DNA of 64,000 nucleotides from Candidatus Moraniibacteriota bacterium (GTDB taxonomy: Bacteria > Patescibacteriota > Minisyncoccia > Moranbacterales > UBA1568), in assembly GCA_016699425.1 (NCBI GenBank), contig CP064975.1, forward strand, positions 1,149,369 to 1,213,368. The letters run 5' to 3'. The position numbers were made by a program, and so were the translations under genes. Of this stretch, positions 1 to 64,000 are shown in pieces. Numbering within the stretch: position 1 is the first letter of the stretch; the number at the start of each line of letters is the position of its first letter. Below the pieces are notes generated by a model. The model saw only the letters and a program-made list of their open reading frames with translations, was not told the origin of the DNA and did no database searches.

Positions 1-78
1 TGCTCCAGGACGGTATCCTCAAGGCCAAGCAGGGTGTGACGACCATGTCCGAAGTGATGCGGGCGTCCAAGGAGTAAA
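1..78 (+). CDS. C-terminal fragment of a GspE/PilB-family secretion/pilus ATPase; the window starts inside the gene
   Basis: Frame 3 reads ...LQDGILKAKQGVTTMSEVMRASKE*. This resembles the conserved C-terminal tail of PilB/GspE ATPases and lies directly upstream of pilC. Confidence 0.45.
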
Positions 79-99
79 CGATTTTTTCACCTACGAGCT

Positions 100-1152
100 A
101 TGTTCTTCCGCGTCAGCATGATGCAGAAAATGCTCTTTACCCGAGAGCTGGCACTCTACCTGAAGAGTGCTGTACCCTTGAACGAGGCGCTGGAATCGCT
201 CGGTCAGCACGAGAAGCTGCCGGGGTTCAAAGGGGTCATCGGTCAGCTGCGGAACGACATCGAGAACGGTCAGTCCTTCGCGCATGCCTTGGCGCGCCAC
301 CCGAAGGTTTTTGATAACCTGTATGTGAGTCTGGTTTCAGTTGGTGAAGCATCCGGGACGCTCTCACACAGCCTCGAGCACCTTGCGGATTTCCTCGAGC
401 GCTCGTACGCGCTTCGCAAGAAAGTGGGGAGTATCTTTCTCTACCCGAGCATGATTATCTTCTCGGCCCTCGCGCTCGGTGGATTCATCACGGTGTATAT
501 TCTCCCGCAACTGGTCCGCTTGTTTGGTTCGTTCCATATCGAGCTCCCGCTCGCGACAAAGATTCTCCTTGGGTTTGCGGAGCTCGTGGAGCGACACGGG
601 CTCGTAGTGCTCGGCGGAATTGCCATCTTCGTAATCGGCCTGCGTTTTCTCCTCGCTTTCGGCTGGGCGAAACGTATTGCACACAGGACCGTACTCGCGC
701 TTCCGATCGTGGGGCCGTTTCTTCGTCAGTACTATCTCGCCGCCTTCTTCCATGATATCGGGGTGCTCCTCCGGAGCGGGATGCCAATCGCCGAAGTCTT
801 CCTTGTCGAAGAGAAGGCACATCGCAATGTTGTCTTTTCAGCACTCTCAGCGGACTTGGGACGGGCCTTGCAGAGCGGAAAGGAACTGTGGCAGGAAATC
901 GAGCTCCATCAAAGCAGTCTCTTCCCTCCTCTGGTCGCCAAGATGATCGCGGCCGGCGAGCGGTCAGGAAAGCTCGAGGAGACGTTCTTCTACCTGAGCG
1001 ACTTTTTCGATGCCGAAGTCGACCGGGCGGTGAAGAATTTTACCATTCTGCTCGAGCCGTTCCTGCTTATCGTGATCGGAGCGATCGTCGCATTTCTGGC
1101 GGTCGCTATTCTCGCGCCGATCTATTCGCTCTCGGGCTCCATCCATCGCTAA
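100..1152 (+). CDS. pilC: Type IV pilus / T2SS inner-membrane platform protein (GspF/PilC family)
   Basis: 350-aa ORF with an ATG start. It has the GspF-domain pattern, polytopic TM segments and the operon position after the ATPase. Confidence 0.85.
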   Translation: MFFRVSMMQKMLFTRELALYLKSAVPLNEALESLGQHEKLPGFKGVIGQLRNDIENGQSFAHALARHPKVFDNLYVSLVSVGEASGTLSHSLEHLADFLERSYALRKKVGSIFLYPSMIIFSALALGGFITVYILPQLVRLFGSFHIELPLATKILLGFAELVERHGLVVLGGIAIFVIGLRFLLAFGWAKRIAHRTVLALPIVGPFLRQYYLAAFFHDIGVLLRSGMPIAEVFLVEEKAHRNVVFSALSADLGRALQSGKELWQEIELHQSSLFPPLVAKMIAAGERSGKLEETFFYLSDFFDAEVDRAVKNFTILLEPFLLIVIGAIVAFLAVAILAPIYSLSGSIHR

Positions 1153-1159
1153 GCGTTTT

Positions 1160-1597
1160 ATGCAACTCCAAGGATTCACCCTCATCGAGAGCATTCTCGC
1201 AACGTCAATCATTCTTCTGCTCGGAGGGGCCGTGAGTGCTTTCAACACACAGTTCTTTTCCGCGCGTGATACGGTGGTCGCAATCCACATCCTTCGCGAG
1301 AGTCTGGATCGGGCCCAGGTCTATGCTCGGTCAGGCCGACAAGATTCGGATTGGGGGGTAGTTCAGGTCGGAACTGACATCGTCGTTTTTTCTGGTGCTA
1401 CCTATGCCCTCCGGACGGCCGGGCAGGATGAATTCGTCGGTATACCCGGAGGCATTTCCATGGTCGGCCTTGGCGAGACCGTCTTTGCTCGGTCGACTGG
1501 CCGGCTCCCAGCGGCCAAGATCATTGATATCGACGGAGCAGATCGCACGTTACACCTCTCTATATCAGAAGAGGGTACGGTCAACGAGTATGAGTAA
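1160..1597 (+). CDS. Pseudopilin / minor pilin with a prepilin-type N-terminal cleavage-methylation motif
   Basis: N-terminus MQLQGFTLIESILATSIILLL has the class III signal peptide G|FTLIE followed by a hydrophobic helix. Confidence 0.7.
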   Translation: MQLQGFTLIESILATSIILLLGGAVSAFNTQFFSARDTVVAIHILRESLDRAQVYARSGRQDSDWGVVQVGTDIVVFSGATYALRTAGQDEFVGIPGGISMVGLGETVFARSTGRLPAAKIIDIDGADRTLHLSISEEGTVNEYE

Positions 1598-2054
1598 CCT
1601 CTCCTCACTACCACCGCGCGGATTCTCGATCCTCGAAGTGGTTTTTGCTTCCGCCCTGTTCCTCATCATCGCTTCCGCCCTCGTCATGCTGGTTCTCCAG
1701 GGGCTCGCGGTCGAGACACAAAGTCAGGAGTATCAGTCGGCCGTAGCATACGCCGAGGAAGGTCGGGACGCTGTGCGGATGCTCCGCAAGGCGGGTTTCG
1801 AAATGCTCGGCACGGTGACGGATGGCGGATTCGCGTCCGATGGCTATGGCAGCCTTCGGCTCGATGGTGGGGCCAATGCTTTTGGGATATTTGAGCGGCG
1901 TATGACGATAGCGGATATCTCGCGCTTCGATGGAACCGGTAATGATGGCTCGACGAAACGCGTCACCGTGACGGTGACCTGGCCAGTCGGATCAGAAACA
2001 CCGCGGACAGTCATCCTGACCGATTACCTGGTCTATTGGGAGAACGGATACTAG
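1590..2054 (+). CDS. Pseudopilin / minor pilin (prepilin-like N-terminus)
   Basis: Internal ATG at 1590, in frame within ORF 1395..2054. MSNLSSLPPRGFSILEVVFASALFLII is prepilin-like. The ATGAGTAA overlap with the upstream stop suggests translational coupling. Confidence 0.6.
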   Translation: MSNLSSLPPRGFSILEVVFASALFLIIASALVMLVLQGLAVETQSQEYQSAVAYAEEGRDAVRMLRKAGFEMLGTVTDGGFASDGYGSLRLDGGANAFGIFERRMTIADISRFDGTGNDGSTKRVTVTVTWPVGSETPRTVILTDYLVYWENGY

Positions 2055-2057
2055 CCT

Positions 2058-2558
2058 ATGCGACGAAATCACCATCTCTCCCGCGGGTTTACACTCATCG
2101 AGATACTCTTGTATGTCGCATTGTCGGCGATCGTTTCGCTCGCGATCGTTTCGGCGAGCTGGAATATCATCCGTCTCAGCGAGGAGGGGTTCTGGTATCA
2201 GGCAGCAGCGGCCGATATGTCCCGAGCGACTAAGCGAATCAATGTGCTCATCCGGAACGCTGACAGTATCGAGGTCCCGGCACCTGATCGGCTTGAGCTC
2301 GGGCTACTGGGTACGAGTGCGACGATCGTCATCACGCTCGAATCGGGTCGCATAGTCCTCGATAGCGGCACGCCCGTTCCATTGACCGGGGATGCACTGG
2401 CAGTCACATCGCTTCAGTTCACTTCGGCCTCGCCCGACAATACTGATGCCACGATGGTTTCATATGATATTTCAGGAAACTCAGGATTTCTGGGGAATCT
2501 CTGGTATCTTTCCGTTCACAGCGGAGCGGAAGCGAGAGGTCTCTTCAACCAAGAATAA
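2058..2558 (+). CDS. Pseudopilin / minor pilin (prepilin-type N-terminus)
   Basis: MRRNHHLSRGFTLIEILLYVALSAIVSL has the canonical GFTLIE motif plus a TM helix. Confidence 0.7.
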   Translation: MRRNHHLSRGFTLIEILLYVALSAIVSLAIVSASWNIIRLSEEGFWYQAAAADMSRATKRINVLIRNADSIEVPAPDRLELGLLGTSATIVITLESGRIVLDSGTPVPLTGDALAVTSLQFTSASPDNTDATMVSYDISGNSGFLGNLWYLSVHSGAEARGLFNQE

Positions 2559-2564
2559 TCTTCT

Positions 2565-2942
2565 ATGCACCAAAAACCCGGCTTTATTCTCATCACGACG
2601 ACACTCATCCTGCTCGCTGTTTCAGTGACGCTGGTCGCAGCAACGTTTTCCTTTTCGCTTGGCAGTACAGGGAGGTCGCTTGCTTTGGAGCGAGGGGAGC
2701 AGGCACTCGCCATGACAGAGGGGTGCATGGAGGAAGCGCTGTTCCGGATCCGAGGGAATGCGGACGCGGGCGACGAGACGATCGAACTCGATGGTGTGGC
2801 CTGCGATATCGAGGTGGAGCGTGCGGGTGATGACTATACGGTCGTCGTAGAAGTGGAAAGTAGCGGTCATACGCGGCGCGTGACGGCCGAAGCGAATCGG
2901 GGGGCAAACCAGATGACACTCAGCTCTTGGATAGTTGAATAG
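2565..2942 (+). CDS. PilX-like minor pilin
   Basis: MHQKPGFILITTTLILLAVSV has a prepilin-like hydrophobic N-terminus. 125 aa, located inside the pilin operon. Confidence 0.5.
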   Translation: MHQKPGFILITTTLILLAVSVTLVAATFSFSLGSTGRSLALERGEQALAMTEGCMEEALFRIRGNADAGDETIELDGVACDIEVERAGDDYTVVVEVESSGHTRRVTAEANRGANQMTLSSWIVE

Positions 2943-2962
2943 CGACGGAGTATACTACGGGA

Positions 2963-3793
2963 ATGATATTCTCTCATACTCAAACCGTTTTCTATCCTTC
3001 CTCTGAGAGTGTGCGCGCAGCGACTGGCGATATACGAACCGGTATGATTGGCCGTGAGTCGGAATTTCCATTGGCCGATGATGGACTGCGTGGCGCGCTC
3101 CGGGCAGCGAGCAGCGAGTATACTTCGCCAGCCCGGTTCATCGTACCCGAAGAATACCTGTATCTGACCCAGGTAGAAGTTCCTGCTACCGAAGCGAGCC
3201 GCTCCCAGCTCGTGAAGTTGGTCGATACCGTTTTCCCCGAGACACTCTCTGAGCTCGCCTGGGATTTCGAAGTGATTGCAGAAGCGGATGGGCGTGCGAC
3301 GATTGATGTTTCGGGCGTTACGAAGGATTTCGGCGGCCTGCTCAAGGAGGCACTCGCTAGCTCCCGGGTTCGTTTGGAAGCGGTGATCCCAGAGTCGTAT
3401 GCTCTCGCCCGGGCATTACCCACCGATGATGCCGTACTCTTTGTCCATGAGCGCCGCGGCCTGACGATCGTCTCTATCGCCCGGATGCGGCGTGTCGTTT
3501 CAGCTATCGTCCTGGATCACCGTCCGAGTGAGGCGGAGCTGAGGGACTTCATCGAATTTGGGAAAACACACAAGCAGTGCACGCCGGAAAAACTTATTCT
3601 TTCAGGGATCGAAATCCGTCCAGAAGAATTTTCCTCACTTGGGCTCGACGCTCTCCCACTCGCTCTTCCACTCGATCCGGTCCATGGTGCGCTGCTCCTC
3701 GATCTCTCCTCACGTCGTGATGCTGACCGTCTCGATCTGCCGCTACGCGGATACCGGGAGCCTTGGTATCGGCGACTGTTTCATTTTTTCTAA
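2963..3793 (+). CDS. PilM-like pilus assembly protein (truncated relative to canonical PilM)
   Basis: Segments DFEVI..., EAVIPESYALARAL and AVLFVHERRGLTIVSIARMRRVVSAIVLD resemble the PilM middle and C-terminal regions. The N-terminal actin-like ATPase subdomain is not apparent. Confidence 0.4.
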   Translation: MIFSHTQTVFYPSSESVRAATGDIRTGMIGRESEFPLADDGLRGALRAASSEYTSPARFIVPEEYLYLTQVEVPATEASRSQLVKLVDTVFPETLSELAWDFEVIAEADGRATIDVSGVTKDFGGLLKEALASSRVRLEAVIPESYALARALPTDDAVLFVHERRGLTIVSIARMRRVVSAIVLDHRPSEAELRDFIEFGKTHKQCTPEKLILSGIEIRPEEFSSLGLDALPLALPLDPVHGALLLDLSSRRDADRLDLPLRGYREPWYRRLFHFF

Positions 3794-3806
3794 ATCCGGC
3801 AAGCAT

Positions 3807-4247
3807 ATGCGTTCTCCCAAAGCTTTCACTCTCCCCGAGGTGCTCATCGTCATCGGTATCTTGGCGATCCTCGCCGTGATCGTCATCCTCGCGGTCGATC
3901 CGGTGGCGCGATTCGAAAATGCCCGTGATGCTCGTCGCCTCTCGGATACCCAAGCGATGACGAGTGCGCTCCATCAGTACGTTATCGATCATAAAGGGGT
4001 ATTTCCGGATGGGCTGGATGCGACCGAGCGGCAGATTGGTACCGCCCGATCAGGCTGCGCTCTCACCACCCGGCAGTGTGCGGTGCAAGGTGATCAGGAT
4101 TGTCTGGACCTCACGAGTGCACTGACACCGTATCTCCACGGCATCCCGTCTGATCCAAAGAATGGAAATGATGGACTGACACACTACTCAGTCCGGGTTG
4201 GTCCCGATAACGCCCTCCTCGTCGAGGCTTGTGACTTGTCAGAATGA
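3807..4247 (+). CDS. Type IV pilin (major pilin candidate, paralog 1)
   Basis: Start at ATG 3807 inside ORF 3558..4247. MRSPKAFTLPEVLIVIGILAILAV is a class III signal peptide. Shares the ARDARRLSD...HQYVID...ERQIGTA...ACD framework with the next gene. Confidence 0.75.
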   Translation: MRSPKAFTLPEVLIVIGILAILAVIVILAVDPVARFENARDARRLSDTQAMTSALHQYVIDHKGVFPDGLDATERQIGTARSGCALTTRQCAVQGDQDCLDLTSALTPYLHGIPSDPKNGNDGLTHYSVRVGPDNALLVEACDLSE

Positions 4248-4268
4248 ACGGTAGAGTAAGAAAGAGAT

Positions 4269-4730
4269 ATGAAAACAAAACACGCGTTCACCCTCATTGA
4301 GATTCTCTTGGCCATTGGTATCATTGCTGTCTTGGCGACGGTCGTGGTGGTTTCGCTCGATCCGATTAGCCGCTTTCGTGATGCCCGTGATGCTCGCCGG
4401 CTTTCGGACATTCAGAGTATCCTTTCCGCCGTCCATCAGTATGTGATCGATAACCAGGGCGCGTTTCCGGCTGGCCTCGATACGACGGAGCGCCAGATCG
4501 GCACCGCTTCCTCGGGGTGTACTATCGGTGGGCAATGCGCTGTTGCTGGGGATGGCGATTGTGTCGATGTGTCTACGAGCCTCGAACGCTACCTCAAAGA
4601 TATTCCGTTTGATCCCTCGGCCGGAGAACTGGCCCGCTCGCACTATTCGATTTCGCTCAATCCGAACAATATCGTGACCGTTACGGCTTGCGATTCAGAT
4701 GATGCCTCGATTGCAGCCGTCTCTCGCTGA
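4269..4730 (+). CDS. Type IV pilin (paralog 2)
   Basis: MKTKHAFTLIEILLAIGIIAVLA is a canonical prepilin N-terminus. The protein closely parallels 3807..4247. Confidence 0.8.
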   Translation: MKTKHAFTLIEILLAIGIIAVLATVVVVSLDPISRFRDARDARRLSDIQSILSAVHQYVIDNQGAFPAGLDTTERQIGTASSGCTIGGQCAVAGDGDCVDVSTSLERYLKDIPFDPSAGELARSHYSISLNPNNIVTVTACDSDDASIAAVSR

Positions 4731-4827
4731 GTGAGGGTTGCCTCTCTCTTCATGCATGCCATGTGAGGCATCTGACTGGGAGCGTCTCGAGTCCAGAAGG
4801 AATAATCGATGAATCCCCCTACGCTCT

Positions 4828-5280
4828 ATGGACAAACTGCGCGTGATGCGGACTTCATCAGACTGGTCCAGGCGTGCTACTCGAGTGCTAGCCTGGGCGG
4901 CTGTTGTCGGAGTGTCCATCGTCATTTTCATCGCTGTCAGGTATGTCCTCGATGCCTACTGGAATGCCGAACGGCTGAAGGATGTCCAAGCGATCACGGT
5001 CGCTCTCCGTCAATATGCGGCAGATCACAAGGGCACATATCCAGCCGGACTTGATGCCGATGACAAGCAGCTGGGGAGTTCCTCAACCGGTTGTGAAATC
5101 ACTACCTCGCAGTGTTCAATTTCAATACCAAGTTGTCTCGATCTCACCCGAGAACTTGGGCCATACCTCGCTGAGATTCCTTCCGACCCTGCGAGGTGGG
5201 GCAAGACACGGACGCGGTATGCGGCCACAGTTGACCGGGATGGCGGACTACTCGTGACGGCGTGCGATTACTCGAAGTGA
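4828..5280 (+). CDS. Pilin-domain paralog lacking a canonical prepilin cleavage motif
   Basis: The C-terminal two thirds align with the two preceding pilins (KDVQAITVALRQYAADHKG...GLDADDKQLGSS...TACDYSK). The N-terminus is a plain TM anchor (VLAWAAVVGVSIVIFIAV) with no G|FTLIE motif. Confidence 0.5.
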   Translation: MDKLRVMRTSSDWSRRATRVLAWAAVVGVSIVIFIAVRYVLDAYWNAERLKDVQAITVALRQYAADHKGTYPAGLDADDKQLGSSSTGCEITTSQCSISIPSCLDLTRELGPYLAEIPSDPARWGKTRTRYAATVDRDGGLLVTACDYSK

Positions 5281-5322
5281 ATCATGACCTCTTCGTCGAG
5301 CAGGCGCAGGGGCACACATCGG

Positions 5323-5341
5323 CTGTGATGGTATACTGAAG
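5323..5341 (+). promoter_or_regulatory. Extended -10 promoter motif CTGTGATGGTATACT upstream of the first LytR_C gene
   Basis: TGgTATACT at 5330-5338. The same 14-mer TGTGATGGTATACT recurs upstream of the second LytR_C gene at 23493-23508. Confidence 0.5.
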
Positions 5342-5388
5342 AAAACCCGTCGGGCATGATGTCTTTTCCAGAATAAACACCAACCACT

Positions 5389-6045
5389 ATGAAAACACCC
5401 AAAGAGACAAAGGTGACGCAAGGAACGTCCACTTCAGCAATCCCTTCTTCCGGAGAAGAATTGACTGCGGCACCGGCGAGTGTCCCGGATGTGCCGACCG
5501 TTGGCAAGGCATCCCAGGAGCCGAATGAGGCTTTCCTCGGCAGTCTGCTCTTGTTCTGTCTCGTCCTCTCGCTCATCGCTGCCACCGGCTACTTCGGTTT
5601 TGCTGGGTACCGGTATTTCAAACAGACTCGGGCCGAGCAAGCCATCCCCTCGATCGACTCACTGCCGCGACCCGAGGTACCCGTGGCGATAGCGGAGCCG
5701 AAGGGTGAAGTGAAGCCATCAGAGGCGCCAGCTGCGACGGAGCAGACTTCAACAGTCGACAAGAAGACACTTGTAGTCAAAGTGCTGAATGGTGGATCGG
5801 CCAAGGGCGTAGCGGGGACGTATGCCGAAAAACTGAAGCAAGCGGGATTCGCCAAGACAACCATCGGGAACAGCTTCGGCAGCTATACTGGCCAGACCTT
5901 GTACTATGCCAAGGGGCAGGAAGCGGGATCCAAGGCGCTCAAAGAGGAAATCGTGAAGACCTATCCGGCACTCACGGTCAAGGAGGCTCTGCCTACTGAC
6001 AAAGATGCAGCGGCCGCGACCTTTGTTCTTATCCTCGGCCGCTAG
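5389..6045 (+). CDS. Membrane-anchored LytR_C (LytR/CpsA/Psr C-terminal) domain protein
   Basis: Single TM (LLLFCLVLSLIAATGYFGFAGY). C-terminal VKVLNGGSAKGVAG...GF...TIGNS...GQTLYYAKG matches the LytR_C pattern. Confidence 0.65.
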   Translation: MKTPKETKVTQGTSTSAIPSSGEELTAAPASVPDVPTVGKASQEPNEAFLGSLLLFCLVLSLIAATGYFGFAGYRYFKQTRAEQAIPSIDSLPRPEVPVAIAEPKGEVKPSEAPAATEQTSTVDKKTLVVKVLNGGSAKGVAGTYAEKLKQAGFAKTTIGNSFGSYTGQTLYYAKGQEAGSKALKEEIVKTYPALTVKEALPTDKDAAAATFVLILGR

Positions 6046-6078
6046 TCGCACGCTCCTTCGGAATATTATTTTCTTGCC

Positions 6079-7164
6079 ATGAGTATTTTCCGTCGCTGCC
6101 GAGAGCTTCTCCAGAAGGTGCTGGCGCTTCCCTTGGGGGTGTCGCTTTTGTTTGCGTTTCCGGCGAGCACGAACTTTCAATTGAAGGATTTCGGCTATGG
6201 CGGCGGCGGGGTGGCCAATGGGACCTCGACCAATTACGCCATCGAGGGTATCGCGGGTGAGCAGAACGCGACCGAGCTCAGTGGCACGACCTATGATCTG
6301 GGTCCTGGGCTGCAATTCACCAATCAAGCGAATGTGCCGCCAGCGCCGACCTTTACCAATCCAGCCAATTACTACAATAAACTGCAGCTGACACTGGCGA
6401 CCGGTGGAAATCCGAGCGATACCTTGTTCGCCATCGCCATTAGCACGGACAATTTCACGACAACGAACTATGTCCAGAGTGACAACACGGTGGGAGCTAC
6501 ACTCGGGCTCGAAGACTATCAGACGTATAGTGCTTGGGGTGGGGGATCGGGATTTCTGATTATTGGTCTCACAGCGTCGACGACGTACAAAGTGAAGGTG
6601 AAGGCTTGGCAGGGGAAATTCACCGAGACCGGGTATGGCCCAGAAGCGAGTGCTGCGACCGTCGGTGCCCGGCTGACCTTTGATATCGATGTCTCAGCCT
6701 CAGATACAGACACGGGGCCGCCCTATACGACGGACATCGGCAGTCTCATTGCGGGTACGGTGACCGATAGTCCAGAGAAGATCTGGGTCGATTTCGATAC
6801 AAATGGTGAGAGCGGTGGCCGAGTCTATGTCGTCGCTTCCAATGCCGGCCTTCAGAGCAGTCGGGCGGGCTACACGATCAGCTCGGTGACGGGTAATCTC
6901 ACGAGTCTCCCCGAAGGTTTCGGCGCTCAAGGTTCGAGTGCGACCCAGTCCGCGGGTGGTCCGTTTGCGGTCGCGACCGCCTACAACCTCGCCTCGAACA
7001 ATGTGGCGGTGACCGATACGACGATCCGAGAGATATTCACCTCGTCTGCTCCAGTGACGAGTGCCCGGGGATCGTTTCTCTTGAAGGCCAAATCCTCGGC
7101 GGTGACTCCGGCCGCCTCGGACTACACCGAAACCTTGACAGTTCTCGCTTCGGCAAGTTTCTGA
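6079..7164 (+). CDS. Secreted Thr/Gly-rich surface protein (paralog A) with a conserved C-terminal motif
   Basis: Signal peptide (LALPLGVSLLFAFPAS). Beta-rich low-complexity body. C-terminus ...AASDYTETLTVLASASF parallels the next gene. Confidence 0.5.
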   Translation: MSIFRRCRELLQKVLALPLGVSLLFAFPASTNFQLKDFGYGGGGVANGTSTNYAIEGIAGEQNATELSGTTYDLGPGLQFTNQANVPPAPTFTNPANYYNKLQLTLATGGNPSDTLFAIAISTDNFTTTNYVQSDNTVGATLGLEDYQTYSAWGGGSGFLIIGLTASTTYKVKVKAWQGKFTETGYGPEASAATVGARLTFDIDVSASDTDTGPPYTTDIGSLIAGTVTDSPEKIWVDFDTNGESGGRVYVVASNAGLQSSRAGYTISSVTGNLTSLPEGFGAQGSSATQSAGGPFAVATAYNLASNNVAVTDTTIREIFTSSAPVTSARGSFLLKAKSSAVTPAASDYTETLTVLASASF

Positions 7165-7233
7165 TCGGGTAGCCAAATCTGGATAGTATGTTGTATACTA
7201 TTATAAGTACCGTGTGAATAGGTGAGAGGATTA

Positions 7234-7262
7234 TTGACAGGCCACTTTTTTTCGTGTATACT
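7234..7262 (+). promoter_or_regulatory. Sigma70-type promoter TTGACA-17-TATACT
   Basis: TTGACA at 7234-7239, a 17-nt spacer, then TATACT at 7257-7262. Confidence 0.6.
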
Positions 7263-7277
7263 GGGTACATGAATGAG

Positions 7278-7313
7278 AAACGGGTGGCCATCATGGTATC
7301 CGTTTTCTTTTTT
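7278..7313 (+). terminator. Intrinsic-terminator-like hairpin plus U-tract in the leader of gene 7340 (alternatively the terminator of gene 6079..7164)
   Basis: Stem AAACGG / CCGTTT with a structured loop, followed by TCTTTTTT. Confidence 0.5.
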
Positions 7314-7339
7314 GGGATAGAATAAAATAAACATTCATT

Positions 7340-8401
7340 ATGGTCCGTTTCTCTGCAGTCCAAAAAACATCAATCCTTGAGATTTTCTCGCTGCTTTTGG
7401 TTGTCGTACTTCCATTGTTCCTTCCGACGCACTCGGCACAAGCAGCGGGTTTTCTTCAAACATGGGTGCGGCTTGATCGAATGAAAGCCTCGACCTTTAC
7501 GAGTGGCTTAGTGTGTGCTCAGACTCCGGCAACTGATACGGGCACCGAAGTCGATGTCCAAGTTGTCTTTCCGAGTGACTTTGTTGTTGGTACCACGCTC
7601 ACTGATTGGGCTGTGGCCACAACGGATCTTCCCTCGGGTGCTACGATATGGCCAGGCATTGGTCAAGCAACAGCGGCTAATAACACTACGAAAACAGTCA
7701 CTTTTCCATCAACCGCACTTACCACGAGCACGCTCTATTGCTTCCGGTGGACCAACAGTACAGCGGCCCTGCAAACTGGTTCAAGCGGAGCCAATAAGAC
7801 GGGTACCGTGACGACGCGGGCTACCGGACCGACAGATCTTGATTCCTCGGCATATTCGACGGCCATCGTTTCTGACGATCAGGTTGTCATTACAGCAACT
7901 GTTCCCGCCACGTTTAGTTTCAGTCTTCCCACTAACTCGATTGCGTTTCTATCCAATCTTACGACAACACCCGTTCTAACCAGTACCTCAGTAGCTACTA
8001 TCTCAACCAATGCAGCTTCGGGCTGGGTAGCCTGGGTGAAGAGTGCTAACGCTGCCCTCAGCTCGGTTTCGACTGGGGCATCGATACCAACTGCCGGATC
8101 GATTGATAATGCGGTGACAGATGTTGCTTCGACCAACGGATATTTCCTTGATGTTGCTTTCACAGATAGTGGCACTGGCACCGGGACTGTTACTCAAGCA
8201 GCTAATTATGGTCAGGAATACAATGGTGATGCTACGCATGGTGGGACACTTTCAACCACATTTCAACCAGTGGCTGCGAGTAGCGGTACTACTGACGGAG
8301 ATACGCTAACCTTTACGGCACTTGCAAGAATCTCGGCTATTCAGGCAGCAGCGACGGACTATACTGATACATTGACTATCGTGGCCGCGGGCCGGTTCTA
8401 A
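7340..8401 (+). CDS. Secreted Thr/Ala-rich surface protein (paralog B) with a conserved C-terminal motif
   Basis: Signal peptide ending SAQAAG. C-terminus ...AATDYTDTLTIVAAGRF parallels paralog A (DYT[ED]TLT[VI]xA..F). Confidence 0.5.
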   Translation: MVRFSAVQKTSILEIFSLLLVVVLPLFLPTHSAQAAGFLQTWVRLDRMKASTFTSGLVCAQTPATDTGTEVDVQVVFPSDFVVGTTLTDWAVATTDLPSGATIWPGIGQATAANNTTKTVTFPSTALTTSTLYCFRWTNSTAALQTGSSGANKTGTVTTRATGPTDLDSSAYSTAIVSDDQVVITATVPATFSFSLPTNSIAFLSNLTTTPVLTSTSVATISTNAASGWVAWVKSANAALSSVSTGASIPTAGSIDNAVTDVASTNGYFLDVAFTDSGTGTGTVTQAANYGQEYNGDATHGGTLSTTFQPVAASSGTTDGDTLTFTALARISAIQAAATDYTDTLTIVAAGRF

Positions 8402-8424
8402 AGGCAATTTTCAAAGTAACCACG

Positions 8425-8447
8425 AAATCCCCGTTCTGGGGATTTTT
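8425..8447 (+). terminator. Rho-independent terminator
   Basis: AAATCCCC-GTTCT-GGGGATTT followed by TTGC. Lies 24 nt after the 7340..8401 stop. Confidence 0.6.
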
Positions 8448-8563
8448 GCTTATTCTGGGCTCATTTCACGATTTCCGATATACTGGTAGTGAACCATTTT
8501 ATCTCTCCCCTACGACGCTCACGAAACCGATCCTGAGATATTCTTTCGCCCTGACGCTCGCGT

Positions 8564-9599
8564 TTGGGTTTTTCCTCCCCCCCACCCTCGCCTTCCGCCC
8601 AGGACGGATCCCTGCCTGACCGGCAGGCAGGCCTTCGCATCGTCACTTCCCCCCTCCCGATCTCACTCGTCGCCGAACCAGGGACGACCATCACGACCGA
8701 ACTGAAGGTGAAGAACGGCGGCACCGAACCTGAGACCCTGAAGATTGATATCCTGAAGTTCAACGCCTATGAAGACACGGGGAAGCCCGCCCTCCACGAC
8801 CTTGAACCGACGGATGAGTTCGCGAAATGGGTGACCTTCTCCGAACCGACCTTTACCGTGTTGCCCGAGGAGTGGAAGACGGTCACGGCCACGTTCACCG
8901 TCCCGGAGGAAGCCTCGTTCGGTTACTACTACGCCTTCGTTTTCTCTCGGGCCGAGGATCAGGAAGCCAAGCCTGGAGAGACGGCGGTCGTCGGCGGCAC
9001 GGCGACCCTCGTCCTCCTCGAAGCACGGGTACCAAATGCCTTGCGTGAGATCACCGTCACCGAGTTCTCGACGGACAAGACGGTCTATGAGTTCCTCCCG
9101 GTCAACTTCACCGTTTCTCTCAAGAATTCGGGCAATGTCCATGTCGCCCCGCGGGGCAATATCTTCCTCTCTCGGGGCAGTAACAAAGACATCGCCCTCC
9201 TCGAACTCAATTCCGGCAAGGGGAGCATCCTCCCGGATTCAACGCGTATCTTTGAGACGGGATGGAAGGATGGCTTCCCAGTTTACGAGGAAACGATCGA
9301 AAATGGCCAAGTCGTGCTCGATGAACTCGGTCATCAGACCTATCACCTGACCTGGGACTTCAAGAACGCTTCCCACCTCCCGTTTCGGCAAGTATACTGC
9401 CAAGATGCTCCTCGTTTACGATGATGGGACGCGGGACATCCCGATCGAGGGAGTGGTATCGTTTTGGGTGATGCCGTGGCGGTTGATTGCGGGGGCGGTG
9501 TTCAATTTCGCACTCATTATCGGACTCGGCTGGTATGTCATCCGCCTGCGCCGACGTTTGAAGCGGCTTCAATCAAATGATCAGTCACTCGTGAAATAG
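8564..9599 (+). pseudogene. Cell-surface beta-sandwich protein with a C-terminal TM anchor (duplicated family, copy 1); frameshifted
   Basis: Body ORF 8564..9424 continues as ORF 9405..9599 (TM tail WVMPWRLIAGAVF...) after a +1 C in a C-run near 9392. The signal-peptide region carries a further +C shift. Confidence 0.5.
8592..9530 (+). repeat. Tandem gene duplication, copy 1 (~940 bp, period ~1063 bp)
   Basis: Identical to 9655..10567 except for three short homopolymer indels. The shared antisense ORF N-termini (MNFRISIFRVSGSVPP...) confirm the repeat. Confidence 0.85.
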
Positions 9600-9602
9600 A
9601 GT

Positions 9603-10654
9603 ATGAAGTATTTCTTCCTCATCCTGACCATCGCTTTCCTCACCCCCTCCCTCGCTTCCGCCCAGGACGGATCCCTGCCTGACCGGCAGGCAGGCCTTCG
9701 CATCGTCACTTCCCCCCTCCCGATCTCACTCGTCGCCGAACCAGGGACGACCATCACGACCGAACTGAAGGTGAAGAACGGCGGCACCGAACCTGAGACC
9801 CTGAAGATTGATATCCTGAAGTTCAACGCCTATGAAGACACGGGGAAGCCCGCCCTCCACGACCTTGAACCGACGGATGAGTTCGCGAAATGGGTGACCT
9901 TCTCCGAACCGACCTTTACCGTGTTGCCCGAGGAGTGGAAGACGGTCACGGCCACGTTCACCGTCCCGGGAGGAAGCCTCGTTCGGTTACTACTACGCCT
10001 TCGTTTTCTCTCGGGCCGAGGATCAGGAAGCCAAGCCTGGAGAGACGGCGGTCGTCGGCGGCACGGCGACCCTCGTCCTCCTCGAAGCACGGGTACCAAA
10101 TGCCTTGCGTGAGATCACCGTCACCGAGTTCTCGACGGACAAGACGGTCTATGAGTTCCTCCCGGTCAACTTCACCGTTTCTCTCAAGAATTCGGGCAAT
10201 GTCCATGTCGCCCCGCGGCAATATCTTCCTCTCTCGGGGCAGTAACAAAGACATCGCCCTCCTCGAACTCAATTCCGGCAAGGGGAGCATCCTCCCGGAT
10301 TCAACGCGTATCTTTGAGACGGGATGGAAGGATGGCTTCCCAGTTTACGAGGAAACGATCGAAAATGGCCAAGTCGTGCTCGATGAACTCGGTCATCAGA
10401 CCTATCACCTGACCTGGGACTTCAAGAACGCTTCCCACCTCCGTTTCGGCAAGTATACTGCCAAGATGCTCCTCGTTTACGATGATGGGACGCGGGACAT
10501 CCCGATCGAGGGAGTGGTATCGTTTTGGGTGATGCCGTGGCGGTTGATTGCGGGGGCGGTGTTCATCGGCATCTTCTTCCTCATCGGTATGAAGTCAACT
10601 CTCTCAAAAATATGGAAACGTCTCTTCTCGCGTTCATCCGAAACTTCTGTCTGA
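9603..10654 (+). pseudogene. Cell-surface beta-sandwich protein with a C-terminal TM anchor (duplicated family, copy 2); two frameshifts
   Basis: Good signal peptide MKYFFLILTIAFLTPSLASA. A +G at about 9967 and a -GG at about 10212, relative to copy 1, split the reading frame across ORFs 9603.. and 9890..10654. Confidence 0.5.
9655..10567 (+). repeat. Tandem gene duplication, copy 2
   Basis: See copy 1. The flanking signal-peptide and C-terminal tail regions differ between the two copies. Confidence 0.85.
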
Positions 10655-11568
10655 TGCGGACTTGTTGGTGTCTTATTTTTGCCCTGTCGATACTCCTGTT
10701 GTACACCTCGATTGCTCAGGGTGCGGGTTTCACGGTGACCCCGATGATTCAGGAAGTAGTCTTGGGCGAAGGTGAAGCAGCGAAGACATACGACGCGACG
10801 GTTGCCAATGAGAGTGACAGTCTGGCGACACTTGAAATTTCAGTTATTGACTTTGGCAGCTTGGATGAATCCGGAGGCGTCGCATTCCTCGGTGCGTCGG
10901 GCGAATTGGACGAGCGGTATGCGCTCGCTTCTTGGATGCAGCCGGAGACAAGCGAGGTCACCCTCCAGCCCGGTGAGGTACGATCGGTCAAAGTGCGGAT
11001 TGAGAATCGTGAGAGTTTGTCGCCAGGTGGGCACTATGGGGCGCTGGTGTTCAAGACAGTCTCAACCACCAAACCAGATATCCCAAGTGTCGCCATCAAT
11101 CAGATATTTTCGTCGCTCGTTCTCGTGAAGAAAACTGGTGGGGCGGTTTACGGCCTTGATTTGGTCTCGGTCGAACATCCGGATCAGGTGTTTTCATTCG
11201 GCGCCACGGTTGTACCGCGTTTCAAGAATCCTGGCAATGTCCATGTCGTCCCTCGCGGCGTGGCGAGCGTGACGGATCCGTTGGGCCGGCTCGTCTATCG
11301 AGGCGTCCTCAATGAGGGGTCTGCCATTATCCTGCCTGAGACATTCCGTGAATTCCCGTTCAAGCTTTTCCCTGTGGAGAAAGCCTTTGTTCCAGGAGCG
11401 TATGTTCTGACGCTTCAGTACCGCTATGATGGGAAGGACGCCTTTGAGACCTGGTCGAAGCGTTCCTTCCTATTCCCTCCACTCCTTACGAGTATCTTGG
11501 CCGCACTTTTCACTCTCAGTCTTGTCGCCTTCGGTGTCCTCCGACGTCGAGGTCGCCGGTCTGTCTAG
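10654..11568 (+). CDS. Cell-surface beta-sandwich protein with a C-terminal TM anchor (diverged intact paralog of the duplicated family)
   Basis: ATG at 10654. Signal peptide ...SIAQGAG. Conserved FKNPGNVHVVPRG vs LKNSGNVHVAPRG in the duplicates. C-terminal TM plus basic tail RRRGRRSV. Confidence 0.6.
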   Translation: MRTCWCLIFALSILLLYTSIAQGAGFTVTPMIQEVVLGEGEAAKTYDATVANESDSLATLEISVIDFGSLDESGGVAFLGASGELDERYALASWMQPETSEVTLQPGEVRSVKVRIENRESLSPGGHYGALVFKTVSTTKPDIPSVAINQIFSSLVLVKKTGGAVYGLDLVSVEHPDQVFSFGATVVPRFKNPGNVHVVPRGVASVTDPLGRLVYRGVLNEGSAIILPETFREFPFKLFPVEKAFVPGAYVLTLQYRYDGKDAFETWSKRSFLFPPLLTSILAALFTLSLVAFGVLRRRGRRSV

Positions 11569-11614
11569 AAACACTCGTCGTCAGGCGGGGGTCAGCGTGT
11601 TAGGATATCGTCAT

Positions 11615-12241
11615 ATGGAGGAAGAAAAGATTGATAACATCGCTCATCGCCGGCCATCCCGTCGCTTAGTGTACTGGTTAGTAGTTTTGGTGCTGCTCAG
11701 TCTCATTCTCTGGTTTCTTTGGTGGCTGTTCCAGCGTCCATCGCATGGAACCGTATCGATTGCCCCGGCGGTCGAGAAAACGGACTACGCCGATCCCGAT
11801 CATCGCAAGCGCTATCAGGGAAAGTTCTTTACTTTCACGTACCCCTATGATTTCAATCGACGTGAAGAGGTAGAGACTGTCAAACATCCGCTGTTAGAGC
11901 GCGTTTACCTCTCACGGAGCGATATCGAGGGACGAAAAATTGCATTCACCCTGCAGGATAATTCTGGGTATGCCTTTGAAGAGTATTCGAGCTTCCGAAT
12001 GCGTGCGAATGATCCGGCAACCTATCGACAGGAGAAAATTGAGATAAATGGCTTGAACGCGGTCATCTTCACAAAAATTACGAGCGTTTTTGAAGAGAGT
12101 GCCTTTTTTCAGAACAATAACCGTGTCATGAGCGTTGTTGTTTCATCACCGACGACACAAAACGGGCTTCGAGAAGAGCTCGTGGCCATATTTGATTCGT
12201 TTGCTTGGATCAGCGAGAAATCTGAGCGAATTCAGCCTTGA
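11615..12241 (+). CDS. N-terminally TM-anchored hypothetical protein
   Basis: ATG at 11615 in frame within ORF 11426..12241. TM helix LVYWLVVLVLLSLILWFLWWLF. No recognisable domain. Confidence 0.45.
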   Translation: MEEEKIDNIAHRRPSRRLVYWLVVLVLLSLILWFLWWLFQRPSHGTVSIAPAVEKTDYADPDHRKRYQGKFFTFTYPYDFNRREEVETVKHPLLERVYLSRSDIEGRKIAFTLQDNSGYAFEEYSSFRMRANDPATYRQEKIEINGLNAVIFTKITSVFEESAFFQNNNRVMSVVVSSPTTQNGLREELVAIFDSFAWISEKSERIQP

Positions 12242-12279
12242 CACTGACGGGCATATTCCTTTTACTGGAGCCATTCTTT

Positions 12280-12288
12280 TGCTATACT
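12280..12288 (+). promoter_or_regulatory. Extended -10 element TGcTATACT upstream of the giant gene
   Basis: TG at 12280-81 and TATACT at 12283-88. A weak -35 TTTACT sits 16 nt upstream. Confidence 0.45.
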
Positions 12289-12305
12289 GTCAGCGTGTAA
12301 AGATT

Positions 12306-12339
12306 CTTGCTCCGACGGGTGAACGGAGCAAGGGTTTTT
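12306..12339 (+). terminator. Perfect 9-bp-stem hairpin plus U-tract between the promoter and the giant-gene start (terminator/attenuator-like)
   Basis: CTTGCTCCG-ACGGGTGAA-CGGAGCAAG followed by GGTTTTTC. Confidence 0.55.
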
Positions 12340-12373
12340 CATTATTCCGATAGAAAAATCGGAGCGTGCGTGT

Positions 12374-15300
12374 ATGTTGTCACCCAAAAAACACAAGCTC
12401 AAATCAAAAAATATTCAGCGCTCATTCCGCCGGTACTTCCCCGGTGTGGTTGGATTTTTTCTGCTCACGCTTGCATCGTTTCTCATCGCGACGGACATCG
12501 ATGCGGCGACGGGTATCAACAAGCAAATCAGTTTTCAGGGCAAGGTCGTGAATACGAACGGGACGAATGTCTCGAACGGGAGCTACAACTTCCTGTTCTG
12601 TCTCTACACGACTGCGAGTCCAGCGACGCCGTGTACGGCTGGATCAAACAATGATGCGGTCTGGCGTGAATCAAAAAGTCTCACGGTCACGGACGGCATC
12701 TTCCAATCAAATCTCGGCGATACTACAGCGCTCCCGGGTTCGGTGGATTTCAATACAGACAATATTTATCTCGGCATAAATTTCAATAGCGACGGGCAGA
12801 TGTCACCGCTTGTCCGATTCACGGCTGCGCCGTACGCGATGAACGCAGCGAAGGTCGGCGGGCTGACGGTGACGGACACGACCGGCACGCTCACGATCCC
12901 AAACGCCAAGACCGTTCAATTTGCGGATGCGTTTACGACGACGGGTGCATTTCCGTTGACACTGACGTCGACGGCCAGTACGACGGCGACACTGCCTTCG
13001 GGAACGATCACTCTGGTCGACCTGGCAACATCACAGTCGCTTACCAACAAAACAATCGGTTCGACAGGACTGACATTTTCCGGTGCGTCGACGGATATCA
13101 CGACGGCCACGGGCGAGGACCTGACAGTGGTGGCCAATGGGGCCGGGATAATCAATCTCAATGATTCGGTCACGACCGGTGCGCTCACCATTTCTGGTGC
13201 GACCACGGACATCACCACCGCATCGGGCGAGTCACTCGTCATCGTCGCCAACGGAGCGGGGGTCGTCGATATCCAGGATGCGACGACGGTGGATTCGCTC
13301 ACCGCAGACACCGGCGGCGTCTCGATCGCTAGTGGACAGAGCTATACCGGTGCCGGCGCGGTCACGCTTTCATCGGCTGCGACGACCGCCCTCACCGTCG
13401 ATTCGGGGACGACCGGTGCACTCAATCTCGGGACCAGCAACAATGCGAAGACCATCTCACTTGGTACCGGTACCGCCGGCAACACGATCAATGTCGGGAC
13501 AGACAACACGACCAAGGACACGATCAATATCGGCTCGGCGCTCGATGATGTCGCTATCACTGGCGACCAATGGAGTATCACGAATGCGGGAGTCTTGACC
13601 GTGGTGTCGTGTAGTGGGTGCGGGGGAGGCGGAGGGACACTCGATAGCGCGTACACGGCTGGCAATACGATTACAACGGACAGTGGGAACAATGTCATCA
13701 TCACGCTTCAAGAGGTGGCGACCCCGACATCGTTCGTCGTCGAGAATCAGGATACGGCGGGCGTCTCGGCGGAGCGGGTCTTCAACTCGATCGCCTCTGG
13801 CACGCTCACCAATGGACTGCTCATCGAACAGGCCGGTGCAGGTACGATGACCAATGCCATCCAGATTGCCGAGACCGCCGGGACCATCACTGATGGCATC
13901 CTCATCACTGGCACACTGGGCAATATCTTGAACTCCCCCTCGCTCGATATCACGGGTGCAGGGGCCATCACTGGTGCGACCGGGATTACCTCGGCGACGG
14001 GGGATATCACCGCTACGGCAGGGAACATCGTCTTGAATAGCACAACGCGGATCTCAAATGCTGGTGTCGGTACATTCATCACAGGCACAGTGATCGGTTC
14101 GCAGACCTTTACGACCAACAATATCGCTGACTCAGGCGCACTCACGATTGCTTCTGCTGCCGCATCGGCCCTGACCCTGAACTCGGGCACGACTGGGACG
14201 ATCGATATCGGGACAGATGCCAGCGCTGAGACGATCAATATCGGCAATACCGGTGCGGCCGTGAAGACGATCGCGATCGGCAACAACTCACAGGCCAACA
14301 CCATCACCATTGGTGATGCGTCGGCGACGAGCGTCTCCATCACGGACAATAACTGGTCGATTTCAACAGCGGGTGCTGGGGCATTTACTTCACTCTCATC
14401 CACGGGTGCCATCGCTGCCAACGGTGGCATCACCTTCGACAACACCTCCGACACCGTTGGTTCCTTCACCTCATCCGGCACCATCCTGATGAACTCGAAC
14501 ATCCTCCAAGATATCGGCAACACCGGTACCGACTTCATCGCCAGTACCGGAGCCCTCACCCTCGCCGGCGTGCTGACAGCCAATGGCGGCATCACCTTAG
14601 CGGGGAGCCAGTCCTTCGCGGCTTCCGCCCTCTCCTATATGGACCTCGGTCTCATCACGCACAGTACGACTGCCAATCAAGGCCTCCGTCTCCCCAATGC
14701 GGCGAGTGCTACCCCGTCCAACCCAACCTCAGGGGAAGGCTATCTCGCGTGGGATGCCGCGGGGAATCAGCTCATTACGTACAATGGGAGCGCGTGGACG
14801 ACTTTGACCGGCAGTGCTTCAGATCTCCAAACTGCCTATAATACCGACGCTGACGGATCGAACGCGACCATCTCCCTCACTGCCGCTGATGACGGCCTCA
14901 TCATCACCAACCCTACCTCAGCCGGTAACAACCTCTCCGCCTTCACCCTCCAAGTCTCCCAGCTCAATACGACCGCGGCGATCACGGCTATTGATATCAT
15001 CCAAGCGAGCAATGCGGCGAACGGGGTTGACATCACCGCCAACGCCATTGATACGGAAACAGCGCTCGCCGTGACGGCCAATGTTCTGACTTCCGGCAGA
15101 GCCCTCACCCTCGCCTCCTCCTCCGTCGCCTTCACCGGTGCCCTCGAATCCATCACCCTCTCTGGCTCCAATGCCGCCAATACCGGCAATCTCCTCCTCA
15201 TCGCTGACACCGGTGCTCTCAATACCACCACCTCCTTCAAAGTCACCGCCAATGGGGCGGCTACTCAGGTTGCTGCCTTGATCGAAAACACCGGCTCCGG

Positions 15301-18300
15301 TACGAGCTTCCGTGTCAACGATGTCGCCAGTGACACCGACCCCTTCCTCATCGACGCGACTGGCAATGTCGGTATCGGCGACGCTACCCCGAACACGATT
15401 CTGGACGTTCTCTCCTCGGGTGCCGCGGACACGGTCTTCACCCTGGCCAATACCAATGCTGGTGACTTTGATCCGATCGTGAAGTTTGAACTCACCGAAG
15501 GCACCCCCCTCTTCACCCTCGGCATCGATGACTCAGACTCCGACAAGTTCAAGATCTACTCTGGGGATGGTCTCGCCAGTGGGGATGAGTTTGTCATTGA
15601 CGCGAGCGGTACCACCACCATCGCTAACCTCAACCTGGGCGCTACCTCCTTTGATACCGATGCTGGGGCCGTGACCTGGATCGATATGCCGGTGACGAGC
15701 GGGGCGGCGGACAATACGGTGGAATCGTACACGTCGCAGCTCGATGGCCAGAGTATGCTCACGGTGTACGCCCTCTCCGATGGGGCGGGGAGCATCGATA
15801 CTCGGCGTGTCCAGCTCGGGGACGGCGGGGCAGGTGTGGCTCAGCCGGTTCTGCTTGGATTGGATGTCCGGACAGGCACGGGGGATCCGACGGATGGTTT
15901 CGAAGGGGCCATGTACTACAACACGACGGACAATGTCTTCCGCTGTTACCAAAACACCGGCTGGACGAACTGCATCGGTTCGGGTGGTTCCACCGACCTC
16001 CAGACCGCCTACAACACGGACGCTGACGGTACCAACGCGACTATCTCCCTCACCGCCGCTGACGATGGCCTCATCATCACCAACCCGACCTCGGCCGGCA
16101 ACAACCTCTCCGCCTTCACCCTCCAAGTCTCTCAGCTCAACACGACTGCTGCGATCACGGCCATCGATATCATCCAGGCATCCAATGCGGCGAACGGCGT
16201 CGACATTACCGCCAACGCGATCGATACCGAGACGGCCCTGACGGTCACTGCCAATGCGCTGACGACGGGCCGGGGCCTCTCGATCGATGCGGGCAATACG
16301 ATGACGACGGGCGGCGCGCTCAGTATCAGCGGTACGACCTATGTTCATGGCGCGGAGACGGGGAGCCTTGTGAGCTTGGCCGTTACCGACGCGACGACGG
16401 CGGCAGTAACCAGTACGACCAACACCCTTCTCGTATCGCCCACGATCAATGCTCCCTCGGGTGCCGCAACGAGAACTATAAGCGGTGTTTCTGTCACTCC
16501 GACAACGACGGCCTGTGCCGCCGGTACCTGTGCCGTGAACGGTTTCAATGTGGGCGCTATCACCGAAGGTGCTGACGCAGCGAGATTCGCGAGTACAGCA
16601 CTCAATATCGGCACGGGTTGGGACACCTTCCTCGACACGGCTTCCCTTGATATCACCGGCGCGGGGGCCATCACCGGCGCGACGGGTGTTTCGACTACGA
16701 CGGTGACGGCCTCATCCACCATCGCGGCCAATGGTGGCATCACCTTCGACAACAACACCGACACCGTCGGCTCGTTCACCTCATCCGGCACCATCCTGAT
16801 GAACTCGAACATCCTGCAGGATATCGGCAATACCGGCACTGACTTCATCGCCAGTACCGGGGCCCTCACCCTCGCCGGCGTCCTCACAGCGAACGGCGGC
16901 ATCACCCTCGCGGCGAGCCAGACCTTCACGGGTTCGTCGCTCTCGTACATGGACCTGGGTGCCATCACGCACGGGACGACGGCAGTGCAGGGACTCCGAT
17001 TGCCGCAGGCGGCGAGCGCCAGCCCGTCGAGTCCGAGCTCGGGCGAGGGTTACCTGGCCTGGGACGCGGGCGGCAACCAGGTCATCTATTACAACGGCGC
17101 GGCCTGGGCGACATTTGGTGCGGGCGGCGGTTATAATTTGATCAAAGATGAAGCCTCAAGCCTTACGGCCCGGACCACGCTCGCCTTCCTCGGTGCGGGC
17201 GTATCGTGTGCGGACAATGCGTCGCAGACCGAGTGTACGATTTCAGGCGGCGCGGGCTCGGATCTGCAGGGGACCTATGGCGCTGATGCCGATGGTTCGA
17301 ATGCGACCATCTCGCTCACCAGCGCGGATGACTCGCTCGTCATCCGTAACCCGTCCTCGGCGGGCACCGACTCGGCCTTTACCTTCAAGGTGGAACAGCT
17401 CAATACCGGGATCGACAATGACGTCATCTATGCCGACAACCGCGGCACGGGCGACGGTCTCCGTATCGATGACACGTCTGGTGATACGACACCGTTTATC
17501 GTTGACCAGCATGGTCGGGTAGGCATCGGGACAGCGTCTATAAGTGGAAATGCTTCCACAGAGCGTCTGTTACAGGTTGGTTCCGAGACTACGCGCGGAA
17601 ATTCGGCGACCTATGGGGAAATAATCAGTAAGGGGCTGAATAGGCATACAGCTCTCACCAACATTCAAGACATCTTTGTCTATGATACGACAGGGGATAG
17701 TGATGGCGGACGTTGGATCGATTGGGCGACCACGGACAACCTGTCTTGGTACTCTGAAACACTTGATGATGGACCAAATGATCCGTGTAATATTGCCAGC
17801 GATGACCGTTGCTATAATAGCTCTTTTCCCCGGAAAGCCATCCTGGTCGTAACGACCGATGCTCTCTATATCTTCGACGCAGCGACGAACGACATGTGGA
17901 TGAAGTTTAGTCAGAATGCTTCGGGATATGCTCTCGGGGTAGATACCAACAATGATCCCTCGAGTGTTCATGCGCTGAATGGTGTCGTCTATGTTGGTGC
18001 CAACGGTACATCAGCTGGTGGTTTGTACGCCATCGACTTCGTGAATGATCGCATGTGGAACTACGGTGGCACCAATCGTTCTGCGGCGGATACTGGTATC
18101 AGCGGACGCAATGCTGCGGTGACATACAATGTCGACAGCAATGCCAAGCTTGAAATCTCACCCGTTGGGACACAGGCAGAATGGGAGCGAGTGAACGATG
18201 TCCATGCAGTGGTGATGTCGCGCACCCAATCAGCGGTAACGGCTCTCGGTAGTGCAACCAATACGAACCCTGGCTATGGTAAAGTCTTTATTGGACTTGC

Positions 18301-21300
18301 GACCGACTCTGGGGTAACGATAATCAACCCATCGGGCCAAGTCTTGAACCAGTATTCGGATGTCACCGCCGATGATTACACAGCGGTCGCACTCTCAAGC
18401 AGAGGGTTTATGTATGCGCTCAATACCACGCAGGACCAACTCGAGCGCTGGGATACGATTGACACTGATAAGGCGAGTGAGGTGAATGGTACGTTTAGTC
18501 GTAAATGGGATGAGACGATTGGGACTGGCCCAGCCCTCGCTTCGGCGACCTTCAATATTGTGGCTGGGATGCCAGATAACCTGGAGATTGCCGAACGCGC
18601 CTCGAATAATTTGAACACGGAAGACGTTATTTATGTTGGCCATAGTCTTGGCATGGCGGAACTGCATGAACATACGACGCAGGCCTTTGGCTGGGTCAAG
18701 CATTACAATGCAACCCGTCAAACGCCGATGATGATGCTCGCTGGTATAAATGATATGGTGCTTCCCATGGACGATACCTCTGGAACCCAGGCGCAGGACC
18801 TCGCTATCGCCAATACGGACATGGCCATCAAAGGAACACCAACGCTCGGGGTGAACGGTGTGCAGGGCAAGGCAATAAACTTCGATAATACCGACGATTA
18901 TCTGTGTTCTGATAATGATCAGAACAATACCTGCGATGTCGATACCGCTTTTAATATGTCGACGGTCGGTTGGACGCTCAGTCTGTGGTTTCGGCATTCG
19001 ACCACAGCACCGGCCTCGGGTGTCGATATGCTTTTTGAAAAATGCGTGACGGCGACACCGGGCCAGGCGATAGGCTGCGTAGCCGCCTACATGACTACTA
19101 CCGGTGTAGTAGTAGTTGCCAATGATGATGATGCGACTTGGACCCAAGGGTCGTCGTATGATATTACCGCTACCTCGACCTATGCTTACAATGACAACCA
19201 GTGGCACAACCTGATTATCACAAGAACCAACGCCAACGACGTGGATTCCTGGATCGATGGGCAGGGCATGAACCTTTCCACGGCTACCGGTCTGACAGCT
19301 ACGTTTGACGGTTCGCAGATCGTCAGTATTGGTGCTTCCTGTGTGACGACAGTGACCGCCAACTGTGGTGCAGCCACAAATTTCTGGGATGGCCAAATTG
19401 ACGATGTGCAATACATTGTCGGGACAACGACACAAGCGACCATGACTCAGCTCTATGTTCGCCGGTATTTCAATGTGGAACGACCCCGGGCGAGCAAGAA
19501 AACGGTATCTGTGACCAACGCTACCTCAGCTTCCTCGACTTCTTTGACCGATACGGGGGAGGCTTGGTATGTAAACGAATTTGCCGGACAGATTGTCGAG
19601 ATTACGGGGAGTGACGATGCGGATTGTATCGGCATCACACGACGTATCTCCTCCAACACGGCCACAGCACTCACTTTTACCCCGGCCGTACCGGGAGCGT
19701 GTACCATGGATACTTCGGCTGACTTTCGGATTGATCCAGAGAAGCTCTATGGTGCATCGAGTAGTATTGCCGGCATCGGCATTACGGCAGAAACGCCGCT
19801 TGGTGAAGCCCGTCAACTGTGTGTGGGAACCAATAGTGGCACCGATACGGGTGGTGTGACTTGTTATAACCATCAAGACGGCCCGAGTATCGTGGCTGAC
19901 GTCTATCATAGCCAAGCGAGCAAAACAGATGATAGCGGCACGGACTGGACAGGAACGGATTATGACGACATACGGGCAGTCGATCTTTCTTCTCGAACGC
20001 TCATCATAGCTTCCGAAGGACACTTTACCAGCAGAACGGAAGACGTGCGTCTGGGGCAAGGTCTGGAATATATCAGTAACCAACTCTATGCCATTCGTCA
20101 GGAAATCGTTCTCGACGGTATCACAGCGGTCGGGAGTACGGGTTCAGAAATCGGTTTCACTGGTGGGGCGGACTTGGCGGAGCGGTACTATTCGAATGAG
20201 GCGCTCGTAGCGGGCGAGGTGGTCGCGATTGATTCGTCTCTGGAGGCGGGCGTGAAGAAAACTGTCGGGGCGTATCAGCGTGATGTGCTCGGTATAGTGG
20301 CGACGACTCCTGGCATCGTCCTCGGCGCCGAGGCGGAAAACGGGTATCCGATCGCGCTCGTCGGCCGTGTCCCGGTGAAGGTGACGAATGAAAATGGCCA
20401 GATCTATGCGGGTGACCGGGTGACCGCCGCGAGCCGGCCGGGTCATGCCATGCTCGCGACTCAGGCCGGCCGCGTCATCGGCCAGGCGCTGGGCGATGCG
20501 GTCGACTGGACGGTCTGTGAAGGGGAGGACCCGTTGAATCACGATGCCGTACTCTGCACGACGGTCATGGTCTTCGTCAATCTGTCGGACTACTACGGCC
20601 AGCCAGTCGAGCTCGCCATGGCGGCCCGTGATGCGGCGGATGCAGCTCTGGCTCCGGAGGTCGGGGACGAGGAGCTGGGACTGTCCGGTGCGGGTACTAC
20701 GGTCCGGCTCGTGACGGCCGCTCCGACACGGGAGGAGAAAATCATGGCGTTTCTGAAGGAAATCCGTGACGAGCGGGCGCAGTCAAACGCTGCTCCGTCC
20801 GAAGTCTTCACCGATCGGGTGGCTGCCAGTACCGAGATCATCACACCGAAATTGATCGTCGATGAGATATTTGCGAAGTCGATCAAGGCGGACAGTATCG
20901 AAGGGCTGTCTATCTGGACGGATCAGATTGCATCACTCCAGGAAAAGTATGCTGGGCTCGAGGCGGCTCCTCTGACGGATACGACTGGTACCTCGGCTGT
21001 GCCTCCATCCCTCGCGGTCGCGATGAAACAGCTCGCCACGGATTCGATCACGGTGCAGCTCGATGGTTCTATCCTCGGCAAACTCTCGGTCGAGGGGGCA
21101 CTCCGGATTGGCGGGGATGCACAGTTCGATGGCAACACGGTCTTTGCCAGGCTCGCCTCCTTCCTCGGCGATACGTTGTTCCAGGGCAAGGTGTTCTTTG
21201 AGCAAGCACCGACCTTTGGTTCAAATACGGCGGGCTTCGCCCTCATCGAACAGGGAGCGAAACACGTGCGGGTGAGTTTCGATGAGTCGTATGAGGAGCA

Positions 21301-21769
21301 ACCGATCGTGACCATCACCCTCGCCCGCGACACCTCACTCCTCCTCGATGAAGCAGCCAGTGCTGAGCTGAAGGCCGATGTTGCCGCAGTGGACCAGGAC
21401 TTCGCCGAGACGGTCTTCGAGAGTGATGTCCGGTATATCATCACTGAGAAAGACCAGACGGGCTTCACCATCCTGCTCTCGGAGGCGGCGCCGGTCGATC
21501 TCCAGTTCAGCTGGGTCGCGCTCGCCGTGAAAGGCGCGAAGCCTTTTGTCTCGGACAAGCGTGAAACGTCAAACCAGGGAGAGAGTGAGACAGTAATACC
21601 GGTACCGGAACCCGCGACCCCTCCATCTCAAGTAGGGGTGGAACCAGAACCGGCACCGACGCCACTCCCCGAGACCCTGCCCGCGGATACCTCATCTGAC
21701 GAAGCGTCTCCTCCAGACACGGATCCACCGGTGGCCTCCTCGGACATCCCGCCCTCGGGCACCATCTAA
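12374..21769 (+). CDS. Giant (3131 aa) cell-surface fibre/adhesin-like protein
   Basis: Uninterrupted ATG ORF. N-terminal signal-anchor. Long Thr/Gly/Ala-rich beta-strand repeats (ITGAGAITGATGIT...). A large internal repeat pair. A LamG/concanavalin-like segment at about 18.8-19.5 kb. A Pro-rich C-terminal tail. Confidence 0.85.
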   Translation: MLSPKKHKLKSKNIQRSFRRYFPGVVGFFLLTLASFLIATDIDAATGINKQISFQGKVVNTNGTNVSNGSYNFLFCLYTTASPATPCTAGSNNDAVWRESKSLTVTDGIFQSNLGDTTALPGSVDFNTDNIYLGINFNSDGQMSPLVRFTAAPYAMNAAKVGGLTVTDTTGTLTIPNAKTVQFADAFTTTGAFPLTLTSTASTTATLPSGTITLVDLATSQSLTNKTIGSTGLTFSGASTDITTATGEDLTVVANGAGIINLNDSVTTGALTISGATTDITTASGESLVIVANGAGVVDIQDATTVDSLTADTGGVSIASGQSYTGAGAVTLSSAATTALTVDSGTTGALNLGTSNNAKTISLGTGTAGNTINVGTDNTTKDTINIGSALDDVAITGDQWSITNAGVLTVVSCSGCGGGGGTLDSAYTAGNTITTDSGNNVIITLQEVATPTSFVVENQDTAGVSAERVFNSIASGTLTNGLLIEQAGAGTMTNAIQIAETAGTITDGILITGTLGNILNSPSLDITGAGAITGATGITSATGDITATAGNIVLNSTTRISNAGVGTFITGTVIGSQTFTTNNIADSGALTIASAAASALTLNSGTTGTIDIGTDASAETINIGNTGAAVKTIAIGNNSQANTITIGDASATSVSITDNNWSISTAGAGAFTSLSSTGAIAANGGITFDNTSDTVGSFTSSGTILMNSNILQDIGNTGTDFIASTGALTLAGVLTANGGITLAGSQSFAASALSYMDLGLITHSTTANQGLRLPNAASATPSNPTSGEGYLAWDAAGNQLITYNGSAWTTLTGSASDLQTAYNTDADGSNATISLTAADDGLIITNPTSAGNNLSAFTLQVSQLNTTAAITAIDIIQASNAANGVDITANAIDTETALAVTANVLTSGRALTLASSSVAFTGALESITLSGSNAANTGNLLLIADTGALNTTTSFKVTANGAATQVAALIENTGSGTSFRVNDVASDTDPFLIDATGNVGIGDATPNTILDVLSSGAADTVFTLANTNAGDFDPIVKFELTEGTPLFTLGIDDSDSDKFKIYSGDGLASGDEFVIDASGTTTIANLNLGATSFDTDAGAVTWIDMPVTSGAADNTVESYTSQLDGQSMLTVYALSDGAGSIDTRRVQLGDGGAGVAQPVLLGLDVRTGTGDPTDGFEGAMYYNTTDNVFRCYQNTGWTNCIGSGGSTDLQTAYNTDADGTNATISLTAADDGLIITNPTSAGNNLSAFTLQVSQLNTTAAITAIDIIQASNAANGVDITANAIDTETALTVTANALTTGRGLSIDAGNTMTTGGALSISGTTYVHGAETGSLVSLAVTDATTAAVTSTTNTLLVSPTINAPSGAATRTISGVSVTPTTTACAAGTCAVNGFNVGAITEGADAARFASTALNIGTGWDTFLDTASLDITGAGAITGATGVSTTTVTASSTIAANGGITFDNNTDTVGSFTSSGTILMNSNILQDIGNTGTDFIASTGALTLAGVLTANGGITLAASQTFTGSSLSYMDLGAITHGTTAVQGLRLPQAASASPSSPSSGEGYLAWDAGGNQVIYYNGAAWATFGAGGGYNLIKDEASSLTARTTLAFLGAGVSCADNASQTECTISGGAGSDLQGTYGADADGSNATISLTSADDSLVIRNPSSAGTDSAFTFKVEQLNTGIDNDVIYADNRGTGDGLRIDDTSGDTTPFIVDQHGRVGIGTASISGNASTERLLQVGSETTRGNSATYGEIISKGLNRHTALTNIQDIFVYDTTGDSDGGRWIDWATTDNLSWYSETLDDGPNDPCNIASDDRCYNSSFPRKAILVVTTDALYIFDAATNDMWMKFSQNASGYALGVDTNNDPSSVHALNGVVYVGANGTSAGGLYAIDFVNDRMWNYGGTNRSAADTGISGRNAAVTYNVDSNAKLEISPVGTQAEWERVNDVHAVVMSRTQSAVTALGSATNTNPGYGKVFIGLATDSGVTIINPSGQVLNQYSDVTADDYTAVALSSRGFMYALNTTQDQLERWDTIDTDKASEVNGTFSRKWDETIGTGPALASATFNIVAGMPDNLEIAERASNNLNTEDVIYVGHSLGMAELHEHTTQAFGWVKHYNATRQTPMMMLAGINDMVLPMDDTSGTQAQDLAIANTDMAIKGTPTLGVNGVQGKAINFDNTDDYLCSDNDQNNTCDVDTAFNMSTVGWTLSLWFRHSTTAPASGVDMLFEKCVTATPGQAIGCVAAYMTTTGVVVVANDDDATWTQGSSYDITATSTYAYNDNQWHNLIITRTNANDVDSWIDGQGMNLSTATGLTATFDGSQIVSIGASCVTTVTANCGAATNFWDGQIDDVQYIVGTTTQATMTQLYVRRYFNVERPRASKKTVSVTNATSASSTSLTDTGEAWYVNEFAGQIVEITGSDDADCIGITRRISSNTATALTFTPAVPGACTMDTSADFRIDPEKLYGASSSIAGIGITAETPLGEARQLCVGTNSGTDTGGVTCYNHQDGPSIVADVYHSQASKTDDSGTDWTGTDYDDIRAVDLSSRTLIIASEGHFTSRTEDVRLGQGLEYISNQLYAIRQEIVLDGITAVGSTGSEIGFTGGADLAERYYSNEALVAGEVVAIDSSLEAGVKKTVGAYQRDVLGIVATTPGIVLGAEAENGYPIALVGRVPVKVTNENGQIYAGDRVTAASRPGHAMLATQAGRVIGQALGDAVDWTVCEGEDPLNHDAVLCTTVMVFVNLSDYYGQPVELAMAARDAADAALAPEVGDEELGLSGAGTTVRLVTAAPTREEKIMAFLKEIRDERAQSNAAPSEVFTDRVAASTEIITPKLIVDEIFAKSIKADSIEGLSIWTDQIASLQEKYAGLEAAPLTDTTGTSAVPPSLAVAMKQLATDSITVQLDGSILGKLSVEGALRIGGDAQFDGNTVFARLASFLGDTLFQGKVFFEQAPTFGSNTAGFALIEQGAKHVRVSFDESYEEQPIVTITLARDTSLLLDEAASAELKADVAAVDQDFAETVFESDVRYIITEKDQTGFTILLSEAAPVDLQFSWVALAVKGAKPFVSDKRETSNQGESETVIPVPEPATPPSQVGVEPEPAPTPLPETLPADTSSDEASPPDTDPPVASSDIPPSGTI
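14822..15075 (+). repeat. Intragenic repeat unit B, copy 1 (DLQTAYNTDADG...IDTETAL module)
   Basis: Roughly 90% nucleotide and near-identical amino-acid match to 15995..16250. A second module (ANGGITFDN...YNGSAWTT) also recurs, at about 14397-14810 and 16720-17110. Confidence 0.8.
15995..16250 (+). repeat. Intragenic repeat unit B, copy 2
   Basis: See copy 1. Synonymous-site divergence suggests an old duplication maintained at the protein level. Confidence 0.8.
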
Positions 21770-21770
21770 A

Positions 21771-21857
21771 CCCTCCCGCCATCTGGTCCTGTCATCGACT
21801 CCGAGGTCGCTCAGACTCGAAGAGAGCCAGTCGAAGGGGAGGGTTTTTGTTTTGTTT
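21771..21857 (+). terminator. Possible terminator after the giant gene (long-loop stem CCCTCCC/GGGGAGGG plus TTTTTGTTTTGTTT)
   Basis: Complementary 7-8-mers separated by about 58 nt, followed by a long U-rich tract. Confidence 0.3.
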
Positions 21858-22473
21858 CCACTTTCCATTCGTACACTCAATAATCCTTTAATCCTTCCAT
21901 TTTCTTTTGACAGCGGGTTTTATGTCTCTTTCTTTTCATACGCAAGTCCTTCCCACTTTCTTTGTGCAGACAAAGAAAGTTCCAAAGAAAACTGCCGCCC
22001 GGTTTTCAGCTCGGAGAGTTTCTCGATTGACTCCGACCATTTCCTCTCGAGGGACTGAGGAAATGGCTACTCTCCGCCAATCGGAAACCCTCGCCTCGCT
22101 TGTCACCAAGGGCGTATAGGGAAATCGAATGCATTCGCATAGAGAGCGGTCTTTTTGGATTCGAATTTCTGAAATCACCCATTGTGGAAGGTGAAACGAT
22201 TGCTCTATGGCCAGAAGATCAGGGCTTCATCAGTCCCTCGCGATGAAGCCCCTGAAGGCCATAGCCAGCAATCGCATGAACCGAGAACACGGGTGCGCTT
22301 TTCTTTGGTTCGTTTCTTTGTGCGGATAAAGAAATGAACGAAGACCCTTTTCTGTTAAAAGAAAGTGGAACATATCTCTGGCTCCCGCTCCCGGTAGCAT
22401 GTCATTGAAGCGAGGTGATCGGGAATTTCGTTAACGGGGCTTGATAGAAGGAAAATATGCTAGAATTATTCTT

Positions 22474-23472
22474 ATGAATGCGAAGATTTTTACTGCGCTT
22501 GCGGCGCTTTTTGGTGTCGGTCTCATCGGTGGCTATGTCCTGCGCGATGTATGGGACGCTCGCCAGACGACTGCGACTGCGGAAATGGACAGCACCTCGA
22601 GACAGGTCCGCCAAATGGGGCAGTATACCTATACCAATCCGCTCCTGGAGTGCGAGGTGGCTGAAGGGACGCTCGATGCTCGGAAGGAAAACTTCCATGA
22701 TGCCCTAGAAAAGTATGTGCGTCAGCTGAAAATCGAGAGAAAACTGTCGGATGTCGCCGTCTATTTCCGTGATCTGAATAATGGTCCGACCTTTGGCATC
22801 GGGGAACGAGGCGAGTTTTTCCCGGCGTCGCTCCTGAAAGTGCCGATCATGATGGCGTACTACCACCTCGCTGAGCAGAATCCATCCATCCTCGGCGTGG
22901 AGATCCGTTTCGAGAAACCGGTTGACTTTGACATCACGCCGACTATTTTACCCCGTGAATCGCTCGTCGTGGGTGAATCATATACGGTCGATGACCTCGT
23001 CCGGCGGATGATCGTCTACTCGGACAATCAGGCACTGTCTCTCCTCTCGGCCCGCCTCCCGCTAGCCGTCCTCCAAGACCTCTTCGCGATGCTCGACGTC
23101 GGTGGGGACGTGCTGGCCGATTCCGAGGCGAAGCTGACCGTGAAAGAGTATGCTGGATTCTTCCGTATCCTCTTCAATAGTTCGTATCTCTCGCGCAATT
23201 TTTCCGAAAAGGCGCTCGCGCTGCTCGCCAAGACGGATTACGCTGACGCGCTCCCAGCTGGTGTACCGTCCGACATGATGATTGCGCACAAATTCGGCGA
23301 AGCGGGGACGGAGGATGCCGAACGGCAACTCCATGACTGCGGTATCGTCTACTTCCCCGACCATCCGTATCTCGCCTGCATCATGACGCGGGGCAGCAAG
23401 GCGGAGGATCTGAAGGACACCATCGTCGACGTCTCGAAATTTATCTATGAGAAAATCGATGAACAGTACTAA
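22474..23472 (+). CDS. Class A beta-lactamase-like serine hydrolase with an N-terminal TM anchor
   Basis: SxxK (PASLLK), SDN (VYSDNQA) and KTG-like (HKFGEAG) motifs. The ORF track starts at TTG 22441; the ATG is at 22474. Confidence 0.6.
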   Translation: MNAKIFTALAALFGVGLIGGYVLRDVWDARQTTATAEMDSTSRQVRQMGQYTYTNPLLECEVAEGTLDARKENFHDALEKYVRQLKIERKLSDVAVYFRDLNNGPTFGIGERGEFFPASLLKVPIMMAYYHLAEQNPSILGVEIRFEKPVDFDITPTILPRESLVVGESYTVDDLVRRMIVYSDNQALSLLSARLPLAVLQDLFAMLDVGGDVLADSEAKLTVKEYAGFFRILFNSSYLSRNFSEKALALLAKTDYADALPAGVPSDMMIAHKFGEAGTEDAERQLHDCGIVYFPDHPYLACIMTRGSKAEDLKDTIVDVSKFIYEKIDEQY

Positions 23473-23492
23473 CCACTGGGCCAAAGAGTTTG

Positions 23493-23512
23493 GTGTGATG
23501 GTATACTAGAAG
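23493..23512 (+). promoter_or_regulatory. Extended -10 promoter motif GTGTGATGGTATACT, 9 nt upstream of the ATG (likely leaderless mRNA)
   Basis: Shares a 14-mer with 5323..5341. TATACT at 23503-08. Confidence 0.5.
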
Positions 23513-23516
23513 AGCT

Positions 23517-24257
23517 ATGGAAAGAAACCTGAAACCACGCATGGACCCGCTCTCGGGACAGGAATCTCGCTCGCGGCGTTCATCGAGCCGATTTTCCCCG
23601 GCTGTTCTCATCCTGACCGCGGCGCTGCTCGCGGCGCTCGGTGTGGCCGGCTACTTCTACTATCAGTATCGCCAGTCACCCAAAGTCCAAAGTGTCGGAG
23701 AGGTGAAGGACCTGAAAGAGGAGATCGGTGCCGTGTTCGAGCTCCCTACAGATGAGGAACCGACGCTCGCCACCGTGACCGACCGCGACAAGCTCGCTGA
23801 GCAGCCCTTCTTTCAAAAGGCTGAAAATGGCGACAAAGTGCTCATCTATTCGGCTTCCGGCCGAGCGATCCTGTATCGTCCGAGTACGAAGAAAATTGTC
23901 GATGTGACTTCGGTGAACGTCAATCAGCCGGCTGTTCCGGCACCCGCGGCTCCGGTGGCTGAGGCAGTGCCCGTGATCGTCCGCGTCGCCATCCTGAACG
24001 GTTCGACGGTGGCTGGAGCGACCGCTGCCGCTGAGGCGAAGCTGAAGGCGGCCCTTTCCAATGTCGCGGTCACGACCAAAGCGAATGCTGCGAAGCGTAC
24101 CTATACCGAGACGATAATCGTCGACGTAGCCGGCCAGCATGCCACGGCTGCCGCCGACATCGCGGCCGCCCTCGGCGGATCAGTCGCCGGGTTGCCAGCG
24201 GGGGAGACAGCTCCCTCAGACGCCGATGTTCTCGTCATCGTGACGAGTGGAGAGTAG
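23517..24257 (+). CDS. Membrane-anchored LytR_C domain protein (second paralog)
   Basis: TM helix AVLILTAALLAALGVAGYFYY. C-terminal VRVAILNGSTVAGATAAAEAKLKAA...KRTYTETIIVD. Confidence 0.6.
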   Translation: MERNLKPRMDPLSGQESRSRRSSSRFSPAVLILTAALLAALGVAGYFYYQYRQSPKVQSVGEVKDLKEEIGAVFELPTDEEPTLATVTDRDKLAEQPFFQKAENGDKVLIYSASGRAILYRPSTKKIVDVTSVNVNQPAVPAPAAPVAEAVPVIVRVAILNGSTVAGATAAAEAKLKAALSNVAVTTKANAAKRTYTETIIVDVAGQHATAAADIAAALGGSVAGLPAGETAPSDADVLVIVTSGE

Positions 24258-24390
24258 CTGCTAGATACTGTGCTTGGGCTGCCTGGGATATGCATCAGGG
24301 CAGCTTTTTGTTTTAGACCCCTCCCCCCGTATAATAGAGGGAGTCATTGCTCGCCGGTGGCTTTCAGAGTAGGATATCCAGACTATATAT

Positions 24391-26259
24391 ATGAGTACTA
24401 CGACCGAAGACATCAAATCCCGCCTGAACATCGTCGACGTGGTCGGCCAGTACGTGAAGCTGCAGAAGGCTGGGTCACACTGGAAGGCGAATTGCCCGTT
24501 CCACCAGGAGAAGACGCCCTCTTTCTCCGTGAACGAGGAGCGCAATATGTGGCACTGTTTCGGCTGTGGCAAGGGCGGGGATGTGTTCGCGTTTGTCATG
24601 GAGATCGAGGGGCTCGAATTTCGGGAGGCACTGAAGCTCCTCGCGGAGAGAGCCGGAGTCGAGCTCCCAGAGTATCATGGCAGCGGCCGGCCGGCCGGCG
24701 AGACCAAGGATCGCGGACTGGAAATATTGGAGCTTGCGACGAAATTCTATGAGAAACAGCTCTGGGAGAGCGAGCGTGGCAAGGCGATACTCGCCTATCT
24801 CCATAAACGCGGACTGACCGACGAATCCATCCGCACCTATCGGCTGGGCTATGCGCCGGATGGCTGGCGTTTCATTTTTGAATTTCTCCTGAAACGAGGG
24901 TATAGCGCAGACGAAATAGAACGTACTGGCCTGGTCATTCGTAAAACCAACAACCAACAACCAACAACCAGCAACACGGATCCCTCCCAACCCACAACCC
25001 ACAACCTACAACCCACAACCTCTGGTTACTACGATCGCTTCCGTGACCGGATCATGTTTCCGATTGGTGATATCTTGGGCCGCCCAATCGGTTACTCGGC
25101 GCGGGTCGACCCAGGCGGTGATGAGACTCAGGCAAAGTATATCAATACGCCCGAGACGAACCTGTACCACAAGAGCCGAGCACTCTATGGTCTCGCCCTT
25201 GCCAAACAAGCGATCAAAGAGGCGGGACGGGCGATCCTCGTCGAAGGCAATATGGATGTGATCGCACTCCATCAGGCGGGGCTGGCCAATGTCGTCGCAG
25301 TGTCTGGGACGGCGCTGACTGTTGAGCAGCTCGGGATATTGAAGCGCTATGGGAAGAAACTCGCCCTGTTCTTCGATATGGACAAGGCGGGACAGGCAGC
25401 GGCCTGGAAGAGTGCCATCCTCGCGTTTGGTCTGGACTTCGCGGTCGAAGCCGTCGCGCTCTCGAGTGGCAAGGACGCGGCTGATATGAACCGCGAAGAC
25501 CCGGAGCAGTTGCGTGCCGCCGTAGCGGATGCCCAGCCGGCGATGCGGTACTTTCTCGATTCGCTCCTCCGGGATGCTGATGCCGGGAGTCAGGACGGCA
25601 AGAACCAAATCGTCGAACGCTATGCTGAGCTCTTGGCCGCGACTCAGAATGAGCTCGATCGATCGCACTGGACCAAGGAACTCGCGGCCGCCATCGGTGC
25701 TGAACCAAAGGTCGTCCAGGCAACGGTCGAAAAAGTCTTTCGCTCGCTGCAACGCGGCGATCACTTCATCGAAAGCCGTCCGAGTGGGACCTTTCTCCCG
25801 AAGACTTTTGGCCGTCGATCGGAAGTCTTGCGTGAAGGACTCATCGGTCTCATGCTCGCCAGTCCGACGGCGCAAGAGGTCGTCGCGCTTGAGACAGACA
25901 GAGCCGTCTCGGACTTTCTCGCGCTCCACCCGATCGCTTTCTTCATTCGCAATAATCCATCGGATCCGATCGCCGCGATCGAGGATCGAACCCTTCAGAG
26001 TCTCGCGAGTGATATCTTGTTCCGGACACTCGAGCTCCCCAGTTTGCGCGCGGCCGAAGAGGAGAGAGAAACGGTCGCAGCGAATATCACAGGTGAATAT
26101 CTTCGCGACCTGCGGTCCGAATTGCATGAAAAGGATGAACGTCTCGCCCTCGGGCGCGCGATCGAAGCCGCTCGACAGGCTGGCGACAAAAAGGAGGAAC
26201 GTCGTCTTTTCGAGGAATTTGCTCGACTGACCAAGGGCGATGCTTCCCAGAACGGGTGA
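24391..26259 (+). CDS. dnaG: DNA primase
   Basis: CHC2 zinc-finger (CPFHQEKTPSFSV...WHCFGCG), TOPRIM region, position directly upstream of rpoD. Contains a low-complexity insert NNQQPTTSNTDPSQPTTHNLQPTTS. Confidence 0.9.
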   Translation: MSTTTEDIKSRLNIVDVVGQYVKLQKAGSHWKANCPFHQEKTPSFSVNEERNMWHCFGCGKGGDVFAFVMEIEGLEFREALKLLAERAGVELPEYHGSGRPAGETKDRGLEILELATKFYEKQLWESERGKAILAYLHKRGLTDESIRTYRLGYAPDGWRFIFEFLLKRGYSADEIERTGLVIRKTNNQQPTTSNTDPSQPTTHNLQPTTSGYYDRFRDRIMFPIGDILGRPIGYSARVDPGGDETQAKYINTPETNLYHKSRALYGLALAKQAIKEAGRAILVEGNMDVIALHQAGLANVVAVSGTALTVEQLGILKRYGKKLALFFDMDKAGQAAAWKSAILAFGLDFAVEAVALSSGKDAADMNREDPEQLRAAVADAQPAMRYFLDSLLRDADAGSQDGKNQIVERYAELLAATQNELDRSHWTKELAAAIGAEPKVVQATVEKVFRSLQRGDHFIESRPSGTFLPKTFGRRSEVLREGLIGLMLASPTAQEVVALETDRAVSDFLALHPIAFFIRNNPSDPIAAIEDRTLQSLASDILFRTLELPSLRAAEEERETVAANITGEYLRDLRSELHEKDERLALGRAIEAARQAGDKKEERRLFEEFARLTKGDASQNG

Positions 26260-26304
26260 AATTTGCTAGCCTGAGCCTACAAAACGGTAATCTCTTTGCT
26301 CACT

Positions 26305-27615
26305 ATGGCCAAAAAACCGCTGAAAAAGAAGAAGCCGACGCCGAAGAAACCGGCTTCCAAGAAGAAGTCAGCCAGGAAACCGGCTCCGAAAAAGCCGGCC
26401 AAGAAGCGACCGGTTGCCAAGAAGACGCCGCGGAAGGTGAAAAAATCAGCCCCGAAAAAGAAGCCCGTTGCCAAGAAGCAGTTGTCTCCGAAGAAGTCTG
26501 TAGCAGGGAAGAAACCCTCACGTGGGGAGTTGGCCCAAAACGCTTTTGATGAACTGATCAGCCGTGGCAAGCAGCGCGGCTTTGTCACCGAAGACGAGAT
26601 CATTCACATCCTCCCGGATATCGAGCAGGACCTCGATGGTCTCGAAAATCTCTATGAGCAGCTCGAGACTTCCGGCATTCGCATCGTCGGTTCCGAAGAA
26701 ATGTTGAAGGTCCATGAAGAGAAAGAGGAAGTCGTTGAAAAGGGGAAGAAGAAAGACAAGATGATGGACTTGGGCGAGAGCGATGATGCCTCGGACTTGG
26801 TCCAGATGTATCTGAAGGAAATTGGCCGCGTGACCCTCCTCACGGGCGATGAAGAGGTGAAGCTCGCCAAGGCCATCGAGAAGGGTGACCTCGTCGCGAA
26901 ACAGCGGCTGACCGAGGCCAATCTCCGACTCGTCGTTTCGATCGCCAAGAAGTATGTCGGCCGTTCGCACAATCTGTCACTTCTCGACCTCATTCAAGAG
27001 GGGAATATCGGCCTCTTCCGGGCGGTGGAGAAATTCGATTACCGCAAGGGGTTCAAGTTTTCGACGTATGCGACCTGGTGGATTCGCCAGGCGATCACTC
27101 GGGCTCTGGCCGACCAGTCCCGCACCATCCGCATCCCGGTCCACATGGTGGAGACGATCAATAAGTACGCCCAGGTGACCCGACGTCTCGTCCAGGAGCT
27201 CGGGCGTGAGCCGCTCGCCGAGGAAATCGCGGCTGAAATGAATCTGGAAGTCGACAAAATCCGCCATATTCAGAAGATCTCGCAGGAGACGGTCTCACTC
27301 GAGACGTCCGTCGGTGACAATGATGATGACTCCGTGCTTGGTGACTTTATCGAAGATACCGAGACCGTCATGCCGCACCAGATGGCGGCGCGTAAGCTCT
27401 TGCGCTCCCATATCGGAGCCATCCTCGACGAGCTCACCCCGCGCGAGCAGAAGATACTCCGGATCCGGTTTGGATTGGAAGATGGTGTCACCCACACGCT
27501 CGAGGAAGTTGGACAGGAATTCGGCGTCACCCGCGAGCGTATCCGTCAGATCGAAGCCAAGGCACTCGAGAAAATCCGTGAACATGACCACCTGAAAAAG
27601 CTCCGAGATTACTAA
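26305..27615 (+). CDS. rpoD: RNA polymerase primary sigma factor with a Lys-rich N-terminal extension
   Basis: Regions 1.2-4 ([12 protein letters not shown]..., [13 protein letters not shown]..., [15 protein letters not shown]..., C-terminal HTH). About 60 N-terminal residues of KKPxxKK repeats. ATG at 26305. Confidence 0.9.
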
Positions 27616-27626
27616 GAGAGAGCACC

Positions 27627-27649
27627 CGCCCCCAATTTCGGGGGCGTTT
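27627..27649 (+). terminator. Weak terminator-like hairpin after rpoD
   Basis: CGCCCCC-AATTTC-GGGGGCG followed by TTT. Only 3 U. Confidence 0.3.
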
Positions 27650-27653
27650 ATCT

Positions 27654-28130
27654 ATGCCACATATCCATACCGAACCGGGCCAGATTGACTCCATCGCCGA
27701 GGTGTTTGTCGTTCATCGGGACCGAGTACTCATCCGATTCCATGAGAAATACCATATCTGGATCGCCCCGGGTGGACACATCGAACTCGATGAGATGCCG
27801 GAAGAGACGGCTGTCCGTGAGGTCAAAGAAGAAACGGGTCTCGACGTGGCACTCTATACCGGGAACCGACTGCCAGCAGAGCGTGGAACAGGCCGACTGC
27901 AACCGCTCACTCCACCGATGTTTATGAATGTCCATGTGGTGAATGCGAACCATCGCCATCTCGTGTTTGTCTACTTCGCGACGACCGAGACGGACCAGAT
28001 CGTCCAACCTGAGACGCATGAGAAGTCTGATTGTCGTTGGATGAATCGGGGAGAAATCCTGGCGGCGACGGATATGGAGGAGACTATCAAGTCCTACGCT
28101 TTGAAGGCGCTTGAGATACTCTCGGTCTAG
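27654..28130 (+). CDS. NUDIX hydrolase
   Basis: Nudix box GGHIELDEMPEETAVREVKEETGL. Confidence 0.8.
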   Translation: MPHIHTEPGQIDSIAEVFVVHRDRVLIRFHEKYHIWIAPGGHIELDEMPEETAVREVKEETGLDVALYTGNRLPAERGTGRLQPLTPPMFMNVHVVNANHRHLVFVYFATTETDQIVQPETHEKSDCRWMNRGEILAATDMEETIKSYALKALEILSV

Positions 28131-28186
28131 GCTCATTTGTCCAATGGGGTTGCATTTGCTAACCTACACTCTCCACTTCGGAGATC

Positions 28187-28750
28187 ATGTTCATTCACAA
28201 GGAGGCAATGATGAATACTATCCTTCGGGAATTAACCTATCCGTTGGATATACCGAGGACGTATCTCGCGATGATCTGGGGGAGTATCGATTCTCGGGAG
28301 TACCAAAGAGTCTTTATTCAGACACCGACAGGCTCGATCGATGCCACGGACGGAGGGAATTTCTCTTGTGCCATCTATGTATCATCAGTCCTTTCACGGT
28401 GCGGTCTTACGACGGGGGGTATGCACGCAACTGTTGCTGAGACGATTCGCGATATGTGTGAGTCTGGCTGGCATGAGGTGTATTACTCATCGGATACAGT
28501 ACACTCGTTGCCCACGGGCTGCGTCATTCTCTGGGGTGAGGCTGGCACGTGTTCTGACGGTAGACTGCATCGGCATATCGGGTTCTACGTTGGGAATGGC
28601 GAGGCAGTCAGTAATCATCCCGTCGACCGGGTCCCGAGGCGGCACCATATAACCTTTGGTGAAGATGAAAATGGTGCGCCAGTGCGTCCAGTGGTGCGGG
28701 TGTACCACAATACTTTGCTCTGGAGAGACACGCCTGTCCCCGGTGTATAA
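28187..28750 (+). CDS. Papain-like cysteine peptidase/amidase (NlpC/P60-CHAP-like)
   Basis: Candidate Cys (GNFSCAIYVSSVL) and His (HIGFYVGNGEAVSNHP) spaced as in NlpC/P60-type hydrolases. Confidence 0.35.
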   Translation: MFIHKEAMMNTILRELTYPLDIPRTYLAMIWGSIDSREYQRVFIQTPTGSIDATDGGNFSCAIYVSSVLSRCGLTTGGMHATVAETIRDMCESGWHEVYYSSDTVHSLPTGCVILWGEAGTCSDGRLHRHIGFYVGNGEAVSNHPVDRVPRRHHITFGEDENGAPVRPVVRVYHNTLLWRDTPVPGV

Positions 28751-28906
28751 TTGGACGGATCGATTCGAGCTCCTGAGCTTTCCTTGAAGGGTAGCCGCCG
28801 CGACGGTTGCCTTTTTTCTTTTCTTCCCTATAATGAGAACGTTGCCTACGAGGCAGCTTAACAATCGAATATTCCGGCGTAGCTCAGTGGTAGAGCAGGT
28901 GACTGT

Positions 28907-29480
28907 GGACATATGGATGGTATACCGATGAATGGATGCCAGACACAAGAACCTATGCTGATCGTCGAGAGTACTTGAAACGGGCGGTTGCCAAACGGCG
29001 CAAGGCCGTGCGGAGGCGCGCGATCGAGTACAAAGGCGGAAAGTGTTCCCGTTGCGGTTATAAACGGTGTCAAGACGCGCTCGAATTCCATCATGCCCAT
29101 GGCGGCAAGGATTTCGGGATTCCTCAGGATGGACTCACTCGAAGTTGGGACAGAGTCCGAGAGGAAATAGACAAGTGCATCTTGGTATGCGCCAATTGCC
29201 ATAGGGAGGAACACGCAGAATTACGCAGCCTTTCGGAGAAATCCGAGAGTGATAAATGAGGTGAATTGCTGGAAGCCTACGGTCGATCAGCTCGGCTATG
29301 GTAATCAGCAGCCAAGCCCCAGTTTGTATTGGGGAAGGTTCAGAGACTATCTCGCAAGAGAGTACTTCGATATCATACGATATCGCGGGAAGCGCCTCAC
29401 TCCTAAGTCCGCTCTGTGAAGACAGATGACGGAGACGGAGATGATATAGTCCATTCTTTTCGGAAACGAAGAGGGAAATG
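28907..29480 (+). mobile_element. Group I self-splicing intron carrying an HNH endonuclease ORF
   Basis: Conserved core elements are readable: P AATTGCTGGAAG (29265-76), Q AATCAGCAGCC (29303-13), R GTTCAGAGACTA (29338-49), S ATGATATAGTCC (29441-52). U precedes the 5' splice site and G ends the intron. Confidence 0.75.
28936..29259 (+). CDS. HNH homing-type endonuclease encoded within the group I intron
   Basis: CSRCGY...LEFHHAHGGKDF...CILVCANCHREEH is an HNH / zinc-finger motif. Lies in a peripheral loop 5' of the P3-P9 core. Confidence 0.8.
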   Translation: MPDTRTYADRREYLKRAVAKRRKAVRRRAIEYKGGKCSRCGYKRCQDALEFHHAHGGKDFGIPQDGLTRSWDRVREEIDKCILVCANCHREEHAELRSLSEKSESDK

Positions 29481-29514
29481 TAATCACTTGGTCGTAGGTT
29501 CGAACCCTACCGCC

Positions 29515-29600
29515 GGAGCAGTTAAATTCAAGGCTTACTCAAGCCTTGTTTTTTGTTACCCTTCATGAAGGTTAGAACCTGGTATAATCAGGGTATGAAT
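29515..29600 (+). repeat. Intergenic cassette A: tRNA 3' end + terminator + GTTACCCT + extended -10 (TGgTATAAT at 29580-88)
   Basis: Homologous to cassettes at 30262..30345 and 34012..34090. The -10 lies 6 nt before the ATG at 29595. Confidence 0.6.
29530..29554 (+). terminator. Rho-independent terminator after the tRNA (part of repeated cassette A)
   Basis: AAGGCTT-ACTC-AAGCCTT followed by GTTTTTT. Confidence 0.65.
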
Positions 29601-29825
29601 AAATCTTGGCACGAAAAACATAAGTTATTGATGCCCTCTATTCTTCAAGAGAGGGTGAAGTGGCACGAGCAACATTCTAAACATTGTGGCTGCCGAAAAG
29701 ATCTGCCGAAAACAATTGTTGCTGCTCTCAAAGAACAAGGCAAAAAAGTCTGTAGTCGCGGACACATTTACAGCGGCAGCAGTTCCTGTCCTATTTGTTG
29801 GCCCGGACAACAAAAACAACACTAG
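29595..29825 (+). CDS. Small Cys/His-rich zinc-ribbon-like protein
   Basis: MNKSWHEKHK...CGC...C...H...CPICW. AT-rich island gene. Confidence 0.35.
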   Translation: MNKSWHEKHKLLMPSILQERVKWHEQHSKHCGCRKDLPKTIVAALKEQGKKVCSRGHIYSGSSSCPICWPGQQKQH

Positions 29826-29828
29826 CGT

Positions 29829-30211
29829 ATGAACACGACTCTCTATAAAGACGCACTTGGTTGGGGAATTATGCTTTGGCTTGTTGGCTATGTTCTTGGG
29901 ATCGTCCTTTTACACTTGTGGCACCCTCTATCCTTGGATGGATTATTATGCCCATCGGAACAATCATTACGCTTTGGGTACTCCTCAAGAAAATAAGGAG
30001 TGAATCTTTTCAGGACTATGTTTTTATCGCAATTGCCTGGACTCTTATCGCCGTGGTTTTTGACTATGTATTTCTCGTGATGATATTCAAACCAGTAGAT
30101 GGATATTATAAGTTGGATGTGTACGTATACTATGCTCTCACCCTGATTCTCCCACTGGCTACTGGTTGGAGCAAAAGAATTTCTCAAAAAATAGATAGTT
30201 CAGGTATATAA
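29829..30211 (+). CDS. Small integral membrane protein, apparently frameshifted at about 29905-29925 (ATG-frame 29829, continuing in the 29861 frame)
   Basis: Two overlapping hydrophobic reading frames join into a plausible multi-TM protein. A single downstream ATG alternative is at 29948. Confidence 0.3.
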
Positions 30212-30261
30212 ATATTCTCGTACTGGCGTAAAATTACGGTTCTAACACCATTCACGATGCG

Positions 30262-30345
30262 GAGCAATGAAATGTGAGGCTTACTGAAGCCTCTTTTTTG
30301 TGCCACAAGGAGTAGGTTAGAACCTGGTATACTTTCGATATGAAA
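30262..30345 (+). repeat. Intergenic cassette B: terminator + extended -10 (TGgTATACT at 30326-34), 6 nt before the ATG at 30341
   Basis: Near-identical hairpin and GGTTAGAACCTGGTATA motif to cassette A. Confidence 0.6.
30276..30299 (+). terminator. Rho-independent terminator (cassette B)
   Basis: GAGGCTT-ACTG-AAGCCTC followed by TTTTTTG. Confidence 0.6.
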
Positions 30346-30737
30346 CTAAAGTCATTTTTTCAAGTATAGCCACCTTTTTTATAGGAGGAGTTATTTTTCT
30401 TTGGAAAGAAAAACAATTGACTCTGGATCATCCTCAAGCAAGCGATAGTCGAGCAGAGACTTGTTTGGTGGAAACGATTAGAGAAAGGCCTGATATTGGA
30501 TACGATGCCTGGAAGGAAAGTCATCCAGAGAGAATGCAATTGGCTGGTTATTATTCAAGAGATTCAGAGGGAGTTTATTGGTATCATACGAAGATTATTG
30601 GTGCAGATCCAGGGACCTTTGACGTTTACAGTGATCGCTATGCTCACGATATGTCAAACGTCTACTACGCGGGGAATAGTGATTTATATACCATTATTGG
30701 AGCGGATACTGAGAGTTTCCAAGCAAAATGCTTTTAA
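30341..30737 (+). CDS. Secreted DKNYY-repeat-like protein; frameshift in a T-run near 30356-30361
   Basis: DKNYY-like repeats (GVYWYHTKIIGADPGTFDV..., NVYYAGNSDLYTIIGADTESF). The signal peptide MKLKSFF/SSIATFFIGGVIFLW is only recovered by a 1-nt shift in the homopolymer. Confidence 0.4.
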
Positions 30738-30777
30738 AAGTCTCAATTACCACCCACAAATTGATAAGTAATTCAAT

Positions 30778-31335
30778 ATGAACCAAGAAATCACATTTAT
30801 TACAGGTAACGAAAAGAAGGCAGAATATCTTGCCAAGTATCTTGGCTTTCCGGTAAAGCGCGCGAAGCTTCATCTTGAAGAAATTCAATCTTTAGACTTG
30901 AGAGAGATTGTAGAACATAAAGTTCGGCAGGCATTCGAAAAAGTCAAAAGTCCAGTGATAGTGGAGGACGTTTCGCTCGAATTTGAAGCTCTGGGAAAGT
31001 TACCTGGCCCATTTATACGCTTTTTCGTTGAAGAAGTTCCTTTTGAAACGATTTGCTCGATGATTGATGGTAAGTCTCGAAAAGCTACCGCCCGCTGTGT
31101 TTTTGGATATTACAATGGCAAAACTCTCAAGCTCCTGGAAGGAAAACTAGACGGTGAAATAGCTAAGGCTCCTGCAGGTGAAAATGGCTATGGCTGGGAC
31201 AAGATTTTCATTCCAGAAGGGTACTCTGTTACCAGAGCAGAGCTGGATGAAGCAGATGATGAAAAAACATACTTACAGATAAAGCCATTTGCTGAGTTGA
31301 AGAAGTTTCTTCAGGAGGTCAGTAATTCGAAGTGA
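30778..31335 (+). CDS. rdgB: Non-canonical purine NTP pyrophosphatase (Ham1/RdgB/ITPase family)
   Basis: FITGNEKKAEYL...IVEDVSLEFEALGKLPGPFIRF...GYGWDKIFIPEGY matches the Ham1 fold pattern. Confidence 0.75.
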   Translation: MNQEITFITGNEKKAEYLAKYLGFPVKRAKLHLEEIQSLDLREIVEHKVRQAFEKVKSPVIVEDVSLEFEALGKLPGPFIRFFVEEVPFETICSMIDGKSRKATARCVFGYYNGKTLKLLEGKLDGEIAKAPAGENGYGWDKIFIPEGYSVTRAELDEADDEKTYLQIKPFAELKKFLQEVSNSK

Positions 31336-31347
31336 AATAGTTAACAT

Positions 31348-32343
31348 ATGCCTAAATCTATTGAAATATCCCATCTTTCGAAAAAATTTACTTTTCCTGT
31401 CAAAAGCAGTGCTTCAGGTTGGGTAAAGAACTTATTTAATCCAGAGGTAAAGGAAATTGCTGCAGTAAATGACGTTTCCTTTTCGGTAGCCGAAGGTGAG
31501 AGAATTGCCTTTATTGGCCCAAATGGCGCAGGGAAATCTACCACGATCAAGATGCTCACGGGGATACTATTTCCCACGTCGGGCAGTATAAGTGTGCTCG
31601 GACTTGATCCGACCAAAGACAGGAAGAAACTCGCCTACCAAATCGGAACCGTTTTTGGCCAGCGTTCACAGTTACTCCCTAATCTTCCTGTAACAGATTC
31701 TCTAGAGTTTTTTGGCGTTATGTATGATATGTCGGATGGGGAGATCAAGGAGCGGATTGCTCAATTAACAGAGCTTTTCGAGCTTAATGATTTTATTGAT
31801 CAGCCAGTTCGTAAACTTTCCCTTGGACAGAGAATGAGAGCTGAAGTTGCTACCTCTCTTATCCATAAGCCAAAAGTTATTTTCTTAGATGAACCCACTA
31901 TTGGTCTTGATGTAGTAGCTAAAAAGTCTCTGAGGGACTTATTGTTGCGAATCAACGAAGAGGAAGGAACTACAATATTCTTAACTTCTCACGATGTGGG
32001 AGACATACAGTCTCTATGCAATAGAACAATCATTATAAATCACGGGAGCGTCATCAAAGATTTGCCTACAGAAGACTTATCAAAAACTTTTGTTTATGAA
32101 AAATATATTGACCTTATTCCTACCGAAAAGTTTCAAGACTTTCCTGAACTTATTGCTGGGATTCAATACTCAAAAAAGAGTCCTAACCTTATAACTGTGG
32201 TGGTGGACATCAATAAAATAAGTGTCAAAGAGTCTCTTAAGAAACTTCTAGATATGTTTGATTTGGAAGATGTTGACGTTTACAACGCTGACCTTGAAAC
32301 GGTTATTAGGCACATTTATGAGAAGGATGCGACTAGCCTCTAA
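31348..32343 (+). CDS. ABC transporter ATP-binding protein
   Basis: Walker [11 protein letters not shown], signature LSLGQRMR, Walker [12 protein letters not shown], plus a C-terminal accessory domain. Confidence 0.85.
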
Positions 32344-33118
32344 AATTCTCAGAACATTGATAAAAGATCAGATGTATCATCCTGATCGTCTTATTGCTGA
32401 TACTTTTGCCATAGTGGCTCGATGCGGAGTTCTTCTGGCTCTCTATTGGTATGTTTTTCAACTAAAGGGAGGTGAAGTAAATGGAGTAAGTTTTACTGTA
32501 GTGGCCTGGAGTATGTTTTTTTACTTTGCCTTTTCGGTTTTACGATTAAGGGATATTTCAAGGTTAATAATGGGAGATGTCCAATCTGGGAACGTGGAAG
32601 TTTTATTTAATAAGCCGATCTCATACTTAGCCTATAGAATGTGGTGGCAACTTGGAGCTGGTCTCTACCCTTTCCTCATTACCACTCTTCTCGGCGGGGC
32701 AGTGCTGGCTCTTGTTACAGGTACTCCTGACACTATGAGACTCTACATCTTTTTGCCCTCGCTCTTTCTAGCTTTCATTGGCGCGGCACTTCTTTCTCTC
32801 GTTCTCTACTCCATCATAGGACTACTCGCTTTTTGGATTGAAGAAATAAATCCTATTTTCTGGATAGTAGACAAGGCCGTAATGATATTAGGTGGATCAT
32901 ATCTGCCTGTGGCGTTATTCCCAGTTTTTATGTATAAATTAGCAATTTTTAGCCCTTTCGGAGCTTCACAATTCATTACCCACTCAGTTTATGACTCCTG
33001 GCAATCAAATTGGTATACGTTACTCGGAATCCAATTATTTTGGATAATCGTTCTTTCTCTAGTTGCTTACATAATGTTTGCTAAGGCGAGACAGAAGGTT
33101 TCAATAAATGGAGGTTAA
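32318..33118 (+). CDS. ABC-2 type permease subunit
   Basis: Six predicted TM helices, positioned after the ATPase. ATG 32318 is in frame within ORF 32258. Confidence 0.55.
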
Positions 33119-33917
33119 GCCTATGTGGAAGGAACTAAAATTTGCTTTCTATACAATCAAAAAGAACATCCAAAGTAGTGCTGAGCTTCGCACGAGCTTT
33201 CTGATGAATATTATTGGGATGGCCATTAACAATACCTCCTTTATCATTTTATGGATTTTCTTTGTTCAGTCAGTAGGAGTGATCGGGGGATGGACTGCCG
33301 CTGATATAGTGGGACTCCAAGGCTTCCTCGCTATCTCTTATGGCATAGTTTTTTCCGTAGGAGTAGGCATAAGAAAACTTCCAGAATATGTAACTTCAGG
33401 AGCTTTTGATAGATTTATGCTTTCTCCTAAAAGCTTACTTACTCGAGTAGCTACGGCTTCATTTAGCCCATCTGGAATTGGGGACATTGTTTTTGGGGCT
33501 ACTTGCCTGATAATCTATGGAATTTTAATTCACGCTACTGCTTTTCAGGTAGCCTTGATGCTCATCTTTGTTTTTCTCTCTGTGATCGTCTTTGGTGCTA
33601 CCGCTATAGCGATCTACTCCCTTAGTTTTTTCTTTATGGATTCGACTGCCACAACAAACGGGATTTTCGAGTTATTTATGACACCTACTCTTTTTCACGG
33701 GGGAGCATTCCAAGGAGGAATGAGGTTTATATTCACTTTTATTATCCCCTCGCTTCTTATTGGAGCTCTGCCAGTAGAGGCAGTGAGAGATATTTCACTC
33801 CTCAAGCTCTTACTTGTGAGCGTATTAGCCATTCTTTGGCTGATTTTGGCTATTAAGATTTTTCACAAAGCTATCCGAAGATACGAAAGTTCGAATTTAA
33901 TGACCTTTGGAAGCTAG
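33108..33917 (+). CDS. ABC-2 type permease subunit (second)
   Basis: Polytopic membrane protein. Start overlaps the upstream stop. Confidence 0.55.
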   Translation: MEVKPMWKELKFAFYTIKKNIQSSAELRTSFLMNIIGMAINNTSFIILWIFFVQSVGVIGGWTAADIVGLQGFLAISYGIVFSVGVGIRKLPEYVTSGAFDRFMLSPKSLLTRVATASFSPSGIGDIVFGATCLIIYGILIHATAFQVALMLIFVFLSVIVFGATAIAIYSLSFFFMDSTATTNGIFELFMTPTLFHGGAFQGGMRFIFTFIIPSLLIGALPVEAVRDISLLKLLLVSVLAILWLILAIKIFHKAIRRYESSNLMTFGS

Positions 33918-34011
33918 CTGTTATAAGCCAATAGTGGGAACGCTTCTAGCTCGAACTTCAAATCTTGAGCGATCTGTTTCCAGTTCAGAGTTCTAAAGCT
34001 GTCCGCTAGGG

Positions 34012-34090
34012 GGAGCAGTTAAAAACAGGGCTAAGATGAGTCTTGTTTTTTGTTACCCTAAGCAGGGCTTGAACTGATATACTGGATGCA
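34012..34090 (+). repeat. Intergenic cassette C: GGAGCAGTTAAA (direct repeat of the tRNA 3' end) + GTCTTGTTTTTTGTTACCCT + TATACT (34078-83)
   Basis: About 50-nt imperfect direct repeat of 29515..29565 at the far side of the AT-rich island. Confidence 0.5.
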
Positions 34091-34105
34091 GTTAAAGAAT
34101 CTTCT

Positions 34106-34738
34106 GTGGAACTATTTCTCACCTCAAGTGTTCATGCTGTGGCACATGACATTGCAAAAAAAGTAAATCTCTCCAAAGCCAACAAGTTGGTGTTTATTGA
34201 TACTGCATCCGAACCAAAGGGAGAGCGAGAAGACTTGGAGTGGCAAAAAATTGATAGACAAGCACTGGCAGATGCTGGGTTTGTAGTCAGTGACTATACC
34301 ATCACTGGAAAATCAAGAAGCCAAATAGAAACAGATTTGGACTTGTTTGACTGCATATATCTTTCTGGCGGAAATACGTCCTATCTTCTACAACAATCCC
34401 AGATAACAGGGTTTGATACTTTAATTAAAGAGCTCGTTCAAAAGAAGGGGAAAATATATATTGGCACGAGCGCAGGCTCAATCATCACGGGGCCAAAACT
34501 CCTCGACTACTTCAAGACTGAAGAGGTGAAACTGGAGAGCAAAAATTGCTATGGCCTTGTGAACTTTACCATCGTGCCACATTGGGGTTCTGAGGATTTT
34601 AAAGAGAAATACTTGGGTGAAAGAATGGAAATAGTTTATAAGGAAGACCAGGTGCCACCACTCTTACTCACAGATAATCAATATGCCCATGTGCAGGGTG
34701 GTCAGATGGAAATTGTTGATGTCAAATCAGGTACATAA
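34106..34738 (+). CDS. Peptidase S51 (dipeptidase E / cyanophycinase-like)
   Basis: YLSGGNTSYLL...IYIGTSAGSII motif. GTG start. AT-rich. Confidence 0.65.
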   Translation: MELFLTSSVHAVAHDIAKKVNLSKANKLVFIDTASEPKGEREDLEWQKIDRQALADAGFVVSDYTITGKSRSQIETDLDLFDCIYLSGGNTSYLLQQSQITGFDTLIKELVQKKGKIYIGTSAGSIITGPKLLDYFKTEEVKLESKNCYGLVNFTIVPHWGSEDFKEKYLGERMEIVYKEDQVPPLLLTDNQYAHVQGGQMEIVDVKSGT

Positions 34739-35046
34739 ACTAACCCTTGTCTTCCAAGGGCGATTCTAACGTCCTGAATCGGAACGGGGAGAAATCCCCA
34801 TTCGAGCGGTGAAGCCTATCTCTATAGGCCGATCCGCTTTTTGTTTGTAAGTGAAAACCCATCAGCTTTCACAAGCGGGTAGGTCTTGGTTTCGTTTTCA
34901 TTTATCTGGTTGGATCTGGAGGAGTGGTATCGGTCTGGTCTGGTCTGGTCTGGACGCACTGGGGAATATGCGGTAGGATACTGGGTCCATTTCGGGACTC
35001 TGTCGGGAAACCTCGGTAGCTTAAAATCTCATGGAAGGAGAGCTGA

Positions 35047-35475
35047 ATGTTGGCAAGATTATATCCGGATCTTTCAGCACTGGATCCGCAGATTGTGCCT
35101 CTGGTTCGAGTGATTACAGCGATTGGTTTGCCACCAGTGTACGCTTGTGCCGGACACGCGGAGGAACGTCGGGGTATCATGCAGTATGCCTACCCGGTGG
35201 TCTTTCTGTCACTGGAAACGAATGATGAGAGACAAGAGAAGTGTTTCCAACGGCTCGTCGAGATGCTTGGGATTTTCAATAACAGCTGCCACAGCCAGTA
35301 TGATGTGGCTTGGGTGTTGGATCGGGTGGAGAGCCAGCAGTTTGGCCATGTCCGGTCTCTCAGGCCAGCGAGTACCGGTCGTCAACTCAGGGAACTCCAC
35401 CGCGGCATCGAACTCCTGGTGTACAACCTCGGGTTGATGAATGAGTGGTATACCCAGACTGGAGATGGAAGTTGA
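35047..35475 (+). CDS. Hypothetical protein
   Basis: ATG with the upstream GGAAGGAG RBS. No recognisable domain. Confidence 0.4.
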   Translation: MLARLYPDLSALDPQIVPLVRVITAIGLPPVYACAGHAEERRGIMQYAYPVVFLSLETNDERQEKCFQRLVEMLGIFNNSCHSQYDVAWVLDRVESQQFGHVRSLRPASTGRQLRELHRGIELLVYNLGLMNEWYTQTGDGS

Positions 35476-35530
35476 TCCGTCTTAGCAGAAAATCTGCTCC
35501 GGCGGATTTTTTGTTTGCCGATGGAGTACA

Positions 35531-35564
35531 AAAAAAGCGGGTGACTCGAAGTCCTCTCCCGCCC
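35531..35564 (-). terminator. Terminator for the minus-strand gene 35584..35961
   Basis: On the minus strand: GCGGG-loop-CCCGC followed by TTTTTTT. Confidence 0.45.
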
Positions 35565-35583
35565 TCTTGTTCATCGAATCTGA

Positions 35584-35961
35584 CTACTTCTTCCCCGTGG
35601 TGCGCGTTGCCTTTTTGAGCGCATCCTCCTTGGCAGTCTTGGCGAGCTTGCTCATCGACTTCCAGTGTTTCTTCAAATCCTTGGCAATTTCTTCAATTTC
35701 CGCCTTACCGGCGCGCTTGCCCTTCGTGTATTCCTTGGCGACGGCATCGATGATTTCGTGATAGACGGGTTCTGTGATCTCGCGGGCGTGCTCGAGTTGT
35801 TCGACGACTTCACCCTTCATCTTGATGACCCAGGCGCGGGCATGCTTCTGATGGACTTTGCCTTTCGGTCCGAAGAAGAAGTAGGCGGTGGCGGCGATGC
35901 CAGCGAGGCTAGCGCCGATGACAGTGTACAGAGCGGCATTCGAAGATGGTTTCTTGGGCAT
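35584..35961 (-). CDS. YtxH-like membrane-anchored stress protein
   Basis: N-terminal TM followed by a charged helical region rich in K/E/A. Confidence 0.45.
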   Translation of the reverse strand: MPKKPSSNAALYTVIGASLAGIAATAYFFFGPKGKVHQKHARAWVIKMKGEVVEQLEHAREITEPVYHEIIDAVAKEYTKGKRAGKAEIEEIAKDLKKHWKSMSKLAKTAKEDALKKATRTTGKK

Positions 35962-36288
35962 ATGATTGATAATGAGTAATTGTCTGCAGTGATGAGGGCG
36001 ATTCTAATGACGAGAGCAGGAAACGATGGATCTCATTCGCGTTTTTTCTGTGCCATACAGAGAGGTATACGACTTATGGCTCTAGAATAGTCCTATTTCT
36101 CCCATTAAGCAAAGTGGCAGGTGCCGAAAGCGGGTCGAAGGGATAGAGAGTACTTGAACGATACTCAGGATGAAAAAGCTCGACATTGCCACGCTCGAGG
36201 CAGCAGCCCAGGGGAGCGGTTAGTAACGCTGGTCTTGGATGAAACTACCGAGGGAAAGGGACTCACCGAAGCCTCTTTTTTTGATTCC

Positions 36289-36317
36289 TTGACATACCCC
36301 CAGGGGGGTATTACGAT
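36289..36317 (+). promoter_or_regulatory. Promoter of the cop operon with a CsoR operator palindrome in the spacer
   Basis: TTGACA (36289-94), then the 17-nt spacer ATACCCCCAGGGGGGTAT (36294-36311, a GC-tract inverted repeat typical of CsoR operators), then TACGAT (36312-17). Confidence 0.65.
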
Positions 36318-36346
36318 AGAGAGGTAAATATTCTGTTGATAGTGCT

Positions 36347-36610
36347 ATGACGCCAGAGAAAGAGAAGCTCGTCCGTCGGCTGAAGATCATCGAGGGCCAG
36401 GTGCGTGGCCTGCAGGAGATGCTCGTGAAGGATGCGTACTGCATCGATGTCATCACGCAGACTTCGGCCGTGAAGCAGGGTCTGACCGTCGTAGAGGACG
36501 CGCTCATGGAAAGCCATCTCGGCACCTGCGTCATCGCCCAGATCAAGGGTGGAAAGGAAGCAAAAGCGAGGGAGGAAATTCTCAAGGTCTATCGGCTGAA
36601 GAGAAAATAA
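36347..36610 (+). CDS. csoR: Copper-sensing transcriptional repressor (CsoR/RcnR family)
   Basis: RLKIIEGQVRGLQEML...C..D...Q..A...AL...HL..C fits the CsoR metal-ligand pattern. Confidence 0.8.
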   Translation: MTPEKEKLVRRLKIIEGQVRGLQEMLVKDAYCIDVITQTSAVKQGLTVVEDALMESHLGTCVIAQIKGGKEAKAREEILKVYRLKRK

Positions 36611-36636
36611 TTGAAATAATCTTTGAAAATATTCAT

Positions 36637-37200
36637 ATGCCATCCTCTCTCTCGCTTCCGTTCGCCATCGTACTCATGATTATTACAGGAATTCTTGGGA
36701 TGGGAATTGGATATTCTCTGACCCCTGAGTATCGCCTTTCGATGTATGAAAAGAATACAATGAATCTCGGTCGAGCTGACCGGACACTCGATCTTCGCTA
36801 TGTGAATGCGATGATCGCTCATCATCGGGGAGCGATGCTGGTCGCGGAGCAGGCTAAGAAAAGCGAGCGGGCCGAGGTGAAGAATCTTGCTGAGGTGATA
36901 CTCAAAGACGAACCGAAAGCCATCGCAGAATTGTACGCCTGGAAAAAGGATTGGTATCAAGATGAACGAAAAGTTGTGGATCCGATTGTTCCAATTCTTG
37001 GAACGTACGATAAGTCTTTCGATTTGCGATTTCTCAATGCAGTCATAGTGCATCATGAGAACGGCATTGTGATGACCCAAGATGTTCGATTGAAATCGAA
37101 CCGATCTGAGGTACTTGATAATGCTGATGCCGTGGAGGCTTTCCTGAAAGGTGGGATTGCGATGCTCAAGGAGTGGCGAAGCGCGTGGTATAGTCTGTAA
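36637..37200 (+). CDS. DUF305-family metal-binding membrane protein
   Basis: Repeated [14 protein letters not shown] / [13 protein letters not shown] motifs. Confidence 0.65.
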
Positions 37201-37208
37201 TTACCGGT

Positions 37209-39494
37209 ATGAAAAAAACAATACTCTCCGTATCGGGAATGCACTGTGCCAGCTGTGCCGCCATCATCACGAAATCCCTCCAGAAGATTGAAGGCATTGC
37301 TGAAGTGCAGGTGAATTATGCCACCGAGACGGCAAGCATTTCATACGAGCAGCCGAGCCCGCCAGTTGAGGCCATGAATGAAGCCGTCACAAAGTATGGC
37401 TATAGCCTCAGTCGACGGGAAGCCATCCAGTCAGTTACGTCTACGGCCGAGCATGGGGAACATGTTCCGTCAGTAGGGGGCGGCCACGATCACTCCCTCA
37501 ATGTAGCTGAGTTAGCTGGCCAGCGCGCTAAAACGGAATTCGTATTTCCGCTCGCACTTACTGTCTTCATCATCATGATGTGGGATATCGCAGCCAAGTC
37601 GTTTGCTACTGTTCCGAATCTGCCGCTCCCGATGGAAATTTTTAATGTCGTTTCGCTTGTTCTCGCCACGATCGTGATGTTCTGGATTGGCCAACCATTC
37701 ATTGCTGGCGTTATCCGGTTTATCCGGTATCGTGTTGCCAATATGGATACACTCGTCGGCATCGGGACGCTCTCGGCGTATTTGTACAGCGCTATCGTCA
37801 CGCTTTTGCCTGTGGTGCGTGAGCGGTTTCAACTGCCGGACTACACGTACTTCGATGTCGTTATTGTCGTCATCGGTTTCGTCACCCTTGGTAAATATCT
37901 CGAGGCCCGTTCGAAAGAGAAGACGGGCGAAGCTATCAAAAAACTGCTTAATCTCCAAGCGAAAACGGCACTCGTTTTGCGTGATGGCAAGGAGAAAGAG
38001 ATTCCGGTAAATGAGGTGGTTGTTGGTGACACGGTTATCGTGAAGCCGGGAAGCAAGATCCCAGTCGATGGGAAAATCATCGAAGGCAAGACTTCGGTAG
38101 ATGAGTCAATGATCACGGGAGAGTCGATGCCGACAGATAAGATCGTCGGTGATATGGTTATCGGTGCAACCATCAATAAGCAGGGAAATATTCAGCTCAC
38201 CGCGACCAAGATTGGAACTGACACCATGCTTTCTCAGATTATCCACATGGTGGAGGAGGCCCAGGGTTCAAAAGCGCCAATTCAGGCTACCGCGGATAGA
38301 ATATCGGGTATCTTTGTGCCGGTAGTTCTGGGTATCGCTCTGGCCGCTCTCCTCGCGTGGATTGTGATCGGTTCGTTTTTCATTGGCCAGACACTCGCCA
38401 TTTCTTACGGACTACTCTCATTTGTCGGGGTGTTGGTGATTGCGTGCCCCTGCGCGCTTGGTCTCGCTACTCCCACAGCGATCATTGTCGGAGTCGGTAA
38501 AGGGGCGCAGTACGGCATCTTGGTGAAGGACGCGGAGAGTCTTGAGCTCCTCAGTCAGGTCGATACGGTAGTTTTTGACAAGACAGGCACTATTACCAAA
38601 GGTGAGCCCTCGGTGACAGATATTGTTGTCCTCGATAGTCACTATACGGAGCAGCAAATCGTCGTATTTGCCGGGAGCGTTGAAAAGAAATCAGAACATC
38701 CGCTCTCGGCGGCGATTGTTGCACGAGTCAAGGAAATGGGGTTGGATTTTGCGCCGACCGAGAACTTCCAGGCACTTGAGGGAGTGGGCGTCCAGGCACA
38801 TGTTCTAGACGCACAAGTTTCTATTCACAAGCCGGAGAAGAATAACCAGGATTCAGGACTTCGAACCCTTCAATCCGAAGGGAAGACAGTCGTTGTCGTC
38901 GAGGTGGATGGCAAGGATGTAGCGTTCATCGCTCTTGCAGACACTCTAAAAGAGGAAGCAGTCACCGCTGTCGCTTTACTTCGAAAAAAAGGGATTCGGA
39001 CCATTATGCTGAGCGGGGATAATCAGATCGTGGCTAATCAGATTGCTAAAGAAGCCGGGATCGATACGGTTATCGCTGAAGTCCTGCCCAATGAGAAGGC
39101 GGGAAAAATTCGCGAACTGCAGGTATCGGGGAATGTCGTTGCGATGGTGGGTGATGGGATTAATGATGCCCCGGCCCTGGTTCAAGCGAATGTAGGAATT
39201 GCCATGGCAACCGGAACGGATATCGCGATCGAGTCAGCGGGGGTGACGGTGCTCCATGGCGACTTGCACCGAGTTGTTCAGGCAATTGAGCTCTCGCGGG
39301 CGACGATTCGAACAGTGAAGCAAAATCTCTTCTGGGCGTTCGTCTATAATGTCATCGGTATTCCGGTAGCCGCGGGATTATTGTATCCGCTTTGGGGTAT
39401 TATCTTGAACCCGGTGTTTGCCGGACTCGCGATGGCATTCTCTAGCGTATCGGTGGTTGGAAACTCACTCCGGTTAAAAACGAAAAAACTCTAA
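37209..39494 (+). CDS. copA: Copper-translocating P1B-type ATPase
   Basis: N-terminal HMA (GMHCASCA), [18 protein letters not shown]. Confidence 0.9.
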
Positions 39495-39503
39495 TTGCAC
39501 CTT

Positions 39504-40526
39504 ATGAATACAACTTACACATTTCACATTTCGGGGATGCACTGTAATGCCTGCATCCTCTTGACGGAAAGCGAACTCCTCGAACATCCGTCGGTCTCCT
39601 CCGCACGATCGAGCTTGAAGACCCATTCGGTCGAAGTCACTGGTGACTTTGGAGCAGCCACCCCGGACGATATCGCACTGAAACTCTCGGCGCTGCTCGA
39701 AAAGCATGGCTATCACCTCTCGACCGAGAAAACTGTCGCCCCGAAAAACTGGGCCGATTTCCGATACGCTCTGCCGATCGCACTGGGATTCGTGGCGCTC
39801 TTCGTAGCGCTCCAGAAAATGGGCATCGTGAATCTCGTCGATACGGGTACGGTCTCTTATGGCACGACCTTTCTCGTAGGCGTCATCGCCTCGCTGTCGA
39901 CCTGCATGGCGGTAGTCGGTGGCCTGGTACTGTCCATGTCGGCGACGTTCGCTAGAGAAGGGGACCGGGTGAAGCCGCAACTCCTGTTCCATAGTGGTCG
40001 ACTCAGCACATTCTTCCTCCTTGGTGGTGTGATCGGGGCGCTGGGCGCGAACTTTTCTCTGAATACTACGGCGACGTTCGTCCTGAGTCTCATCGTCGGT
40101 CTCGTGATGCTTATCCTCGGCATCAATCTCCTCGGAGTGTTCCCGTGGGCGAAGCAGCTCCAGCCGACGATACCGAAGTTTTTGTCCAAACATGCCTATG
40201 GTGTTTCAAAGTTGAACCACACCCTCACGCCGCTCCTGATCGGTGTGGCCACGTTCTTCCTCCCATGCGGTTTCACTCAGTCGATGCAGCTCTATGCTCT
40301 GACGACCGGGAGCTTCATGAGCGGAGCGTTGACGATGTTCGCCTTTGCCCTCGGAACCTTACCCGTCCTTGCTCTCATCAGCTTCAGCTCTTTCAGTATT
40401 CAAGGAAGCGCCAAAGCGGGGATTTTCTTTAAGTCAGCTGGCCTCATTGTGATCTTGTTCGCTCTTATGAATATCACCAACAGTCTCGTCATCGCCGGAC
40501 TCATTCCGCCCGTGTTTAACTTTTAG
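39504..40526 (+). CDS. HMA-domain fused to a polytopic membrane domain (DsbD_2/UreH-like); putative metal transporter or chaperone
   Basis: GMHCNAC HMA motif followed by about 8 TM helices. ATG at 39504 (the ORF track uses TTG at 39495). Confidence 0.55.
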   Translation: MNTTYTFHISGMHCNACILLTESELLEHPSVSSARSSLKTHSVEVTGDFGAATPDDIALKLSALLEKHGYHLSTEKTVAPKNWADFRYALPIALGFVALFVALQKMGIVNLVDTGTVSYGTTFLVGVIASLSTCMAVVGGLVLSMSATFAREGDRVKPQLLFHSGRLSTFFLLGGVIGALGANFSLNTTATFVLSLIVGLVMLILGINLLGVFPWAKQLQPTIPKFLSKHAYGVSKLNHTLTPLLIGVATFFLPCGFTQSMQLYALTTGSFMSGALTMFAFALGTLPVLALISFSSFSIQGSAKAGIFFKSAGLIVILFALMNITNSLVIAGLIPPVFNF

Positions 40527-40536
40527 CTCGAGGACT

Positions 40537-40929
40537 ATGAAAATCATCTTTGGTTTGATCGTCGCCACCGCTGTCATTTTCCTTGGGTATTTGCTCCTGC
40601 AGATGGGCGGGGCGACTCCTCAGGATCAGTCCGTCTCGGTGAGCAATGTCAGTATCGTCGATGGGCAACAGATCGTGGAAATATCAGCCAAGGCTGGGTA
40701 TACTCCGCGCGTGAGTCAGGTGAAGGCTGGACTGCCGACGGTTCTGCGAGTGGATACCCAGGGCACGTTTGACTGCTCTTCTCAGATTCGTGTCCCGAGC
40801 CTGGATATCAGCCGTTCATTACCACCCTCGGGGGTCACGGATATCGCGCTCGGTACACTGGAGCCCGGGGTACTCCAGGGCACCTGCGGGATGGGTATGT
40901 ATCCCTTCGAGCTCAATGTCAAGAACTGA
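40537..40929 (+). CDS. Membrane-anchored cupredoxin-like copper-binding protein
   Basis: N-terminal TM. Cys...Cys-Gly-Met-Gly-Met C-terminus as in Cupredoxin_1-type proteins adjacent to copA. Confidence 0.45.
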   Translation: MKIIFGLIVATAVIFLGYLLLQMGGATPQDQSVSVSNVSIVDGQQIVEISAKAGYTPRVSQVKAGLPTVLRVDTQGTFDCSSQIRVPSLDISRSLPPSGVTDIALGTLEPGVLQGTCGMGMYPFELNVKN

Positions 40930-41010
40930 TTGTGCGAACCACTCTTTTCATTCGGAACCCCGCGAGCTATCAGGGAGGATTGTCCGCCGAGATTCAGTAA
41001 TGATAAAACG

Positions 41011-41042
41011 AAACCCCCCGGAGAGAAGTCCAGGGGGTTTTG
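41011..41042. terminator. Bidirectional Rho-independent terminator between the cop operon and the convergent SWIB gene
   Basis: AAACCCCC-loop-GGGGGTTT with A-run and T-run flanks. Confidence 0.6.
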
Positions 41043-41060
41043 CTTATCCAATTGGATCGA

Positions 41061-41315
41061 CTATGAGAGATGCTTGGAGACAAGCTTCGTCATCTCGAAC
41101 ATGTTCACCACGTCCTTGCCGCCGAAGACCGCCTTGAGGGCTTCGTCCGCATTGATATTGCGCTTGTTCTCCGGGTCTTGGAGATTCTTGCTCTTGATAT
41201 AGACCCAGAGCTGCTTCACCACTTCGGAACGGGGCATGGGCCCGGCACCTACGACTGCTGCGAGTTCGGCACTAATCTTCATCGGCTTCATGAACGCGGA
41301 ATTGCTCGTCGCCAT
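41061..41315 (-). CDS. SWIB/MDM2 domain protein
   Basis: ISAELAAVVG...RSEVVKQLWVYIKSKNLQDPENKRNINADEALKAVFG...VNMFEMTKLVSKHL. ATG at 41315 (the ORF track starts at GTG 41324). Confidence 0.7.
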   Translation of the reverse strand: MATSNSAFMKPMKISAELAAVVGAGPMPRSEVVKQLWVYIKSKNLQDPENKRNINADEALKAVFGGKDVVNMFEMTKLVSKHLS

Positions 41316-41435
41316 AAAATCCACTATTTAGGGGTTACGGGACCCATTATACACCTTTTCCAGGAAAAGCGATGCCCAGGCCTGTCTGGGTGGCTGTGTG
41401 GTAGAGTAAAGTCACTACCCTTAGCATCAACTATT

Positions 41436-42632
41436 ATGAGTGTCGAGGAACGGATTGTCATCAATGACATGGCGGGCGAGAGTCAGATGGACTATATCAT
41501 CCAAGAGGCGGCCCGGCGGGGAACATCAGATATTCATATCGATCCCTTGCCGAATGAAGTGCTCGTCCGCTTCCGTATCGACGGTGTGCTCCAGGAGGCG
41601 AAGCGTTTCCCTCGGGAGCATCTCGATCATGTTATCAATCAGCTCAAGGTACTTTCGAATCTCGAAATTGGGGCCGTCCGTCTTCCTGAGGACGGACATT
41701 TCTCTGCCCGACTGACCGATGATCACACCGTGTCCAACCGGGTGCTCGATGTAAGAGTCTCGATCTTCCCGAGCGTGAACGGGGCAGCTGCCGTGCTTCG
41801 GCTTCTCAATCGTTCCGATATGCTCATCTCATTGGATGAAATATTCGTCGATCCCGAGCTCCGGGCCAAGGTACGAGAGATGACGCTTTCGAGCTATGGC
41901 ATGGTACTCACGACCGGTCCAACGGGTTCGGGCAAGACCACCTCACTCTATGCGATGCTCATGGAGACAAACCGCCAGGAGCGCAATATCCTCACGCTCG
42001 AAGACCCGGTCGAGATGTATTTCGACGACATGCGTCAGAGTCAGATCCATCCGGAAATTGGCTTCTCGTTTTCCAAGGGAATGAAGAGTATCCTCCGTCA
42101 AGATCCAGACGTGATCATGATCGGCGAAATTCGGGATGCGGAAACTGCCGAGTATGCTGTCCAGGCATCGCTCACGGGCCGACTTGTCTATTCGACACTT
42201 CACGCGAACACCACGATCGGCGCGATTGCTCGGATGATCGATATGGACATCGAACGCGGACTCATCGCGTACGCCGTCCGGGGGATCATCACGCAGCGGC
42301 TCGTTCGCAAGATCTGCACGGCGTGTAGTGCGCCAGATCCCAATCCGCGGACCGAATTCCTCACCTTCCTCGGACTCGGTGGGATGGACATCGCATACCA
42401 GAGAGGTGCGGGCTGTGCGGCCTGCGACGGTACAGGGTATCATGGCCGCGCGGGTATCTTCGAGGTACTGACTTTTGATGACAACTTGCGGGCGATGATT
42501 GTCGACAAGGCATCGATGAGCGATCTCCAGGCATACGCAGTCCAGTCCGGGATGCGGACACTGCGTCAAAACGCGATCAATCTCGTCTCATCTGGCATCA
42601 CGACGGTCGAAGAGATCGTGCGTGTTGTTTAG
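41436..42632 (+). CDS. GspE/PilB-family secretion ATPase (second copy; core plus C-terminal zinc-binding domain, no long N-terminal domain)
   Basis: Walker A GPTGSGKTT, Asp/His boxes, CTAC...GCAAC tetracysteine. Start at ATG 41436; the ORF-track 5' extension overlaps the SWIB gene. Confidence 0.8.
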   Translation: MSVEERIVINDMAGESQMDYIIQEAARRGTSDIHIDPLPNEVLVRFRIDGVLQEAKRFPREHLDHVINQLKVLSNLEIGAVRLPEDGHFSARLTDDHTVSNRVLDVRVSIFPSVNGAAAVLRLLNRSDMLISLDEIFVDPELRAKVREMTLSSYGMVLTTGPTGSGKTTSLYAMLMETNRQERNILTLEDPVEMYFDDMRQSQIHPEIGFSFSKGMKSILRQDPDVIMIGEIRDAETAEYAVQASLTGRLVYSTLHANTTIGAIARMIDMDIERGLIAYAVRGIITQRLVRKICTACSAPDPNPRTEFLTFLGLGGMDIAYQRGAGCAACDGTGYHGRAGIFEVLTFDDNLRAMIVDKASMSDLQAYAVQSGMRTLRQNAINLVSSGITTVEEIVRVV

Positions 42633-42678
42633 TAGTGAGACTCTACGTTTTTGGCGCGTGCTAAAATAGGGGAGTCAT

Positions 42679-44040
42679 ATGGCTCTCATCCGACGTCGCA
42701 GCAAGCTGAAATGGGTCGCCCGGCTTCACTTCTGGGTCATGTTTTTTTCGTTTTTTCTGTACCTCGGTCTTGGCTTTGCACTCGGACATGAATTTCTCTA
42801 TCAGGATATTCGGAAGAAATTTTTCGTATTTGCCGATGATACGATCGTCGTGACAGCTATCGTTCCGGGCCCACCCGCGGTACCGGTCGTGACTGCGACA
42901 CCTGCTTGTGCGGCCTTGGTACCACGTGTCACCCTCGACTGGGCGGAGGATACTGGGACGGTCACCTGGGATATCGATCGTGATGGCTTGCCACTCTCGA
43001 CCGGACTCACCGTCTCTGGCTATACCGATATGGCTGTCGCGGCGAATACGAGCTATACCTATCAGGTGACGGCCTATGGCCCGATGTCTCCTGGCGTCGC
43101 GATTTCAGCGCTGGTTTCGGTGACGACGCTCGACTGCGCGAGTATCGCTCCGGTCACGGTCACGATTGAGACTCTGGGCGGGAAAAACGTCACGCCGGGG
43201 AACCGCGGAAATACGGATCTCTCCAAACGCCGGCCCAAGGTGACTGGGACGACCAATACCCCGTATGCCATCATCGATATCGTGGTGACCAATCCGACTA
43301 TCCGGGCTCGGATACTGGCCAATGCCAATGGGTATTTCGAATGGATTCCGCCAATCGGACTCGACACGGGAAACCATATTCTGAGCGTGACGGCCACTGA
43401 CCCAAACGATGCGAACCGGAGCGGCACGGACAGTCTCCTCTTTTGGACCAAGAATGTGAGTGGCCGAGCGGGAGGGAAAGGGGAGACGCCACCCATTTCG
43501 GTCGAACGGCACGACGCTTTCGATTTTGCGATCACCATTAGAAATCCTGAGAAAACACTCTTCCAAGAAGAAGCGCTCACTGTGGATATCGTCGCACGAT
43601 CGGGGGTCTTCCCCGAGGCCTCCATCGGCCAGTCAGTCCTGAATGATCCGACTCGGCGGGACGTGTTGCGGCTTGGGTCGGTTGACCCGAGTGGGGCAGC
43701 TGGGACGACAATCGAGTCGCAAATCCCGCTGTATCTCGAACCAGGCACGTATCGGGTGCGGGTGGACATCATGATTGATGGCGAGATCATCAGTCGCGAA
43801 GACGCATTTACTCTGAAAGGATTGCCACTCCTCACGGTCGCCGGCCGCGAGGTGAGCTATGCAGAAGTCGCGAGCTATATCGGGACGCTCTTTTTCCTCC
43901 TCCTGTTCCTTCTCTTCTTCTTTCTCCTGTTCTTCATTCGCGAATACTGGCTCTATCTCCATAGTCTGCGGGCGATTACCGAGCGGCAGCTGGCACGGAT
44001 CGGTTTCTTCGGGCCAAGAAAGGGGGTGACCCGGTCATGA
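42679..44040 (+). CDS. Membrane protein with Ig/FN3-like extracellular domains and a C-terminal TM
   Basis: N-terminal and C-terminal hydrophobic helices. Beta-sandwich-like repeats (YTYQVTAYG..., NGYFEWIPP...ILSVTATD). Confidence 0.45.
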   Translation: MALIRRRSKLKWVARLHFWVMFFSFFLYLGLGFALGHEFLYQDIRKKFFVFADDTIVVTAIVPGPPAVPVVTATPACAALVPRVTLDWAEDTGTVTWDIDRDGLPLSTGLTVSGYTDMAVAANTSYTYQVTAYGPMSPGVAISALVSVTTLDCASIAPVTVTIETLGGKNVTPGNRGNTDLSKRRPKVTGTTNTPYAIIDIVVTNPTIRARILANANGYFEWIPPIGLDTGNHILSVTATDPNDANRSGTDSLLFWTKNVSGRAGGKGETPPISVERHDAFDFAITIRNPEKTLFQEEALTVDIVARSGVFPEASIGQSVLNDPTRRDVLRLGSVDPSGAAGTTIESQIPLYLEPGTYRVRVDIMIDGEIISREDAFTLKGLPLLTVAGREVSYAEVASYIGTLFFLLLFLLFFFLLFFIREYWLYLHSLRAITERQLARIGFFGPRKGVTRS

Positions 44041-44372
44041 CAGATTTCCTCTTACTCTTTCTTTCATTTCTGACAGTGACCTCGCTCCTCTTGTCACTCG
44101 TGTTTGTCGTCGGTATCGTCTGGCGGGTGGAGCTGGAACTCGACTTGTCTTTCAAGTTCTTTTCCTTTGCGGTGATTTTCCTCCTCGCAGCCGAGGTACT
44201 CGACCTCTTGCCTGTGACACGGCTTGCACCATGGTGGTCAGTAGCGCTCCCCGTGGTGAAACTCTGCATCGCGGCGAATCTCCTCCTCGGACTGTTCTTC
44301 ATGCGCGACCTCATTCGTCGCATGGACGGAGAGAAAGAATCATCTGCGAGGGTCGTTCCAGAGCGGCGCTAG
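44037..44372 (+). CDS. Small integral membrane protein
   Basis: ATGA overlap with the upstream gene. Three predicted TM helices. Confidence 0.4.
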   Translation: MTDFLLLFLSFLTVTSLLLSLVFVVGIVWRVELELDLSFKFFSFAVIFLLAAEVLDLLPVTRLAPWWSVALPVVKLCIAANLLLGLFFMRDLIRRMDGEKESSARVVPERR

Positions 44373-44527
44373 GAACTCCTCCCTCAAACCCGTCCCTGAA
44401 TCAGAAACGCTGCAGAGTTTCTGGTGTCTGATTGTTTCGTCTTGCTTCAAGTCGGTGCGCTTGGTACCATGGTTGCTGTGGTGTGCTTCTGTCCGACGGG
44501 ACATTTTTTTATTGGTCCAGATTGCTT

Positions 44528-44926
44528 ATGCCTACTCAACAAGATCAGTCGAAGCGGGTACGCGTGAAACGGACGGGAATTGGACTTGGTCTTTTTGCTG
44601 CGGCTAATTTTAAACGACACGAAACCATCATCGAGTACATCGGCGAGCGGATACCGACGAGCGTCGGCGACGAGCGAGACAATCGCTATATTTTCAATGT
44701 GAGTTCACGCTTCGATATCGATGGCAGTGCGCGGCATAATACGGCGCGCTACACCAATCATTCGTGCCGTCCCAACTGTGATGCGATCAATCGGCGGGGC
44801 CGGATCTTCATCGTCGCCAGGAAACAGATCGCACTCGGCGAGGAAATCACCTTCCATTATGGTAAGGACCACTTCGAGGGGTATATCAAACCAGCTGGCT
44901 GTAAGTGTAAGAAATGTATCGCCTAG
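44528..44926 (+). CDS. SET-domain protein (putative protein-lysine methyltransferase)
   Basis: NHSCRPNC motif, post-SET Cys cluster (CKCKKC), FHYG. Confidence 0.8.
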   Translation: MPTQQDQSKRVRVKRTGIGLGLFAAANFKRHETIIEYIGERIPTSVGDERDNRYIFNVSSRFDIDGSARHNTARYTNHSCRPNCDAINRRGRIFIVARKQIALGEEITFHYGKDHFEGYIKPAGCKCKKCIA

Positions 44927-45000
44927 GGAGTCTAGTTTGGCGCGTATCCGAGAAGACAATTAGTGGCAGCCGATCTTTTCGTTGACGGATTCACGTATCT

Positions 45001-45747
45001 GTGGCATGCTCCGGGAACTATGGAAGAACAAATCCCCTTCCCGTCCGCATCAACCGGTATCTCGCTCTCCGTGGGCTTACGACGCGCAAGGCGGCCGATG
45101 GGTTGATCGCGGCTGGTCGGGTGTTTGTCAACGGTCAGCTGGCGACGCTTGGTATGCGGGTGAATGCCGAGGACCAGATTGAGGTCCGGGGTGAAGCCCG
45201 GAGCAAGCCCTATCGCTACATCGTGTACTACAAGCCGCGCGGCATCATCACGCATTCACCGGTGAAGCGAGAAAAAAGTATCGCCGACATCTACCCAGAA
45301 AAGGGAGTCTTCCCCATCGGCCGACTCGACAAGGCGTCCGAAGGGCTCATGCTCTTGACCGATGATGGTCGTGTCACCGAACGACTGCTCCATCCGCGCT
45401 TTGTCCATGAGAAAGAATATGAAGTGACACTTCAGGAAACAGTCGCTTCCGGTATCGAGGAGAAACTCGTGCGCGGCATCGAGAGTGAAGGGGAACGTCT
45501 CCAGGCCAAACGCGTGAAGGTGCTCAATCGCTCCGAACTCTCGATCGTCCTCACTGAAGGTAAAAAACATCAGATCCGACGCATGCTCTCGGCGCTCCAT
45601 CTCACTGTGAAAGCCTTAAAGCGCGTCCGTATCATGGATCTCCGAATTGGATCGCTCATCCCAGGGGAGGGACGACAGCTCACCCGTCCGGAAGCAGCAG
45701 CATTTCTCGCCGCCCTCGGTATCCCTGAGGCGGGCACCCGACGGTAA
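45001..45747 (+). CDS. Pseudouridine synthase (RsuA/RluB family)
   Basis: S4 domain (RINRYLALRGLTTRKAADGLIAAGRVFVNG) and catalytic FPIGRLDKASEGLMLLTDDG. GTG start; the true start is uncertain. Confidence 0.8.
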   Translation: MACSGNYGRTNPLPVRINRYLALRGLTTRKAADGLIAAGRVFVNGQLATLGMRVNAEDQIEVRGEARSKPYRYIVYYKPRGIITHSPVKREKSIADIYPEKGVFPIGRLDKASEGLMLLTDDGRVTERLLHPRFVHEKEYEVTLQETVASGIEEKLVRGIESEGERLQAKRVKVLNRSELSIVLTEGKKHQIRRMLSALHLTVKALKRVRIMDLRIGSLIPGEGRQLTRPEAAAFLAALGIPEAGTRR

Positions 45748-45873
45748 CCGGAGTATCGCCCGGGGCACAGGCTTGACAGAGGGAGTATAAACCTGATTAA
45801 ATGGGATTCCGTCCTGAAAGAGAGACCCTGCTTCTTATTTTGTGGGATTTGGTCCCGTTTTCCGTTTTCAGTT

Positions 45874-46656
45874 ATGTCTGACCGCCGGCTCTCAGTCATC
45901 ATCCCCACACTCAATGAGCGGGGGAATATCGAACCGCTCCTCCGGCGCCTGAGTGATTTTTTGACGCATCATCAGTATGTCTGGGAGGCGATTGTGGTTG
46001 ATGATCGATCAACCGATGGGACGTTTCAAAAATTAGAACGGTTGCAAGAGGAGGGTCTTCCTATCCGTCCGTTTCGAAAGATTGGTTGCCGAGGCAAGGC
46101 ATACTCGCTTCTCGAAGGATTTGAACGGGCGCAGTTTGATAACATCGCTATTTTGGACGCGGACCTCCAGTGTCCACCCGAGGCAATCGGTCCGATGTTT
46201 GAGTATCTTCTCTCGGGTACGGACGTTATCGTTGCGAATCGGAGCAATGCTGTTGGAAACCCATGCCGTCGAATGGCGAGCTGGATTTTTCAGGAAGTCT
46301 TCGCTCGGCGGTTGAATGGCCTTCAAGTAGATTCACAGTCAGGACTGAAGCTCTTCCGCCGCTCGGTGTTAGAGTCAGTGACGCTTGCTCCATCCCCGTG
46401 GACCTTTGACATGGAATTCCTTTTGAAGGCACAGCTCGCGGGGTATGCTGTGAGAGGGTATACGGTTGATTTCTCTGAACGGAACTCTGGCGAATCGAAG
46501 ATCAGTCTCTGGAGTGCTTCGGTCGAGATCGCGTGGAATGCGCTTTCCCTCTGGTATCAGCATCGGCTTCCGGTACTGGCACGTTCTGTGGGCGCCGGAC
46601 TTCTGGGAAAGGGGAGGCGGCTCACGGGACTGATCAGTAATCGTCGCCTGTTTTAA
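45874..46656 (+). CDS. GT2 polyprenyl-phosphate sugar synthase (DPM1/GtrB-like)
   Basis: LSVIIPTLNE...VVDDRSTDGT...ILDADLQ. Confidence 0.8.
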   Translation: MSDRRLSVIIPTLNERGNIEPLLRRLSDFLTHHQYVWEAIVVDDRSTDGTFQKLERLQEEGLPIRPFRKIGCRGKAYSLLEGFERAQFDNIAILDADLQCPPEAIGPMFEYLLSGTDVIVANRSNAVGNPCRRMASWIFQEVFARRLNGLQVDSQSGLKLFRRSVLESVTLAPSPWTFDMEFLLKAQLAGYAVRGYTVDFSERNSGESKISLWSASVEIAWNALSLWYQHRLPVLARSVGAGLLGKGRRLTGLISNRRLF

Positions 46657-46669
46657 GTAACATCTTTGT

Positions 46670-47095
46670 ATGTCCAATCAACAGCCACTCGTGCTCCCGA
46701 TCATCAACATTGCTCTTCCGAGGACGCTTATCCTCTACTTCTTCATTGGCTCGAGCGCAGCCCTCGTTGATGTGGTCGGGTTTTTCCTCCTGTTCAATAC
46801 CTATGGGATACCGGCAGTAGTTGCGACGGCAATTTCTGTTTCCCTCGCGACGATCTACTCATTTGTGCTCAACGCGAAATATAACTTTAAGGTCAGCGAT
46901 CGTCTGGGGATGCGTCTCGTCCTCTTCTCTCTGGTCAGCGGCGCTGGACTTCTCCTCTCAGCTCTCGCGCTGTATGTCGCGCATGATATGTACGGAATCA
47001 ACGGAAACATCGTGAAGATCGCCTCATTGCCGGTTATTTTTGTGGTGCAGTTCTTGTTGAACAAGCATATTTCATTTAAGTCGAATACTTTATGA
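46670..47095 (+). CDS. GtrA-family membrane protein
   Basis: About 140 aa, 4 TM, GtrA-like pattern. Confidence 0.7.
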   Translation: MSNQQPLVLPIINIALPRTLILYFFIGSSAALVDVVGFFLLFNTYGIPAVVATAISVSLATIYSFVLNAKYNFKVSDRLGMRLVLFSLVSGAGLLLSALALYVAHDMYGINGNIVKIASLPVIFVVQFLLNKHISFKSNTL

Positions 47096-48432
47096 ACGAG
47101 ACCGCTATGAAGAAATCAGTTGCTATCATCGGTGCTGGATATACTGGCCTCGTCGCTGCCTATCGCCTCGCCAAGGCTGGGCAGGCGGTTACGGTCTATG
47201 AACGAGAGTCGTATGTCGCCGGTCTCGTCTCAGGATTTTCTTTGGATGGGATTGCGATGGAGAAGATCTATCACTTTCTCTATAAGACCGATGCGGATAT
47301 CCTCGGCCTCCTCGAAGAGCTGGGCGTCCGAGAGAAACTCGTCTTCCATGATAGCTCCGTCTCGACGTACTATGATGGAAAACTGTATCCATTCATGACC
47401 CCCGTGGACATCCTGCGCTTTACCCCGCTTTCATTTTTGAATCGGATCCGTTTTGGTGTTGTTGGTCTGTATTTGCAATTTTTGACCCGCTGGGAGCCCT
47501 TGACCCGTGTTACAGCCTACGATTGGATGCTGAAATGGTCAGGCAAAGAAGTCATGGACATTATCTGGACCCCGCTGCTTAAGGGGAAGTTCTCGAAATA
47601 CTATGACAAGATTGCCATGTCTTGGCTTTGGTCACGAATCCGGGTTCGGGCACGATCCAAGGAAAAGGGTGATGTCGTGGAGAAGTTAGGTTATTTTACC
47701 GGCGGTTGGCACATTGTGGCCGATCGTTTGGTCGAAGAGATTGAGAAGCTTGGTGGGGAAGTCCGCACAGGCGTACAGATCGAATCCCTTCGCTCCATCC
47801 CTGAGTCGGGGAAGGTTGAGGTGATGATTGATGGTTCTCCGATTCTTCACGATACCGTGATCGCGACTATTCCGACCCATGTCTTTGGTCGTCTCGTTGA
47901 AAATGATCCGTTGGCGACAGCTGAATACAAGTCACAGCTCGCGAGCATCGACTACATCGGTGCCGTCGTCATGCCGTTTGTTTCAACAGAACGTATCACC
48001 TCATATTACTGGCACAACATCAACGATCCTCGCTGTCCGTTCCTCGTATTTCTCTCGCTTTCAGAGCTAGCCGGTTCGGAAAATTTTGGCGGTAAGCATG
48101 TGTATTACGTCGGTGCCTATGTTTCGCACGACCACCCCTATTTTTCTCTCGAGAAGGAGGCTATCATGGATGAATGGAAAGCCGGACTGAAGCTGATGTT
48201 TCCGGATTTCGATGCTTCGAAGATAACCGCCGCTGAGCTGTTCCGCTTCAAGAACGCACAGCATATTGTCGGAATGGGTTACAAGGAAAAGATGCCGGCG
48301 TATCAGACACCGCTTCCAGGCGTCTACCTCGCAAACTTTTCTCAGATCTACCCGGACGACCGTGGTACCAACTATGCGGTTCGTGACGGCAATGTGATTG
48401 CTGATATGGTATTGCGTAACCTGAACGCCTGA
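47092..48432 (+). CDS. FAD/NAD(P)-binding oxidoreductase (amine oxidase / desaturase-like)
   Basis: Rossmann GAGYTGL. ATGA overlap with gtrA. Confidence 0.65.
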   Translation: MNETAMKKSVAIIGAGYTGLVAAYRLAKAGQAVTVYERESYVAGLVSGFSLDGIAMEKIYHFLYKTDADILGLLEELGVREKLVFHDSSVSTYYDGKLYPFMTPVDILRFTPLSFLNRIRFGVVGLYLQFLTRWEPLTRVTAYDWMLKWSGKEVMDIIWTPLLKGKFSKYYDKIAMSWLWSRIRVRARSKEKGDVVEKLGYFTGGWHIVADRLVEEIEKLGGEVRTGVQIESLRSIPESGKVEVMIDGSPILHDTVIATIPTHVFGRLVENDPLATAEYKSQLASIDYIGAVVMPFVSTERITSYYWHNINDPRCPFLVFLSLSELAGSENFGGKHVYYVGAYVSHDHPYFSLEKEAIMDEWKAGLKLMFPDFDASKITAAELFRFKNAQHIVGMGYKEKMPAYQTPLPGVYLANFSQIYPDDRGTNYAVRDGNVIADMVLRNLNA

Positions 48433-48448
48433 GACAGCATTCTCACCT

Positions 48449-51274
48449 ATGCCCAAGCTTGACCTCACTATCCTCCTACCGACCTATAACGAAGCGGCCA
48501 ACATCGCTCCGTTGCTTCGGGCTGTCGCTCGCTCGCTTGAAGAGAGCGATGTGCGGTATGAAATCGTCTTTGTCGACGATAGTTCGGACATGACACCGGA
48601 TGTCATCACTCGGATGCGAGAGGTTTACAAGGATGTCCGGCTAATTCGTCGAGCACCCGAAGAACGAACAGGTCTCGCAACAGCGCTCATCGCAGGCTTC
48701 GCAGCGGCGAAGGGCGAATACATCCTCTGTATGGATTCCGATCTCCAACACCCACCCTATGCCATACCGGAGCTTATTGCGAAACTTCGCGAGACGGGCG
48801 CTGATGTGACCGTCGCGACGCGGTATGCTGCCGGCGGGAGCGCCGAGGGACTTGGTACGTTGTACCGTCGAGCCGTCTCCCACCTGTGTCGATTTGCGGC
48901 GTGGGCGATCATTCCGCAGACGCACAAGACCACCGACCCGGGGAGCGGCTTCTTTGTGTTTCGGAAATCTATTGTCGAGAATCTTAATTTTCAGGGCCTT
49001 CAAGGATTCAAGATCCTGATCGATATCCTCGCCCGGACCAAGAAGCTCCGAGTTTCTGAAGTTCCCTATACTTTCCGAAAGCGAATCAATAATGAAAGCA
49101 AGGCGACCGTCGAACAGGGGATCGCCTTCCTTCGGCACCTTGTTCTTTTGAAGTGGCAGAGTCTCGTGCCTGAGGCAACAGGTCCGAAAAGTATCGAAAG
49201 CGCTATCCCGGCGCGTCGAGAGCCCCGGAACTGGGGTCGCATCTCTCAGACGCTTTTGATCGACGGCGCTATCGCCCTCGCGATTGGTCTGGTGGGGTGG
49301 TACCTGGTTGGTTACTACGCCGCCTTCAATTATTTGTACACGGGCTATGAGGACTGGATCTACCATGCGTTCCGAGTGAAGTCGCTGCAGGACCATGGGC
49401 TGGTCGCCTGGGACCATATCTGGAGTAACGGTATCGGTTATTGGAAACTGTACCAGTATGTGGCGCACTACATCATGCTCGGCGTCGTCGAGCTCACGGG
49501 TCTCCCAATTACCAAGGTGCTGCTGCTTTCTCTCGTTGTTCTCTACATCGGTCTTCGGGTGGCATTGTACGGCATCCTCCGTCTCCTCGGCGCGAATCGG
49601 TTTTTTGCCGTGTTGCCAGTGATCGCTTCGTACACCATCGTCCAGGAGTGGGGTTCCATGCAGGATTACTCAATCTACATCGCTTTCATCGCCTTTCCCC
49701 TCCATCTCCTGCTTTGGATCATGGCTTTTCGTGATCTCAAGTGGATTTATGTCTTGGCGGCGGTCACCGGTGCTGTCTGGACTTTTCATCCCGTATTTGG
49801 TTTCAATGCCTCAATCCTGCTTGGACTCCTCGTTGTCTTTTCAAAACTGAAATCCGATTTCTCAAAAATCTTCCGGGTAGGCATCGTCTATTTCATCGCA
49901 GCGGCACCATTTTTAACCTCGTACTTTACGGCCGGTTACTTCTTCACTAACCCGCTCTTCAAATCGTACATCTACCTCTCGACATCGGTACTGGCTCCGT
50001 ACGGCGGCCTCAGTATGCTCTATTGGCTCCTTTTCGGGATTATCTGGCTTTTGGTTATCTGGCGCTCACAACTCGTCCCGACCTGGACCAAGGTGCTGCT
50101 GGTCTACGCGAGCGTTTATCTCGTACTCATTTACCTTGGACAGAAGGATTATCTTCCGAATTTCCTCGTCCAGTTCCAGTTCTCACGCGGCATCACAGCG
50201 GTCGCATTTGCTCTCGTCCTCGTTTTTGGTGTCGTGCTCCAGCGGACGCTCGGCGCGGTACAGGGACTTGGTATCAAGCTTGTCGCTACTGTTCTCATCG
50301 CTGCAGGCATCGTCCATGCTGTTGATATCGCTTCGCGTTACTACGTTTCACCGCCGGTCAATGAAATCCAGAATGCCGTTGCTGAGTATTTCACCGATCA
50401 TGACTTGCCGAAGGGCAGTGTCTTTACAGAAAACGTTTCTGAAGCAACCTACTTTGCTCCGGCTGGCGTACGGTACGTCACGTCATACAATGAGCATATG
50501 CAGCCGCATCCCTATTCGACGCGTCTTCGCGTTCTCATGAATAGTCGGCTCGGTTACACGGGTATTTCACAGGCCCATCTCCGGAACATCGAGAATTACG
50601 CCACCGTTCTTGGTATCGAATATCTCTTTTTGCCCGCAGCCTCACCGTTGGTCACGGGGCTGACTTCCAAGGACGGAGCAATGTTCGAGTTGGTTGCGCT
50701 TGAGAATAGCGAACCGCTGACCGACGCGATTGCTGTGCTCCGTAATACGTCGCCAATCATATCAGCCTTTGCTGTTTCGCGCTCGGAAATTTCTGACCGT
50801 CTCCTTAGTGATGAGCTTCCATTGCCAACGATTCATATTGCCTCCTACAAGCCGTGGGATGAACGGATTGCTGAGATGGCAGAGATCGTGCGTTCCTCGG
50901 CCATTGTGCCGATCGAAGTCGGATTTGTTCCGACCAATGTACTGGAGATTGGTGGCGAGTCATTTCCCAAGTTGGATACGATGAATGATCCAATCATCCT
51001 CGTCAATCAGAGCTATGATGCGAAATGGCAGGTAGTTTCTCCTCAGGCGGGCGCATGGTCTGTTCAGCCATCGACACTTCGGCTTATGGTGTTGGAAAAA
51101 TCGGGGAGTGTCCCGGTTCAGGCCTTTGAATTACGCAATGATTGGCCGTGGTGGTACTGGCCGGTGCAGTCCCTCGGGGTCGTGATGACTCTTGTGGCTG
51201 TGCTTTGGACTATGAAGACGCATGGTCTTATCCGAATTTCGTTCAGGAAACTCTCCCGCTATGTCAACAAATAA
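48449..51274 (+). CDS. Fusion of an N-terminal GT2 (DPM1/GtrB-like) domain to a large polytopic membrane domain with an extracytoplasmic C-terminal region (GT-C/GtrC-like)
   Basis: LTILLPTYNE...FVDDSSD...MDSDLQ followed by about 12 TM helices and a roughly 300-aa soluble tail. Confidence 0.7.
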   Translation: MPKLDLTILLPTYNEAANIAPLLRAVARSLEESDVRYEIVFVDDSSDMTPDVITRMREVYKDVRLIRRAPEERTGLATALIAGFAAAKGEYILCMDSDLQHPPYAIPELIAKLRETGADVTVATRYAAGGSAEGLGTLYRRAVSHLCRFAAWAIIPQTHKTTDPGSGFFVFRKSIVENLNFQGLQGFKILIDILARTKKLRVSEVPYTFRKRINNESKATVEQGIAFLRHLVLLKWQSLVPEATGPKSIESAIPARREPRNWGRISQTLLIDGAIALAIGLVGWYLVGYYAAFNYLYTGYEDWIYHAFRVKSLQDHGLVAWDHIWSNGIGYWKLYQYVAHYIMLGVVELTGLPITKVLLLSLVVLYIGLRVALYGILRLLGANRFFAVLPVIASYTIVQEWGSMQDYSIYIAFIAFPLHLLLWIMAFRDLKWIYVLAAVTGAVWTFHPVFGFNASILLGLLVVFSKLKSDFSKIFRVGIVYFIAAAPFLTSYFTAGYFFTNPLFKSYIYLSTSVLAPYGGLSMLYWLLFGIIWLLVIWRSQLVPTWTKVLLVYASVYLVLIYLGQKDYLPNFLVQFQFSRGITAVAFALVLVFGVVLQRTLGAVQGLGIKLVATVLIAAGIVHAVDIASRYYVSPPVNEIQNAVAEYFTDHDLPKGSVFTENVSEATYFAPAGVRYVTSYNEHMQPHPYSTRLRVLMNSRLGYTGISQAHLRNIENYATVLGIEYLFLPAASPLVTGLTSKDGAMFELVALENSEPLTDAIAVLRNTSPIISAFAVSRSEISDRLLSDELPLPTIHIASYKPWDERIAEMAEIVRSSAIVPIEVGFVPTNVLEIGGESFPKLDTMNDPIILVNQSYDAKWQVVSPQAGAWSVQPSTLRLMVLEKSGSVPVQAFELRNDWPWWYWPVQSLGVVMTLVAVLWTMKTHGLIRISFRKLSRYVNK

Positions 51275-52787
51275 CACTCAAAAACCAGAACGCTTTCTCG
51301 CCTCGACACGGATCGATAATCTGACGATTGTCTTTCTGCTCTCGGCACCGTTTGTCGTAGTCTTCTACGCTTCTTTCGTCTTCAATCCAGCCAATGCCGA
51401 TCACCTCGTGCTCTATGCTTTCCAGGTGTTGGCGGATGCGATCAGTATCACGGTACTCGCCGGACTCTGGGTGACCGTCCTTCTCGATGTCGTTGTTGAG
51501 TGGCATCATCGTTTGAAGCGTGTCTGGGATGCCTCATTTCTCGAGACGAGCCCAACGATAGACTGTATCGTAACGACATATAATGAGCCGATTCCAGTGA
51601 TCCGCAGGACGCTCAAGGCCGTCATCTCGATGGAGTATCCCCATACGACGTATGCCTTTGACGACGGACAATCGGCTGAAGTTGCAGCACTCGCGAAGGA
51701 GCTTGGAGTCCGCTACGTGACGCGCGAGAGCCGTCAGCATGCGAAAGCGGGGAATTTGAACAATGGCCTTCAGCAATGCGAAGGAGACTTTTTTGCGGTC
51801 TTTGATGCCGATCAGGTGCCAAAGCCAGACTTTATCACGACACTCCTCCCCTATATGGCCAATGCTCGTGTCGCGATGGTTCAATCGCCGCAGCACTACG
51901 CGAATACCGAACACTTTATCGCCTCTGGCGCAGCCCAGGCGCAGGAAGTTTTTTACCGCTATGTCTGCCCGTCAAAGAACATCTCGAATTCAGCCTTTTG
52001 CGTTGGGACGAACATGATTTTCCGTCGGGCGGCGATCGATAGCATTGGTGGAATCGCGTTCAATAAATCAGAGGACATCTGGACCTCGCTCAAGCTTCAT
52101 GAGGGCGGCTGGCAGACTATTTTCGTGAACCGTATCCTCGCTATCGGACAGGCGCCTGATACAGTCGTCTCGTATTTCAAGCAGCAGCTCCGCTGGGCCC
52201 GTGGTGGACTCGAGATGTTGTTCTATCATAACCCACTGCGTTCTACTCGACTTCAGCTCGACCAGCGTATCCAATACTTCATGTCGAATTCATTCTTCTT
52301 GGTCGGGATTTCGATTTTCGTCTACCTCATTTTTCCGCTCCTCTATCTCCTCTTCTCCATCAAGCCGCTCGAGTCGCTATCGCCATTTACCTGGCTCGTC
52401 CACTACGTTCCGTTCTTCCTCCTCTATTACTCCCTCACGTGGCTGTTGACTGGCCGACTCCATCTCTCGACCCTCGCGACTGCGCTTGCGACATTCTACC
52501 CGTACCTCATGGCACTCCTCTCTGTATTCTTTGACAAGGAGCATGAGTGGACCGCGACGACGTCGAAGAAAAGCTCCCAGGACTACTTTATGAAGTGGGC
52601 GTGGCCGCATGCTTTTATCATGTTCCTCACGCCGCTCGCGCTTATAGTTGGTTGGTATAATAATTACGATTTCTGGTCGACACTCTTCTATTCTGTCTGG
52701 TCTGTCGTGAACATGCTCCTCCTCTATGTGTTTCTCACCGGTGAAGGTCGCACCGGGAGCGGTCCGCGAAAAGAATCAGAAGCCTAA
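51261..52787 (+). CDS. Processive GT2 beta-glycan synthase (cellulose/curdlan synthase-like, CESA family)
   Basis: D, DxD, TED-like and QQLRWARGG (QxxRW) motifs flanked by TM helices. Confidence 0.8.
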   Translation: MSTNNTQKPERFLASTRIDNLTIVFLLSAPFVVVFYASFVFNPANADHLVLYAFQVLADAISITVLAGLWVTVLLDVVVEWHHRLKRVWDASFLETSPTIDCIVTTYNEPIPVIRRTLKAVISMEYPHTTYAFDDGQSAEVAALAKELGVRYVTRESRQHAKAGNLNNGLQQCEGDFFAVFDADQVPKPDFITTLLPYMANARVAMVQSPQHYANTEHFIASGAAQAQEVFYRYVCPSKNISNSAFCVGTNMIFRRAAIDSIGGIAFNKSEDIWTSLKLHEGGWQTIFVNRILAIGQAPDTVVSYFKQQLRWARGGLEMLFYHNPLRSTRLQLDQRIQYFMSNSFFLVGISIFVYLIFPLLYLLFSIKPLESLSPFTWLVHYVPFFLLYYSLTWLLTGRLHLSTLATALATFYPYLMALLSVFFDKEHEWTATTSKKSSQDYFMKWAWPHAFIMFLTPLALIVGWYNNYDFWSTLFYSVWSVVNMLLLYVFLTGEGRTGSGPRKESEA

Positions 52788-52816
52788 TCACGATTTCTCT
52801 CTAATCTCTCACCTCT

Positions 52817-53710
52817 ATGTCGCAATCAACCAATCGCTCAATCAAGACGCTTGTCGTCAACGGCCTCTACCTCGGTGCTGCTTTTCTGTTTGCGTTTATG
52901 ATCGCGACACAGGCACTGATGCACAAGATCAATAACTACGAACTCAACAAGAGCCTTATTTTCCTTACGGTAAAGAAGGAGCGAGTGGATGTTTCAACCA
53001 CTGTTGCTGGCCGGATTGAAGAGATTCTGGTCCGACAGGGGTCATCGGTAAAAGAAGGTGAAATCGTTGCTCGATTGAAAGATGAGGGGAGAGTGTTAAA
53101 AATTGCCGCACTACGTCCAGTCGCTGGGGCAAACCTCTCCGCTCGTACCGAGCTCGAGCTGCTTTTGGCACAGGAGGATGAGTTCGAGATTCGTGCTCCG
53201 CGCTCTGGTGTCGTAGAGAAGGTCCATTCGACCAAGGGTACTTCCGTTATCGAGGGGTCTGTCCTACTCACGGTGTATGCCAATGATGATCTTGAACTCG
53301 TCGGCACTATTCGCCCAGAGCAATATAACCTCATCGACAAGCACCGGAGCATCAGTGTCTTTAACCCGCGGCTCGGCCAGGCCTTCACTGCTTCGTTCCA
53401 GGGTATCACTGGTGTCCGTGACGATCTCTTGCCAGATGGGACCATCGCACCAGTCCAGAATGACGCGGTAAAGAAAAACGAGATGTACGAAATTCGGTTC
53501 TCGCTCAATGAAAAGGAAGAAGGAGGATCCTTTATTGAAGGAGAGAAGCTCGAGGTCATCTCGGAAAACGCTGATGTCGAGCAGTTGAAGCCCCTCTATC
53601 GTCTGGCGCGGATGTGGAACAGCCTGATCCTTGGGACAGATTTCGACGCGCTCCGTAAATACAATGAAGGAAATAATAATGACATTCCCAAGACTGAAGA
53701 ATCTCAGTAA
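52817..53710 (+). CDS. HlyD/membrane-fusion-like protein
   Basis: N-terminal TM. Biotinyl-lipoyl-like hairpin EIRAPRSGVVEKVHSTKGTSVIEGSVLLTV. Confidence 0.5.
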   Translation: MSQSTNRSIKTLVVNGLYLGAAFLFAFMIATQALMHKINNYELNKSLIFLTVKKERVDVSTTVAGRIEEILVRQGSSVKEGEIVARLKDEGRVLKIAALRPVAGANLSARTELELLLAQEDEFEIRAPRSGVVEKVHSTKGTSVIEGSVLLTVYANDDLELVGTIRPEQYNLIDKHRSISVFNPRLGQAFTASFQGITGVRDDLLPDGTIAPVQNDAVKKNEMYEIRFSLNEKEEGGSFIEGEKLEVISENADVEQLKPLYRLARMWNSLILGTDFDALRKYNEGNNNDIPKTEESQ

Positions 53711-55652
53711 GTACATCCTCGGGGCGGCCGTTATCGGCAGTTCCGTTCTTTGGTTTGTCTGGTCACAGAAGTCGGCTGATCCGATAGTCACTCCAAAACA
53801 CGAAGAAGTAACCGTTTATACCCCGAAAGAGCGAAGCGTCGGGGAGCGGACCAACACCTGGTTTTCCAGCCTGTACCGACGTTTCCCGTCCGCACCACTT
53901 TTTGTCTTCCCAGGATCCTATCAGTTTACGGAAAGCGGGCTATCCATCAGTGATTCGCAGCTTGTCCCGACTGAAAAAACGCTGTACGGGAGTTTCAACC
54001 CGGTTTGTACAGTGAATGGCACCATCTCGGTCAAGAACGTCACGGTGGAACGCTATGGCGACTGGGATGTTTCCGTCGCGGTTGAGCCATCAGTGGGGGA
54101 TTCTTGGAGAGCGCAGCTCGTCCAGGGTTCGCCGATCGTGAATATCTCGGACTTTGTTTCCGATATGAAACCAGCCTGTGGAGATGGTGTCCAGCCGTCA
54201 AGATATCGCCAGGACGCGATTCTCGTAAAGCGCGGCGACCAGCCGGTACTGCTTATCCAGGCGATGGATGCCGAAGCAACAGAGGGTATCGTTCTCCGGT
54301 CTGAATCTGACCGGTACCGAGTGATCCAGCTCCCAATCTCTACCGACCAATCACTCGATTTCTTCCTCGATCTCGCTTGGGATCGAGTTCTGGATACCCA
54401 GTACGACTGGTCCGAAGATCAGAGTACTGAACGTATCAGACTCGTCACGCTCACCGAGAGTGGTCAGTCGTCTCTCACCACCGTCTGGCCACATCACCGT
54501 CTGGCGGGTGTGAGTATGGCATCATTTGGGAGCTATTCGACGGTGTATGGTCGTCTTGATCTCGTCCGTTCCGATCGGATCGAATTCCGCCAGTCACGAC
54601 CCGAGCTCCCGATCGGATTCAAGCCGGTAAGCGACGAGGTTGAACGGGCTAAAATCGAGGAATCTCTCCGCACGGACAGCCTGCGGTATCAAACGGAGAC
54701 ACCTCCATCCGGAGTGTATTTCCGTGGCGCCTGGTTTGGCGGCTTAGCGAGTCTCATCCTCTTGGCGGATGCGTACGGGCTTGAGGATGAGCGATCGAAA
54801 CTGCTTGATCTACTCGAGACACATTTCCGTCCCGCGCTCGTTGACTTTGCGTATGATGATGCAAAGAAAATGCTCATTGCTGCGAAGAATTCGGAATTCG
54901 GCAACGAAAAGGGGAATGATCACCATTTTCATTACGGCTACTATCTCCGCTCGGGTGCCGTGCTCGTCCAGTATCGTCCAGAGATCCGGGGAGAGCTCGT
55001 GCCGATTCTGAACGAAATGGCGCTCGATATCGCGAATACCGATCGATCATCTGATCGTTATCCGTTCCTGCGCCACTTCTCGCCGTACGCCGGTCATTCG
55101 TGGGCGGATGGGGAAGCGCTCTTTCAGGATGGCAACAATCAAGAATCAAGCTCGGAGGCGTTGAACGCTTGGTATGCCCTCTCGCTTTGGGGGAGTGTGA
55201 CCGGCCAAGAAGTCTATGCTACTACGGGGCGGAATCTCTACGCGCACGAACTCCTCGGCATCCGGTCATATTGGTTTGGCGAAGGGAATGCGTTTCCGTC
55301 TGAATACCGTCACCCGATCGTTTCACTCGTCTGGGGTGGAAAGCGTGACTACGCGACCTGGTTCAGCGCTGACCCGATGCATATCCAGGGGATACAGTGG
55401 CTGCCGATGACACCGGCATCGACCTACCTCGGCCGACTCCCGGGCCATGAGGCACGGATGCGTGATCTGGGATCGAGTGGAGCTCTTGCAGCGACTCATG
55501 AGTGGGGCGACCTCTATATCGCGTATCTGTCGTATCATGATCCGGCGGAAGCGCTCCGGAATCTCGAGTTGGCCGTCCCACGCCAGGCAATCAAATCAAC
55601 CGCACTCCTCCGGCACATTGTCTACACGAACTCGTCCTCAGGTAATCGCTGA
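53664..55652 (+). CDS. Glycoside hydrolase family 81 endo-beta-1,3-glucanase-like protein with a signal anchor
   Basis: NDHHFHYGYY motif and the surrounding C-terminal catalytic region characteristic of GH81. Confidence 0.65.
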   Translation: MKEIIMTFPRLKNLSKYILGAAVIGSSVLWFVWSQKSADPIVTPKHEEVTVYTPKERSVGERTNTWFSSLYRRFPSAPLFVFPGSYQFTESGLSISDSQLVPTEKTLYGSFNPVCTVNGTISVKNVTVERYGDWDVSVAVEPSVGDSWRAQLVQGSPIVNISDFVSDMKPACGDGVQPSRYRQDAILVKRGDQPVLLIQAMDAEATEGIVLRSESDRYRVIQLPISTDQSLDFFLDLAWDRVLDTQYDWSEDQSTERIRLVTLTESGQSSLTTVWPHHRLAGVSMASFGSYSTVYGRLDLVRSDRIEFRQSRPELPIGFKPVSDEVERAKIEESLRTDSLRYQTETPPSGVYFRGAWFGGLASLILLADAYGLEDERSKLLDLLETHFRPALVDFAYDDAKKMLIAAKNSEFGNEKGNDHHFHYGYYLRSGAVLVQYRPEIRGELVPILNEMALDIANTDRSSDRYPFLRHFSPYAGHSWADGEALFQDGNNQESSSEALNAWYALSLWGSVTGQEVYATTGRNLYAHELLGIRSYWFGEGNAFPSEYRHPIVSLVWGGKRDYATWFSADPMHIQGIQWLPMTPASTYLGRLPGHEARMRDLGSSGALAATHEWGDLYIAYLSYHDPAEALRNLELAVPRQAIKSTALLRHIVYTNSSSGNR

Positions 55653-55674
55653 AGTGGCGAGGAGAAGCTGAGAC

Positions 55675-55705
55675 AATAAAAAAATCAATCCGCCAACTGG
55701 CGGAT
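55675..55705. terminator. Bidirectional Rho-independent terminator
   Basis: ATCAATCCGCC-AACT-GGCGGATTGAT with A-run and T-run flanks. Confidence 0.7.
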
Positions 55706-55733
55706 TGATTTTTTAGTGAGGTGGGGGACTCTC

Positions 55734-55913
55734 TTACAAGAGTCCGACCTGGCCGAAGAAAGTGAGCGTGAGGACCGGTACGAGAGCGAGGAGGAACGCC
55801 ATCGACGTTTCCTGACTTTGCGCTTGTTCCTGTGCGACTTTGGCACAGTTCTCACACGCGGGTCCGCTGCACGGAGCCTCCATCAGGGGCTCATTGCCTT
55901 TCATCTCCATAGG
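55734..55913 (-). CDS. Possible 59-aa Cys-rich small membrane protein
   Basis: MEMKGNEPLMEAPCSGPACENCAKVAQ... plus a C-terminal TM. Below the ORF-track length cutoff. Confidence 0.25.
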   Translation of the reverse strand, partial: PMEMKGNEPLMEAPCSGPACENCAKVAQEQAQSQETSMAFLLALVPVLTLTFFGQVGLL

Positions 55914-56206
55914 AGTGTTTGTTTTTATTAATTATTTAAACGACCTGTTGAAAAGAAAAAACGGGGGACCTGGGTCACCCGTTTCGCTCACTTCAACATA
56001 TTTAGTATACTCCCGTTTTTGACAAAAGTCAACCCCTACCACCAAAGCTTTTCAAGGATTGGCGATTCTGATATTGACCGGAAGCAAGGGCTTCCAAAGA
56101 CTCGGCGGATATGAGCTGGCGGCGCTGTCTGTCTGCTGCCTGGATGCTGCCCGAACTGGAGAGTGGATAAAAAATAGTGTACACTAGAATACACTAAAGG
56201 AGACAC

Positions 56207-56965
56207 ATGCATATGCAAAAACGGAAACATCAACAACTGGCGATCTCGATCGCACTCCTCGGTGGAGCCATGCTCATCCTCGCGGGTTGCTCTTGGGAGA
56301 GTGCCCCGGTTGCAAAGGACCCGAAGCCGGCTGAGCTCCCGCTCGACAAACTGAAGCGGGCCGAGACCGACAAGACACTCGCCGAGGAAGCGAAAAAGAA
56401 AGAACAAGAAAAAGAAGTCGCTAAACCAGTAACCACCGCACCTGCTATGACAAGCAAACAATATCCGTCAGCGCCTGTGATGAGTATCGATCCAGCCAAG
56501 AAATATACAGCCGTACTCCACACGGAGAAAGGCGACATCGAAATTGAGCTGGCCGCTGCCGCGACACCGATCACCGTGAACAATTTTGTTTTCCTCGCCC
56601 GCGAGAAGTTTTATGACGGTGTCGTCTTCCATCGGACGATTCCCGGGTTCATGATCCAAGGAGGTGATCCGACGGGGACAGGGGCGGGTGGCCCAGGTTA
56701 TCGCTTCGATGACGAATCATTTTCTGGGGAGTACAAGCGCGGGACAGTCGCGATGGCCAATGCTGGACCGGATACGAATGGAAGCCAGTTCTTCATCATG
56801 CATGCTGACTATGCCTTGCCACCAAACTATGTTATTTTCGGCCAGGTCATGAAAGGCCTCGAGGTAGTGGACACGATTGTATCTGCGCCGACTCAGACTG
56901 GAGGTGAAGGATCGAAGCCGGTGACTCCGGTGAAGATCACCTCTGTCGATATCATCGAAAAGTAG
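56207..56965 (+). CDS. Cyclophilin-type peptidyl-prolyl isomerase lipoprotein
   Basis: Lipobox LAGC. FHRTIPGFMIQGGDP...GTVAMANAGPDTNGSQFFI. Confidence 0.85.
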   Translation: MHMQKRKHQQLAISIALLGGAMLILAGCSWESAPVAKDPKPAELPLDKLKRAETDKTLAEEAKKKEQEKEVAKPVTTAPAMTSKQYPSAPVMSIDPAKKYTAVLHTEKGDIEIELAAAATPITVNNFVFLAREKFYDGVVFHRTIPGFMIQGGDPTGTGAGGPGYRFDDESFSGEYKRGTVAMANAGPDTNGSQFFIMHADYALPPNYVIFGQVMKGLEVVDTIVSAPTQTGGEGSKPVTPVKITSVDIIEK

Positions 56966-57085
56966 TGCCATCTGGACCCCGCACCATATTTGGCCACGTT
57001 GACCACTAGCCTTGGGAAGAGGCGTAGCAGATACTTTGAGCCCCGCGCCATCCGGCATACTGTGTCTGGGGAATATGGTGCGGGG

Positions 57086-57114
57086 TTGACCGAGGCCCCT
57101 TTTCGGGCTATACT
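57086..57114 (+). promoter_or_regulatory. Sigma70-type promoter TTGACC-17-TATACT
   Basis: Exact spacing of 17 nt. Confidence 0.55.
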
Positions 57115-57128
57115 GTGATTGCTCAAAT

Positions 57129-57150
57129 AAAAGGCGGAAACGCCTTTTTT
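57129..57150 (+). terminator. Terminator-like hairpin plus U-tract about 8 nt downstream of the predicted TSS
   Basis: AAAAGGCG-GAAA-CGCCTTTTTT. Confidence 0.6.
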
Positions 57151-57178
57151 CGATACATAACGTCTGGGATACACATAT

Positions 57179-58968
57179 ATGGAGACACGCAACGTCGCAA
57201 TTATCGCGCACGTCGACCACGGCAAGACAACTCTGACTGACGCTCTCATGCGCCAGACGGGAGTCGCGATGGCCGTCGGTGCCTCGATGGATTCGAATGC
57301 GCTCGAACAGGAACGCGGCATCACTATCTACGCCAAGAACTGTTCATTGTTCTATAAGAACACCAAGATCAATATCGTCGATACGCCTGGTCACGCGGAT
57401 TTCGGTTCGGAAGTAGAGCGCGTGCTTCGCTCCATCGATGATGTCATCCTCGTCGTCGATGCTCAGGAGGGTCCGATGCCGCAGACCCGCTTTGTCTTGA
57501 AGAAATCACTCGAGCTGGGTCTCCGACCGATCGTCGTCATCAACAAGATCGATAAACCAGCCGCTCGTCCAGACGAGGTGAAGGAGATGGTCTATGAACT
57601 CTTCCTCGACCTCGGAGCGGACGATCATCAGCTTGATTTCCCGGTGGTCTATGCCATCGCCCGCGAAGCGGTGCTATGAAGGAGCTGGCTGATCCGCGCA
57701 CCGATCTCTCGCCGCTCCTCGATACCATCCTCGAGCGTGTTCTTCCTGCTAGCCACGATGTCGATAAGCCGCTCCGTGCTCAGCCGTTCAATCTCGGCTA
57801 TGACAATTTCGTCGGTCGCCTGGCCATCGCTCGCGTCTATGATGGTCGTCTCGCAGTGAACGATTCGGTCATGCTCCGGAACGTCAATGGCAAACAGTCG
57901 TCCGGTCGCATTGTGAAACTCTTCACTTTTCGTGGAATGGAGCGCGTCGAGAGTCAGTCTGTCGAAGCGGGGGACATCGTCATGATTGCCGGATTGCCGG
58001 ATGTCGAGATCGGGGACACGATCACGACCTATGCGAACGCCGAGCTTCTTCCAGCCATCGCGATCGATGAGCCAACCATTTCGCTTGACTTCATGGTAAA
58101 TGACTCTCCTTTTGCTGGCCGCGAAGGAAAATTTGTTACGAATAAGCAGATTCGCGAACGTCTCGAAAAAGAGCTCGAGATCAATGTCGGTCTCCGGATC
58201 GAATTCGCTGATGACCACTACAAAGTCTACGGTCGCGGTGAGCTCCACATCTCTATTTTGCTCGAAAACATGCGCCGTGAGGGCTACGAAGTCCAGGTGT
58301 CACAGCCACAGGTCATCATCAAGGATGTCGACGGCGTGAAGTCAGAACCGTTTGAGGAAGTGACCGTCGAGTGCCCGATGGAAGTGACTGGCCCTGTCAT
58401 TGAAAAGATGGGCAAGCGCAAGGGTATCATGATGGATATGCGTGAAGGCTCGGGTGGGTACCAGCGACTGCTCTTCGAAATCCCAACGCGTGGCCTCCTC
58501 GGCTATCGTGGTGAGTTCATGGTGGATACACGCGGTGAGGGGACACTGTATACTCGTGTTCTCGGCTTTCGGCAGTACGCGGGCACGATTGATCACCGCG
58601 ATGTCGGCGCCAGGATTTCGATGGAGACGGGCAAGGCAGCTGCGTTCTCGCTCGACAATCTCCAGACGCGTGGTACGCTCTATATCGGCCATGCGGCTGA
58701 AGTATACGAGGGGATGGTCATCGGCAACGCCACCAAGGGCGAAGATATGTCGGTGAACCCGACCAAAGGTAAAGCGATGAGCAATATGCGCTCATCGGGG
58801 GCCGATGAAGCGATCAAGCTGACCCCGCCGTGGGAGCTGAATATCGAACGCGGCCTGGAAGTTATGAACGCGGACGAGTACCTTGAGATCACTCCGCTCT
58901 CGGTTCGGCTCCGCAAGCAATTTCTGAAAGAGACTGACAGAATACGGGCGACTCGAAGTAAAAAATAA
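57179..58968 (+). pseudogene. typA: Translational GTPase TypA/BipA, split into two ORFs (57179..57679 and 57676..58968) by a frameshift at an ATGA junction
   Basis: G domain ([18 protein letters not shown]) in ORF 1; domains II-V in ORF 2. The junction falls in the loop that is contiguous in BipA homologs. Confidence 0.7.
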
Positions 58969-59032
58969 GATAGGTGAAAGCCCCGAGAGCCGGGGCTTTT
59001 TTCTATGTATTGAATGGAAAGAGGATGAAGAT

Positions 59033-60568
59033 CTATTTCTCAACTCGGAAGACTTTCACATAGTTGCCCGGACGGTCATCGAGCTCGAGCGACCAGACGG
59101 GTGGGATAGCGGTTTGGCGGTAGTAGCGATGGGCGGTAAGTCCAGAGAGGCGTTCCCAGCGGTCGAAGCGTGACATATAGCGAGCCTCGCCGCGCCGAGT
59201 GAGGACATAGTAGTCGGGCTTAATCTGGGTGCCATCAAAGGTATAGGCGGTGAGGCAGCGCCCTACAAAGAATTCGCAGACACCGTAGTAGTCGCTCCAG
59301 ACGGTGAGTGCGGAAGCGTTCGGGAGCGTGTTTAGGTATTGGGCGGCTTCATAACCACCATAGCCCCAGGCATCAGCGATGAGAGCGTTTTTCGGCAGGA
59401 GGGTATTGGCGTAGTTTGCATAGAACGGGTAGATGGCACAGAGCGAAACGGCCGAAGCGATGATCACACTGATCGCGACGATGTTGCGGAAGTAAGACCA
59501 TTTCCTCTCGCCCCAGAAAGCGAATTCACGCAATCCGAAGGCGCCGAGGACAGCGAGAAGTGGGAAGAGGATAATGGCGTAGCGCGCGGTGGCGAGGATA
59601 TTGGAGTGGATCAGGATGAACGTGAAACCGAGCATGAAGAGTGACAGTGTGAGAATAATAGATCCGTCAGTGATTGCTCGACGCCGGAGTGCGATAATCC
59701 CAAGTCCGAAGAGGCTCAGGAGAAGCACTGGCGGGAGCGAGAAGACAATGGCATTCCATTCGAGGAAGAAGGCTTCGAGAAAGTTCGGTACACTCGCATG
59801 GTAACGGGCGTCGGTCAGGTCTTTGATGTCGAAGGGGATCGCATAGATGTTCCAGCCGGGGAAGGCATACCGGCTGATGATGACAGCAGTGAAGAGGAAG
59901 AGGAAGAAGATCGGTACGAGTTTGACGCTTGGCGCAGCCTTTCGGAGAAGGTAGCGGAGCTTCAGAAGGCACCAGGACTTGAGGAGGAAGAGATCAATGA
60001 GAAAGAGCAGCACGACCGGAGCGAAGGAATAAAGAAGGACTTCTTTGTCAGGGACGGTCGCGAGATACTCGGCCAGATATTTTCGGTCAAGGAAGAAGGC
60101 GGGGACGGCAGCGAGGACAAGGACGACGGAGGCTGCAGCGATCATGACGAGACGGTAGAAACCGGTCGAGAGTTGCGTGCGGAGCGAATCAAGAGTCTCC
60201 TCTTCCGAAGCAGCGATGAAGTGGATGATGTACGCTAAGCCGAAAGCTGGGAATAGGATAAGCGCAGTGTATTTCCGAAAGAGTGCCAGCGTGGTGAACA
60301 GGAGAGTCGCGAAGAGGTCGCCGAGTGTCGAATCTGAGCAGCGCGAAATAGGAAAGAAAGCGGCGGTCGAAGTTGACCAGAGAAGGGCATCAGGGTTTTA
60401 CGATTTGTGTCATGCCAAGAAGCACTGGCGAGAGCGCGGTGAGGCCCGAAGCGAAGAGTGCGGTCCACGGATCGAAGAGCCGGGCGAGGAGGAAAGATGT
60501 AGATGAGAATGAGGCCGTTCACGAGGAGGAGCGGTAACCGGAAGGCGAGGAGAGCGGCGCAGTTTCAT
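59033..60568 (-). pseudogene. GT-C family 39 / ArnT-PMT-like glycosyltransferase with a frameshift-fragmented N-terminus
   Basis: 370-aa intact C-terminal ORF. The upstream 420 nt encode the N-terminal TM region across three frames (MKLRRS.../...LFDPWTALFASGLTALSPVLLGMTQIVKP*/DALLWSTSTAAFF...). Confidence 0.45.
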
Positions 60569-60945
60569 CGACCTGGCACTGGTACAGCCGATTGTCTTGC
60601 TCCACGCAGTGTGTGGCCCGTGTCAGGGGGGCGGAGGGCTGGCCAGTGATGAGGGCGAGCGAGACTCCGGGTTTGTCATTGATGAAGGTTTTTCGAAGCT
60701 CCCAGTCACCCCAGGCATTCCAATATTTCGGTACCCGCTCGTAAGCCAGTAGTGTTCGTCCGCGGTCAGAAACTGAGTCAGGTGGACGAGCTGAAGAGCG
60801 CATAGAGCCCCATGACCAGGACGAAAAGCGGCTTGGGTTGAGGGGGTTGGTGAGGAAGGACATAGGTTGGGATCGGATGACAGGTGTATATGTAGCATAG
60901 CATCCACTTTCGAGCGAGACTCCTCGGGAGTAGGGTACAATAGGG

Positions 60946-61450
60946 ATGCTCATCGAATGGATCATTCAATTCGGACCGATTACAAGCTTCTTCCTTGTTT
61001 TTGAAGCATCAGGATGGAATTTTTGCGGCGACTGCGGTACTCATGGCGACGGTCGTCCTCGCGACTGCTGCGAGCTGGTATCGGTCAAGCAGGTGGCTTG
61101 GTTTCGCTTTGGAGTACTGCCTTCAGCCTCGTCTTCAACGGCGCGACACTCTATTATGTGGACCCGCAGTGACTCATCCTGAAGGACACACTCTACGATG
61201 GCCTCTTCGGGCTGATGTTGCTGTTCGGGCTGGCGTTTCGGAAAAACTTGCTTCGGAAATTCTTCATGCCACTCTTTGCGATTACCGATCGCGGGTGGCA
61301 TATCCTGCCGTTCGCTGGGCACTTTTTCCTCGTCTCGTCGGCGCTCAATGAAGTGGTCCGGCATTGGGTGACACCGGAAGTCTGGGTGCACTACAAGATT
61401 GGCAACACACTCGCTCTTATCAGCTTCGGGCTGTATCAGTTGAGACTCAC
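60946..61450 (+). pseudogene. YciB/IspZ-like inner-membrane septation protein remnant (at least 2 frameshifts)
   Basis: Fragments across three frames resemble YciB. Confidence 0.35.
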
Positions 61451-61552
61451 GGGGCGAGAGCGACCTCACCACGGAAGCAGATCGGTTCAGTATGCGGCTC
61501 ACTCGGGAGAAGCAGCGATCCCGGTGATGGGTGATGGTAGGGAAGGAATATC

Positions 61553-61715
61553 TCTTAGTAACTATCTCAAATCTCCTATTGTTCTGCAAAAATGGTTTTG
61601 GTTACGCAAAACGCTCAGGTCTCGTCGTTACTCTCCGGTAGCCTTCCTCCGCTTACACTTTGCTCAAAGCCACATACTTACTTAGTAACGAAAGAGATTT
61701 GAGATAGTTACTGAG
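61553..61715. repeat. 20-bp terminal inverted repeats enclosing about 118 nt (MITE-like or structured RNA)
   Basis: TCTTAGTAACTATCTCAAATCTC ... GAGATTTGAGATAGTTACTGAG. Confidence 0.45.
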
Positions 61716-62339
61716 GCATGGATAGAAAAGAAGAAACCGCGGACCGAATCATCGCACCGCAGTTTTCTGTGAGGATTGAAATGGGGCTACCGCCTCACTT
61801 TAACAGGTTCCGTGAAAGTTCGAGATTTCGGTGGCGTGGCCCTGGCGAGATTCAGGGTTTTCAGGAGAGATCGCGGATCTCGCATGCCTGACAAACATGC
61901 TCTCAGAAACACCATCAGGGATATGGACTTGCCGCAAAATTGGTTTCTTCAAAGAATGCTTCCTCGGATGACCCCAGCCAAGTTCTCGACGAAGCACCAA
62001 TGCCAGGTTGCTCGTGCCGAATGAGAATAATCAACGCGTCAAGGATGAAGCAATTTTCCATGGCGAAAACCTAATACCAACAAGACGGCAAACATGCCAG
62101 TTGTGCTGCCGATAGTGATCAATAAGGAATGGTGGACAAACGTCCATGGCAATTATTCAAACAGGCCGTGTGTTTTGAGCGTGCTCATAACAAGCTCTTT
62201 GCATAGCTCGAGATCTTCCTGTGGGAGGTTCCACGTGACTCTCCTTGTGGGTGTATGACGGTGGGTGGACAAGTTGGGAAAGGACGGTAGAAGAGCGAGT
62301 GTACTCGTTACCGCCTGGTTTGTCAACGTTGGCGGCTTT

Positions 62340-63000
62340 TTCTCTACATCAAACCACATCGTAGATGACCGGGATGAAGAAGAGCTTGGCGACACCGGAG
62401 AAACAGAGTCCAGCGATGATGGCACCGCCGCGTCCCTCCAGATCGGGTCGGAGAGAGGGATCGGGATGAGGGCTGACGATGGTCGTGAGCGCAGTGAGAG
62501 ATGGTTCGAGCCGGTTCTCGTGGCGCCCTCGACGACCGCTTCACGGACGGGGAGTCGAGTCGAGGTTCTTGTTGATCTTGTCGACCATGATGATAGAGTT
62601 GTTCACCACGATGCCGAAGAGTGCCAGGACGCCGATCAAGGCTGGGAAGGAAAAAGCGGGATCCCGAAGAGCGCAAAGATGACAAAGAACACCGGAAACG
62701 GCGATTGGGATCACGAGAAGGACGATCAAAAGCTTTCCGGAAGGAATGGAACTGAATCACCATAGTGCCGAAGATGGGGCCGGGGATCATCGCGTAGAGG
62801 ATGGACTGGACGGACTTGCTGTTCTCTCATTCACGCCCCCAGTTTTCCAGCTGTAATCGGCCGGGAGACCCAGCTCGGTATGGCGAAGGTTTCAAGTCCT
62901 TTGTTGAGTTCAGTGACCGAATAGCCTTCGGTCAACCGGGTGGCAGAGACAGAGGTCGTTCTCTTTTCATCCTCGCGGAAGGGTGAGGAGTTGGATTTTT
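62340..63000 (-). pseudogene. RND/SecDF-superfamily transporter remnant
   Basis: ALIGVLALFGIVVNNSIIMVDKI-type motif in one frame, with flanking fragments in other frames. Confidence 0.3.
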
Positions 63001-64000
63001 CTCAATGCCCGAGGGGTGCGAGTGAAAGGAGTGGTATCAGCTTTCCGGCAGGAGTCATCACGACCAGTCGTCTCCGAGGTCTTCGGGTGAGCTGAAACCC
63101 TCGCCGGTAAAGCGGATCACGATATCGCGCTTTCGCCGTTGAAACGCATATCTCTTACCGTATAAAATAAACTCCAAGAGTCACGGATGAAGAGGGCGGT
63201 GTCAGCGGGACTGAGTCCATCGCTGCAAGCGCAGCTTCGTTCGGTGTGAAAGTGAGTTTTCCGGCACTTGAAAGCGAGATAGGGATTTGACCGTTCCTGG
63301 AACACTCTGGAGATAGGTTTTCGTCTTTCCGCGAGGTGTTGAAGAGCATCAAGGTCTTTGCCGAGCAGCTTGAGCTGGAGATCGGCACCTGCCGGCGGTC
63401 CACCAGAAAGCTGGGGAAGCTGTCACAGTGCCGCCGTTCAATCCGAGAATTCTGTGTTCAGAGCTCCCTTTACGATTTCTGCACCCCGAGGATTTCAACC
63501 GTTCCTTGGCCTTGATGAGGTGAACCGTAAAGAGGATATGGTTGAAGCCCTCGTTGCCGGTTGTACTCGTTTGCTGTCAGTCAGAGCGCCGGACCGATTT
63601 CCCGCAGATTAAATCAAGCTCGGCGAGCGAACGGAAGCGAGGAAGGAGTTCGTCCGACGATCTTCCTCGCGGTCCTGGTTGGAACCGATAGGGAGTCCGG
63701 TACTGGCGTAGACCGGTAACGATATCGTCTTCCGGGAAAAATCGTTCACGACGAAGCCGAGAGGTAGAAGGGGCGTAGGAGGAAAGCATGAAGACGACGG
63801 AGAGAATGATGTGAGTCGTCGCGCTCGCTTCGAAGAGAGAATGCGCTCGATCAGTGCCGAGTACCAGGTACTCAAGCGATCGAACGAGAGGAAACCGTGA
63901 TCTTTGAAGCCGTCCCAGACTTTACCGGCTTGGGTCTGATGCCAGGCGGTGACGGACAAGAAGAAGGAATGTGCGAGACGGAATCACGAGGAAGAGCATG

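Follow-up and report, generated by a model that had tools for sequence, protein, structure and literature searches.

The cluster described here is carried by a Candidatus Moraniibacteriota MAG and occupies positions 6079-21769 of the window, the whole 64,000-nucleotide stretch of DNA that was analysed. The original prediction had placed four classes of genes in this interval, and all were found there on the + strand (Table 1): two Thr-rich secreted proteins (ThrA and ThrB), three beta-sandwich/TM proteins (tandem copies A and B of sand1, and sand3), a small TM protein, and a protein of 3131 aa.

Table 1. Features of the cluster and its flanks, in window coordinates
Feature	Position	Strand	Remarks
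14-mer TGTGATGGTATACT	5324..5337	+	extended -10-like TGgTATACT; upstream of first LytR_C gene
First LytR_C-domain membrane protein	5389-6045	+	PF13399 E=4.1e-9; flanks cluster
ThrA	6079-7164	+	ORF, 361 aa, 13% Thr; secreted, Thr/Ser/Gly-rich; C-terminal end DYTETLTVLASASF
Promoter-like site TTGACA-17-TATACT	7234..7262	+	11/12 matches, consensus only; upstream of ThrB
ThrB	7340-8401	+	ORF, 353 aa, 19% Thr; secreted, Thr-rich; C-terminal end DYTDTLTIVAAGRF
Terminator-like hairpin	8424..8446	+	10-bp stem, then T-rich tail; directly 3' of ThrB
sand1 copy A, WxLIP-like	8489-9599 (approx.; start uncertain)	+	fn3_5 E=1.2e-7, PF06030 E=0.022
sand1 copy B, WxLIP-like	9603-10654	+	ectodomain as copy A; beta-type TM/tail ..VFIGIFFLIGMKSTLSKIWKRLF..
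sand3, WxLIP-like	10654-11568	+	PF06030 E=1.4e-3; 100% identical to P0121
Small TM protein	11615-12241	+	N-terminal TM anchor and ~160-aa extracytoplasmic domain
Promoter-like site TTTACT-16-TATACT	12261..12288	+	TG before it; consensus match only; upstream of giant gene
Giant protein	12374-21769	+	3131 aa, Thr/Ala/Gly-rich; N-terminal signal/anchor, internal repeats, Pro-rich C-terminal tail
Second 14-mer TGTGATGGTATACT and second LytR_C gene	23494-23507 and 23517-24257	+	exact repeat of 14-mer

ThrA and ThrB, both with signal peptides, are acidic, Thr/Ser/Ala-rich, secreted beta-sandwich proteins, and the view that they are paralogs with a common C-terminal motif holds, since both end in DYT[ED]TLT. 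ThrA consists of beta-rich modules at the N-terminus followed by a C-terminal domain of ~130 aa in common with ThrB; ThrB has two beta-sandwich domains (~40-177 and ~190-353), and its invariant C-terminus reads DYTDTLT[VI][VI]AAGRF. Pairwise BLASTP of the window copies is significant only over the last 30 residues (47% identity, E=5e-5); among homologues in related loci, the match widens to the ~130-aa C-terminal domain at ~30% identity. ThrA, which has no match in Pfam or NCBIfam, is 55-83% identical to its orthologues in four related loci (L001-L004). The site ahead of ThrB is the best promoter-like match within 4700-24000, and together with the terminator-like hairpin behind the gene it suggests that ThrB may form its own transcription unit.

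The three beta-sandwich/TM paralogs were likewise recovered as foreseen, with a KN[SP]GNVHV[AV]PRG block common to all three, sand3 being only 25% identical to the tandem sand1 pair. The sand3 start and the stop codon of copy B overlap (TGATG), and NCBI places the beginning of the gene at 10612; the 304-aa product has a signal peptide, two beta-sandwich domains, a TM-like segment (272-297), and an RRRGRR tail. Copy A combines its ectodomain with an alpha-type TM/tail (..VFNFALIIGLGWYVIRLRRRLKRL..). The two sand1 copies are 100% identical over ~913 bp except for four homopolymer-length indels, which have broken the sand1 reading frames in this assembly; copy B contains two frameshifts and, once corrected, encodes 351 aa, ending in a TM helix followed by a basic tail. 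Identical ectodomains with two different tails are also seen in L004 and 16 further genomes. Across 17 of the 19 genomes with tandem sand1-type copies the ectodomain DNA is 99.3-100% identical, and the distinct TM/tail types recur from genome to genome; this pattern, which was unexpected, indicates gene conversion.

The likeness of these proteins to a DUF916/DUF3324 (CscA-like) architecture is supported by profile comparisons. A WxLIP was taken to have a signal peptide, ~320-380 aa, and a single C-terminal TM helix, an architecture found in both sand3 (304 aa) and corrected sand1 copy B. Under Pfam's rule, the N-terminal domain of sand1 counts as fn3_5. Sub-threshold PF06030 matches at E<=0.1 were obtained for 51/53 sand3-family members (best E=1.2e-6), and the window copies, at 19.1 bits (sand3) and 15.2 bits, lie under the gathering score of 27.3; a few relatives carry a precomputed PF06030 assignment. 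PF11797 (DUF3324) has no match in the window copies or in any family member. With hhalign, sand3 matched one Listeria WxLIP at 91.5% and two real WxLIPs at 94.3% (E=1e-7, 221 columns), and sand1 matched two real WxLIPs at 88.6% (E=2.7e-6, 253 columns), the latter two alignments covering both domains; controls (other beta-sandwich families, ThrB or WxL, against WxLIP) gave 0.4-7%. These two alignments run through the WxLIP HBD (DUF3324) region, which directly follows DUF916 (PGBD) in WxLIPs (template columns 17-276 and 46-315 of 354). The conserved N-terminal strand of WxLIPs is NQIDKxxxYFDLK (PMC10599100); the consensus of the WxLIP-like family, tVsP.FQEI.L, was aligned by hhalign to ..NQ...TYFDL.., and is shorter and conserved in part only. 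These comparisons support sand1 and sand3 as specific remote WxLIP/CscA homologues, in the sense of remote homology, not of threshold membership.

The proposal that the Thr-rich C-terminus is a WxL-like domain was not sustained. PF13731 (WxL) gave no match at E<=1 in any of 56 ThrB-family members, hhalign of the Thr-rich proteins against a 100-sequence WxL alignment returned probabilities of 4%, 0.2%, and 0.17%, and a WxL HMM run on 150 real C-terminal domains scored means of -0.9/-1.5 bits, which is not above reversed or shuffled copies. A WxL domain carries a pair of conserved Trp-x-Leu motifs on neighbouring strands, and the second of them lies close to the C-terminus (PMC9772566). At the corresponding positions ThrB has G-W-V-A (228-231) and T-L-T-I-V-A (344-349), and ThrA has G-R-V-Y where the ThrB motif aligns and T-L-T-V-L-A at its C-terminus; the defining Trp and Leu are mostly substituted, and of both motifs only the first Trp of ThrB is retained. 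Small WxL proteins were taken to be secreted proteins with the domain at the C-terminus and ~106 residues between the motifs. Both ThrA and ThrB have a C-terminal domain in a secreted protein, and in ThrB W229 and V347 are spaced by 118, and the corresponding distance in the Listeria WxL protein P0241 is 120. In each of the latter two a strand/tight-turn/G-W strand hairpin lies this far ahead of the C-terminal strand, the terminal EE--EEEEEE element with Y..TLT is identical in ThrB and WxL, and the AF2 models (pLDDT 90.4 for ThrB, 90.7 for WxL) are both beta-sandwiches with collinear secondary-structure strings. For ThrA and ThrB, the presumed partners of the WxLIP-like proteins, true WxL identity cannot be demonstrated; what remains of the WxL idea is the pairing with WxLIP homologues, the collinear motif and secondary-structure pattern, and the pilin-like beta-sandwich fold class.

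The small TM protein, which evolves fast, was found by tblastn in 15/34 loci, its orthologues in L003 and L004 being 27-32% identical. The giant protein has no sequence match in the PDB; it contains internal repeats that are 83-84% identical in DNA and a weak LamG-like segment (aa 2264-2347; Laminin_G_2 E=3e-4, just under threshold), and its N-terminal region, conserved at 55-84%, is present in 33/34 loci. It is likely to be a fibre or adhesin.

In the csc clusters of Bacilli, CscA is a WxLIP (DUF916 + DUF3324 + TM), CscB and CscC are small and large WxL proteins, and CscD is an LPxTG protein (PMC1534035, PMC9772566, PMC10599100). Two real WxL clusters (L006 and L008) combine a single WxLIP with several small secreted proteins, a further small protein, and a very large one. 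The Patescibacteria cluster resembles this arrangement in its consecutive genes, in its several small secreted beta-sandwich proteins with a common C-terminal domain that ends in a Y..TLT strand (with the G-W hairpin of ThrB ~120 aa upstream), in its membrane-anchored homologues of WxLIP, built of a signal peptide, a pair of Ig-like domains, and a TM helix at the C-terminal end, and in the combination of a small membrane- or wall-tethered protein with a very large surface protein. It differs in that the WxL domain is not detectable, the W and L residues of the motif being replaced; in that it has neither a sortase nor an LPxTG motif in any cluster protein, the small TM protein included; in that the giant protein is anchored N-terminally and has no Y..TLT or WxL-like C-terminus, and that the cluster contains no large WxL protein; in that its WxLIP-like genes number two to three, where one is typical, and combine gene-converted ectodomains with alternative TM tails; and in belonging to the phylum Patescibacteria rather than to Firmicutes. 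It accordingly falls outside the csc type of Siezen (2006), which includes a small LPxTG protein of the CscD type and a large CscC-type protein whose C-terminal domain is WxL. Nor does it fit the definition of a WxL cluster by Hassan et al. (2023), which requires one or more WxLIPs next to two or more WxL proteins in a span of four genes: the cluster has WxLIP-like genes, but the two candidate partners beside them fail the WxL tests. Of the predicted csc/WxL-like complex, then, the WxLIP/CscA homology of the beta-sandwich/TM proteins is supported and the WxL homology of the Thr-rich proteins is not.

Co-conservation across Patescibacteria, counted in 34 species-level loci with enough flanking sequence, is strong. 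The main components recur in 32-34 of these (ThrA 32, sand1 34, sand3 33, N-terminus of the giant protein 33), and the lack of co-conservation that would have spoken against the predicted cluster was not what was found. Gene order is unchanged in L002-L004; an Andersenbacteria genome has the complete gene set in a different arrangement. In some genomes the cluster lies directly downstream of type IV pilus genes.

Taken together, these results point, with moderate confidence, to the locus as a candidate Patescibacteria-wide, non-covalent surface protein complex built around remote WxLIP/CscA homologues. In such a complex the sand1 and sand3 proteins would sit in the membrane with their ectodomains facing outside, and would capture secreted ThrA and ThrB through their common C-terminal pilin-like beta-sandwich domain, probably by beta-strand complementation, as in the strand-insertion model predicted with AlphaFold2 for WxLIP-WxL pairs of Firmicutes (PMC10599100). 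The captured proteins would be displayed on the cell wall and would do the work of WxL proteins, either as WxL domains that have diverged extremely or as analogues. ThrB is probably the abundant structural component, because it has its own strong promoter-like site and a terminator-like hairpin; the 3131-aa protein would be the extended fibre or adhesin. The complex would probably serve episymbiotic attachment of the cell to a host or surface, and a conserved surface gene set with WxLIP relatives in these ultra-small bacteria is thus a candidate attachment apparatus.

The same transcription signals of ThrB, which are like those of major-subunit genes, are consistent with a monoderm donor-strand fibre system, in which ThrB would be a putative pilin-like major subunit assembled by donor-strand exchange, ThrA an adaptor or minor subunit, and the giant protein a tip or companion adhesin, with sand1 and sand3 acting like PapD-type chaperones or assembly platforms. 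ThrB is also unusually conserved (~60% identity across orders), with R44, D46, and R47 invariant at its mature N-terminus (..Q.YVRLDRLKAST), and WxLIPs, with two perpendicular Ig-like domains, are predicted strand donors (PMC10599100). Chaperone-usher and other donor-strand pili (archaic Csu/CupE SCPU, Fim/Pap, Ecp, archaeal cannulae, bundling pili, TasA) share Ig-like or pilin-like beta-sandwich subunits with the cluster, and its two-Ig-like-domain partner recalls PapD-type chaperones. The C-terminal Y-x-D-T-x-T-V strand presumably resembles the last strand of SCPU pilins. However, the model of the ThrB monomer is both confident and complete, no strand being obviously absent from it, and this reading seems unlikely. 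Unlike chaperone-usher systems, the cluster has no usher or outer membrane, its chaperone-like protein is membrane-anchored, and any polymerisation is putative; PF05229 and pilin families gave no match at E<=1. Two-domain Gram-positive adhesins and surface modules (MSCRAMM N2-N3, cohesin dyads, BslA/YweA) are also dissimilar, with low TM-scores (<=0.26 on the query) and with sequence similarity, a wall-sorting signal, and a dockerin/cohesin context all absent here.

Rather improbable, in our judgement, is the idea that ThrA and ThrB serve as structural proteins of a generic envelope or S-layer type, that the two-Ig-domain membrane proteins have another role such as envelope biogenesis, and that the WxLIP similarity reflects shared Ig-like tandem ancestry only. 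The composition of ThrA and ThrB, which have no family assignment, their lack of a WxL signal by hhalign or HMM, and the LytR_C, SpoIID, and glycosyltransferase genes that are neighbours in some loci would fit this idea, but the six-part set is very tightly co-inherited even after rearrangement, the match to WxLIP is specific when set against the controls, Pfam searches detected no S-layer anchoring domain of a known kind, and the high conservation of ThrB contrasts with the usually poor conservation of S-layer proteins. The cluster might also be an accessory module of the upstream type IV pilus, for example a pilus-associated adhesin with anchoring factors. In the window and in ~10/78 related loci it is directly preceded, on the same strand, by PilC and pilin genes, ahead of which a PAS histidine kinase and a response regulator are often found; L002 and L004, which were retrieved separately, carry PilB as well. 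This reading appears very unlikely: L001, L003, and most of the 78 loci have the cluster without nearby pilus genes, and the N_methyl (prepilin) motif matches only in the upstream genes at 1395-4730, with none in ThrA, ThrB, the giant protein, or the small TM protein.

The cluster had also been described as bracketed by two LytR_C genes with identical promoter 14-mers. Both genes and both 14-mers are present; the bracket, however, is not conserved, because only the upstream LytR_C gene recurs (just before ThrA in 14/34 related loci, with no downstream LytR_C gene seen in related loci) and because the giant gene is separated from the second LytR_C gene by a beta-lactamase-family gene (22441-23472). 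That second LytR_C gene is probably a downstream neighbour that lies outside the conserved cluster. TATACT recurs as a -10-like hexamer ahead of several cluster genes, and the 14-mer, allowing <=2 mismatches, occurs 3 times in the window where 0.21 occurrences would be expected; a count of 3 was reached in 0/100 shuffles.

All gene classes named in the original prediction are present in the window where it had placed them, and their features are collected in the table. Three beta-sandwich genes are indeed found, but rather than three equivalent paralogs they are one distinct gene, sand3, and a tandem pair, sand1 copies A and B. A protein of a Candidatus Moraniibacteriota MAG (IPJ68_06130) matches sand3 at 100% identity, which places the window in a Patescibacteria (CPR) genome. 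The stop codon of sand1 copy B overlaps the sand3 ATG (TGATG, 10652-10656), which suggests translational coupling of the two genes; the NCBI gene call starts sand3 at 10612, 42 nt further upstream. The giant protein has a hydrophobic segment at its N-terminus, internal repeats that are 83-84% identical, and a weak LamG match; it has no LPxTG or WxL-like end, and a sequence search finds no PDB relatives. Within the N-terminus of the secreted protein ThrA (6079-6400), an S-T-N-[FY]-x-[LI] ... G-G-G motif is duplicated (STNFQLKDFGYGGGG ... STNYAIEGIAGE) and is followed by an Fn3-like segment; 'SxNY' hairpin repeats of this type are common among CPR surface proteins. The cluster is preceded on its own strand by PilC and by four or five pilin genes that have N_methyl motifs; it is followed by a gene of the beta-lactamase family, the second LytR_C gene, dnaG, and rpoD. 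PilB, PilC, and 4-6 pilin-like genes make up a type IV pilus block directly 5' of the cluster in the window (100-5280) and in about 10 of 78 related loci, and likewise in L002 (1-8000) and L004 (1-8800); PAS/CHASE4 histidine kinases together with a response regulator often precede this block.

Features of the surface-protein cluster and the three types of sand1 membrane tail
Feature	Position	Strand	Description
ThrA	6079-7164	+	acidic, signal peptide, 13% Thr; C-terminal end DYTETLTVLASASF
Promoter-like site TTGACA-17-TATACT	7234-7262	+	best promoter-like match in the region; upstream of ThrB
ThrB	7340-8401	+	acidic, signal peptide, 19% Thr; C-terminal end DYTDTLTIVAAGRF
Terminator-like hairpin	8424-8446	+	directly 3' of ThrB
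sand1 copy A	about 8489-9599	+	tandem partner of copy B
sand1 copy B	9603-10654	+	tandem partner of copy A
sand3	10654-11568	+	distinct third beta-sandwich gene
Small TM protein	11615-12241	+	as originally described
Giant protein, 3131 aa	12374-21769	+	as originally described
sand1 tail alpha			..VFNFALIVGL.LYVIRLRRRLKRL..
sand1 tail beta			..LF.FIG.[KR]STL..IW..
sand1 tail gamma			..IALPVIPALFVYFFMKWRMRK..

The beta-sandwich/TM proteins had been likened to DUF916/DUF3324 (CscA-like) proteins, and profile comparisons bear this out. With single window sequences, matches to PF06030 (DUF916/WxLIP_PGBD) are sub-threshold (E=1.4e-3 for sand3 and 0.022 for sand1, which also gives a formally significant match to fn3_5); within the sand3 family alignment, 51 of the 53 members match PF06030, the best with E=1.2e-6. 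The comparison set consists of two genuine WxL clusters, Listeria L006 and L008, each having a WxL-interacting protein (WxLIP) that carries PF06030 and PF11797. In hhalign, the sand3 family alignment gives 91.5% against the Listeria WxLIP and 94.3% against both WxLIPs (E=1e-7, 221 columns across both domains), and with 76 sand1 proteins, aligned independently, the value is 88.6% (E=2.7e-6, 253 columns). Because the controls are low (0.4% for ThrB versus WxLIP, 7% for WxL versus WxLIP, and about 2% for sand1 or sand3 versus ThrB), the similarity, as judged from sequence profiles, is specific rather than a generic effect of the Ig fold. A PDB sequence search with the sand3 profile returned nothing meaningful. 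The sand proteins also agree with the published WxLIP architecture of a signal peptide, two Ig-like domains, and a C-terminal TM (PMC10599100).

ThrA and ThrB, whose C-terminus had been compared to that of WxL domains, give a different result. In a direct pairwise comparison the two proteins match significantly only across their last 30 residues; with homologues included, the similarity covers about 130 aa as a C-terminal domain, at about 30% identity. The ThrB family has more than 931 matches at about 60% identity, all annotated 'hypothetical' and none with a Pfam domain. The WxL domain itself, PF13731, is found by Pfam scan in 0 of 56 family members at E<=1. A WxL alignment of 100 real sequences was obtained by searching exhaustively from a Listeria WxL protein, itself retrieved with a CscB fragment of the supplementary alignment of Siezen 2006. 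Against this alignment, ThrB gives 4% in hhalign, limited to 'DYTDTLT' versus 'gtYqsTLTW', and the combined ThrA and ThrB C-terminal alignments (61 and 153 sequences) give about 0.2%; with a WxL HMM, 150 real C-terminal domains score no higher than their reversed or shuffled versions. Every one of these comparisons is negative, and homology of ThrA/ThrB to WxL domains is thus not supported. Relaxed alignments do place the FG..., TNAxxG[WY]xV, and Y..TLT motifs in register, the distance from the G-W strand to the terminal strand is 118 residues in ThrB and 120 in the Listeria WxL protein, and the AF2 secondary-structure strings of the two domains are collinear, both ending EE--EEEEEE; the collinear motifs are seen by eye and are without statistical support. 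The structural hit lists of ThrB and WxL have 14 entries in common, within a fold class that is very common. Structural searches of the PDB yield nothing beyond Ig-like, pilin, and cohesin neighbours of a generic kind, and PDB sequence searches with the ThrB profile and the ThrB C-terminus yield nothing meaningful. An outer-membrane beta-barrel reading of the C-terminal ..GRF of ThrB was rejected because the predicted model consists of two sandwiches, not a barrel.

In comparison with csc/WxL clusters, then, the locus is partly homologous and is proposed to work alike, but it falls outside the definition of such clusters because WxL domains cannot be demonstrated in it and both an LPxTG protein and a large WxL protein are missing. 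Support for the csc-like complex proposed originally comes from the relationship of sand1 and sand3 to WxLIPs. WxL systems are described as predominantly from Firmicutes (>91% of WxL sequences; PMC9772566), and a literature search found no published link between WxL or DUF916 and Patescibacteria/CPR. The sand1 and sand3 families widen the described range of WxLIP (DUF916/DUF3324) to a distant phylum.

The genes of the cluster are kept together in related genomes. Four loci reached through ThrB homologues all have ThrA, sand3, the small TM protein, and the giant gene, together with one or two copies each of ThrB and sand1; in an Andersenbacteria genome the gene order is rearranged. A scan of species-representative genomes gives at least 150 genomes with a ThrB relative, from which 78 loci were kept, most of them under the label Moraniibacteriota and some as Andersenbacteria, Saccharibacteria, Berkelbacteria, or Paceibacteria. 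In the 34 loci whose flanks are long enough, ThrA is present in 32, sand1 in 34, sand3 in 33, and the giant N-terminus in 33; the fast-evolving small TM protein is detected in 15. Searches of plasmids by tblastn with ThrB and sand3 give no match. Many public MAG contigs that bear the cluster (L012, L015, L017-L023, and others) go under the titles 'uncultured Bdellovibrionales', 'Gammaproteobacteria' or 'Pseudomonadales', probably because the records are taxonomically mislabelled or because host sequences were binned with them.

The sand1 pair has an unusual relationship. In the window, the DNA of the two copies is identical across about 913 bp (8592-9504 versus 9655-10565) except for four homopolymer-length indels in C-runs and G-runs (at about 8578-8590, 8904/9968, 9152/10217, and 9379/10441). 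These frameshift both genes, and are probably sequencing errors rather than marks of pseudogenes; when corrected, sand1 encodes 351 aa with a signal peptide, ectodomain, TM helix, and basic tail. Nineteen genomes have sand1 as a tandem pair, and in 17 of them the ectodomain-coding DNA of the two copies matches at 99.3-100% identity across 880-960 bp (identical-pair loci: the window, L004 12374-14494, L012, L016, L018-L021, L025, L028, L029, L034, L041, L058, L065, L066, L068, L069, and L084), whereas ectodomains differ by 20-50% between genomes. The copies split exactly after a conserved 'VPWR', just before the TM helix, and continue into one of three TM/tail types, alpha, beta, or gamma, which recur across genomes; the window has alpha and beta. 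An assembly artefact was rejected as the cause of the identical copies, since the same pattern is present in 17 independent assemblies. This pattern bears the signature of gene conversion that is still ongoing, in which one ectodomain is maintained on two or three membrane anchors and both copies are retained by selection, and it provides a clean natural case of conversion, with ectodomains identical within a genome and distinct anchors recurring between genomes. One Moranbacteria locus (L058, 11111-14200) apparently has sand1 in at least three copies: gamma and alpha tails are present, with further matches at 13207 and 13629. Such an array would hold all of the tail types.

We consider it somewhat probable that the locus encodes a WxLIP-centred, non-covalent surface complex. 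Within this complex, the membrane-anchored sand proteins would keep ThrA and ThrB on the cell surface by way of the C-terminal domain that these two have in common, plausibly by strand complementation, as has been predicted for WxLIP-WxL pairs (PMC10599100), and the giant protein would serve as a fibre or adhesin. A donor-strand fibre with ThrB as its subunit is possible but unlikely. For a genuine WxL domain (AF2 model of Listeria P0241, L006 8001-8603), the closest solved structures are mostly donor-strand-complemented pilins (CsuA/B, FimG, EcpD, CanX, CupE, CS20, and CS17), which suggests that WxLIP-WxL pairs may work like a chaperone-subunit pair, a statement that was not found in the WxL literature searched. 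Improbable, too, is a set of envelope or S-layer proteins whose Ig-domain neighbours are unrelated to them; the specific sand1/sand3-WxLIP similarity counts against it. Least likely, and by our estimate very improbable, is a type IV pilus accessory module: only about 10 of the 78 loci have pilus genes beside the cluster, which argues that the cluster is not simply a pilus accessory.

To our knowledge, little is known of host attachment by ultra-small episymbiotic Patescibacteria beyond type IV pili, and the six-part locus, with its very highly conserved secreted protein and a putative 3000-aa fibre, is a concrete candidate for this function. A bolder proposal, which we regard as doubtful, is that of a previously unrecognised CPR surface organelle, in which WxLIP-like chaperone/anchor platforms would hold or polymerise pilin-like ThrB by donor-strand complementation, with ThrA as adaptor and the 3000-aa fibre carried along. 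If true, these episymbionts would attach to their hosts by means of this organelle, the WxL/WxLIP systems of Gram-positive bacteria would be variants, along with chaperone-usher pili, of one ancient donor-strand principle, and identical sand1 ectodomains, by sitting on different TM tails, would link a single extracellular assembly to more than one membrane or cytoplasmic partner.

The original prediction also held that two LytR_C genes with identical promoter 14-mers bracket the cluster. The 14-mer TGTGATGGTATACT does lie upstream of both genes, but only the upstream LytR_C gene is conserved with the cluster, and then in 14 of 34 loci. Allowing <=2 mismatches, the 14-mer has 3 matches in the window versus 0.21 expected; it is essentially an extended -10 box, and TATACT is also present before other cluster genes. 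The promoter-like site 5' of ThrB and the terminator-like hairpin on its 3' side fit a structural gene that would be expressed separately and strongly.

Elsewhere in the window, Rfam identifies a group I intron over its full length (RF00028, 76 bits) at 29171-29473 (+), and the 3' end of an ORF weakly resembling HNH endonucleases (28936-29259) overlaps it. No host rRNA or tRNA gene is detected around it by Rfam and ARAGORN, and ARAGORN finds no tRNA genes in the whole 64 kb. The intron borders a stretch of low GC (30-34 kb, about 40% versus about 55% elsewhere), which contains Ham1, ABC-transporter, and peptidase S51 genes.

Follow-up and report, generated by a model that had tools for sequence, protein, structure and literature searches.

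The locus raises the question of why a near-consensus promoter should be followed, within the 5′ leader it produces, by a hairpin that looks like an intrinsic terminator, ahead of the gene that it would have to serve. An earlier note on the window (the whole 64,000-nt stretch of DNA analyzed here) had described this promoter–hairpin–gene order at three sites, and all three were found where it had placed them, upstream of genes for a secreted/surface protein, a giant protein, and TypA (Table 1, sites 1–3). A fourth site, on the minus strand (56032..55951) and additional to those three, emerged when every TATACT in the window was listed. At all four sites a σ70-type promoter with a TATACT −10 hexamer is followed 13 to 20 nt later by a GC-cored hairpin with a T-tract, and the ATG lies 26 to 45 nt past the hairpin/T-tract without a Shine-Dalgarno motif. 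The anatomy of an intrinsic terminator, a GC-containing stem-loop and then a U-tract on the transcribed strand, is present at each. Short-leader folds of sites 1 to 4 gave z-scores of −2.0, −5.4, −3.6, and −2.8 against shuffled sequences. Transcription start sites are predicted throughout, ∼7 nt past TATACT.

Table 1. Coordinates of the predicted promoters, leader hairpins, and associated genes at the four sites.
Feature	Position	Strand	Remarks
Site 1 promoter: TTGACA, 17-nt spacer, TATACT	7234..7262	+	11/12 consensus
Site 1 leader hairpin GAGAAACGGGTGGCC..TGGTATCCGTTTTCTT with T-tract	7275..7313	+	−13.3 to −14.7 kcal/mol
Gene for 353-aa secreted/surface protein, ATG 7340	7340..8401	+	N-terminal signal-like segment
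Site 2 promoter: weak −35 TTTACT, 16-nt spacer, extended −10 TGcTATACT	12261..12288	+	
Site 2 leader hairpin, core CTTGCTCCG/CGGAGCAAG, with T5	12301..12339	+	−18.2 kcal/mol
Giant ORF, 3131 aa, ATG 12374	12374..21769	+	N-terminal hydrophobic segment
Site 3 (typA) promoter: TTGACC, 17-nt spacer, TATACT	57086..57114	+	−35 and −10 kept in typA loci of relatives
Site 3 leader hairpin AAAAGGCG-GAAA-CGCCTTTT with T6	57129..57150	+	−10.8 kcal/mol, z = −3.6
typA (bipA), ATG 57179	57179..58968	+	Two ORFs through a 1-nt deletion near 57647
typA 3′ terminator	58977..59002	+	−14.9 kcal/mol, stronger than leader hairpin
Site 4 promoter: TTGACT, 17-nt spacer, TATACT	56004..56032	−	Divergent from cyclophilin gene 56207
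Site 4 leader hairpin GAAACGGGTGACCCAGGTCCCCCGTTTT with T-tract	55951..55985	−	−17.4 kcal/mol, z = −2.8
58-aa ORF, ATG 55910	55734..55910	−	Hydrophobic C terminus

The window is assigned to a Moranbacteria-like Patescibacterium, and the top relatives of the C-terminal part of its TypA, at 73 to 87% identity, come from metagenome-assembled genomes of Moranbacteria-like Patescibacteria. A full-length RpoD with regions 1.1 to 4 is encoded in the window, in which TATACT is the recurrent intergenic −10 hexamer. A generic promoter scan of the window gave no excess over shuffles, so the promoter calls stand on their position and their conservation among orthologs. Of the eight best consensus promoter matches in the window, three (7234, 57086, and 56032) have a leader terminator, and no other top match stands just ahead of a protein-coding gene. 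Few genes have a Shine-Dalgarno motif (15 of 61 in the window and 76 of 624 in related loci); given this scarcity, the absence of one from the four leaders is unremarkable. Elsewhere on the plus strand, TATACT stands only 6 to 9 nt before an ATG at 2951–2963 and at 23502–23517, the genes behind being 2963–3793 and a LytR_C protein gene, 23517–24257 (real-looking); this spacing suggests that the mRNAs of both are leaderless or nearly so. The LytR_C paralogs 5389 and 23517 have the promoter context GTGATGGTATACT in common.

Site 1 lies in the type IV pilus neighborhood that forms the first 12 kb of the window, and its promoter (TTGACA at 7234–7239, TATACT at 7257–7262) is the top promoter-like match in 1–20 kb. 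In the hairpin core, AAACGG (7278–7283) pairs with CCGTTT (7300–7305) within an extended stem (7275–7309), and the T-tract TTTTCTTTTTT occupies 7303–7313 (leader fold −14.7 kcal/mol); the previously described TTGACA-17-TATACT promoter with its AAACGG...CCGTTT hairpin and U-tract was thereby confirmed. The gene product had no Pfam hit, and a look-up of the exact protein returned no record. A metagenome scan yielded an ortholog (L082) with 64% protein identity, the same upstream paralog, and the same gene order, which retains the TTGAC of the −35, TTCGTGTATACT, the T-tract, and the stem (GAAACGGGTGGCC..TGGTATCCGTTT). Between the two, the stem is invariant and the loop and flanks differ; promoter and stem alike are conserved. 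In another homolog (L081), the terminator precedes the promoter in the ordinary way, and the leader has no hairpin. At 8592–10565 (plus strand) there is a tandem duplication of ∼1 kb, 99 to 100% identical, in which the start-to-start spacing drifts (1063, 1064, 1062, and 1061 nt), pointing to small indels that break Fn3-like ORFs; it represents either a recent duplication or an assembly artefact.

At site 2, the layout described for 12280–12339 was likewise confirmed. The extended −10 (TATACT at 12283–12288) and the hairpin (12301–12337, with T5 ending at 12339; leader fold −22.2 kcal/mol) are present, but the −35 is weak. A small hairpin at 12343–12363 (plus strand), TCCGAT-AGAAAAA-ATCGGA, lies between this terminator and the ATG of the giant gene and masks the sole GGAG of the leader.

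At site 4 the hairpin arms GAAACGGGTG..CCCCGTTTT are part of an extended helix (∼55997..55947), and the 58-aa ORF is followed by its own strong terminator (55714..55679, minus strand). The sequences of sites 1 and 4 can be aligned from the −10 hexamer to the end of the stem, much of the similarity lying in the purine-rich 5′ strand, the pairing partner of the U/C-tract. Origin from a repeat or mobile element was considered and rejected, GAAACGGGTG being found exactly only at these two sites. Within the 5′ leader of the divergent cyclophilin gene, window positions 56175–56196 hold a 12-bp perfect palindrome, TAGTGTACACTA, with a TAGTGTA repeat nearby; the palindrome is operator-like, and its minus strand scores as a weak terminator.

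The promoter and hairpin reported ahead of typA at 57086–57150 were likewise recovered. The gene reads as two ORFs (57179–57679 and 57676–58968), and comparison with its closest relative (L001) places a deletion within 57640–57680 (GAA-GCGG vs GAAGGCG); the split is probably an assembly error, although it could mark a pseudogene. A perfect 15-bp inverted repeat, ACCCCGCACCATATT / AATATGGTGCGGGGT, with arms 81 nt apart (56976–57086, plus strand), spans from the cyclophilin stop codon to the typA −35 with no T-tract after it, and could be a 3′ UTR structure or the relic of a small mobile element.

The placement of promoters and terminators was analyzed by pooling the window with 80 typA loci (705 kb) and pairing strict terminators with promoters of at least 10/12 consensus. 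Same-strand distances included 26 pairs in which the terminator starts 0 to 40 nt after the −10 hexamer, as compared to 13 pairs in the canonical terminator-then-promoter peak at −80 to −60, over a background of ∼1 to 6 per 20-nt bin; the promoter-then-terminator peak is at least as high as the canonical one. Within the window, four modules run from promoter to terminator and about six from terminator to promoter. The claim that the layout recurs is borne out by this distance peak, which marks the recurrence as non-random, and by conservation at typA and at site 1. The sites are not copies of one element: the typA case is phylum-wide, and sites 1 and 4 have leader sequence in common.

Conservation is broadest at typA. 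Of 76 regions upstream of typA in Patescibacteria, 41 were scored by a relaxed detector as having a hairpin with T-tract, as compared to 5 of 228 segments (2%) in each of the two control sets, shuffled and intragenic; several further loci are near misses by eye, and ∼30 to 45% of typA loci have no detectable element. At 19 of the 41 loci the 75 nt preceding the hairpin contain a promoter of at least 10/12 consensus, a match seen in only 8 of 820 random segments. From −10 hexamer to stem the median distance is ∼12 to 15 nt, and the elements occupy leader positions: the stem follows the promoter by 5 to 45 nt, and the ATG follows the stem by 7 to 95 nt. At several loci the stem ends only 7 to 12 nt from the ATG, which leaves no room for a separate promoter, so that typA mRNA there must come from read-through. 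Stems vary by clade (GGCG/CGCC, CTGC/GCAG, GGCC/GGGC, CCGC/GCGG), typically with a 4- to 6-bp GC core and A-U pairs at the base, whereas the shape and the T-tract persist. When 29 typA leader hairpins were aligned with MAFFT and passed to RNAalifold, no consensus emerged, since they are not alignable by sequence; a covariation test on hairpins chosen by their fold would be circular, and enrichment over controls was used instead. The 372-nt region upstream of E. coli bipA contains no such hairpin, which rules out a universal feature of typA genes.

DEAD-box helicase and csp genes occur in the vicinity of typA in several loci, and the layout also stands upstream of NusA (L003) and of DEAD-box helicase genes (L039 and L043). 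A cold-shock regulon was considered and rejected, since only two to three of 11 helicase loci have the layout and nothing consistent emerged. Any tie of the layout to cold-shock or ribosome-biogenesis genes is weak. Other DEAD-box helicase leaders near typA (L044, L051, and L065) have a different conserved structured leader (..TGTGTTGTCGAC..GTCTGCATGACACGGTACGACAAACAATG), and two csp copies of one locus (L079; 2100–2263 and 8190–8350) have a conserved leader of ∼100 nt in common; both kinds may be separate cis-regulatory RNAs.

The earlier note had offered promoter-proximal attenuation or an antitermination/riboregulatory switch as explanations. The first fits the conserved, non-random layout, while the second is unsupported, since no antiterminator fold, conserved leader peptide, or Rfam family was found. 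The suggested search for alternative antiterminator pairings gave nothing competitive: RNA that would be available ahead of the 3′ arm reaches only −1.2 to −4.9 kcal/mol when folded, as compared to −10.8 to −24.5 kcal/mol for the terminator. At site 1 the 5′ arm can pair with CCGTTTCT, codons 3 to 5 of the gene, a pairing discarded as a candidate since it is lost in the ortholog L082. Scans against Rfam 15 covering the window, the sites at a permissive E ≤ 10, and 14 related loci returned no family at gathering threshold for the sites; with no Rfam match, and with the leader ORF unconserved, no sensor (aptamer, leader peptide, or protein- or tRNA-binding motif) was found. The leader sequence itself is unconserved across clades. 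In pyrG-type attenuation, transcription starts in a homopolymer run and the extension pairs with the pyrimidine-rich 5′ arm of the terminator. Such reiterative attenuation does not fit these leaders, whose 5′ arms are purine-rich (AAAAGGCG, GAGAAACGG) and which have no homopolymer at the predicted +1.

The Rfam scans matched only a group I intron and one tRNA. The intron, of ∼570 nt, interrupts the anticodon loop of a tRNA gene at 28807–29554 (plus strand). The gene's 5′ half starts at 28873 (TCCGGCGTAGCTCAGTGGTAGAGCAGGTGACTGTG), its 3′ half ends near 29517 (..GGTCGTAGGTTCGAACCCTACCGCCGGA), and the ribozyme core lies at 29171–29473. An intron ORF (28936–29259, 107 aa) with CxxC...HH...CxxCH motifs resembles an HNH endonuclease. 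ARAGORN recognized a tRNA here only after in silico splicing, one junction giving His(GUG). The gene has its own promoter (28807–28834), overlapping the upstream terminator, and its own terminator (29529–29548). Beside it begins a low-GC island (∼29500–34500; 0.40 vs ∼0.55 elsewhere) with DKNYY, Ham1, and ABC-transporter genes, which may have been acquired horizontally.

On balance we lean toward the view that the four sites are promoter-proximal intrinsic terminators in 5′ leaders that lack a sensor, i.e., transcription attenuators. A σ70-type promoter would start RNA ∼7 nt after TATACT, and the first 30 to 55 nt would fold, without a competitor, into a GC-cored hairpin with a purine- or A-rich strand on its 5′ side and a U-tract after it. 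Termination at the U-tracts is what the sequence leads us to expect: a fraction of polymerases would release a short RNA there, and mRNA would come only from those reading through, many typA loci having no room for a second promoter. Output would then equal promoter strength times read-through, the latter being set by hairpin strength. Modulation, if any, could come from general factors rather than from an RNA sensor, such as NusA/NusG loading on very early elongation complexes, U-binding cold-shock RNA chaperones, temperature, or NTP supply, although the identity of any modulating factor is speculative.

Premature intrinsic terminators in bacterial 5′ UTRs, or transcription attenuators, have been surveyed (PMC2965389). 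The sites resemble these in having a terminator hairpin and U-tract between promoter and start codon, with expression by read-through, and differ in lacking an aptamer, leader peptide, T-box, or antiterminator and in placing the hairpin almost at the 5′ end of the RNA. The link to typA (0 mentions in PMC2965389) and the setting in Patescibacteria both fall outside that survey. With respect to hairpin strength, a parallel is the group of suboptimal terminators in Bacillus subtilis that depend on NusA or NusG, which have short GC cores, A-U stem bases, an upstream A-tract, and TTNTTT-like U-tracts (PMC8060035). The typA leader hairpins are similarly weak with A-U base pairs, but the B. subtilis terminators lie mostly at gene ends and not 15 nt from a promoter. 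Are the typA leader hairpins, then, leaky by design? A candidate source of modulation is suggested by E. coli Csps, which have been described as antiterminators, and by CspB and CspD of B. subtilis, which change read-through (PMC8307031). A cold-shock protein binds T-rich single strands (PMC1636342), and BipA (TypA) is required for 50S maturation at low temperature (PMC8313970). Sequence-nonspecific tuning of a bare terminator, and the DEAD-box and csp genes near typA, are reminiscent of such a mechanism; it is a candidate only. Few helicase leaders (two to three of 11) have the layout, and the surface-protein sites have no cold-shock link.

The order of elements distinguishes the sites from promoter-coupled terminators, in which the RNA 3′ end precedes the start site by ∼10 bp and the promoter includes the stem and T-tract (Fletcher et al. 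2026, bioRxiv 10.64898/2026.08.19.745784). Both arrangements pack a promoter and an intrinsic terminator into one short intergenic segment. By definition, however, a promoter-coupled terminator has its 3′ end at most 35 bp upstream of the start, with the −10 just past the T-tract, and at the four sites this order is reversed, so that the promoter's own transcripts must cross the terminator. The promoter-coupled type does occur in the window, at 28787–28834 and 24277–24335 (plus strand), where the terminator stem/T-tract overlaps the −35 and spacer of the next promoter.

The main rival to read-through attenuation, which we nevertheless judge unlikely, is that the 5′-terminal stem-loop shields the mRNA from decay that depends on the 5′ end and the U-rich stretch serves as an S1-type ribosome landing site, with little or no termination. 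The stem begins only ∼2 to 13 nt from the predicted start site, this being the predicted single-stranded 5′ segment, so close that a main role as a 5′ stabilizer is possible. At sites 1 and 4 pairing between the U-tract and the purine-rich start of the RNA is possible and would make nearly the whole 5′ end helical, and both the rarity of Shine-Dalgarno motifs and the weakness of the typA leader hairpins would suit such a function. A stabilizer, however, needs no run of T5–8 right after a GC-cored stem, and it is this association that is strong: when the most stable of the hairpins in the 90 nt preceding the ATG was taken without requiring Ts, at least 5 T followed in the next 8 nt at 43 of 66 typA loci, as compared to ∼10% estimated from composition. 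Stabilizing stem-loops of the E. coli ompA-leader type are stable hairpins within a few nt of the mRNA 5′ end and do not need a U-tract. In the leaders described here, by contrast, the U-tract is the most conserved feature. The shape also matches the 3′ terminators of the same genome, down to the pairing of A-tract with U-tract, and a polymerase would encounter a terminator signal regardless of what the element is for. This alternative is weakened by how tightly stem and U-tract are coupled.

We regard it as improbable that the hairpin serves chiefly to terminate or insulate a preceding gene in the same direction, with the next promoter squeezed upstream of it and polymerases that start so close possibly escaping termination, e.g., before Nus factors replace sigma. 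This was the fallback of the earlier note. Sites 1, 2, and 3 do follow same-direction genes that have no other terminator, so that a dual role is possible there, and the gene order is the same in the ortholog of site 1. Independence from the upstream gene is nevertheless observed at site 4, which is divergent, and at 15 of 23 typA loci whose upstream gene is divergent, where no same-direction gene precedes the element; it was present at only 8 of 129 other gene sides in the divergent setting, an enrichment of ∼tenfold for typA, with genes for these direction classes called heuristically as longest ORFs. Moreover, leader hairpins are weaker than gene-end terminators. Those of typA are also shorter, and their median stability was −7.5 kcal/mol, as compared to −14.5 kcal/mol for the 3′ terminators of the same loci; in 18 of 20 pairs it was the leader hairpin that was less stable (Wilcoxon p = 3e-4; Mann-Whitney p = 3e-8). 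Termination of the preceding gene is largely refuted as a general explanation.

Slightly less probable again is that each module is an independent small-RNA gene of 30 to 55 nt, with the downstream gene driven by read-through. A strong promoter and a terminator with no other promoter before the gene is the layout of cyanobacterial actuatons, in which a gene without its own start site depends for expression on polymerases that pass the terminator of a short transcript (PMC6596454), and the leader sequence common to sites 1 and 4 could be taken in the same sense. Actuaton small RNAs, however, are discrete, functional molecules of 65 to 130 nt, whereas the short RNA here would be little beyond the hairpin, with no conserved single-stranded seed, and the typA hairpins are kept in shape but not in sequence, which argues against base-pairing in trans.

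Control of hairpin formation by a ribosome on a leaderless mini-ORF is very improbable: the ATG 6 nt after the −10 hexamer of site 1 does open an 18-codon ORF across the hairpin, at the same spacing as the candidate leaderless gene 2963, but it reads ATT in the ortholog L082, where the inner ATG is also gone, and the typA and site 2 leaders have no comparable ORF. Equally improbable is that the inverted repeat acts as DNA, as the operator of a dimeric repressor immediately past the promoter. The palindromes do lie at ∼+5 to +40, and a terminator palindrome may also serve as a site for a transcription factor (bioRxiv 10.64898/2026.08.19.745784), but half-sites and spacing vary among clades, and even within the Moranbacteria group (loops of 4 to 9 nt), and the T-tract is conserved on the sense side only.

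Taken together, read-through attenuation is the likely function, an RNA switch is unsupported, and the preceding-gene explanation is largely refuted. Bacteria of the candidate phyla radiation are mostly uncultured and encode few regulators, and to our knowledge almost nothing is known of their gene regulation. The recurrence of the typA layout across the phylum makes it probable that this arrangement throttles transcription in bacteria with few classical regulators. For genome annotation, predicted terminators in compact genomes are not safely read as gene ends, given that four of about ten pairings in the window run promoter, terminator, gene, an order that affects the prediction of operons and transcription units in metagenome-assembled genomes. 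The typA leader terminator, found phylum-wide despite sequence drift, offers a testable handle on control at the level of elongation. A wider possibility, which we put forward as doubtful, is that a set of Patescibacteria genes, with typA as its phylum-wide core, is controlled at elongation by bare promoter-proximal terminators whose read-through is set globally, for instance by the kinetics with which NusA or NusG load early elongation complexes, by cold-shock RNA chaperones, by temperature, or by NTP supply. If true, this would be a regulon defined by architecture and not by a sequence motif.

Follow-up and report, generated by a model that had tools for sequence, protein, structure and literature searches.

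Frameshifts in two tandem surface-protein genes of a Moranbacterales genome: most likely residual consensus errors in cores kept identical by gene conversion

The window analysed here, a stretch of 64,000 nucleotides from the Moranbacterales genome CP064975, holds two adjacent surface-protein genes whose central parts are identical base for base and which are each broken by frameshifts that the other does not share. How two copies can agree at every base and still be disrupted differently is the question that this locus raises. An earlier note, made from the nucleotide sequence, had offered three answers: an assembly or sequencing error in a collapsed repeat, a recent duplication followed by decay, and slipped-strand switching of surface-protein expression. 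According to Supplementary Data 3 of Singleton et al. 2021, CP064975 is a circular Moranbacterales MAG of 1,217,328 bp, with coverage of 9.8x by Illumina and 18.4x by Nanopore reads.

The tandem pair and its indels

Local alignment of the two copies, A1 and A2, pairs 910 bases without a mismatch in four gap-free blocks (8592-8904/9655-9967, 313 nt; 8905-9152/9969-10216, 248 nt; 9155-9378/10217-10440, 224 nt; 9380-9504/10441-10565, 125 nt), with a period of 1061-1064 nt. The near-identical tandem pair described in the earlier note is thus real, and its list of length differences (+G, -GG and +C, plus a further +C in the leader of copy 1) is confirmed by the alignment. The 910-bp core contains three indels and no substitution, a fourth indel lies at the tract edge, and all of them fall in C or G runs of 1-4 nt. 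Each lesion is confined to one copy, the sister copy being in frame at each of the three core sites. Three-frame translation finds two frameshifts per copy, in agreement with the claim that both copies are broken: the frame is restored in copy 1 by corrections in the leader and at 9379, and in copy 2 by corrections at 9968, directly 5' of an invariant EASFGYYYA motif, and at 10216/7. The third paralog, B, is intact, as had also been stated, and the reported differences in signal peptides and C-terminal tails are seen in the leaders (8512-8590 versus 9603-9654) and tails (9505-9599 versus 10566-10654) that flank the core. Apart from the pair starting at 8592 and 9655 the window has no near-perfect long repeat, the runner-up repeats being 83-84% identical.

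Table 1. Features of the A1-A2-B locus (positions in the window).
Feature	Position	Strand	Remarks
Terminator-like hairpin of upstream gene 7340-8401	8424-8446	+	10-bp stem followed by T run; present in relatives
-10-like TATACT box upstream of copy 1	8479-8484	+	invariant in 5 A1 leaders from independent assemblies
Copy 1 (A1)	8512-9599	+	signal-peptide-like leader 8512-8590, ectodomain core, class-1 transmembrane tail (NFALIIGLGWYVIRLRRRLKRLQ...)
Copy 2 (A2)	9603-10654	+	ATG start, signal peptide, identical core, class-2 tail (FIGIFFLIGMKSTLSKIWKRLF...)
Paralog B	10654-11568	+	304 aa, intact, ~25% identical to A
Identical core, first instance	8592-9504	+	mature ectodomain to first residues of transmembrane helix
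Identical core, second instance	9655-10565	+	from local alignment
Leader lesion, copy 1	extra C within 8591-8596	+	placeable as GC[C]TTCC or TTC[C]GCC
Lesion, copy 1	extra C at 9379	+	CCTCCG -> CCTCCCG; frame change backed by 108 homologous query ORFs
Lesion, copy 2	extra G at 9968	+	CCGGAGG -> CCGGGAGG; frame change backed by 106 query ORFs
Lesion, copy 2	GG missing after 10216 (10216-10217)	+	CGCGGGGCAA -> CGCGGCAA; backed by ~100 query ORFs
Example frameshifted k-mers at lesions			CGTCCCGGGAGGAAGC, CCCCGCGGCAATATC, CCACCTCCCGTTTCGG
Alternative versions across core sites			...GTCCCGGAGGAAG... vs ...GTCCCGGGAGGAAG...; ...CCCGCGGGGCAATA... vs ...CCCGCGGCAATA...; ...CACCTCCGTTTCG... vs ...CACCTCCCGTTTCG...

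The A1-A2-B operon region begins at the terminator-like hairpin, and the TATACT box that follows the hairpin is, to judge from its sequence, a putative promoter element. The product of the ORF at 8564-9424 is QQR78612.1. Downstream of the promoter-like box A1 has no canonical in-frame start codon: an ACG stands at 8512, where relatives have ATG. An independent JGI contig from a related species (L081) likewise has no in-frame canonical start at the A1 position. An ATG-to-ACG sequencing error was therefore rejected as the cause of the missing start: the absence is common to that independent contig and is not an error of the present assembly, and in this lineage A1 may be atypical or in part defunct. 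Repaired A2 encodes 350 aa, of which 349 are identical to those of a protein (P0001) from an independent short-read contig. The start codon of paralog B (ATG) overlaps the stop of copy 2, and B lies downstream of A genes in nearly all related loci. Both A1 and A2 are probably expressed.

Concerted evolution of the ectodomain cores

The near-identity of the cores could be taken to mean that the assembly wrongly doubled one gene, and a related locus (L002) with a single gene, which combines a copy-1-side upstream region with a copy-2 tail, might be cited in the same sense. This reading is scarcely credible, as the two copies have different leaders and different tails, and the class of each tail is conserved in other genomes. 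Moreover, many projects have recovered the same A-A-B order, in over 20 related loci, and the junction of tail 1 with leader 2 is present in an independent SPAdes contig (L001; ENA ERZ15185479) that is 97.9% identical over window positions 9421-10952. This contig runs from tail 1 through leader 2 and copy 2 into the start of B, so the earlier note was right to hold that the differing ends exclude a simple assembly duplication.

Comparison with relatives separates the history of the cores from that of the tails. In 17 other genomes, the A cores within a genome are 97-100% identical at the DNA level and their protein identity rounds to 100%, while between genomes the protein identity of the cores is 58-89%. 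For all 34 genes in these genomes the nearest core is that of the partner in the same genome, and for all 34 the nearest tail is the same-class tail of another genome (34-79% identity, versus 10-35% for the tail of the partner). The tails fall into three classes, and copy number ranges from one to three. The tract ends coincide just past a FWVxPWR motif, and the boundaries lie at the same protein positions in 18 relatives. Within-genome likeness of the cores combined with position-specific tails is what PMC3924837 and PMC8223754 define as concerted evolution by gene conversion. The tandem duplication is real and old, and the identity of the cores stems from gene conversion rather than youth. 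The suggestion of a recent duplication followed by decay finds no support: the two-gene order and the position-specific tails are conserved across Moranbacterales and beyond, and decay should also have left substitutions, of which the 910 bp contain none; it is the conservation of the tail classes that leads us to reject a recent duplication. We propose that recurrent gene conversion would keep the ~900-bp ectodomain cores of A1 and A2 identical in each genome, and that a conversion tract ending at the start of the transmembrane helix would allow each gene to keep its own conserved tail class.

The 100% core identity in short-read assemblies may partly reflect the way in which loops in de Bruijn graphs are resolved; in the long-read loci (this window, L007 and L038) the cores are still 99-100% identical.

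Bacterial paralogs in concerted evolution via gene conversion include tufA/tufB in Salmonella and the rRNA operons. The A genes resemble these in being near-identical within and divergent between genomes, in having flanks that track orthology and in the sharp boundaries of the converted tract. They differ from them in that homogenisation covers precisely a surface protein's ectodomain, and in that the transmembrane and cytoplasmic tails, and mostly the signal peptides too, have remained distinct across order-level divergence. A literature search on gene conversion in Patescibacteria returned nothing specific, and no description of such an ectodomain homogenisation in this group was found in the literature searched.

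Origin of the frameshifts

The four copy-specific indels that break A1 and A2 are most likely Nanopore consensus errors that were left behind by short-read polishing. We regard it as highly probable that the locus as a whole is explained by old tandem paralogs with conversion-homogenised cores, together with frameshifts stemming from residual R9.4.1 consensus errors. The long-read assembly was made from Guppy 2.2.3 flip-flop R9.4.1 reads of sample EsbW_18-Q3-R4-48 (PRJNA629478) with CANU, Racon and two rounds of medaka 0.6.5; short-read polishing consisted of one Racon round with minimap2-mapped Illumina reads (2x150 bp, 300-400 bp insert). The identical tract of 910 bp exceeds this insert. 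In a genome assembled long-read first at low depth, and polished once by Racon with ~10x Illumina reads, each given its single best placement, reads from over an error in one copy of the exact repeat would fit the error-free copy better; the erroneous site would then be without short-read coverage, and the error would stay. Reads mapped over the locus would be expected to show intact frames.

Residual errors of long-read assemblies are mainly homopolymer indels (Wick & Holt 2022, PMC8812927). The case illustrated in Fig 1A of that paper, which describes Polypolish, is closely similar: a long-read-first assembly, short reads aligned one-per-read before Racon, short-homopolymer indels each confined to a single instance of an exact repeat that exceeds the insert size, and errors nearly all corrected elsewhere, here in the rest of the window. 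Unlike that isolate, the present genome was binned from a metagenome at low coverage (10x Illumina, 18x Nanopore), and one of its lesions lies at the tract edge.

The distribution of lesions in the window points in the same direction. Between 2.5 and 17 kb, the only frame changes supported by homologs are those at ~9380, 9968 and 10216. Elsewhere, Pfam domain coverage of ~40 genes identifies a single split gene, BipA/TypA, which is broken in a short G run at ~57676. Because this housekeeping gene has the same kind of lesion, the assembly evidently retains residual indel errors. Four of the five lesions fall within 3% of the window (P ~6e-6 under uniform placement), a density ~100-fold above that of the rest. 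Further candidate frameshifts at 2963/3558, 24270/24391, 31348/32258 and 40537/40769/41070 were rejected where Pfam matched, domain coverage showing ordinary gene boundaries or shadow ORFs; the ORF pair 1160/1395 had no Pfam match.

Relatives provide a second line of evidence. Copy 2 of the 97.9%-identical contig is an intact 350-aa gene, all three core sites are intact in the single-gene locus L002, and 102 of 103 A-type genes from 80 loci are in one frame. The sole split gene is the third copy in L007, which is also frameshifted in an unrelated gene; the isolate and contig names suggest that L007 is another long-read MAG, and its lesion sites differ from those of the window. Exact-protein look-ups with paralog B, the 353-aa upstream protein, the 208-aa downstream protein and QQR78612.1 found no same-strain short-read contig on record.

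The proposal of an error in a collapsed repeat therefore stands in part. An error is favoured by the indel-only, copy-specific differences and by the polishing history; the repeat itself is not collapsed, having been resolved by the Nanopore reads, and it is the short reads that could not polish it. Certain details fit an error less well: homopolymer deletion is the most typical R9.4.1 error, and here we see a 2-nt deletion in a G4 run and three 1-nt insertions; the lesion at 8591-8596 sits at the very edge of the identical tract and not within it. The copy-specific indels of L007, in the same gene family, could be used by a biological reading as a recurrence.

Three such biological readings deserve attention. 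If the frameshifts were real, A1 and A2 might be recently inactivated pseudogenes, made dispensable by the intact paralog B or by a loss of need. Genomes of this group are reduced and readily lose genes, the assembly has both copies broken, L007 too has a frameshifted third copy, and the missing canonical start of A1, shared with the independent assembly of a related species, hints at degeneration of that copy. Nevertheless, inactivation is unlikely to be the explanation, as four independent indels with no substitution in 910 bp do not resemble mutational decay, and a 98%-identical strain has an intact gene, as do nearly all relatives. Conversion frequent enough to yield identical cores should also have copied or erased the indels, each of which is confined to one copy. 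The lesions cluster in the one stretch that does not allow short reads to be placed, and the lesion of the same kind in BipA, a housekeeping gene, shows that the assembly contains residual indel errors.

A second possibility is phase variation, in which slipped-strand mispairing at short C/G runs would toggle both genes, with conversion from the sister copy possibly resetting them. Contingency loci with homopolymer tracts in surface-protein genes are familiar from Neisseria, Haemophilus and Campylobacter, and typically have tracts of ~7 or more nt. The present genes resemble these loci in encoding surface proteins and in carrying frame-breaking length changes in C/G runs; in addition, the leader of copy 1 contains a C7 run (8577-8583), the sister copy is available as a repair template, and two long-read MAGs have copy-specific indels. 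They differ in that the affected runs are 1-4 nt long, and the slipped-strand switching raised in the earlier note is judged highly improbable chiefly because these tracts are too short. Judged against relatives, the frame breaks elsewhere than in the C7 run, four separate switching sites would be required, the lesions of L007 are at other sites, and tract length does not vary among the 102 in-frame genes or in L001 and L002.

One may also conceive of a stochastic on/off system in which frequent small indels, real and copy-specific, silence one or both copies and conversion from the sister copy restores them, that is, phase variation without long tracts. We consider this very unlikely; were it nonetheless true, the indels in this window and in L007 would be snapshots of switching. 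Consensus error thus remains our preferred account of the frameshifts.

Predicted architecture and implications

A1 and A2 are predicted to be membrane-anchored surface proteins with a signal peptide, two Ig-like beta-sandwich domains and a C-terminal transmembrane helix followed by a basic tail. The AlphaFold2 model of A (mean pLDDT 79) has an N-terminal helix at residues 2-12, beta strands that we read as probably forming two sandwich domains, and a helix at 313-343. All 29 family members examined match PF06280 (fn3_5), which scores 31.7 bits against a cutoff of 27.6.

This architecture recalls WxLIP of the Firmicutes WxL clusters, which consists of DUF916, DUF3324 and a TM helix (Hassan et al. 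2023, PMC10599100; PDB 9i1y, 9i25). The likeness lies in the signal peptide, the two Ig-like domains and the C-terminal transmembrane helix of A, and in the gene cluster around the A genes, which also encodes a giant surface protein and further secreted proteins that are beta-rich. PF06030 (WxLIP_PGBD) matches are weak in both A (14.5 bits) and paralog B (19.4 bits), below the cutoff of 27.3, and occur in only 6 of the 29 members. Pfam finds no DUF3324 in the A and B proteins and no WxL match in the products of 6079-7164 and 7340-8401, so that no WxL-domain partner is detected next door. In Foldseek-PDB searches, 9i25_C and 9i1y_A rank 7 and 12 (E 1.7e-9 to 3.4e-9, TM 0.33-0.41); usher chaperones, RbmA and Cep192 score alike, and the WxLIP fold matches no better than usher chaperones or RbmA (TM 0.3-0.4). 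The model of the 353-aa upstream protein retrieves generic Ig-like adhesin folds only. On the basis of Pfam, NCBIfam, two AlphaFold2 models and two Foldseek-PDB searches, membership of A, B and their neighbours in a WxL cluster was rejected, the likeness being only architectural.

Taken at face value, the frameshifts would cause two conserved genes for surface proteins to be mislabelled as pseudogenes in a reference MAG that counts as "complete", and the same polishing failure should affect any exact repeat in the ~1000 MAGs from the same pipeline. The underlying biology of A1 and A2 is a modest but useful addition. Moranbacteria and related Patescibacteria carry one to three tandem genes for a membrane-anchored surface protein with two Ig domains, whose ectodomains are kept identical by conversion and whose tails have long been distinct. 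Hardly any surface proteins have been characterised from these bacteria, which live attached to host cells. The combination of an identical ectodomain with distinct tails suggests selection for presenting one ectodomain on different anchors.

Frameshifts in the tandem surface-protein genes

Local alignment of the two tandem A-type genes, copy 1 and copy 2, yields 910 identical bases with no substitutions in four gap-free blocks, interrupted only by short indels (see the table). Three-frame translation requires two corrections in copy 1 and two in copy 2, and at each lesion in the core, the near-identical ectodomain-coding repeat, the in-frame version is present in the sister copy. The earlier note had described such a near-identical repeat with both copies frameshifted and an intact third paralog, B (10654-11568), and on both points our analysis agrees with it. 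The ORF at 8564-9424 as assembled (286 aa) is identical to QQR78612.1, a "Fn3-like domain-containing protein". Besides this core, no repeats above 84% identity were found in the 64-kb window.

Coordinates of features in the window and in related locus L007
Feature	Coordinates	Strand	Remarks
Block 1	8592-8904 with 9655-9967		local alignment
Block 2	8905-9152 with 9969-10216		local alignment
Block 3	9155-9378 with 10217-10440		local alignment
Block 4	9380-9504 with 10441-10565		local alignment
Extra C, copy 1 leader	within 8591-8596		
Extra C, copy 1	9379		
Extra G, copy 2	9968		
Missing GG, copy 2	after 10216		
Tail class X			…IPALLVYFFMKWRMR…
Tail class 1			…NFALIIGLGWYVIRLRRRLKRLQ…; window copy 1
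Tail class 2			…FIGIFFLIGMKSTLSKIWKRLF…; window copy 2
L007 A-type genes, three in tandem	L007 4982-8051		CAVZUR010000003.1, MFD04651.bin.1.47; tail classes X, 1, 2
3131-aa predicted surface protein	12374-21769	+	directly downstream of cluster; intact despite length
tRNA-Asn(GUU) with group I intron	28873-29518	+	exon 1 28873-28906, intron 28907-29480, exon 2 29481-29518
ATPase	31348-32343		in low-GC island
ABC-2 permease	33108-33917		in low-GC island
BipA/TypA, split in G domain	57179-58968	+	ORFs of 166 and 430 aa; break near 57660-57679

The signature of the lesions, their copy-specificity and concentration, the intact relatives and the association with sequencing platform together make it very probable that the frameshifts are artefacts of a known kind, namely residual consensus errors. 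Three indels stand against zero substitutions in 910 bp, with one further indel at the tract edge, and the lesions lie in C/G runs of 1-4 nt; homopolymer indels typically remain in long-read assemblies (PMC8812927). Each lesion is confined to one copy, the other being correct at that site. The entry for this genome (EsbW_18-Q3-R4-48_MAXAC.278_cln) in Supplementary Data 3 of Singleton et al. 2021 (PMC8012365) gives it as circular (Patescibacteria; Paceibacteria_A; Moranbacterales; UBA1568), with coverage of 9.8x by Illumina and 18.4x by Nanopore. R9.4.1 Nanopore reads were basecalled with Guppy 2.2.3 flip-flop, assembled with CANU 1.8 and polished with Racon and then two rounds of medaka 0.6.5, and Illumina polishing consisted of one Racon round on 2x150 bp reads (insert 300-400 bp) mapped with minimap2 (PMC8012365). 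The identical tract is longer than this insert.

In a search of the window with the proteins of 80 related loci, the region between 2.5 and 17 kb showed frame changes backed by many homologs only at ~9380 (108 queries), ~9968 (106) and ~10216 (about 100). Pfam domain coverage was also checked for about 40 other genes, of which BipA/TypA alone is split: its GTP_EFTU domain lies in 57179-57679 and domains II-C in 57676-58968, and a short G run marks the break. The apparent missing base at GAAG[G]CGG is likely a residual assembly indel in single-copy sequence, which indicates that such indels do exist in this assembly. Four of the five lesions fall within 3% of the window (P ~6e-6 under uniform placement, detection outside the locus being incomplete).

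L001, a SPAdes contig from another metagenome with 97.9% identity over window 9421-10952, runs from tail 1 through leader 2 and copy 2 into the start of B. The copy 2 that it carries is unbroken, a 350-aa gene identical to the repaired window copy 2 at 349 of 350 positions. A further related locus, L002, is in frame at each of the three core sites. Of the A-type genes in the 80 loci, 102 can be read in one frame. The sole split gene is the third copy of L007, a Microflora Danica MAG that seems, to judge by the names of its isolate and contig, to have been assembled from long reads. Relative to the second copy, this third copy has two single-base deletions (leader C5 -> C4; CCAGGG -> CCGGG) and just 2 substitutions over 920 bp; near 2720 in L007 an unrelated gene is also frameshifted. 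All remaining loci contain only one more well-supported frameshift, in L017, outside the A-type genes.

Real pseudogenisation of both copies is improbable, as it requires four independent indels without any substitution, and indels that were neither spread nor erased by the conversion that holds the cores identical. Phase variation is very unlikely: the tracts are too short and the relatives show no length variation at these sites. Thus, of the three readings in the earlier note, sequencing error is favored by the five lines of evidence, while slipped-strand switching and recent duplication (discussed below) lose ground.

Operon, start codon and predicted fold

The A genes lie in a cell-surface neighborhood with PilC, pilin-like N_methyl proteins, LytR_C proteins and, downstream, the 3131-aa surface protein, whose internal repeats (14409/16719, 14822/15995) are about 300 nt long and 83-84% identical. 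The upstream gene is ended by a hairpin at 8424-8446, the copy 2 ATG follows the copy 1 stop codon by 3 nt and the B ATG overlaps the copy 2 stop codon; accordingly, A1-A2-B looks like one operon.

Downstream of a conserved TATACT (-10-like) box, copy 1 lacks any canonical start codon in frame. At 8512 the window has ACG, whereas ATG occupies this position in three related loci (L003, L002, L082). The sole start in frame is a TTG at 8446, which falls within the terminator hairpin; 4 nt past the box, a GTG at 8489 opens a short ORF in another frame. L081, an independent JGI contig from a related species, has the same layout at 680-960 as window 8446-8600: here too the box is followed after 4 nt by an out-of-frame start (ATG), the aligned position is ACG, and the hairpin holds the only ATG in frame. 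Hence, the missing start is not an error of the present assembly. A1 of this lineage may use an upstream or non-canonical start, or may be untranslated yet kept alike by conversion.

Repaired copy 2 matches Pfam fn3_5 above threshold (31.7 bits vs 27.6) and WxLIP_PGBD below it, paralog B giving a slightly better but also sub-threshold WxLIP_PGBD match. In an AlphaFold2 model built on 29 homologs (mean pLDDT 79) the A protein has a C-terminal helix at 313-343, and we read the N-terminal helix as a predicted signal peptide and the beta strands as two predicted Ig-like beta-sandwich domains. Foldseek against the PDB recovered two-Ig-domain proteins, including usher chaperones, RbmA and Enterococcus WxLIP (9i1y, 9i25), with TM of only 0.3-0.4. 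The architecture is that of WxLIP (PMC10599100); however, we rejected membership of that family on three grounds: a sub-threshold Pfam score, the lack of any DUF3324 match, and no WxL-domain neighbor found at the A locus. Neither of the two upstream secreted proteins has a WxL match, and the model of the 353-aa upstream protein resembles generic Ig-like adhesins.

A group I intron in tRNA-Asn

The anticodon loop of tRNA-Asn(GUU) is interrupted by a 574-nt intron (Rfam RF00028, 76.3 bits), which was found by ARAGORN -i; default ARAGORN reports no tRNA in the window. The spliced tRNA is a clean 73-nt fold. The 5' part of the intron contains a 107-aa ORF (28936-29259), probably a homing endonuclease, judging from its HNH-like motif (CSRCGY...HH...CANCHREEH). 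We know of no group I introns in tRNA-Asn. Just downstream lies a low-GC island (about 30000-34000, GC 0.40 vs 0.55 elsewhere) that includes ABC-transporter genes and perhaps entered by horizontal transfer at the tRNA.

Age of the duplication and concerted evolution

Scanning the GTDB species representatives gave 78 loci; many of the loci have the order A-A-B, some A-B and one (L007) A-A-A-B. Three classes of C-terminal tail follow gene position across genomes. This conservation makes it scarcely credible that the duplication itself is an assembly artefact, a reading that the L001 contig also speaks against; the view in the earlier note that it is not a simple assembly duplication is thereby borne out.

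Within a genome the two A genes are 97-100% identical in DNA over about 880-970 bp, whereas between genomes the same cores share only 58-89% protein identity. Where an assembly came from a de Bruijn graph, the way its loops were resolved may account for part of an exact 100%. The long-read loci (window, L007, L038) have cores 99-100% identical, and several short-read loci resolve core differences of 1-3%. For all 34 genes from 17 genomes the nearest core is that of the same-genome partner, and for all 34 the nearest tail is the same-class tail of another genome. On its 3' side the tract stops at one and the same point in all cases, directly behind an FWVxPWR motif where the transmembrane helix begins; its 5' end lies near the signal-peptide cleavage site. 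Patterns of this kind are what interlocus gene conversion classically leaves behind. Hence, the duplication is old rather than recent, and the core identity stems from concerted evolution. L002 (Logan ERR8482637, 1464 bp) has a single copy with a class-2 tail and an upstream region that matches the copy-1 side, though with a different signal peptide; this single copy and the three copies of L007 would be the expected products of unequal exchange between cores.

The pair is thus a genuine case, for which no earlier description was found, of a known process, the concerted evolution of tandem paralogs, here in a poorly known surface-protein family of Patescibacteria.

Follow-up and report, generated by a model that had tools for sequence, protein, structure and literature searches.

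The locus and its giant gene

The window, a 64-kb stretch of DNA analysed as a whole, carries on its forward strand a complete open reading frame (ORF), the features of which are collected in Table 1. The ORF is real. It was originally claimed as a single frame of 9.4 kb, and it was recovered with exactly the coordinates given for it then. A GGAG motif lies about 9 nt 5' of its ATG, and upstream of the GGAG is a terminator-like hairpin that belongs to the preceding gene. WxL-interacting-protein-like surface proteins are encoded directly upstream, and dnaG and rpoD, chromosomal housekeeping genes, are found downstream. About 3 kb upstream of the ORF there is also a tandem duplication of 0.9 kb (8592-9504 and 9655-10565), the copies of which are nearly 100% identical, with indels of 1-3 nt.

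Homology searches with the 3131-residue protein were done by segments, and the best matches are from Moraniibacteriota and other Patescibacteria. The comparison with giant proteins of related genomes, proposed originally as a check, was run and returned complete, syntenic orthologues. In independent Moraniibacteriota assemblies (MAGs) the gene is uninterrupted and the gene order is shared. The orthologues have 2328, 2939 and 2428 residues (loci L003, L004 and L011, respectively); their C-terminal 1450 residues are conserved, and the differences in length reside in the stalk region, where repeat modules have been gained and lost between species. Searches of PHROGs and NCBIfam with the giant protein gave no match, and PDB-sequence profile searches with the whole protein and with the N-terminal domain gave nothing significant, the top matches being chance similarities to GFP and MD-1. 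An IMG/VR scan with the C-terminal 521 residues found no relative.

Table 1. Features of the giant gene and its product (positions are those of the window)
Feature	Residues	Position	Strand	Basis or remark
Complete ORF, 3131 residues plus stop	1-3131	12374..21769	+	ATG start; uninterrupted orthologous ORFs
Sec-type signal peptide	1-44	12374..12505	+	basic n-region, h-region 21-43, predicted cut IDA↓ATG
Conserved N-terminal domain and first stalk repeats	45-275	12506..13198	+	orthologue identity
Fibrous stalk, length-variable	276-1676	13199..17401	+	composition; orthologue alignment
Repeat A, copy 1	680-811	14411..14806	+	
Repeat B, copy 1	815-941	14816..15196	+	
Repeat B, copy 2	1206-1332	15989..16369	+	about 75-77% amino acid identity to copy 1
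Repeat A, copy 2	1450-1581	16721..17116	+	85% amino acid identity to copy 1
Repeat B, third, weaker copy	1623-1693	17240..17452	+	about 60% identity
Predicted beta-propeller, N-terminal blades	about 1819-2124	17828..18745	+	AF2 model; the Trp/Asp-rich region of the original prediction
LamG/ConA-like jelly-roll, inserted between propeller blades	about 2150-2349	18821..19420	+	Pfam, Foldseek
Further beta-meander blades after LamG	about 2407-2555	19592..20038	+	secondary structure of model
Predicted helix or neck, directly before module	2560-2580	20051..20113	+	model md82a175e17b7, helix residues 21-41
phi29 gp12 D4/Peptidase_G2-like beta-barrel (beta-tulip-type) module	2595-2745	20156..20608	+	profiles, fold
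D2600-L-A-E2603, putative autocleavage/catalytic motif	2600-2603	20171..20182	+	aligns with gp12 D692-F-A-E695
Conserved helical linker, SEVFTDR...EIITP...IFAKSIKADSIEGL	2784-2864	20723..20965	+	family alignment
Short beta-helix-like strand run	2894-2949	21053..21220	+	model strands, weak Bactofilin matches
H-type-lectin-like knob	2934-3060	21173..21553	+	pLDDT about 87, Foldseek
Pro/Glu/Ser-rich C-terminal tail	3061-3131	21554..21766	+	sequence

Export signal, N-terminal domain and stalk

The N terminus had been read as a signal-anchor, a reading that is not supported. Residues 21-43 are the only strongly hydrophobic segment in the whole protein, as judged by a 19-mer scan (Kyte-Doolittle 2.0), and they are followed, at the same place in each protein, by AxA↓A (IDA↓A in the window protein and ALA↓A, TLA↓A and AEA↓A in orthologues). 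Because this motif is conserved right after the hydrophobic stretch, the segment appears to be a Sec signal peptide of the cleavable kind and not a signal-anchor. The domain that follows is highly conserved, with 73-81% identity to the three complete orthologues over residues 44-280 as aligned, and with 66-67% identity by BLASTP over residues 1-275 (L003) and 1-576 (L004). It has no match in Pfam or PDB. Structure prediction covered only the C-terminal half of the protein, downstream of this domain and of the stalk.

The stalk is composed of 53% Thr, Ala, Gly and Ser in degenerate repeats and has no match in Pfam, PHROGs or NCBIfam. An array of TGxx[LI]T repeats had been described here; the literal motif occurs once, shuffled sequences give about 0.8, and the region is better called a degenerate Thr/Ala/Gly/Ser-rich stalk. 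The two larger repeat modules, each claimed to be present twice with conserved protein sequence and diverged synonymous sites, were confirmed. At the DNA level the copies of repeat A (14409-14708 and 16719-17018) are 84% identical and those of repeat B (14822-15113 and 15995-16286) are 83% identical; the first 99 residues of the repeat B copies are 91% identical as protein. For the repeat A pair dS is 0.87, dN is 0.105 and dN/dS is 0.12, and for the repeat B pair (99 codons) the values are 1.01, 0.052 and 0.05. Judged from these substitution rates, the intragenic repeats are old duplications under purifying selection.

A search for repeats between the ORF and the rest of the 64-kb window gave no linking pairs. 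A DGR-diversified receptor-binding protein of the Mtd type was rejected on this ground, and Mtd_N was found only in some distant relatives of the gp12-like module described below.

The predicted propeller and LamG head

The AF2 model of the head (m9c6819f7c276; pTM 0.68) has runs of four-strand meanders, and Foldseek matched it to WD40-type propellers, to the Trypanosoma rangeli sialidase and to a fructofuranosidase, all with a low TM of about 0.2 of the query. On the strength of the pTM, the blades that follow the LamG-like domain are predicted to complete the propeller.

The LamG-like segment of the original prediction is borne out. Laminin_G_2 (PF02210) scores 24.3 bits at residues 2264-2347 in a scan of 400-residue segments, against a cut-off of 22.9, and 21.7 bits, just under the cut-off, on the whole protein. 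Orthologues match Laminin_G_3 (PF13385) with a best E of 8e-8, and the top Foldseek matches of the domain are Hc domains of clostridial neurotoxins (E about 3e-9). With a Pfam score at gathering level on the segment scan and a jelly-roll fold, the domain belongs with the LamG/ConA-like proteins, and a WDGxIDDV motif is nearly invariant in the family alignment. The propeller/LamG head is limited to a narrower set of relatives, from Moraniibacteriota, Campbellbacteria and Pacebacteria.

A module related to phi29 gp12 D4

The module that had been described as conserved-looking is in fact strongly conserved among relatives, and the proposed domain HMM scans and structure prediction of segments, once run, placed it with phi29 gp12 D4/Peptidase_G2. 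By profile comparison and predicted fold, the module, which had no assignment before, is distantly related to D4, the C-terminal autochaperone domain of gp12, the pre-neck appendage (tailspike) of Bacillus phage phi29 (MEROPS G2, Pfam PF11962). PF11962 itself (gathering score 25 bits) does not match the whole protein, its 400-residue segments or the isolated 151-residue module, even at E<=10. Its gathering score is reached by relatives that were retrieved with the profile of the module (P0190 with 37.1, P0043 with 28.5, P0144 with 28.3 and P0048 with 27.5 bits), and some PF11962-bearing relatives also carry Phage_T7_tail or Mtd_N. The link from the module to PF11962 is transitive, given that these relatives, and not the window protein, reach the cut-off. 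The start of gp12 D4 also aligns with the module (hhalign E 4.4e-5; hmmsearch 12.7 and 20.1 bits with two profiles), in a sequence alignment that spans only about the first third of it.

The predicted fold agrees. The module has a pLDDT of about 90 in model md82a175e17b7, and its BFVD matches named 'Preneck appendage protein' or 'Preneck appendage protein barrel' have E values of 5e-10 to 2e-9, 22-24% identity and a target-relative TM of 0.58-0.59. In the PDB, Foldseek ranks first a beta-tulip-type cement protein from a phage procapsid (8pkh); the gp12 precursor structure (3SUC) was absent among the best 50 PDB matches listed. Through these BFVD and PDB matches, the predicted model shows the beta-barrel (beta-tulip) fold of D4. 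The D4 domain of gp12 consists of tandem beta-tulips and serves as a trimerisation autochaperone, and homology to some bacterial adhesins has been noted (bioRxiv 10.1101/216911). An S74-type chaperone tail fibre (endosialidase, T5 pb1 type) was also considered and rejected, given that the Pfam and PHROGs scans found no Peptidase_S74 domain.

An Asp-x-x-Glu motif stands at the start of the module, at positions equivalent to gp12 D692 and E695: A2599-D2600-L-A-E2603 aligns with S691-D692-F-A-E695 of gp12, both by hhalign and by hmmsearch with two profiles. The likeness lies in a first strand that opens D-[LF]-A-E-x-[YF] (ADLAERYY here and SDFAEYFE in gp12), and GIVATTPGIVLG of the window module aligns with GVISETAGFVLG of gp12. 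Among 455 module instances, the Asp, Ala and Glu are present in 396, 400 and 405, respectively, of about 410 that are ungapped (about 97-99%), and proteins with two copies of the module retain the acids of D-x-A-E in both. The predicted scissile bond lies between A2599 and D2600, where the chain is possibly cleaved, to judge from the aligned residues and the analogy with gp12. D692 and E695 of gp12 are reportedly catalytic, and release of the gp12 domain is said to need ATP. Since the window protein would be exported by Sec and ATP is absent outside the cell, such ATP-dependent release cannot apply here. The C-terminal domain of gp12 is cleaved off, such that the mature protein ends in Ser (PMC3357383, PMC4690869).

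In each of these elongated attachment proteins, the receptor-binding or enzymatic part precedes the module. The architectures differ in several ways. An insertion of about 50 residues in the middle of gp12 D4 is missing from the window module, and the part upstream of the module, a pectate-lyase-type beta-helix in gp12, is here a propeller/LamG head borne by a stalk of 1400 residues. Tailspikes, for their part, have a triple beta-helix in place of the propeller and one helix that precede the module here. Whereas D4 is terminal and is discarded after assembly, the window module ends at residue 2745 of 3131 and is trailed by 386 residues (linker, beta-helix, lectin-like knob and Pro-rich tail).

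Distribution of the module

About 28,600 protein clusters contain the module according to its profile. Those with the highest scores are large proteins; 10 were sampled, and the four with a named source are all from Patescibacteria. Large module-bearing relatives have a median length of 1728 residues and reach 5766. In 144 of the 148 best relatives the module is internal rather than C-terminal; usually it occurs twice in line, and the stretch beyond the last copy has a median length of 262 residues. The window protein has a single copy; most of the top-scoring relatives have two or three, in line and with a spacing of about 270 residues. Giant 'hypothetical' proteins of Patescibacteria (MBI5071910.1 from Falkowbacteria; MEK7581360.1 and MFZ5365021.1 from the Patescibacteria group) likewise have the module in an internal position with D-x-A-E intact, and many such proteins share the linker, beta-helix and H-lectin-like cassette of the window protein.

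Relatives of the module are also found in phages, with 31-40% identity over 60-78% of its length: gp359 of Pseudomonas phage PA5oct, a tail fiber protein of Campylobacter phage IBB35, and proteins of Agrobacterium phage Atu_ph07 and Sinorhizobium phage Phosso. The Atu_ph07 protein is the best fold match in BFVD (E 9e-11). The two phage homologues inspected, one annotated as a tail fibre and the other a structural component of the virion encoded beside a tail-fibre gene, have no signal peptide, and in both the module forms the C-terminal end.

The C-terminal cassette

The linker that follows the module scores 120 bits with its HMM and has a low pLDDT when modelled as a monomer. Foldseek matches the beta-helix-like run to C-terminal regions of tailspikes and of pyocin fibres. 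The predicted fold of the knob resembles H-type lectins (PF09458), with matches to the Helix pomatia and Helix aspersa agglutinins (HPA and HAA), SLL-2 and the C-terminal domain of discoidin II at probabilities of 0.97-1.0 and E values of only 0.025-0.1. The TM is 0.49-0.57 against HPA, HAA and SLL-2 and about 0.24 against discoidin II, with 11-15% identity; the rmsd of 7-13 A reflects a model that extends over several domains. A departure from H-type lectins, which are six-stranded beta-sandwiches, is a long helical insert at model residues 458-478 that breaks up the sandwich. A scan with PF09458 found no match in the window protein, and 10 of 26 relatives match weakly (best E 0.0011). H-type lectins are trimeric, and the window knob ends a probable trimeric fibre.

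The Pro/Glu-rich tail was found as described originally. The hydrophobicity scan found no further hydrophobic segment after the signal peptide, tail included, and no YadA-family Pfam domain matched any segment at E<=1. A trimeric autotransporter adhesin (type Vc) was rejected, given the lack of a YadA match and of a hydrophobic or barrel segment that could serve as a C-terminal membrane anchor.

Proposed mechanism and alternatives

Most Patescibacteria have not been cultured, and an attached life on other cells is assumed for many of them; the source organism is a tiny and probably host-dependent member of this group. The gene is of a familiar general kind, neither an artefact nor a new kind of system. 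We infer, as a reading that is fairly probable, that its product is secreted and forms a fibre on the cell surface, organised like a phage tail spike or fibre, with module-dependent trimer assembly, possible self-cleavage, and adhesion through a glycan ligand. The proposal of an adhesin or fibre made originally is strengthened by the secretion signal, the variable stalk, the two lectin-type folds and the cassette that resembles phage receptor-binding proteins; adhesion itself is not proven by these.

In this mechanism the chains would probably trimerise after export. By analogy with phi29, the gp12-like module would nucleate trimer assembly and set its register, after which it may cleave the bond between Ala2599 and Asp2600, such that a lectin-tipped distal piece of 532 residues is either held non-covalently or released. 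The lectin-type domains would bind glycans of a host cell or particle, resulting in attachment, and the fibre may be docked to the envelope through its N-terminal domain, possibly via the WxL-interacting-protein-like surface proteins encoded upstream.

The same fibre could instead carry a module that does not cleave and that serves only as a lasting barrel for trimerisation or protein-protein interaction, a 'joint' of beta-tulip type in an intact chain; we regard this as possible, with the odds against it. In the window protein and in almost all of the 148 best relatives the module sits inside the chain, in the relatives usually twice, and a fibre that is cut at each copy would be broken into pieces. 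Beta-tulips serve in trimer and interaction roles generally, for instance in uncleaved decoration and cement proteins (10.1101/216911; 8pkh), and the auto-chaperone C-terminal domain of the P22 tailspike stays uncleaved (PMC3357383, PMC4690869). What speaks for cleavage is that the Asp and Glu, kept at about 97-99% across the module family, align exactly with the cleavage-site residues of gp12, and catalysis explains two invariant acidic residues on the first strand more easily than packing does. In a speculative and unlikely extension, the module would be an in-line self-cleaving joint, and the polypeptide, once trimeric, would cut itself at each D-x-A-E site. A further alternative, which we find unlikely, reverses the polarity, such that the knob and Pro-rich tail anchor the fibre in the cell's own wall and the N-terminal domain is the distal, ligand-binding end. 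Pro-rich segments often span the wall in Gram-positive surface proteins, a cleavable signal peptide would probably leave the N terminus free, glycans of the bacterium's own wall could be the ligand of the lectin domain, and the N-terminal domain and head are equally conserved. However, there is no hydrophobic segment beyond the signal peptide, a knob or lectin preceded by a beta-helix is the distal receptor-binding end in every structural analogue found (phage fibres, tailspikes and pyocins), and a cut upstream of such an anchor, if it occurs, would free the whole fibre.

The head might be an enzyme instead of, or besides, a binder, one that breaks down polysaccharide of the host surface in the manner of phage tailspikes. 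Sialidases and GH32/GH43 glycosidases combine a propeller with a lectin-like domain, Foldseek does list the sialidase and the fructofuranosidase, and phi29 gp12 and many tailspikes are depolymerases (10.1101/216911, PMC3357383). Against this, Pfam and NCBIfam show no glycoside hydrolase, lyase or sialidase family in the protein or its segments, no catalytic residues were recognised, and at a TM of about 0.2 of the query the non-enzymatic WD40-type propellers match equally well, leaving an enzymatic head improbable. Very much less probable still is that the ORF or its repeats arose as an error of assembly, or that the gene belongs to a prophage and encodes a tail fibre. The near-identical tandem duplication upstream shows that local assembly errors are possible, and the C-terminal cassette is phage-like. 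Yet collapsed or duplicated reads cannot yield 83-84% DNA identity with saturated synonymous sites and a kept frame, and an artefact is rejected on the dS of about 0.9-1.0 between repeats together with complete, uninterrupted orthologues that have the same neighbours in independent assemblies. A prophage origin is rejected on the lack of any PHROGs match, the dnaG/rpoD neighbourhood and the orthologues, and the signal peptide and the lack of a close IMG/VR relative likewise argue against it.

Significance

Giant surface proteins of Patescibacteria are obvious candidates for host recognition, and nearly all are annotated as 'hypothetical'. Large surface proteins with ConA-type domains have been proposed as host-attachment candidates in episymbiotic Patescibacteria such as Absconditicoccaceae, according to passages of PMC13059738. 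As described in those passages, they are likewise very large, belong to the same phylum, and have a signal peptide and concanavalin-type domains; they also have fibronectin III, Ca-stabilised adhesin repeats, fibrinogen C and integrin domains. The matched passages of PMC13059738 contain no mention of a gp12-D4-like module or an H-lectin knob.

The conserved C-terminal cassette of the fibre can now be assigned, as a phage tailspike-type autochaperone with a lectin-like knob, and the assignment yields an assembly mechanism that can be tested, with trimerisation and with cleavage at a predicted bond. The module profile finds its many thousands of clusters where the Pfam model fails on the window protein and on about nine in ten of its closest relatives listed. 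Should the doubtful idea of a self-cleaving joint be true, the fibre would consist of non-covalently coupled segments, a stalk and head of 2555 residues and a distal piece of 532, and relatives with two or three modules would form three or four pieces. Such joints could provide break-away points when the episymbiont detaches, or could leave a lectin 'tag' on the host, and the autochaperone principle of phages would be in an ATP-free use not described for cellular proteins. The assignment of the module links the attachment machinery of phages with that of cell-attached bacteria.

A gp12 D4-like module in a giant, probable surface protein

The segment at aa 2595-2745 of the giant protein, which the original prediction had called conserved-looking and could not assign, is indeed conserved in relatives and can now be linked to a known domain. 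Relatives of the C-terminal 521 residues that precede the Pro-rich tail number 36, all of them hypothetical Patescibacteria proteins and mostly truncated at contig ends, and their alignment has three conserved parts: the module, a helical linker and a C-terminal domain. The module consensus is GGADLAExY...LGVVST.PG...PIALVGRVPVKV...GD.LT.S..PGYAM...AGRVIG.AL...VMVFVNL. A profile of the module (A2) found 445 proteins. Among the best 120 of these, precomputed annotation places PF11962 (Peptidase_G2, "IMC autoproteolytic cleavage domain") in eight, one of which also carries Phage_T7_tail, and Mtd_N on another one. A rescan of the A2 matches gave weaker Phage_T7_tail and Peptidase_G2 matches on two further proteins, and PF11962 was reconfirmed by rescans at or just over the cut-off, with 37 bits in the homologue P0190. 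The window protein itself has no PF11962 match.

Alignment of the module with gp12 of phage phi29 by hhalign places ADLAERYYS...GIVATTPGIVLG opposite SDFAEYFES...GVISETAGFVLG (E 4.4e-5), and the same residues are paired by hmmsearch with A2 (ADLAE/SDFAE, 12.7 bits) and with a profile of 455 module instances (20.1 bits). The gp12 residues opposite the module motif are S691, D692 and E695. Xiang et al. reportedly placed the gp12 cut, in 2009, between S691 and D692. The C-terminal domain of gp12 is removed by cleavage after folding (PMC3357383), and the mature protein has serine as its last residue (PMC4690869). The D4 region of gp12 consists of tandem beta-tulip domains, acts as a trimerisation autochaperone, and has sequence homology with PBCV-1 Vp260 and some bacterial adhesion proteins (bioRxiv 10.1101/216911).

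The AlphaFold2 model of the module has a pLDDT of ~90, and its top match in the PDB is a phage procapsid cement protein with a beta-tulip-type barrel. In BFVD, the model matches entries named "Preneck appendage protein" and "...barrel" (E 5e-10 to 2e-9, 22-24% identity, TM 0.58-0.59), as well as an Atu_ph07 protein (E 9e-11), Mtd_N proteins and giant-virus proteins. By tblastn against phage genomes, the module closes a tail-fibre protein of a Campylobacter phage at its C-terminus and also ends a virion protein of Pseudomonas phage PA5oct, which is confirmed by mass spectrometry and adjoined by a tail-fibre gene. From the profile, alignment, fold and phage matches, therefore, it is concluded that the module and the gp12 D4/G2 domain are distantly homologous.

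An exhaustive profile search with the module matched 28,585 cluster representatives at E <=1e-3 and 22,808 at E <=1e-10. The best 148 relatives, a list that leans to multi-copy proteins because copy scores add up, are large (median 1728 aa, maximum 5766 aa). The module is present twice in line, at a distance of ~270 residues, in 140 of them, and three times in another three. The last copy has a median of 262 residues behind it and lies within 60 residues of the protein end in only 4 of the 148. Four of 10 relatives sampled are named, all Patescibacteria (Falkowbacteria, "Patescibacteria group") and all "hypothetical". The D-x-A-E motif is nearly invariant in the 455 instances (D 396, A 400 and E 405 of ~410 ungapped). 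At least 34 of the relatives that were fetched share the module-linker-beta-helix-knob cassette; the window protein has one module copy. The internal position of the module and its multiplicity in relatives are the main departures from phage gp12-type proteins, and no description of either was found in the searched literature.

Architecture of the window protein

Features of the giant gene, its product and the surrounding window
Feature	Position	Strand	Remark
Giant gene	12374-21769	+	one ORF, ATG start, 3131 codons
Hydrophobic stretch	aa 21-43		the sole strongly hydrophobic one
Domain after signal peptide	aa 45-165		highly conserved
Stalk	aa 166-1700		53% Thr+Ala+Gly+Ser
DNA repeat pair	14409-14708 and 16719-17018		84% identical
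DNA repeat pair	14822-15113 and 15995-16286		83% identical
Repeat A	aa 680-811 and 1450-1581		85% identical (protein)
Repeat B	aa 815-941 and 1206-1332		third, weaker copy at aa 1623-1693
Four-strand meanders in succession	aa ~1819-2124		AlphaFold2 head model
Jelly roll	aa ~2150-2349		AlphaFold2 head model
Further meanders	aa ~2407-2555		AlphaFold2 head model
Conserved linker, partly helical	after module		low confidence in model, as expected of a coiled coil modelled as monomer
Six short strands, beta-helix-like	aa 2894-2949		weak Bactofilin-type matches
Knob	aa 2949-3054		confidently predicted domain, AlphaFold2 model
Pro/Glu/Ser-rich tail	last 71 residues		sequence
Several secreted-protein genes	upstream of giant gene		cellular neighbours
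Beta-lactamase2-family, LytR_C, dnaG and rpoD genes	downstream of giant gene		cellular neighbours
Beta-lactamase2-family gene (PF13354)	22441-23472	+	directly 3' of giant gene
Secreted-protein cluster	6079-12241	+	directly upstream of giant gene
Tandem duplication	8592-9504 and 9655-10565		~0.9 kb, nearly 100% identical
Split tRNA gene	28873-29525	+	~575-nt intervening sequence in anticodon loop
Group I intron core	29171-29473		Rfam RF00028, 76 bits
Low-G+C stretch	~30000-34000		G+C 0.40 vs 0.55 elsewhere

The single 9.4-kb ORF of the original prediction was recovered, as was its Pro/Glu-rich tail. The N-terminus had been read as a signal anchor. Nine basic residues precede the hydrophobic stretch and IDA|ATG follows it, and orthologues have ALA|ATG, TLA|ATG or AEA|AAG at the same site, ahead of a conserved start GINKQISFQGKVV. 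Such a layout is typical of a signal peptide rather than a signal anchor, with an AxA|A-type site at which signal peptidase I would cut. A hydrophobicity scan found no further hydrophobic segment in the rest of the protein. The domain after the signal peptide has no match in Pfam or among PDB sequences.

The array of TGxx[LI]T repeats that had been proposed for the stalk did not hold up: the literal motif occurs once, with ~0.8 occurrences expected from shuffles, which makes the stalk a Thr/Gly-rich region of degenerate character and no regular array of that motif. It has no family match in Pfam, PHROGs or NCBIfam. The two duplicated modules do lie where they had been placed, and the protein is conserved while synonymous sites have diverged, as predicted (Nei-Gojobori dS 0.87 and dN 0.105 for repeat A; dS 1.01 and dN 0.052 for repeat B over its first 99 codons). 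Given that silent sites are near saturation and the protein sequence is kept, the repeats are ancient duplications under purifying selection. Between 14816-15080 and 15989-16253, in repeat B, the first ~88 residues are almost identical with silent sites saturated (dS ~1). This constraint is unusually strong for a stalk repeat and might point to a site used in binding or registration; alternatively, the silent divergence could have been selected to avoid recombination between copies.

The head was modelled by AlphaFold2 over aa 1740-2560 with 15 homologues as input (pTM 0.68, mean pLDDT 68). Foldseek matches in the PDB are to the ConA-like Hc domains of clostridial neurotoxins (E ~3e-9), to WD40-type propellers and to propeller-plus-lectin enzymes (sialidase, fructofuranosidase). 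The LamG-like domain that had been proposed is supported by the ConA-like matches, by the predicted jelly roll and by Laminin_G_2 in Pfam (24.3 bits, cut-off 22.9); Laminin_G_3 is present in orthologues, and the family motif WDGxIDDV hardly varies. With moderate confidence, the model suggests a beta-propeller that carries a LamG/ConA-like domain as an insertion between its blades. The "Trp/Asp-rich globular region" of the original prediction is present, and is better read as the first part of this predicted propeller.

By Foldseek, the knob resembles the H-type lectins Helix pomatia/aspersa agglutinin, SLL-2 and discoidin II (probability 0.97-1.0, E 0.025-0.1); TM, scored on the lectin, is 0.5-0.57 for the small ones with a single domain and ~0.24 for discoidin II. 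The C-terminal end also matches the distal regions of two tailspikes (Sf6 and Pam1), of K1 lyase and of R-type pyocin fibres. PF09458 is weakly matched by 10 of 26 family members. The C-terminal domain is predicted to be H-type-lectin-like, and is at most a putative member of that family.

Orthologues and genomic setting

The giant gene has GGAG ~9 nt 5' of its ATG, and the intergenic stretch before it contains a terminator-like hairpin of the gene ahead. Ten related loci came from a scan that took one genome for each species. The comparison with related genomes that had been proposed yielded three syntenic orthologues that are complete and uninterrupted, at L003 (2328 aa), L004 (2939 aa) and L011 (2428 aa), each with two or three genes of ~360 aa upstream and, downstream, a gene of ~335 aa at once and then genes dnaG- and rpoD-sized. 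L003 and L004 show 66-67% identity over the N-terminal 275-576 residues and ~76-78% over the C-terminal 1450, a region in which L009, L010 and L011 reach 44-59%; the middle varies in both length and content. Conserved ends with a variable middle are expected of a fibre, in which the ends have specific tasks and stalk length evolves via gain and loss of repeat modules. The MAGs at L003, L006, L009, L010, L011 and L012, with close orthologues, are titled "uncultured Bdellovibrionales bacterium"; these look like mislabelled Patescibacteria bins.

The LamG homologue P0162, from a Campbellbacteria genome, is likewise followed by a Beta-lactamase2-family gene (coordinates listed for the pairing, L002 6546-7538). 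An ORF of ~335-365 aa, known by size and position, fills the same slot in most Moraniibacteriota loci (L003-L008, L011 and L012) and is absent in L009 and L010. The pairing seems conserved across classes.

The upstream secreted-protein cluster is syntenic in related genomes. It includes two ~355-aa paralogues that carry signal peptides and resemble each other at the C-terminus (...YTETLTVLASASF and ...YTDTLTIVAAGRF) and two proteins with sub-threshold matches to PF06030, the WxL-interacting-protein peptidoglycan-binding domain (E 0.0014 and 0.022), one of which (10525-11568) is equipped with a membrane anchor at its C-terminus. In layout the cluster is similar to the WxL-type cell-surface-complex loci known from Firmicutes, and it could be a docking site for the fibre. 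The tandem duplication, with register slips of 1-3 nt between blocks (spacing 1061-1064), affects a secreted Fn3_5/WxLIP_PGBD-like gene; copy 1 is without signal peptide, and a frameshift breaks copy 2 into two ORFs, 9603-10112 and 9890-10654. In contrast to the old repeats inside the giant gene, it is either a very recent event or an assembly error.

Elsewhere in the window, the split tRNA gene is missed by ARAGORN in its native form and detected once the insert is removed. An HNH-endonuclease-like ORF (...CSRCGYKRCQDALEFHHAHGG...CANCHREEH) lies 5' of the group I intron core. Group I junction rules (exon end U, intron end G) give tRNA-Asn(GUU) and other junctions give His or Thr, such that the Asn identity is uncertain. 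The low-G+C stretch, which may have been horizontally acquired, holds genes of an ordinary cellular type, for a Ham1-like NTPase and for an ABC-2 transporter; just 3' of it, at G+C ~0.48-0.53, are genes for a peptidase S51, a DUF305 protein and a copper-type P-type ATPase.

A proposed mechanism and its alternatives

Sequence comparison and models show a putatively exported, modular and elongated protein with two predicted lectin-type domains and a gp12-D4-like module whose acidic motif is intact. Its chains would form trimers nucleated by the module, which may then cut itself at A2599|D2600, and the protein would bind glycans and so mediate attachment. Release of gp12 is reportedly ATP-dependent. 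Such release cannot apply here, given that folding occurs outside the cytoplasm, and therefore the C-terminal 532-residue piece may stay bound or leave spontaneously.

That the module is instead a non-cleaving joint is less likely but a serious rival; the internal position speaks for it, and a D-x-A-E motif that hardly varies in first, second or third copies speaks against it. An enzymatic head, which the sialidase and fructofuranosidase matches would favour, is improbable, and reversed polarity of the fibre is judged equally so. An artefact or a prophage origin is barely credible. The ORF is not a product of chance, given its length in 55% G+C DNA. A collapsed or duplicated assembly should give near-identical DNA, unlike repeats A and B, and the assembly-artefact hypothesis was rejected by the old divergence of the repeats together with complete orthologues that vary in the middle. 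The neighbouring genes are cellular, and the closest relatives of every part of the protein are in Moraniibacteriota and other Patescibacteria.

Giant surface proteins with ConA-type domains are already described in Patescibacteria (PMC13059738), and a 2009 report, cited in bioRxiv 10.1101/216911, had noted that gp12 D4 is homologous to "some bacterial adhesion proteins". In its general type the window protein is therefore familiar. The new points are that a very large, unannotated family is assigned to a G2-type module, and that in these exported proteins the module is internal, often duplicated, and followed by a lectin-tipped mini-fibre.
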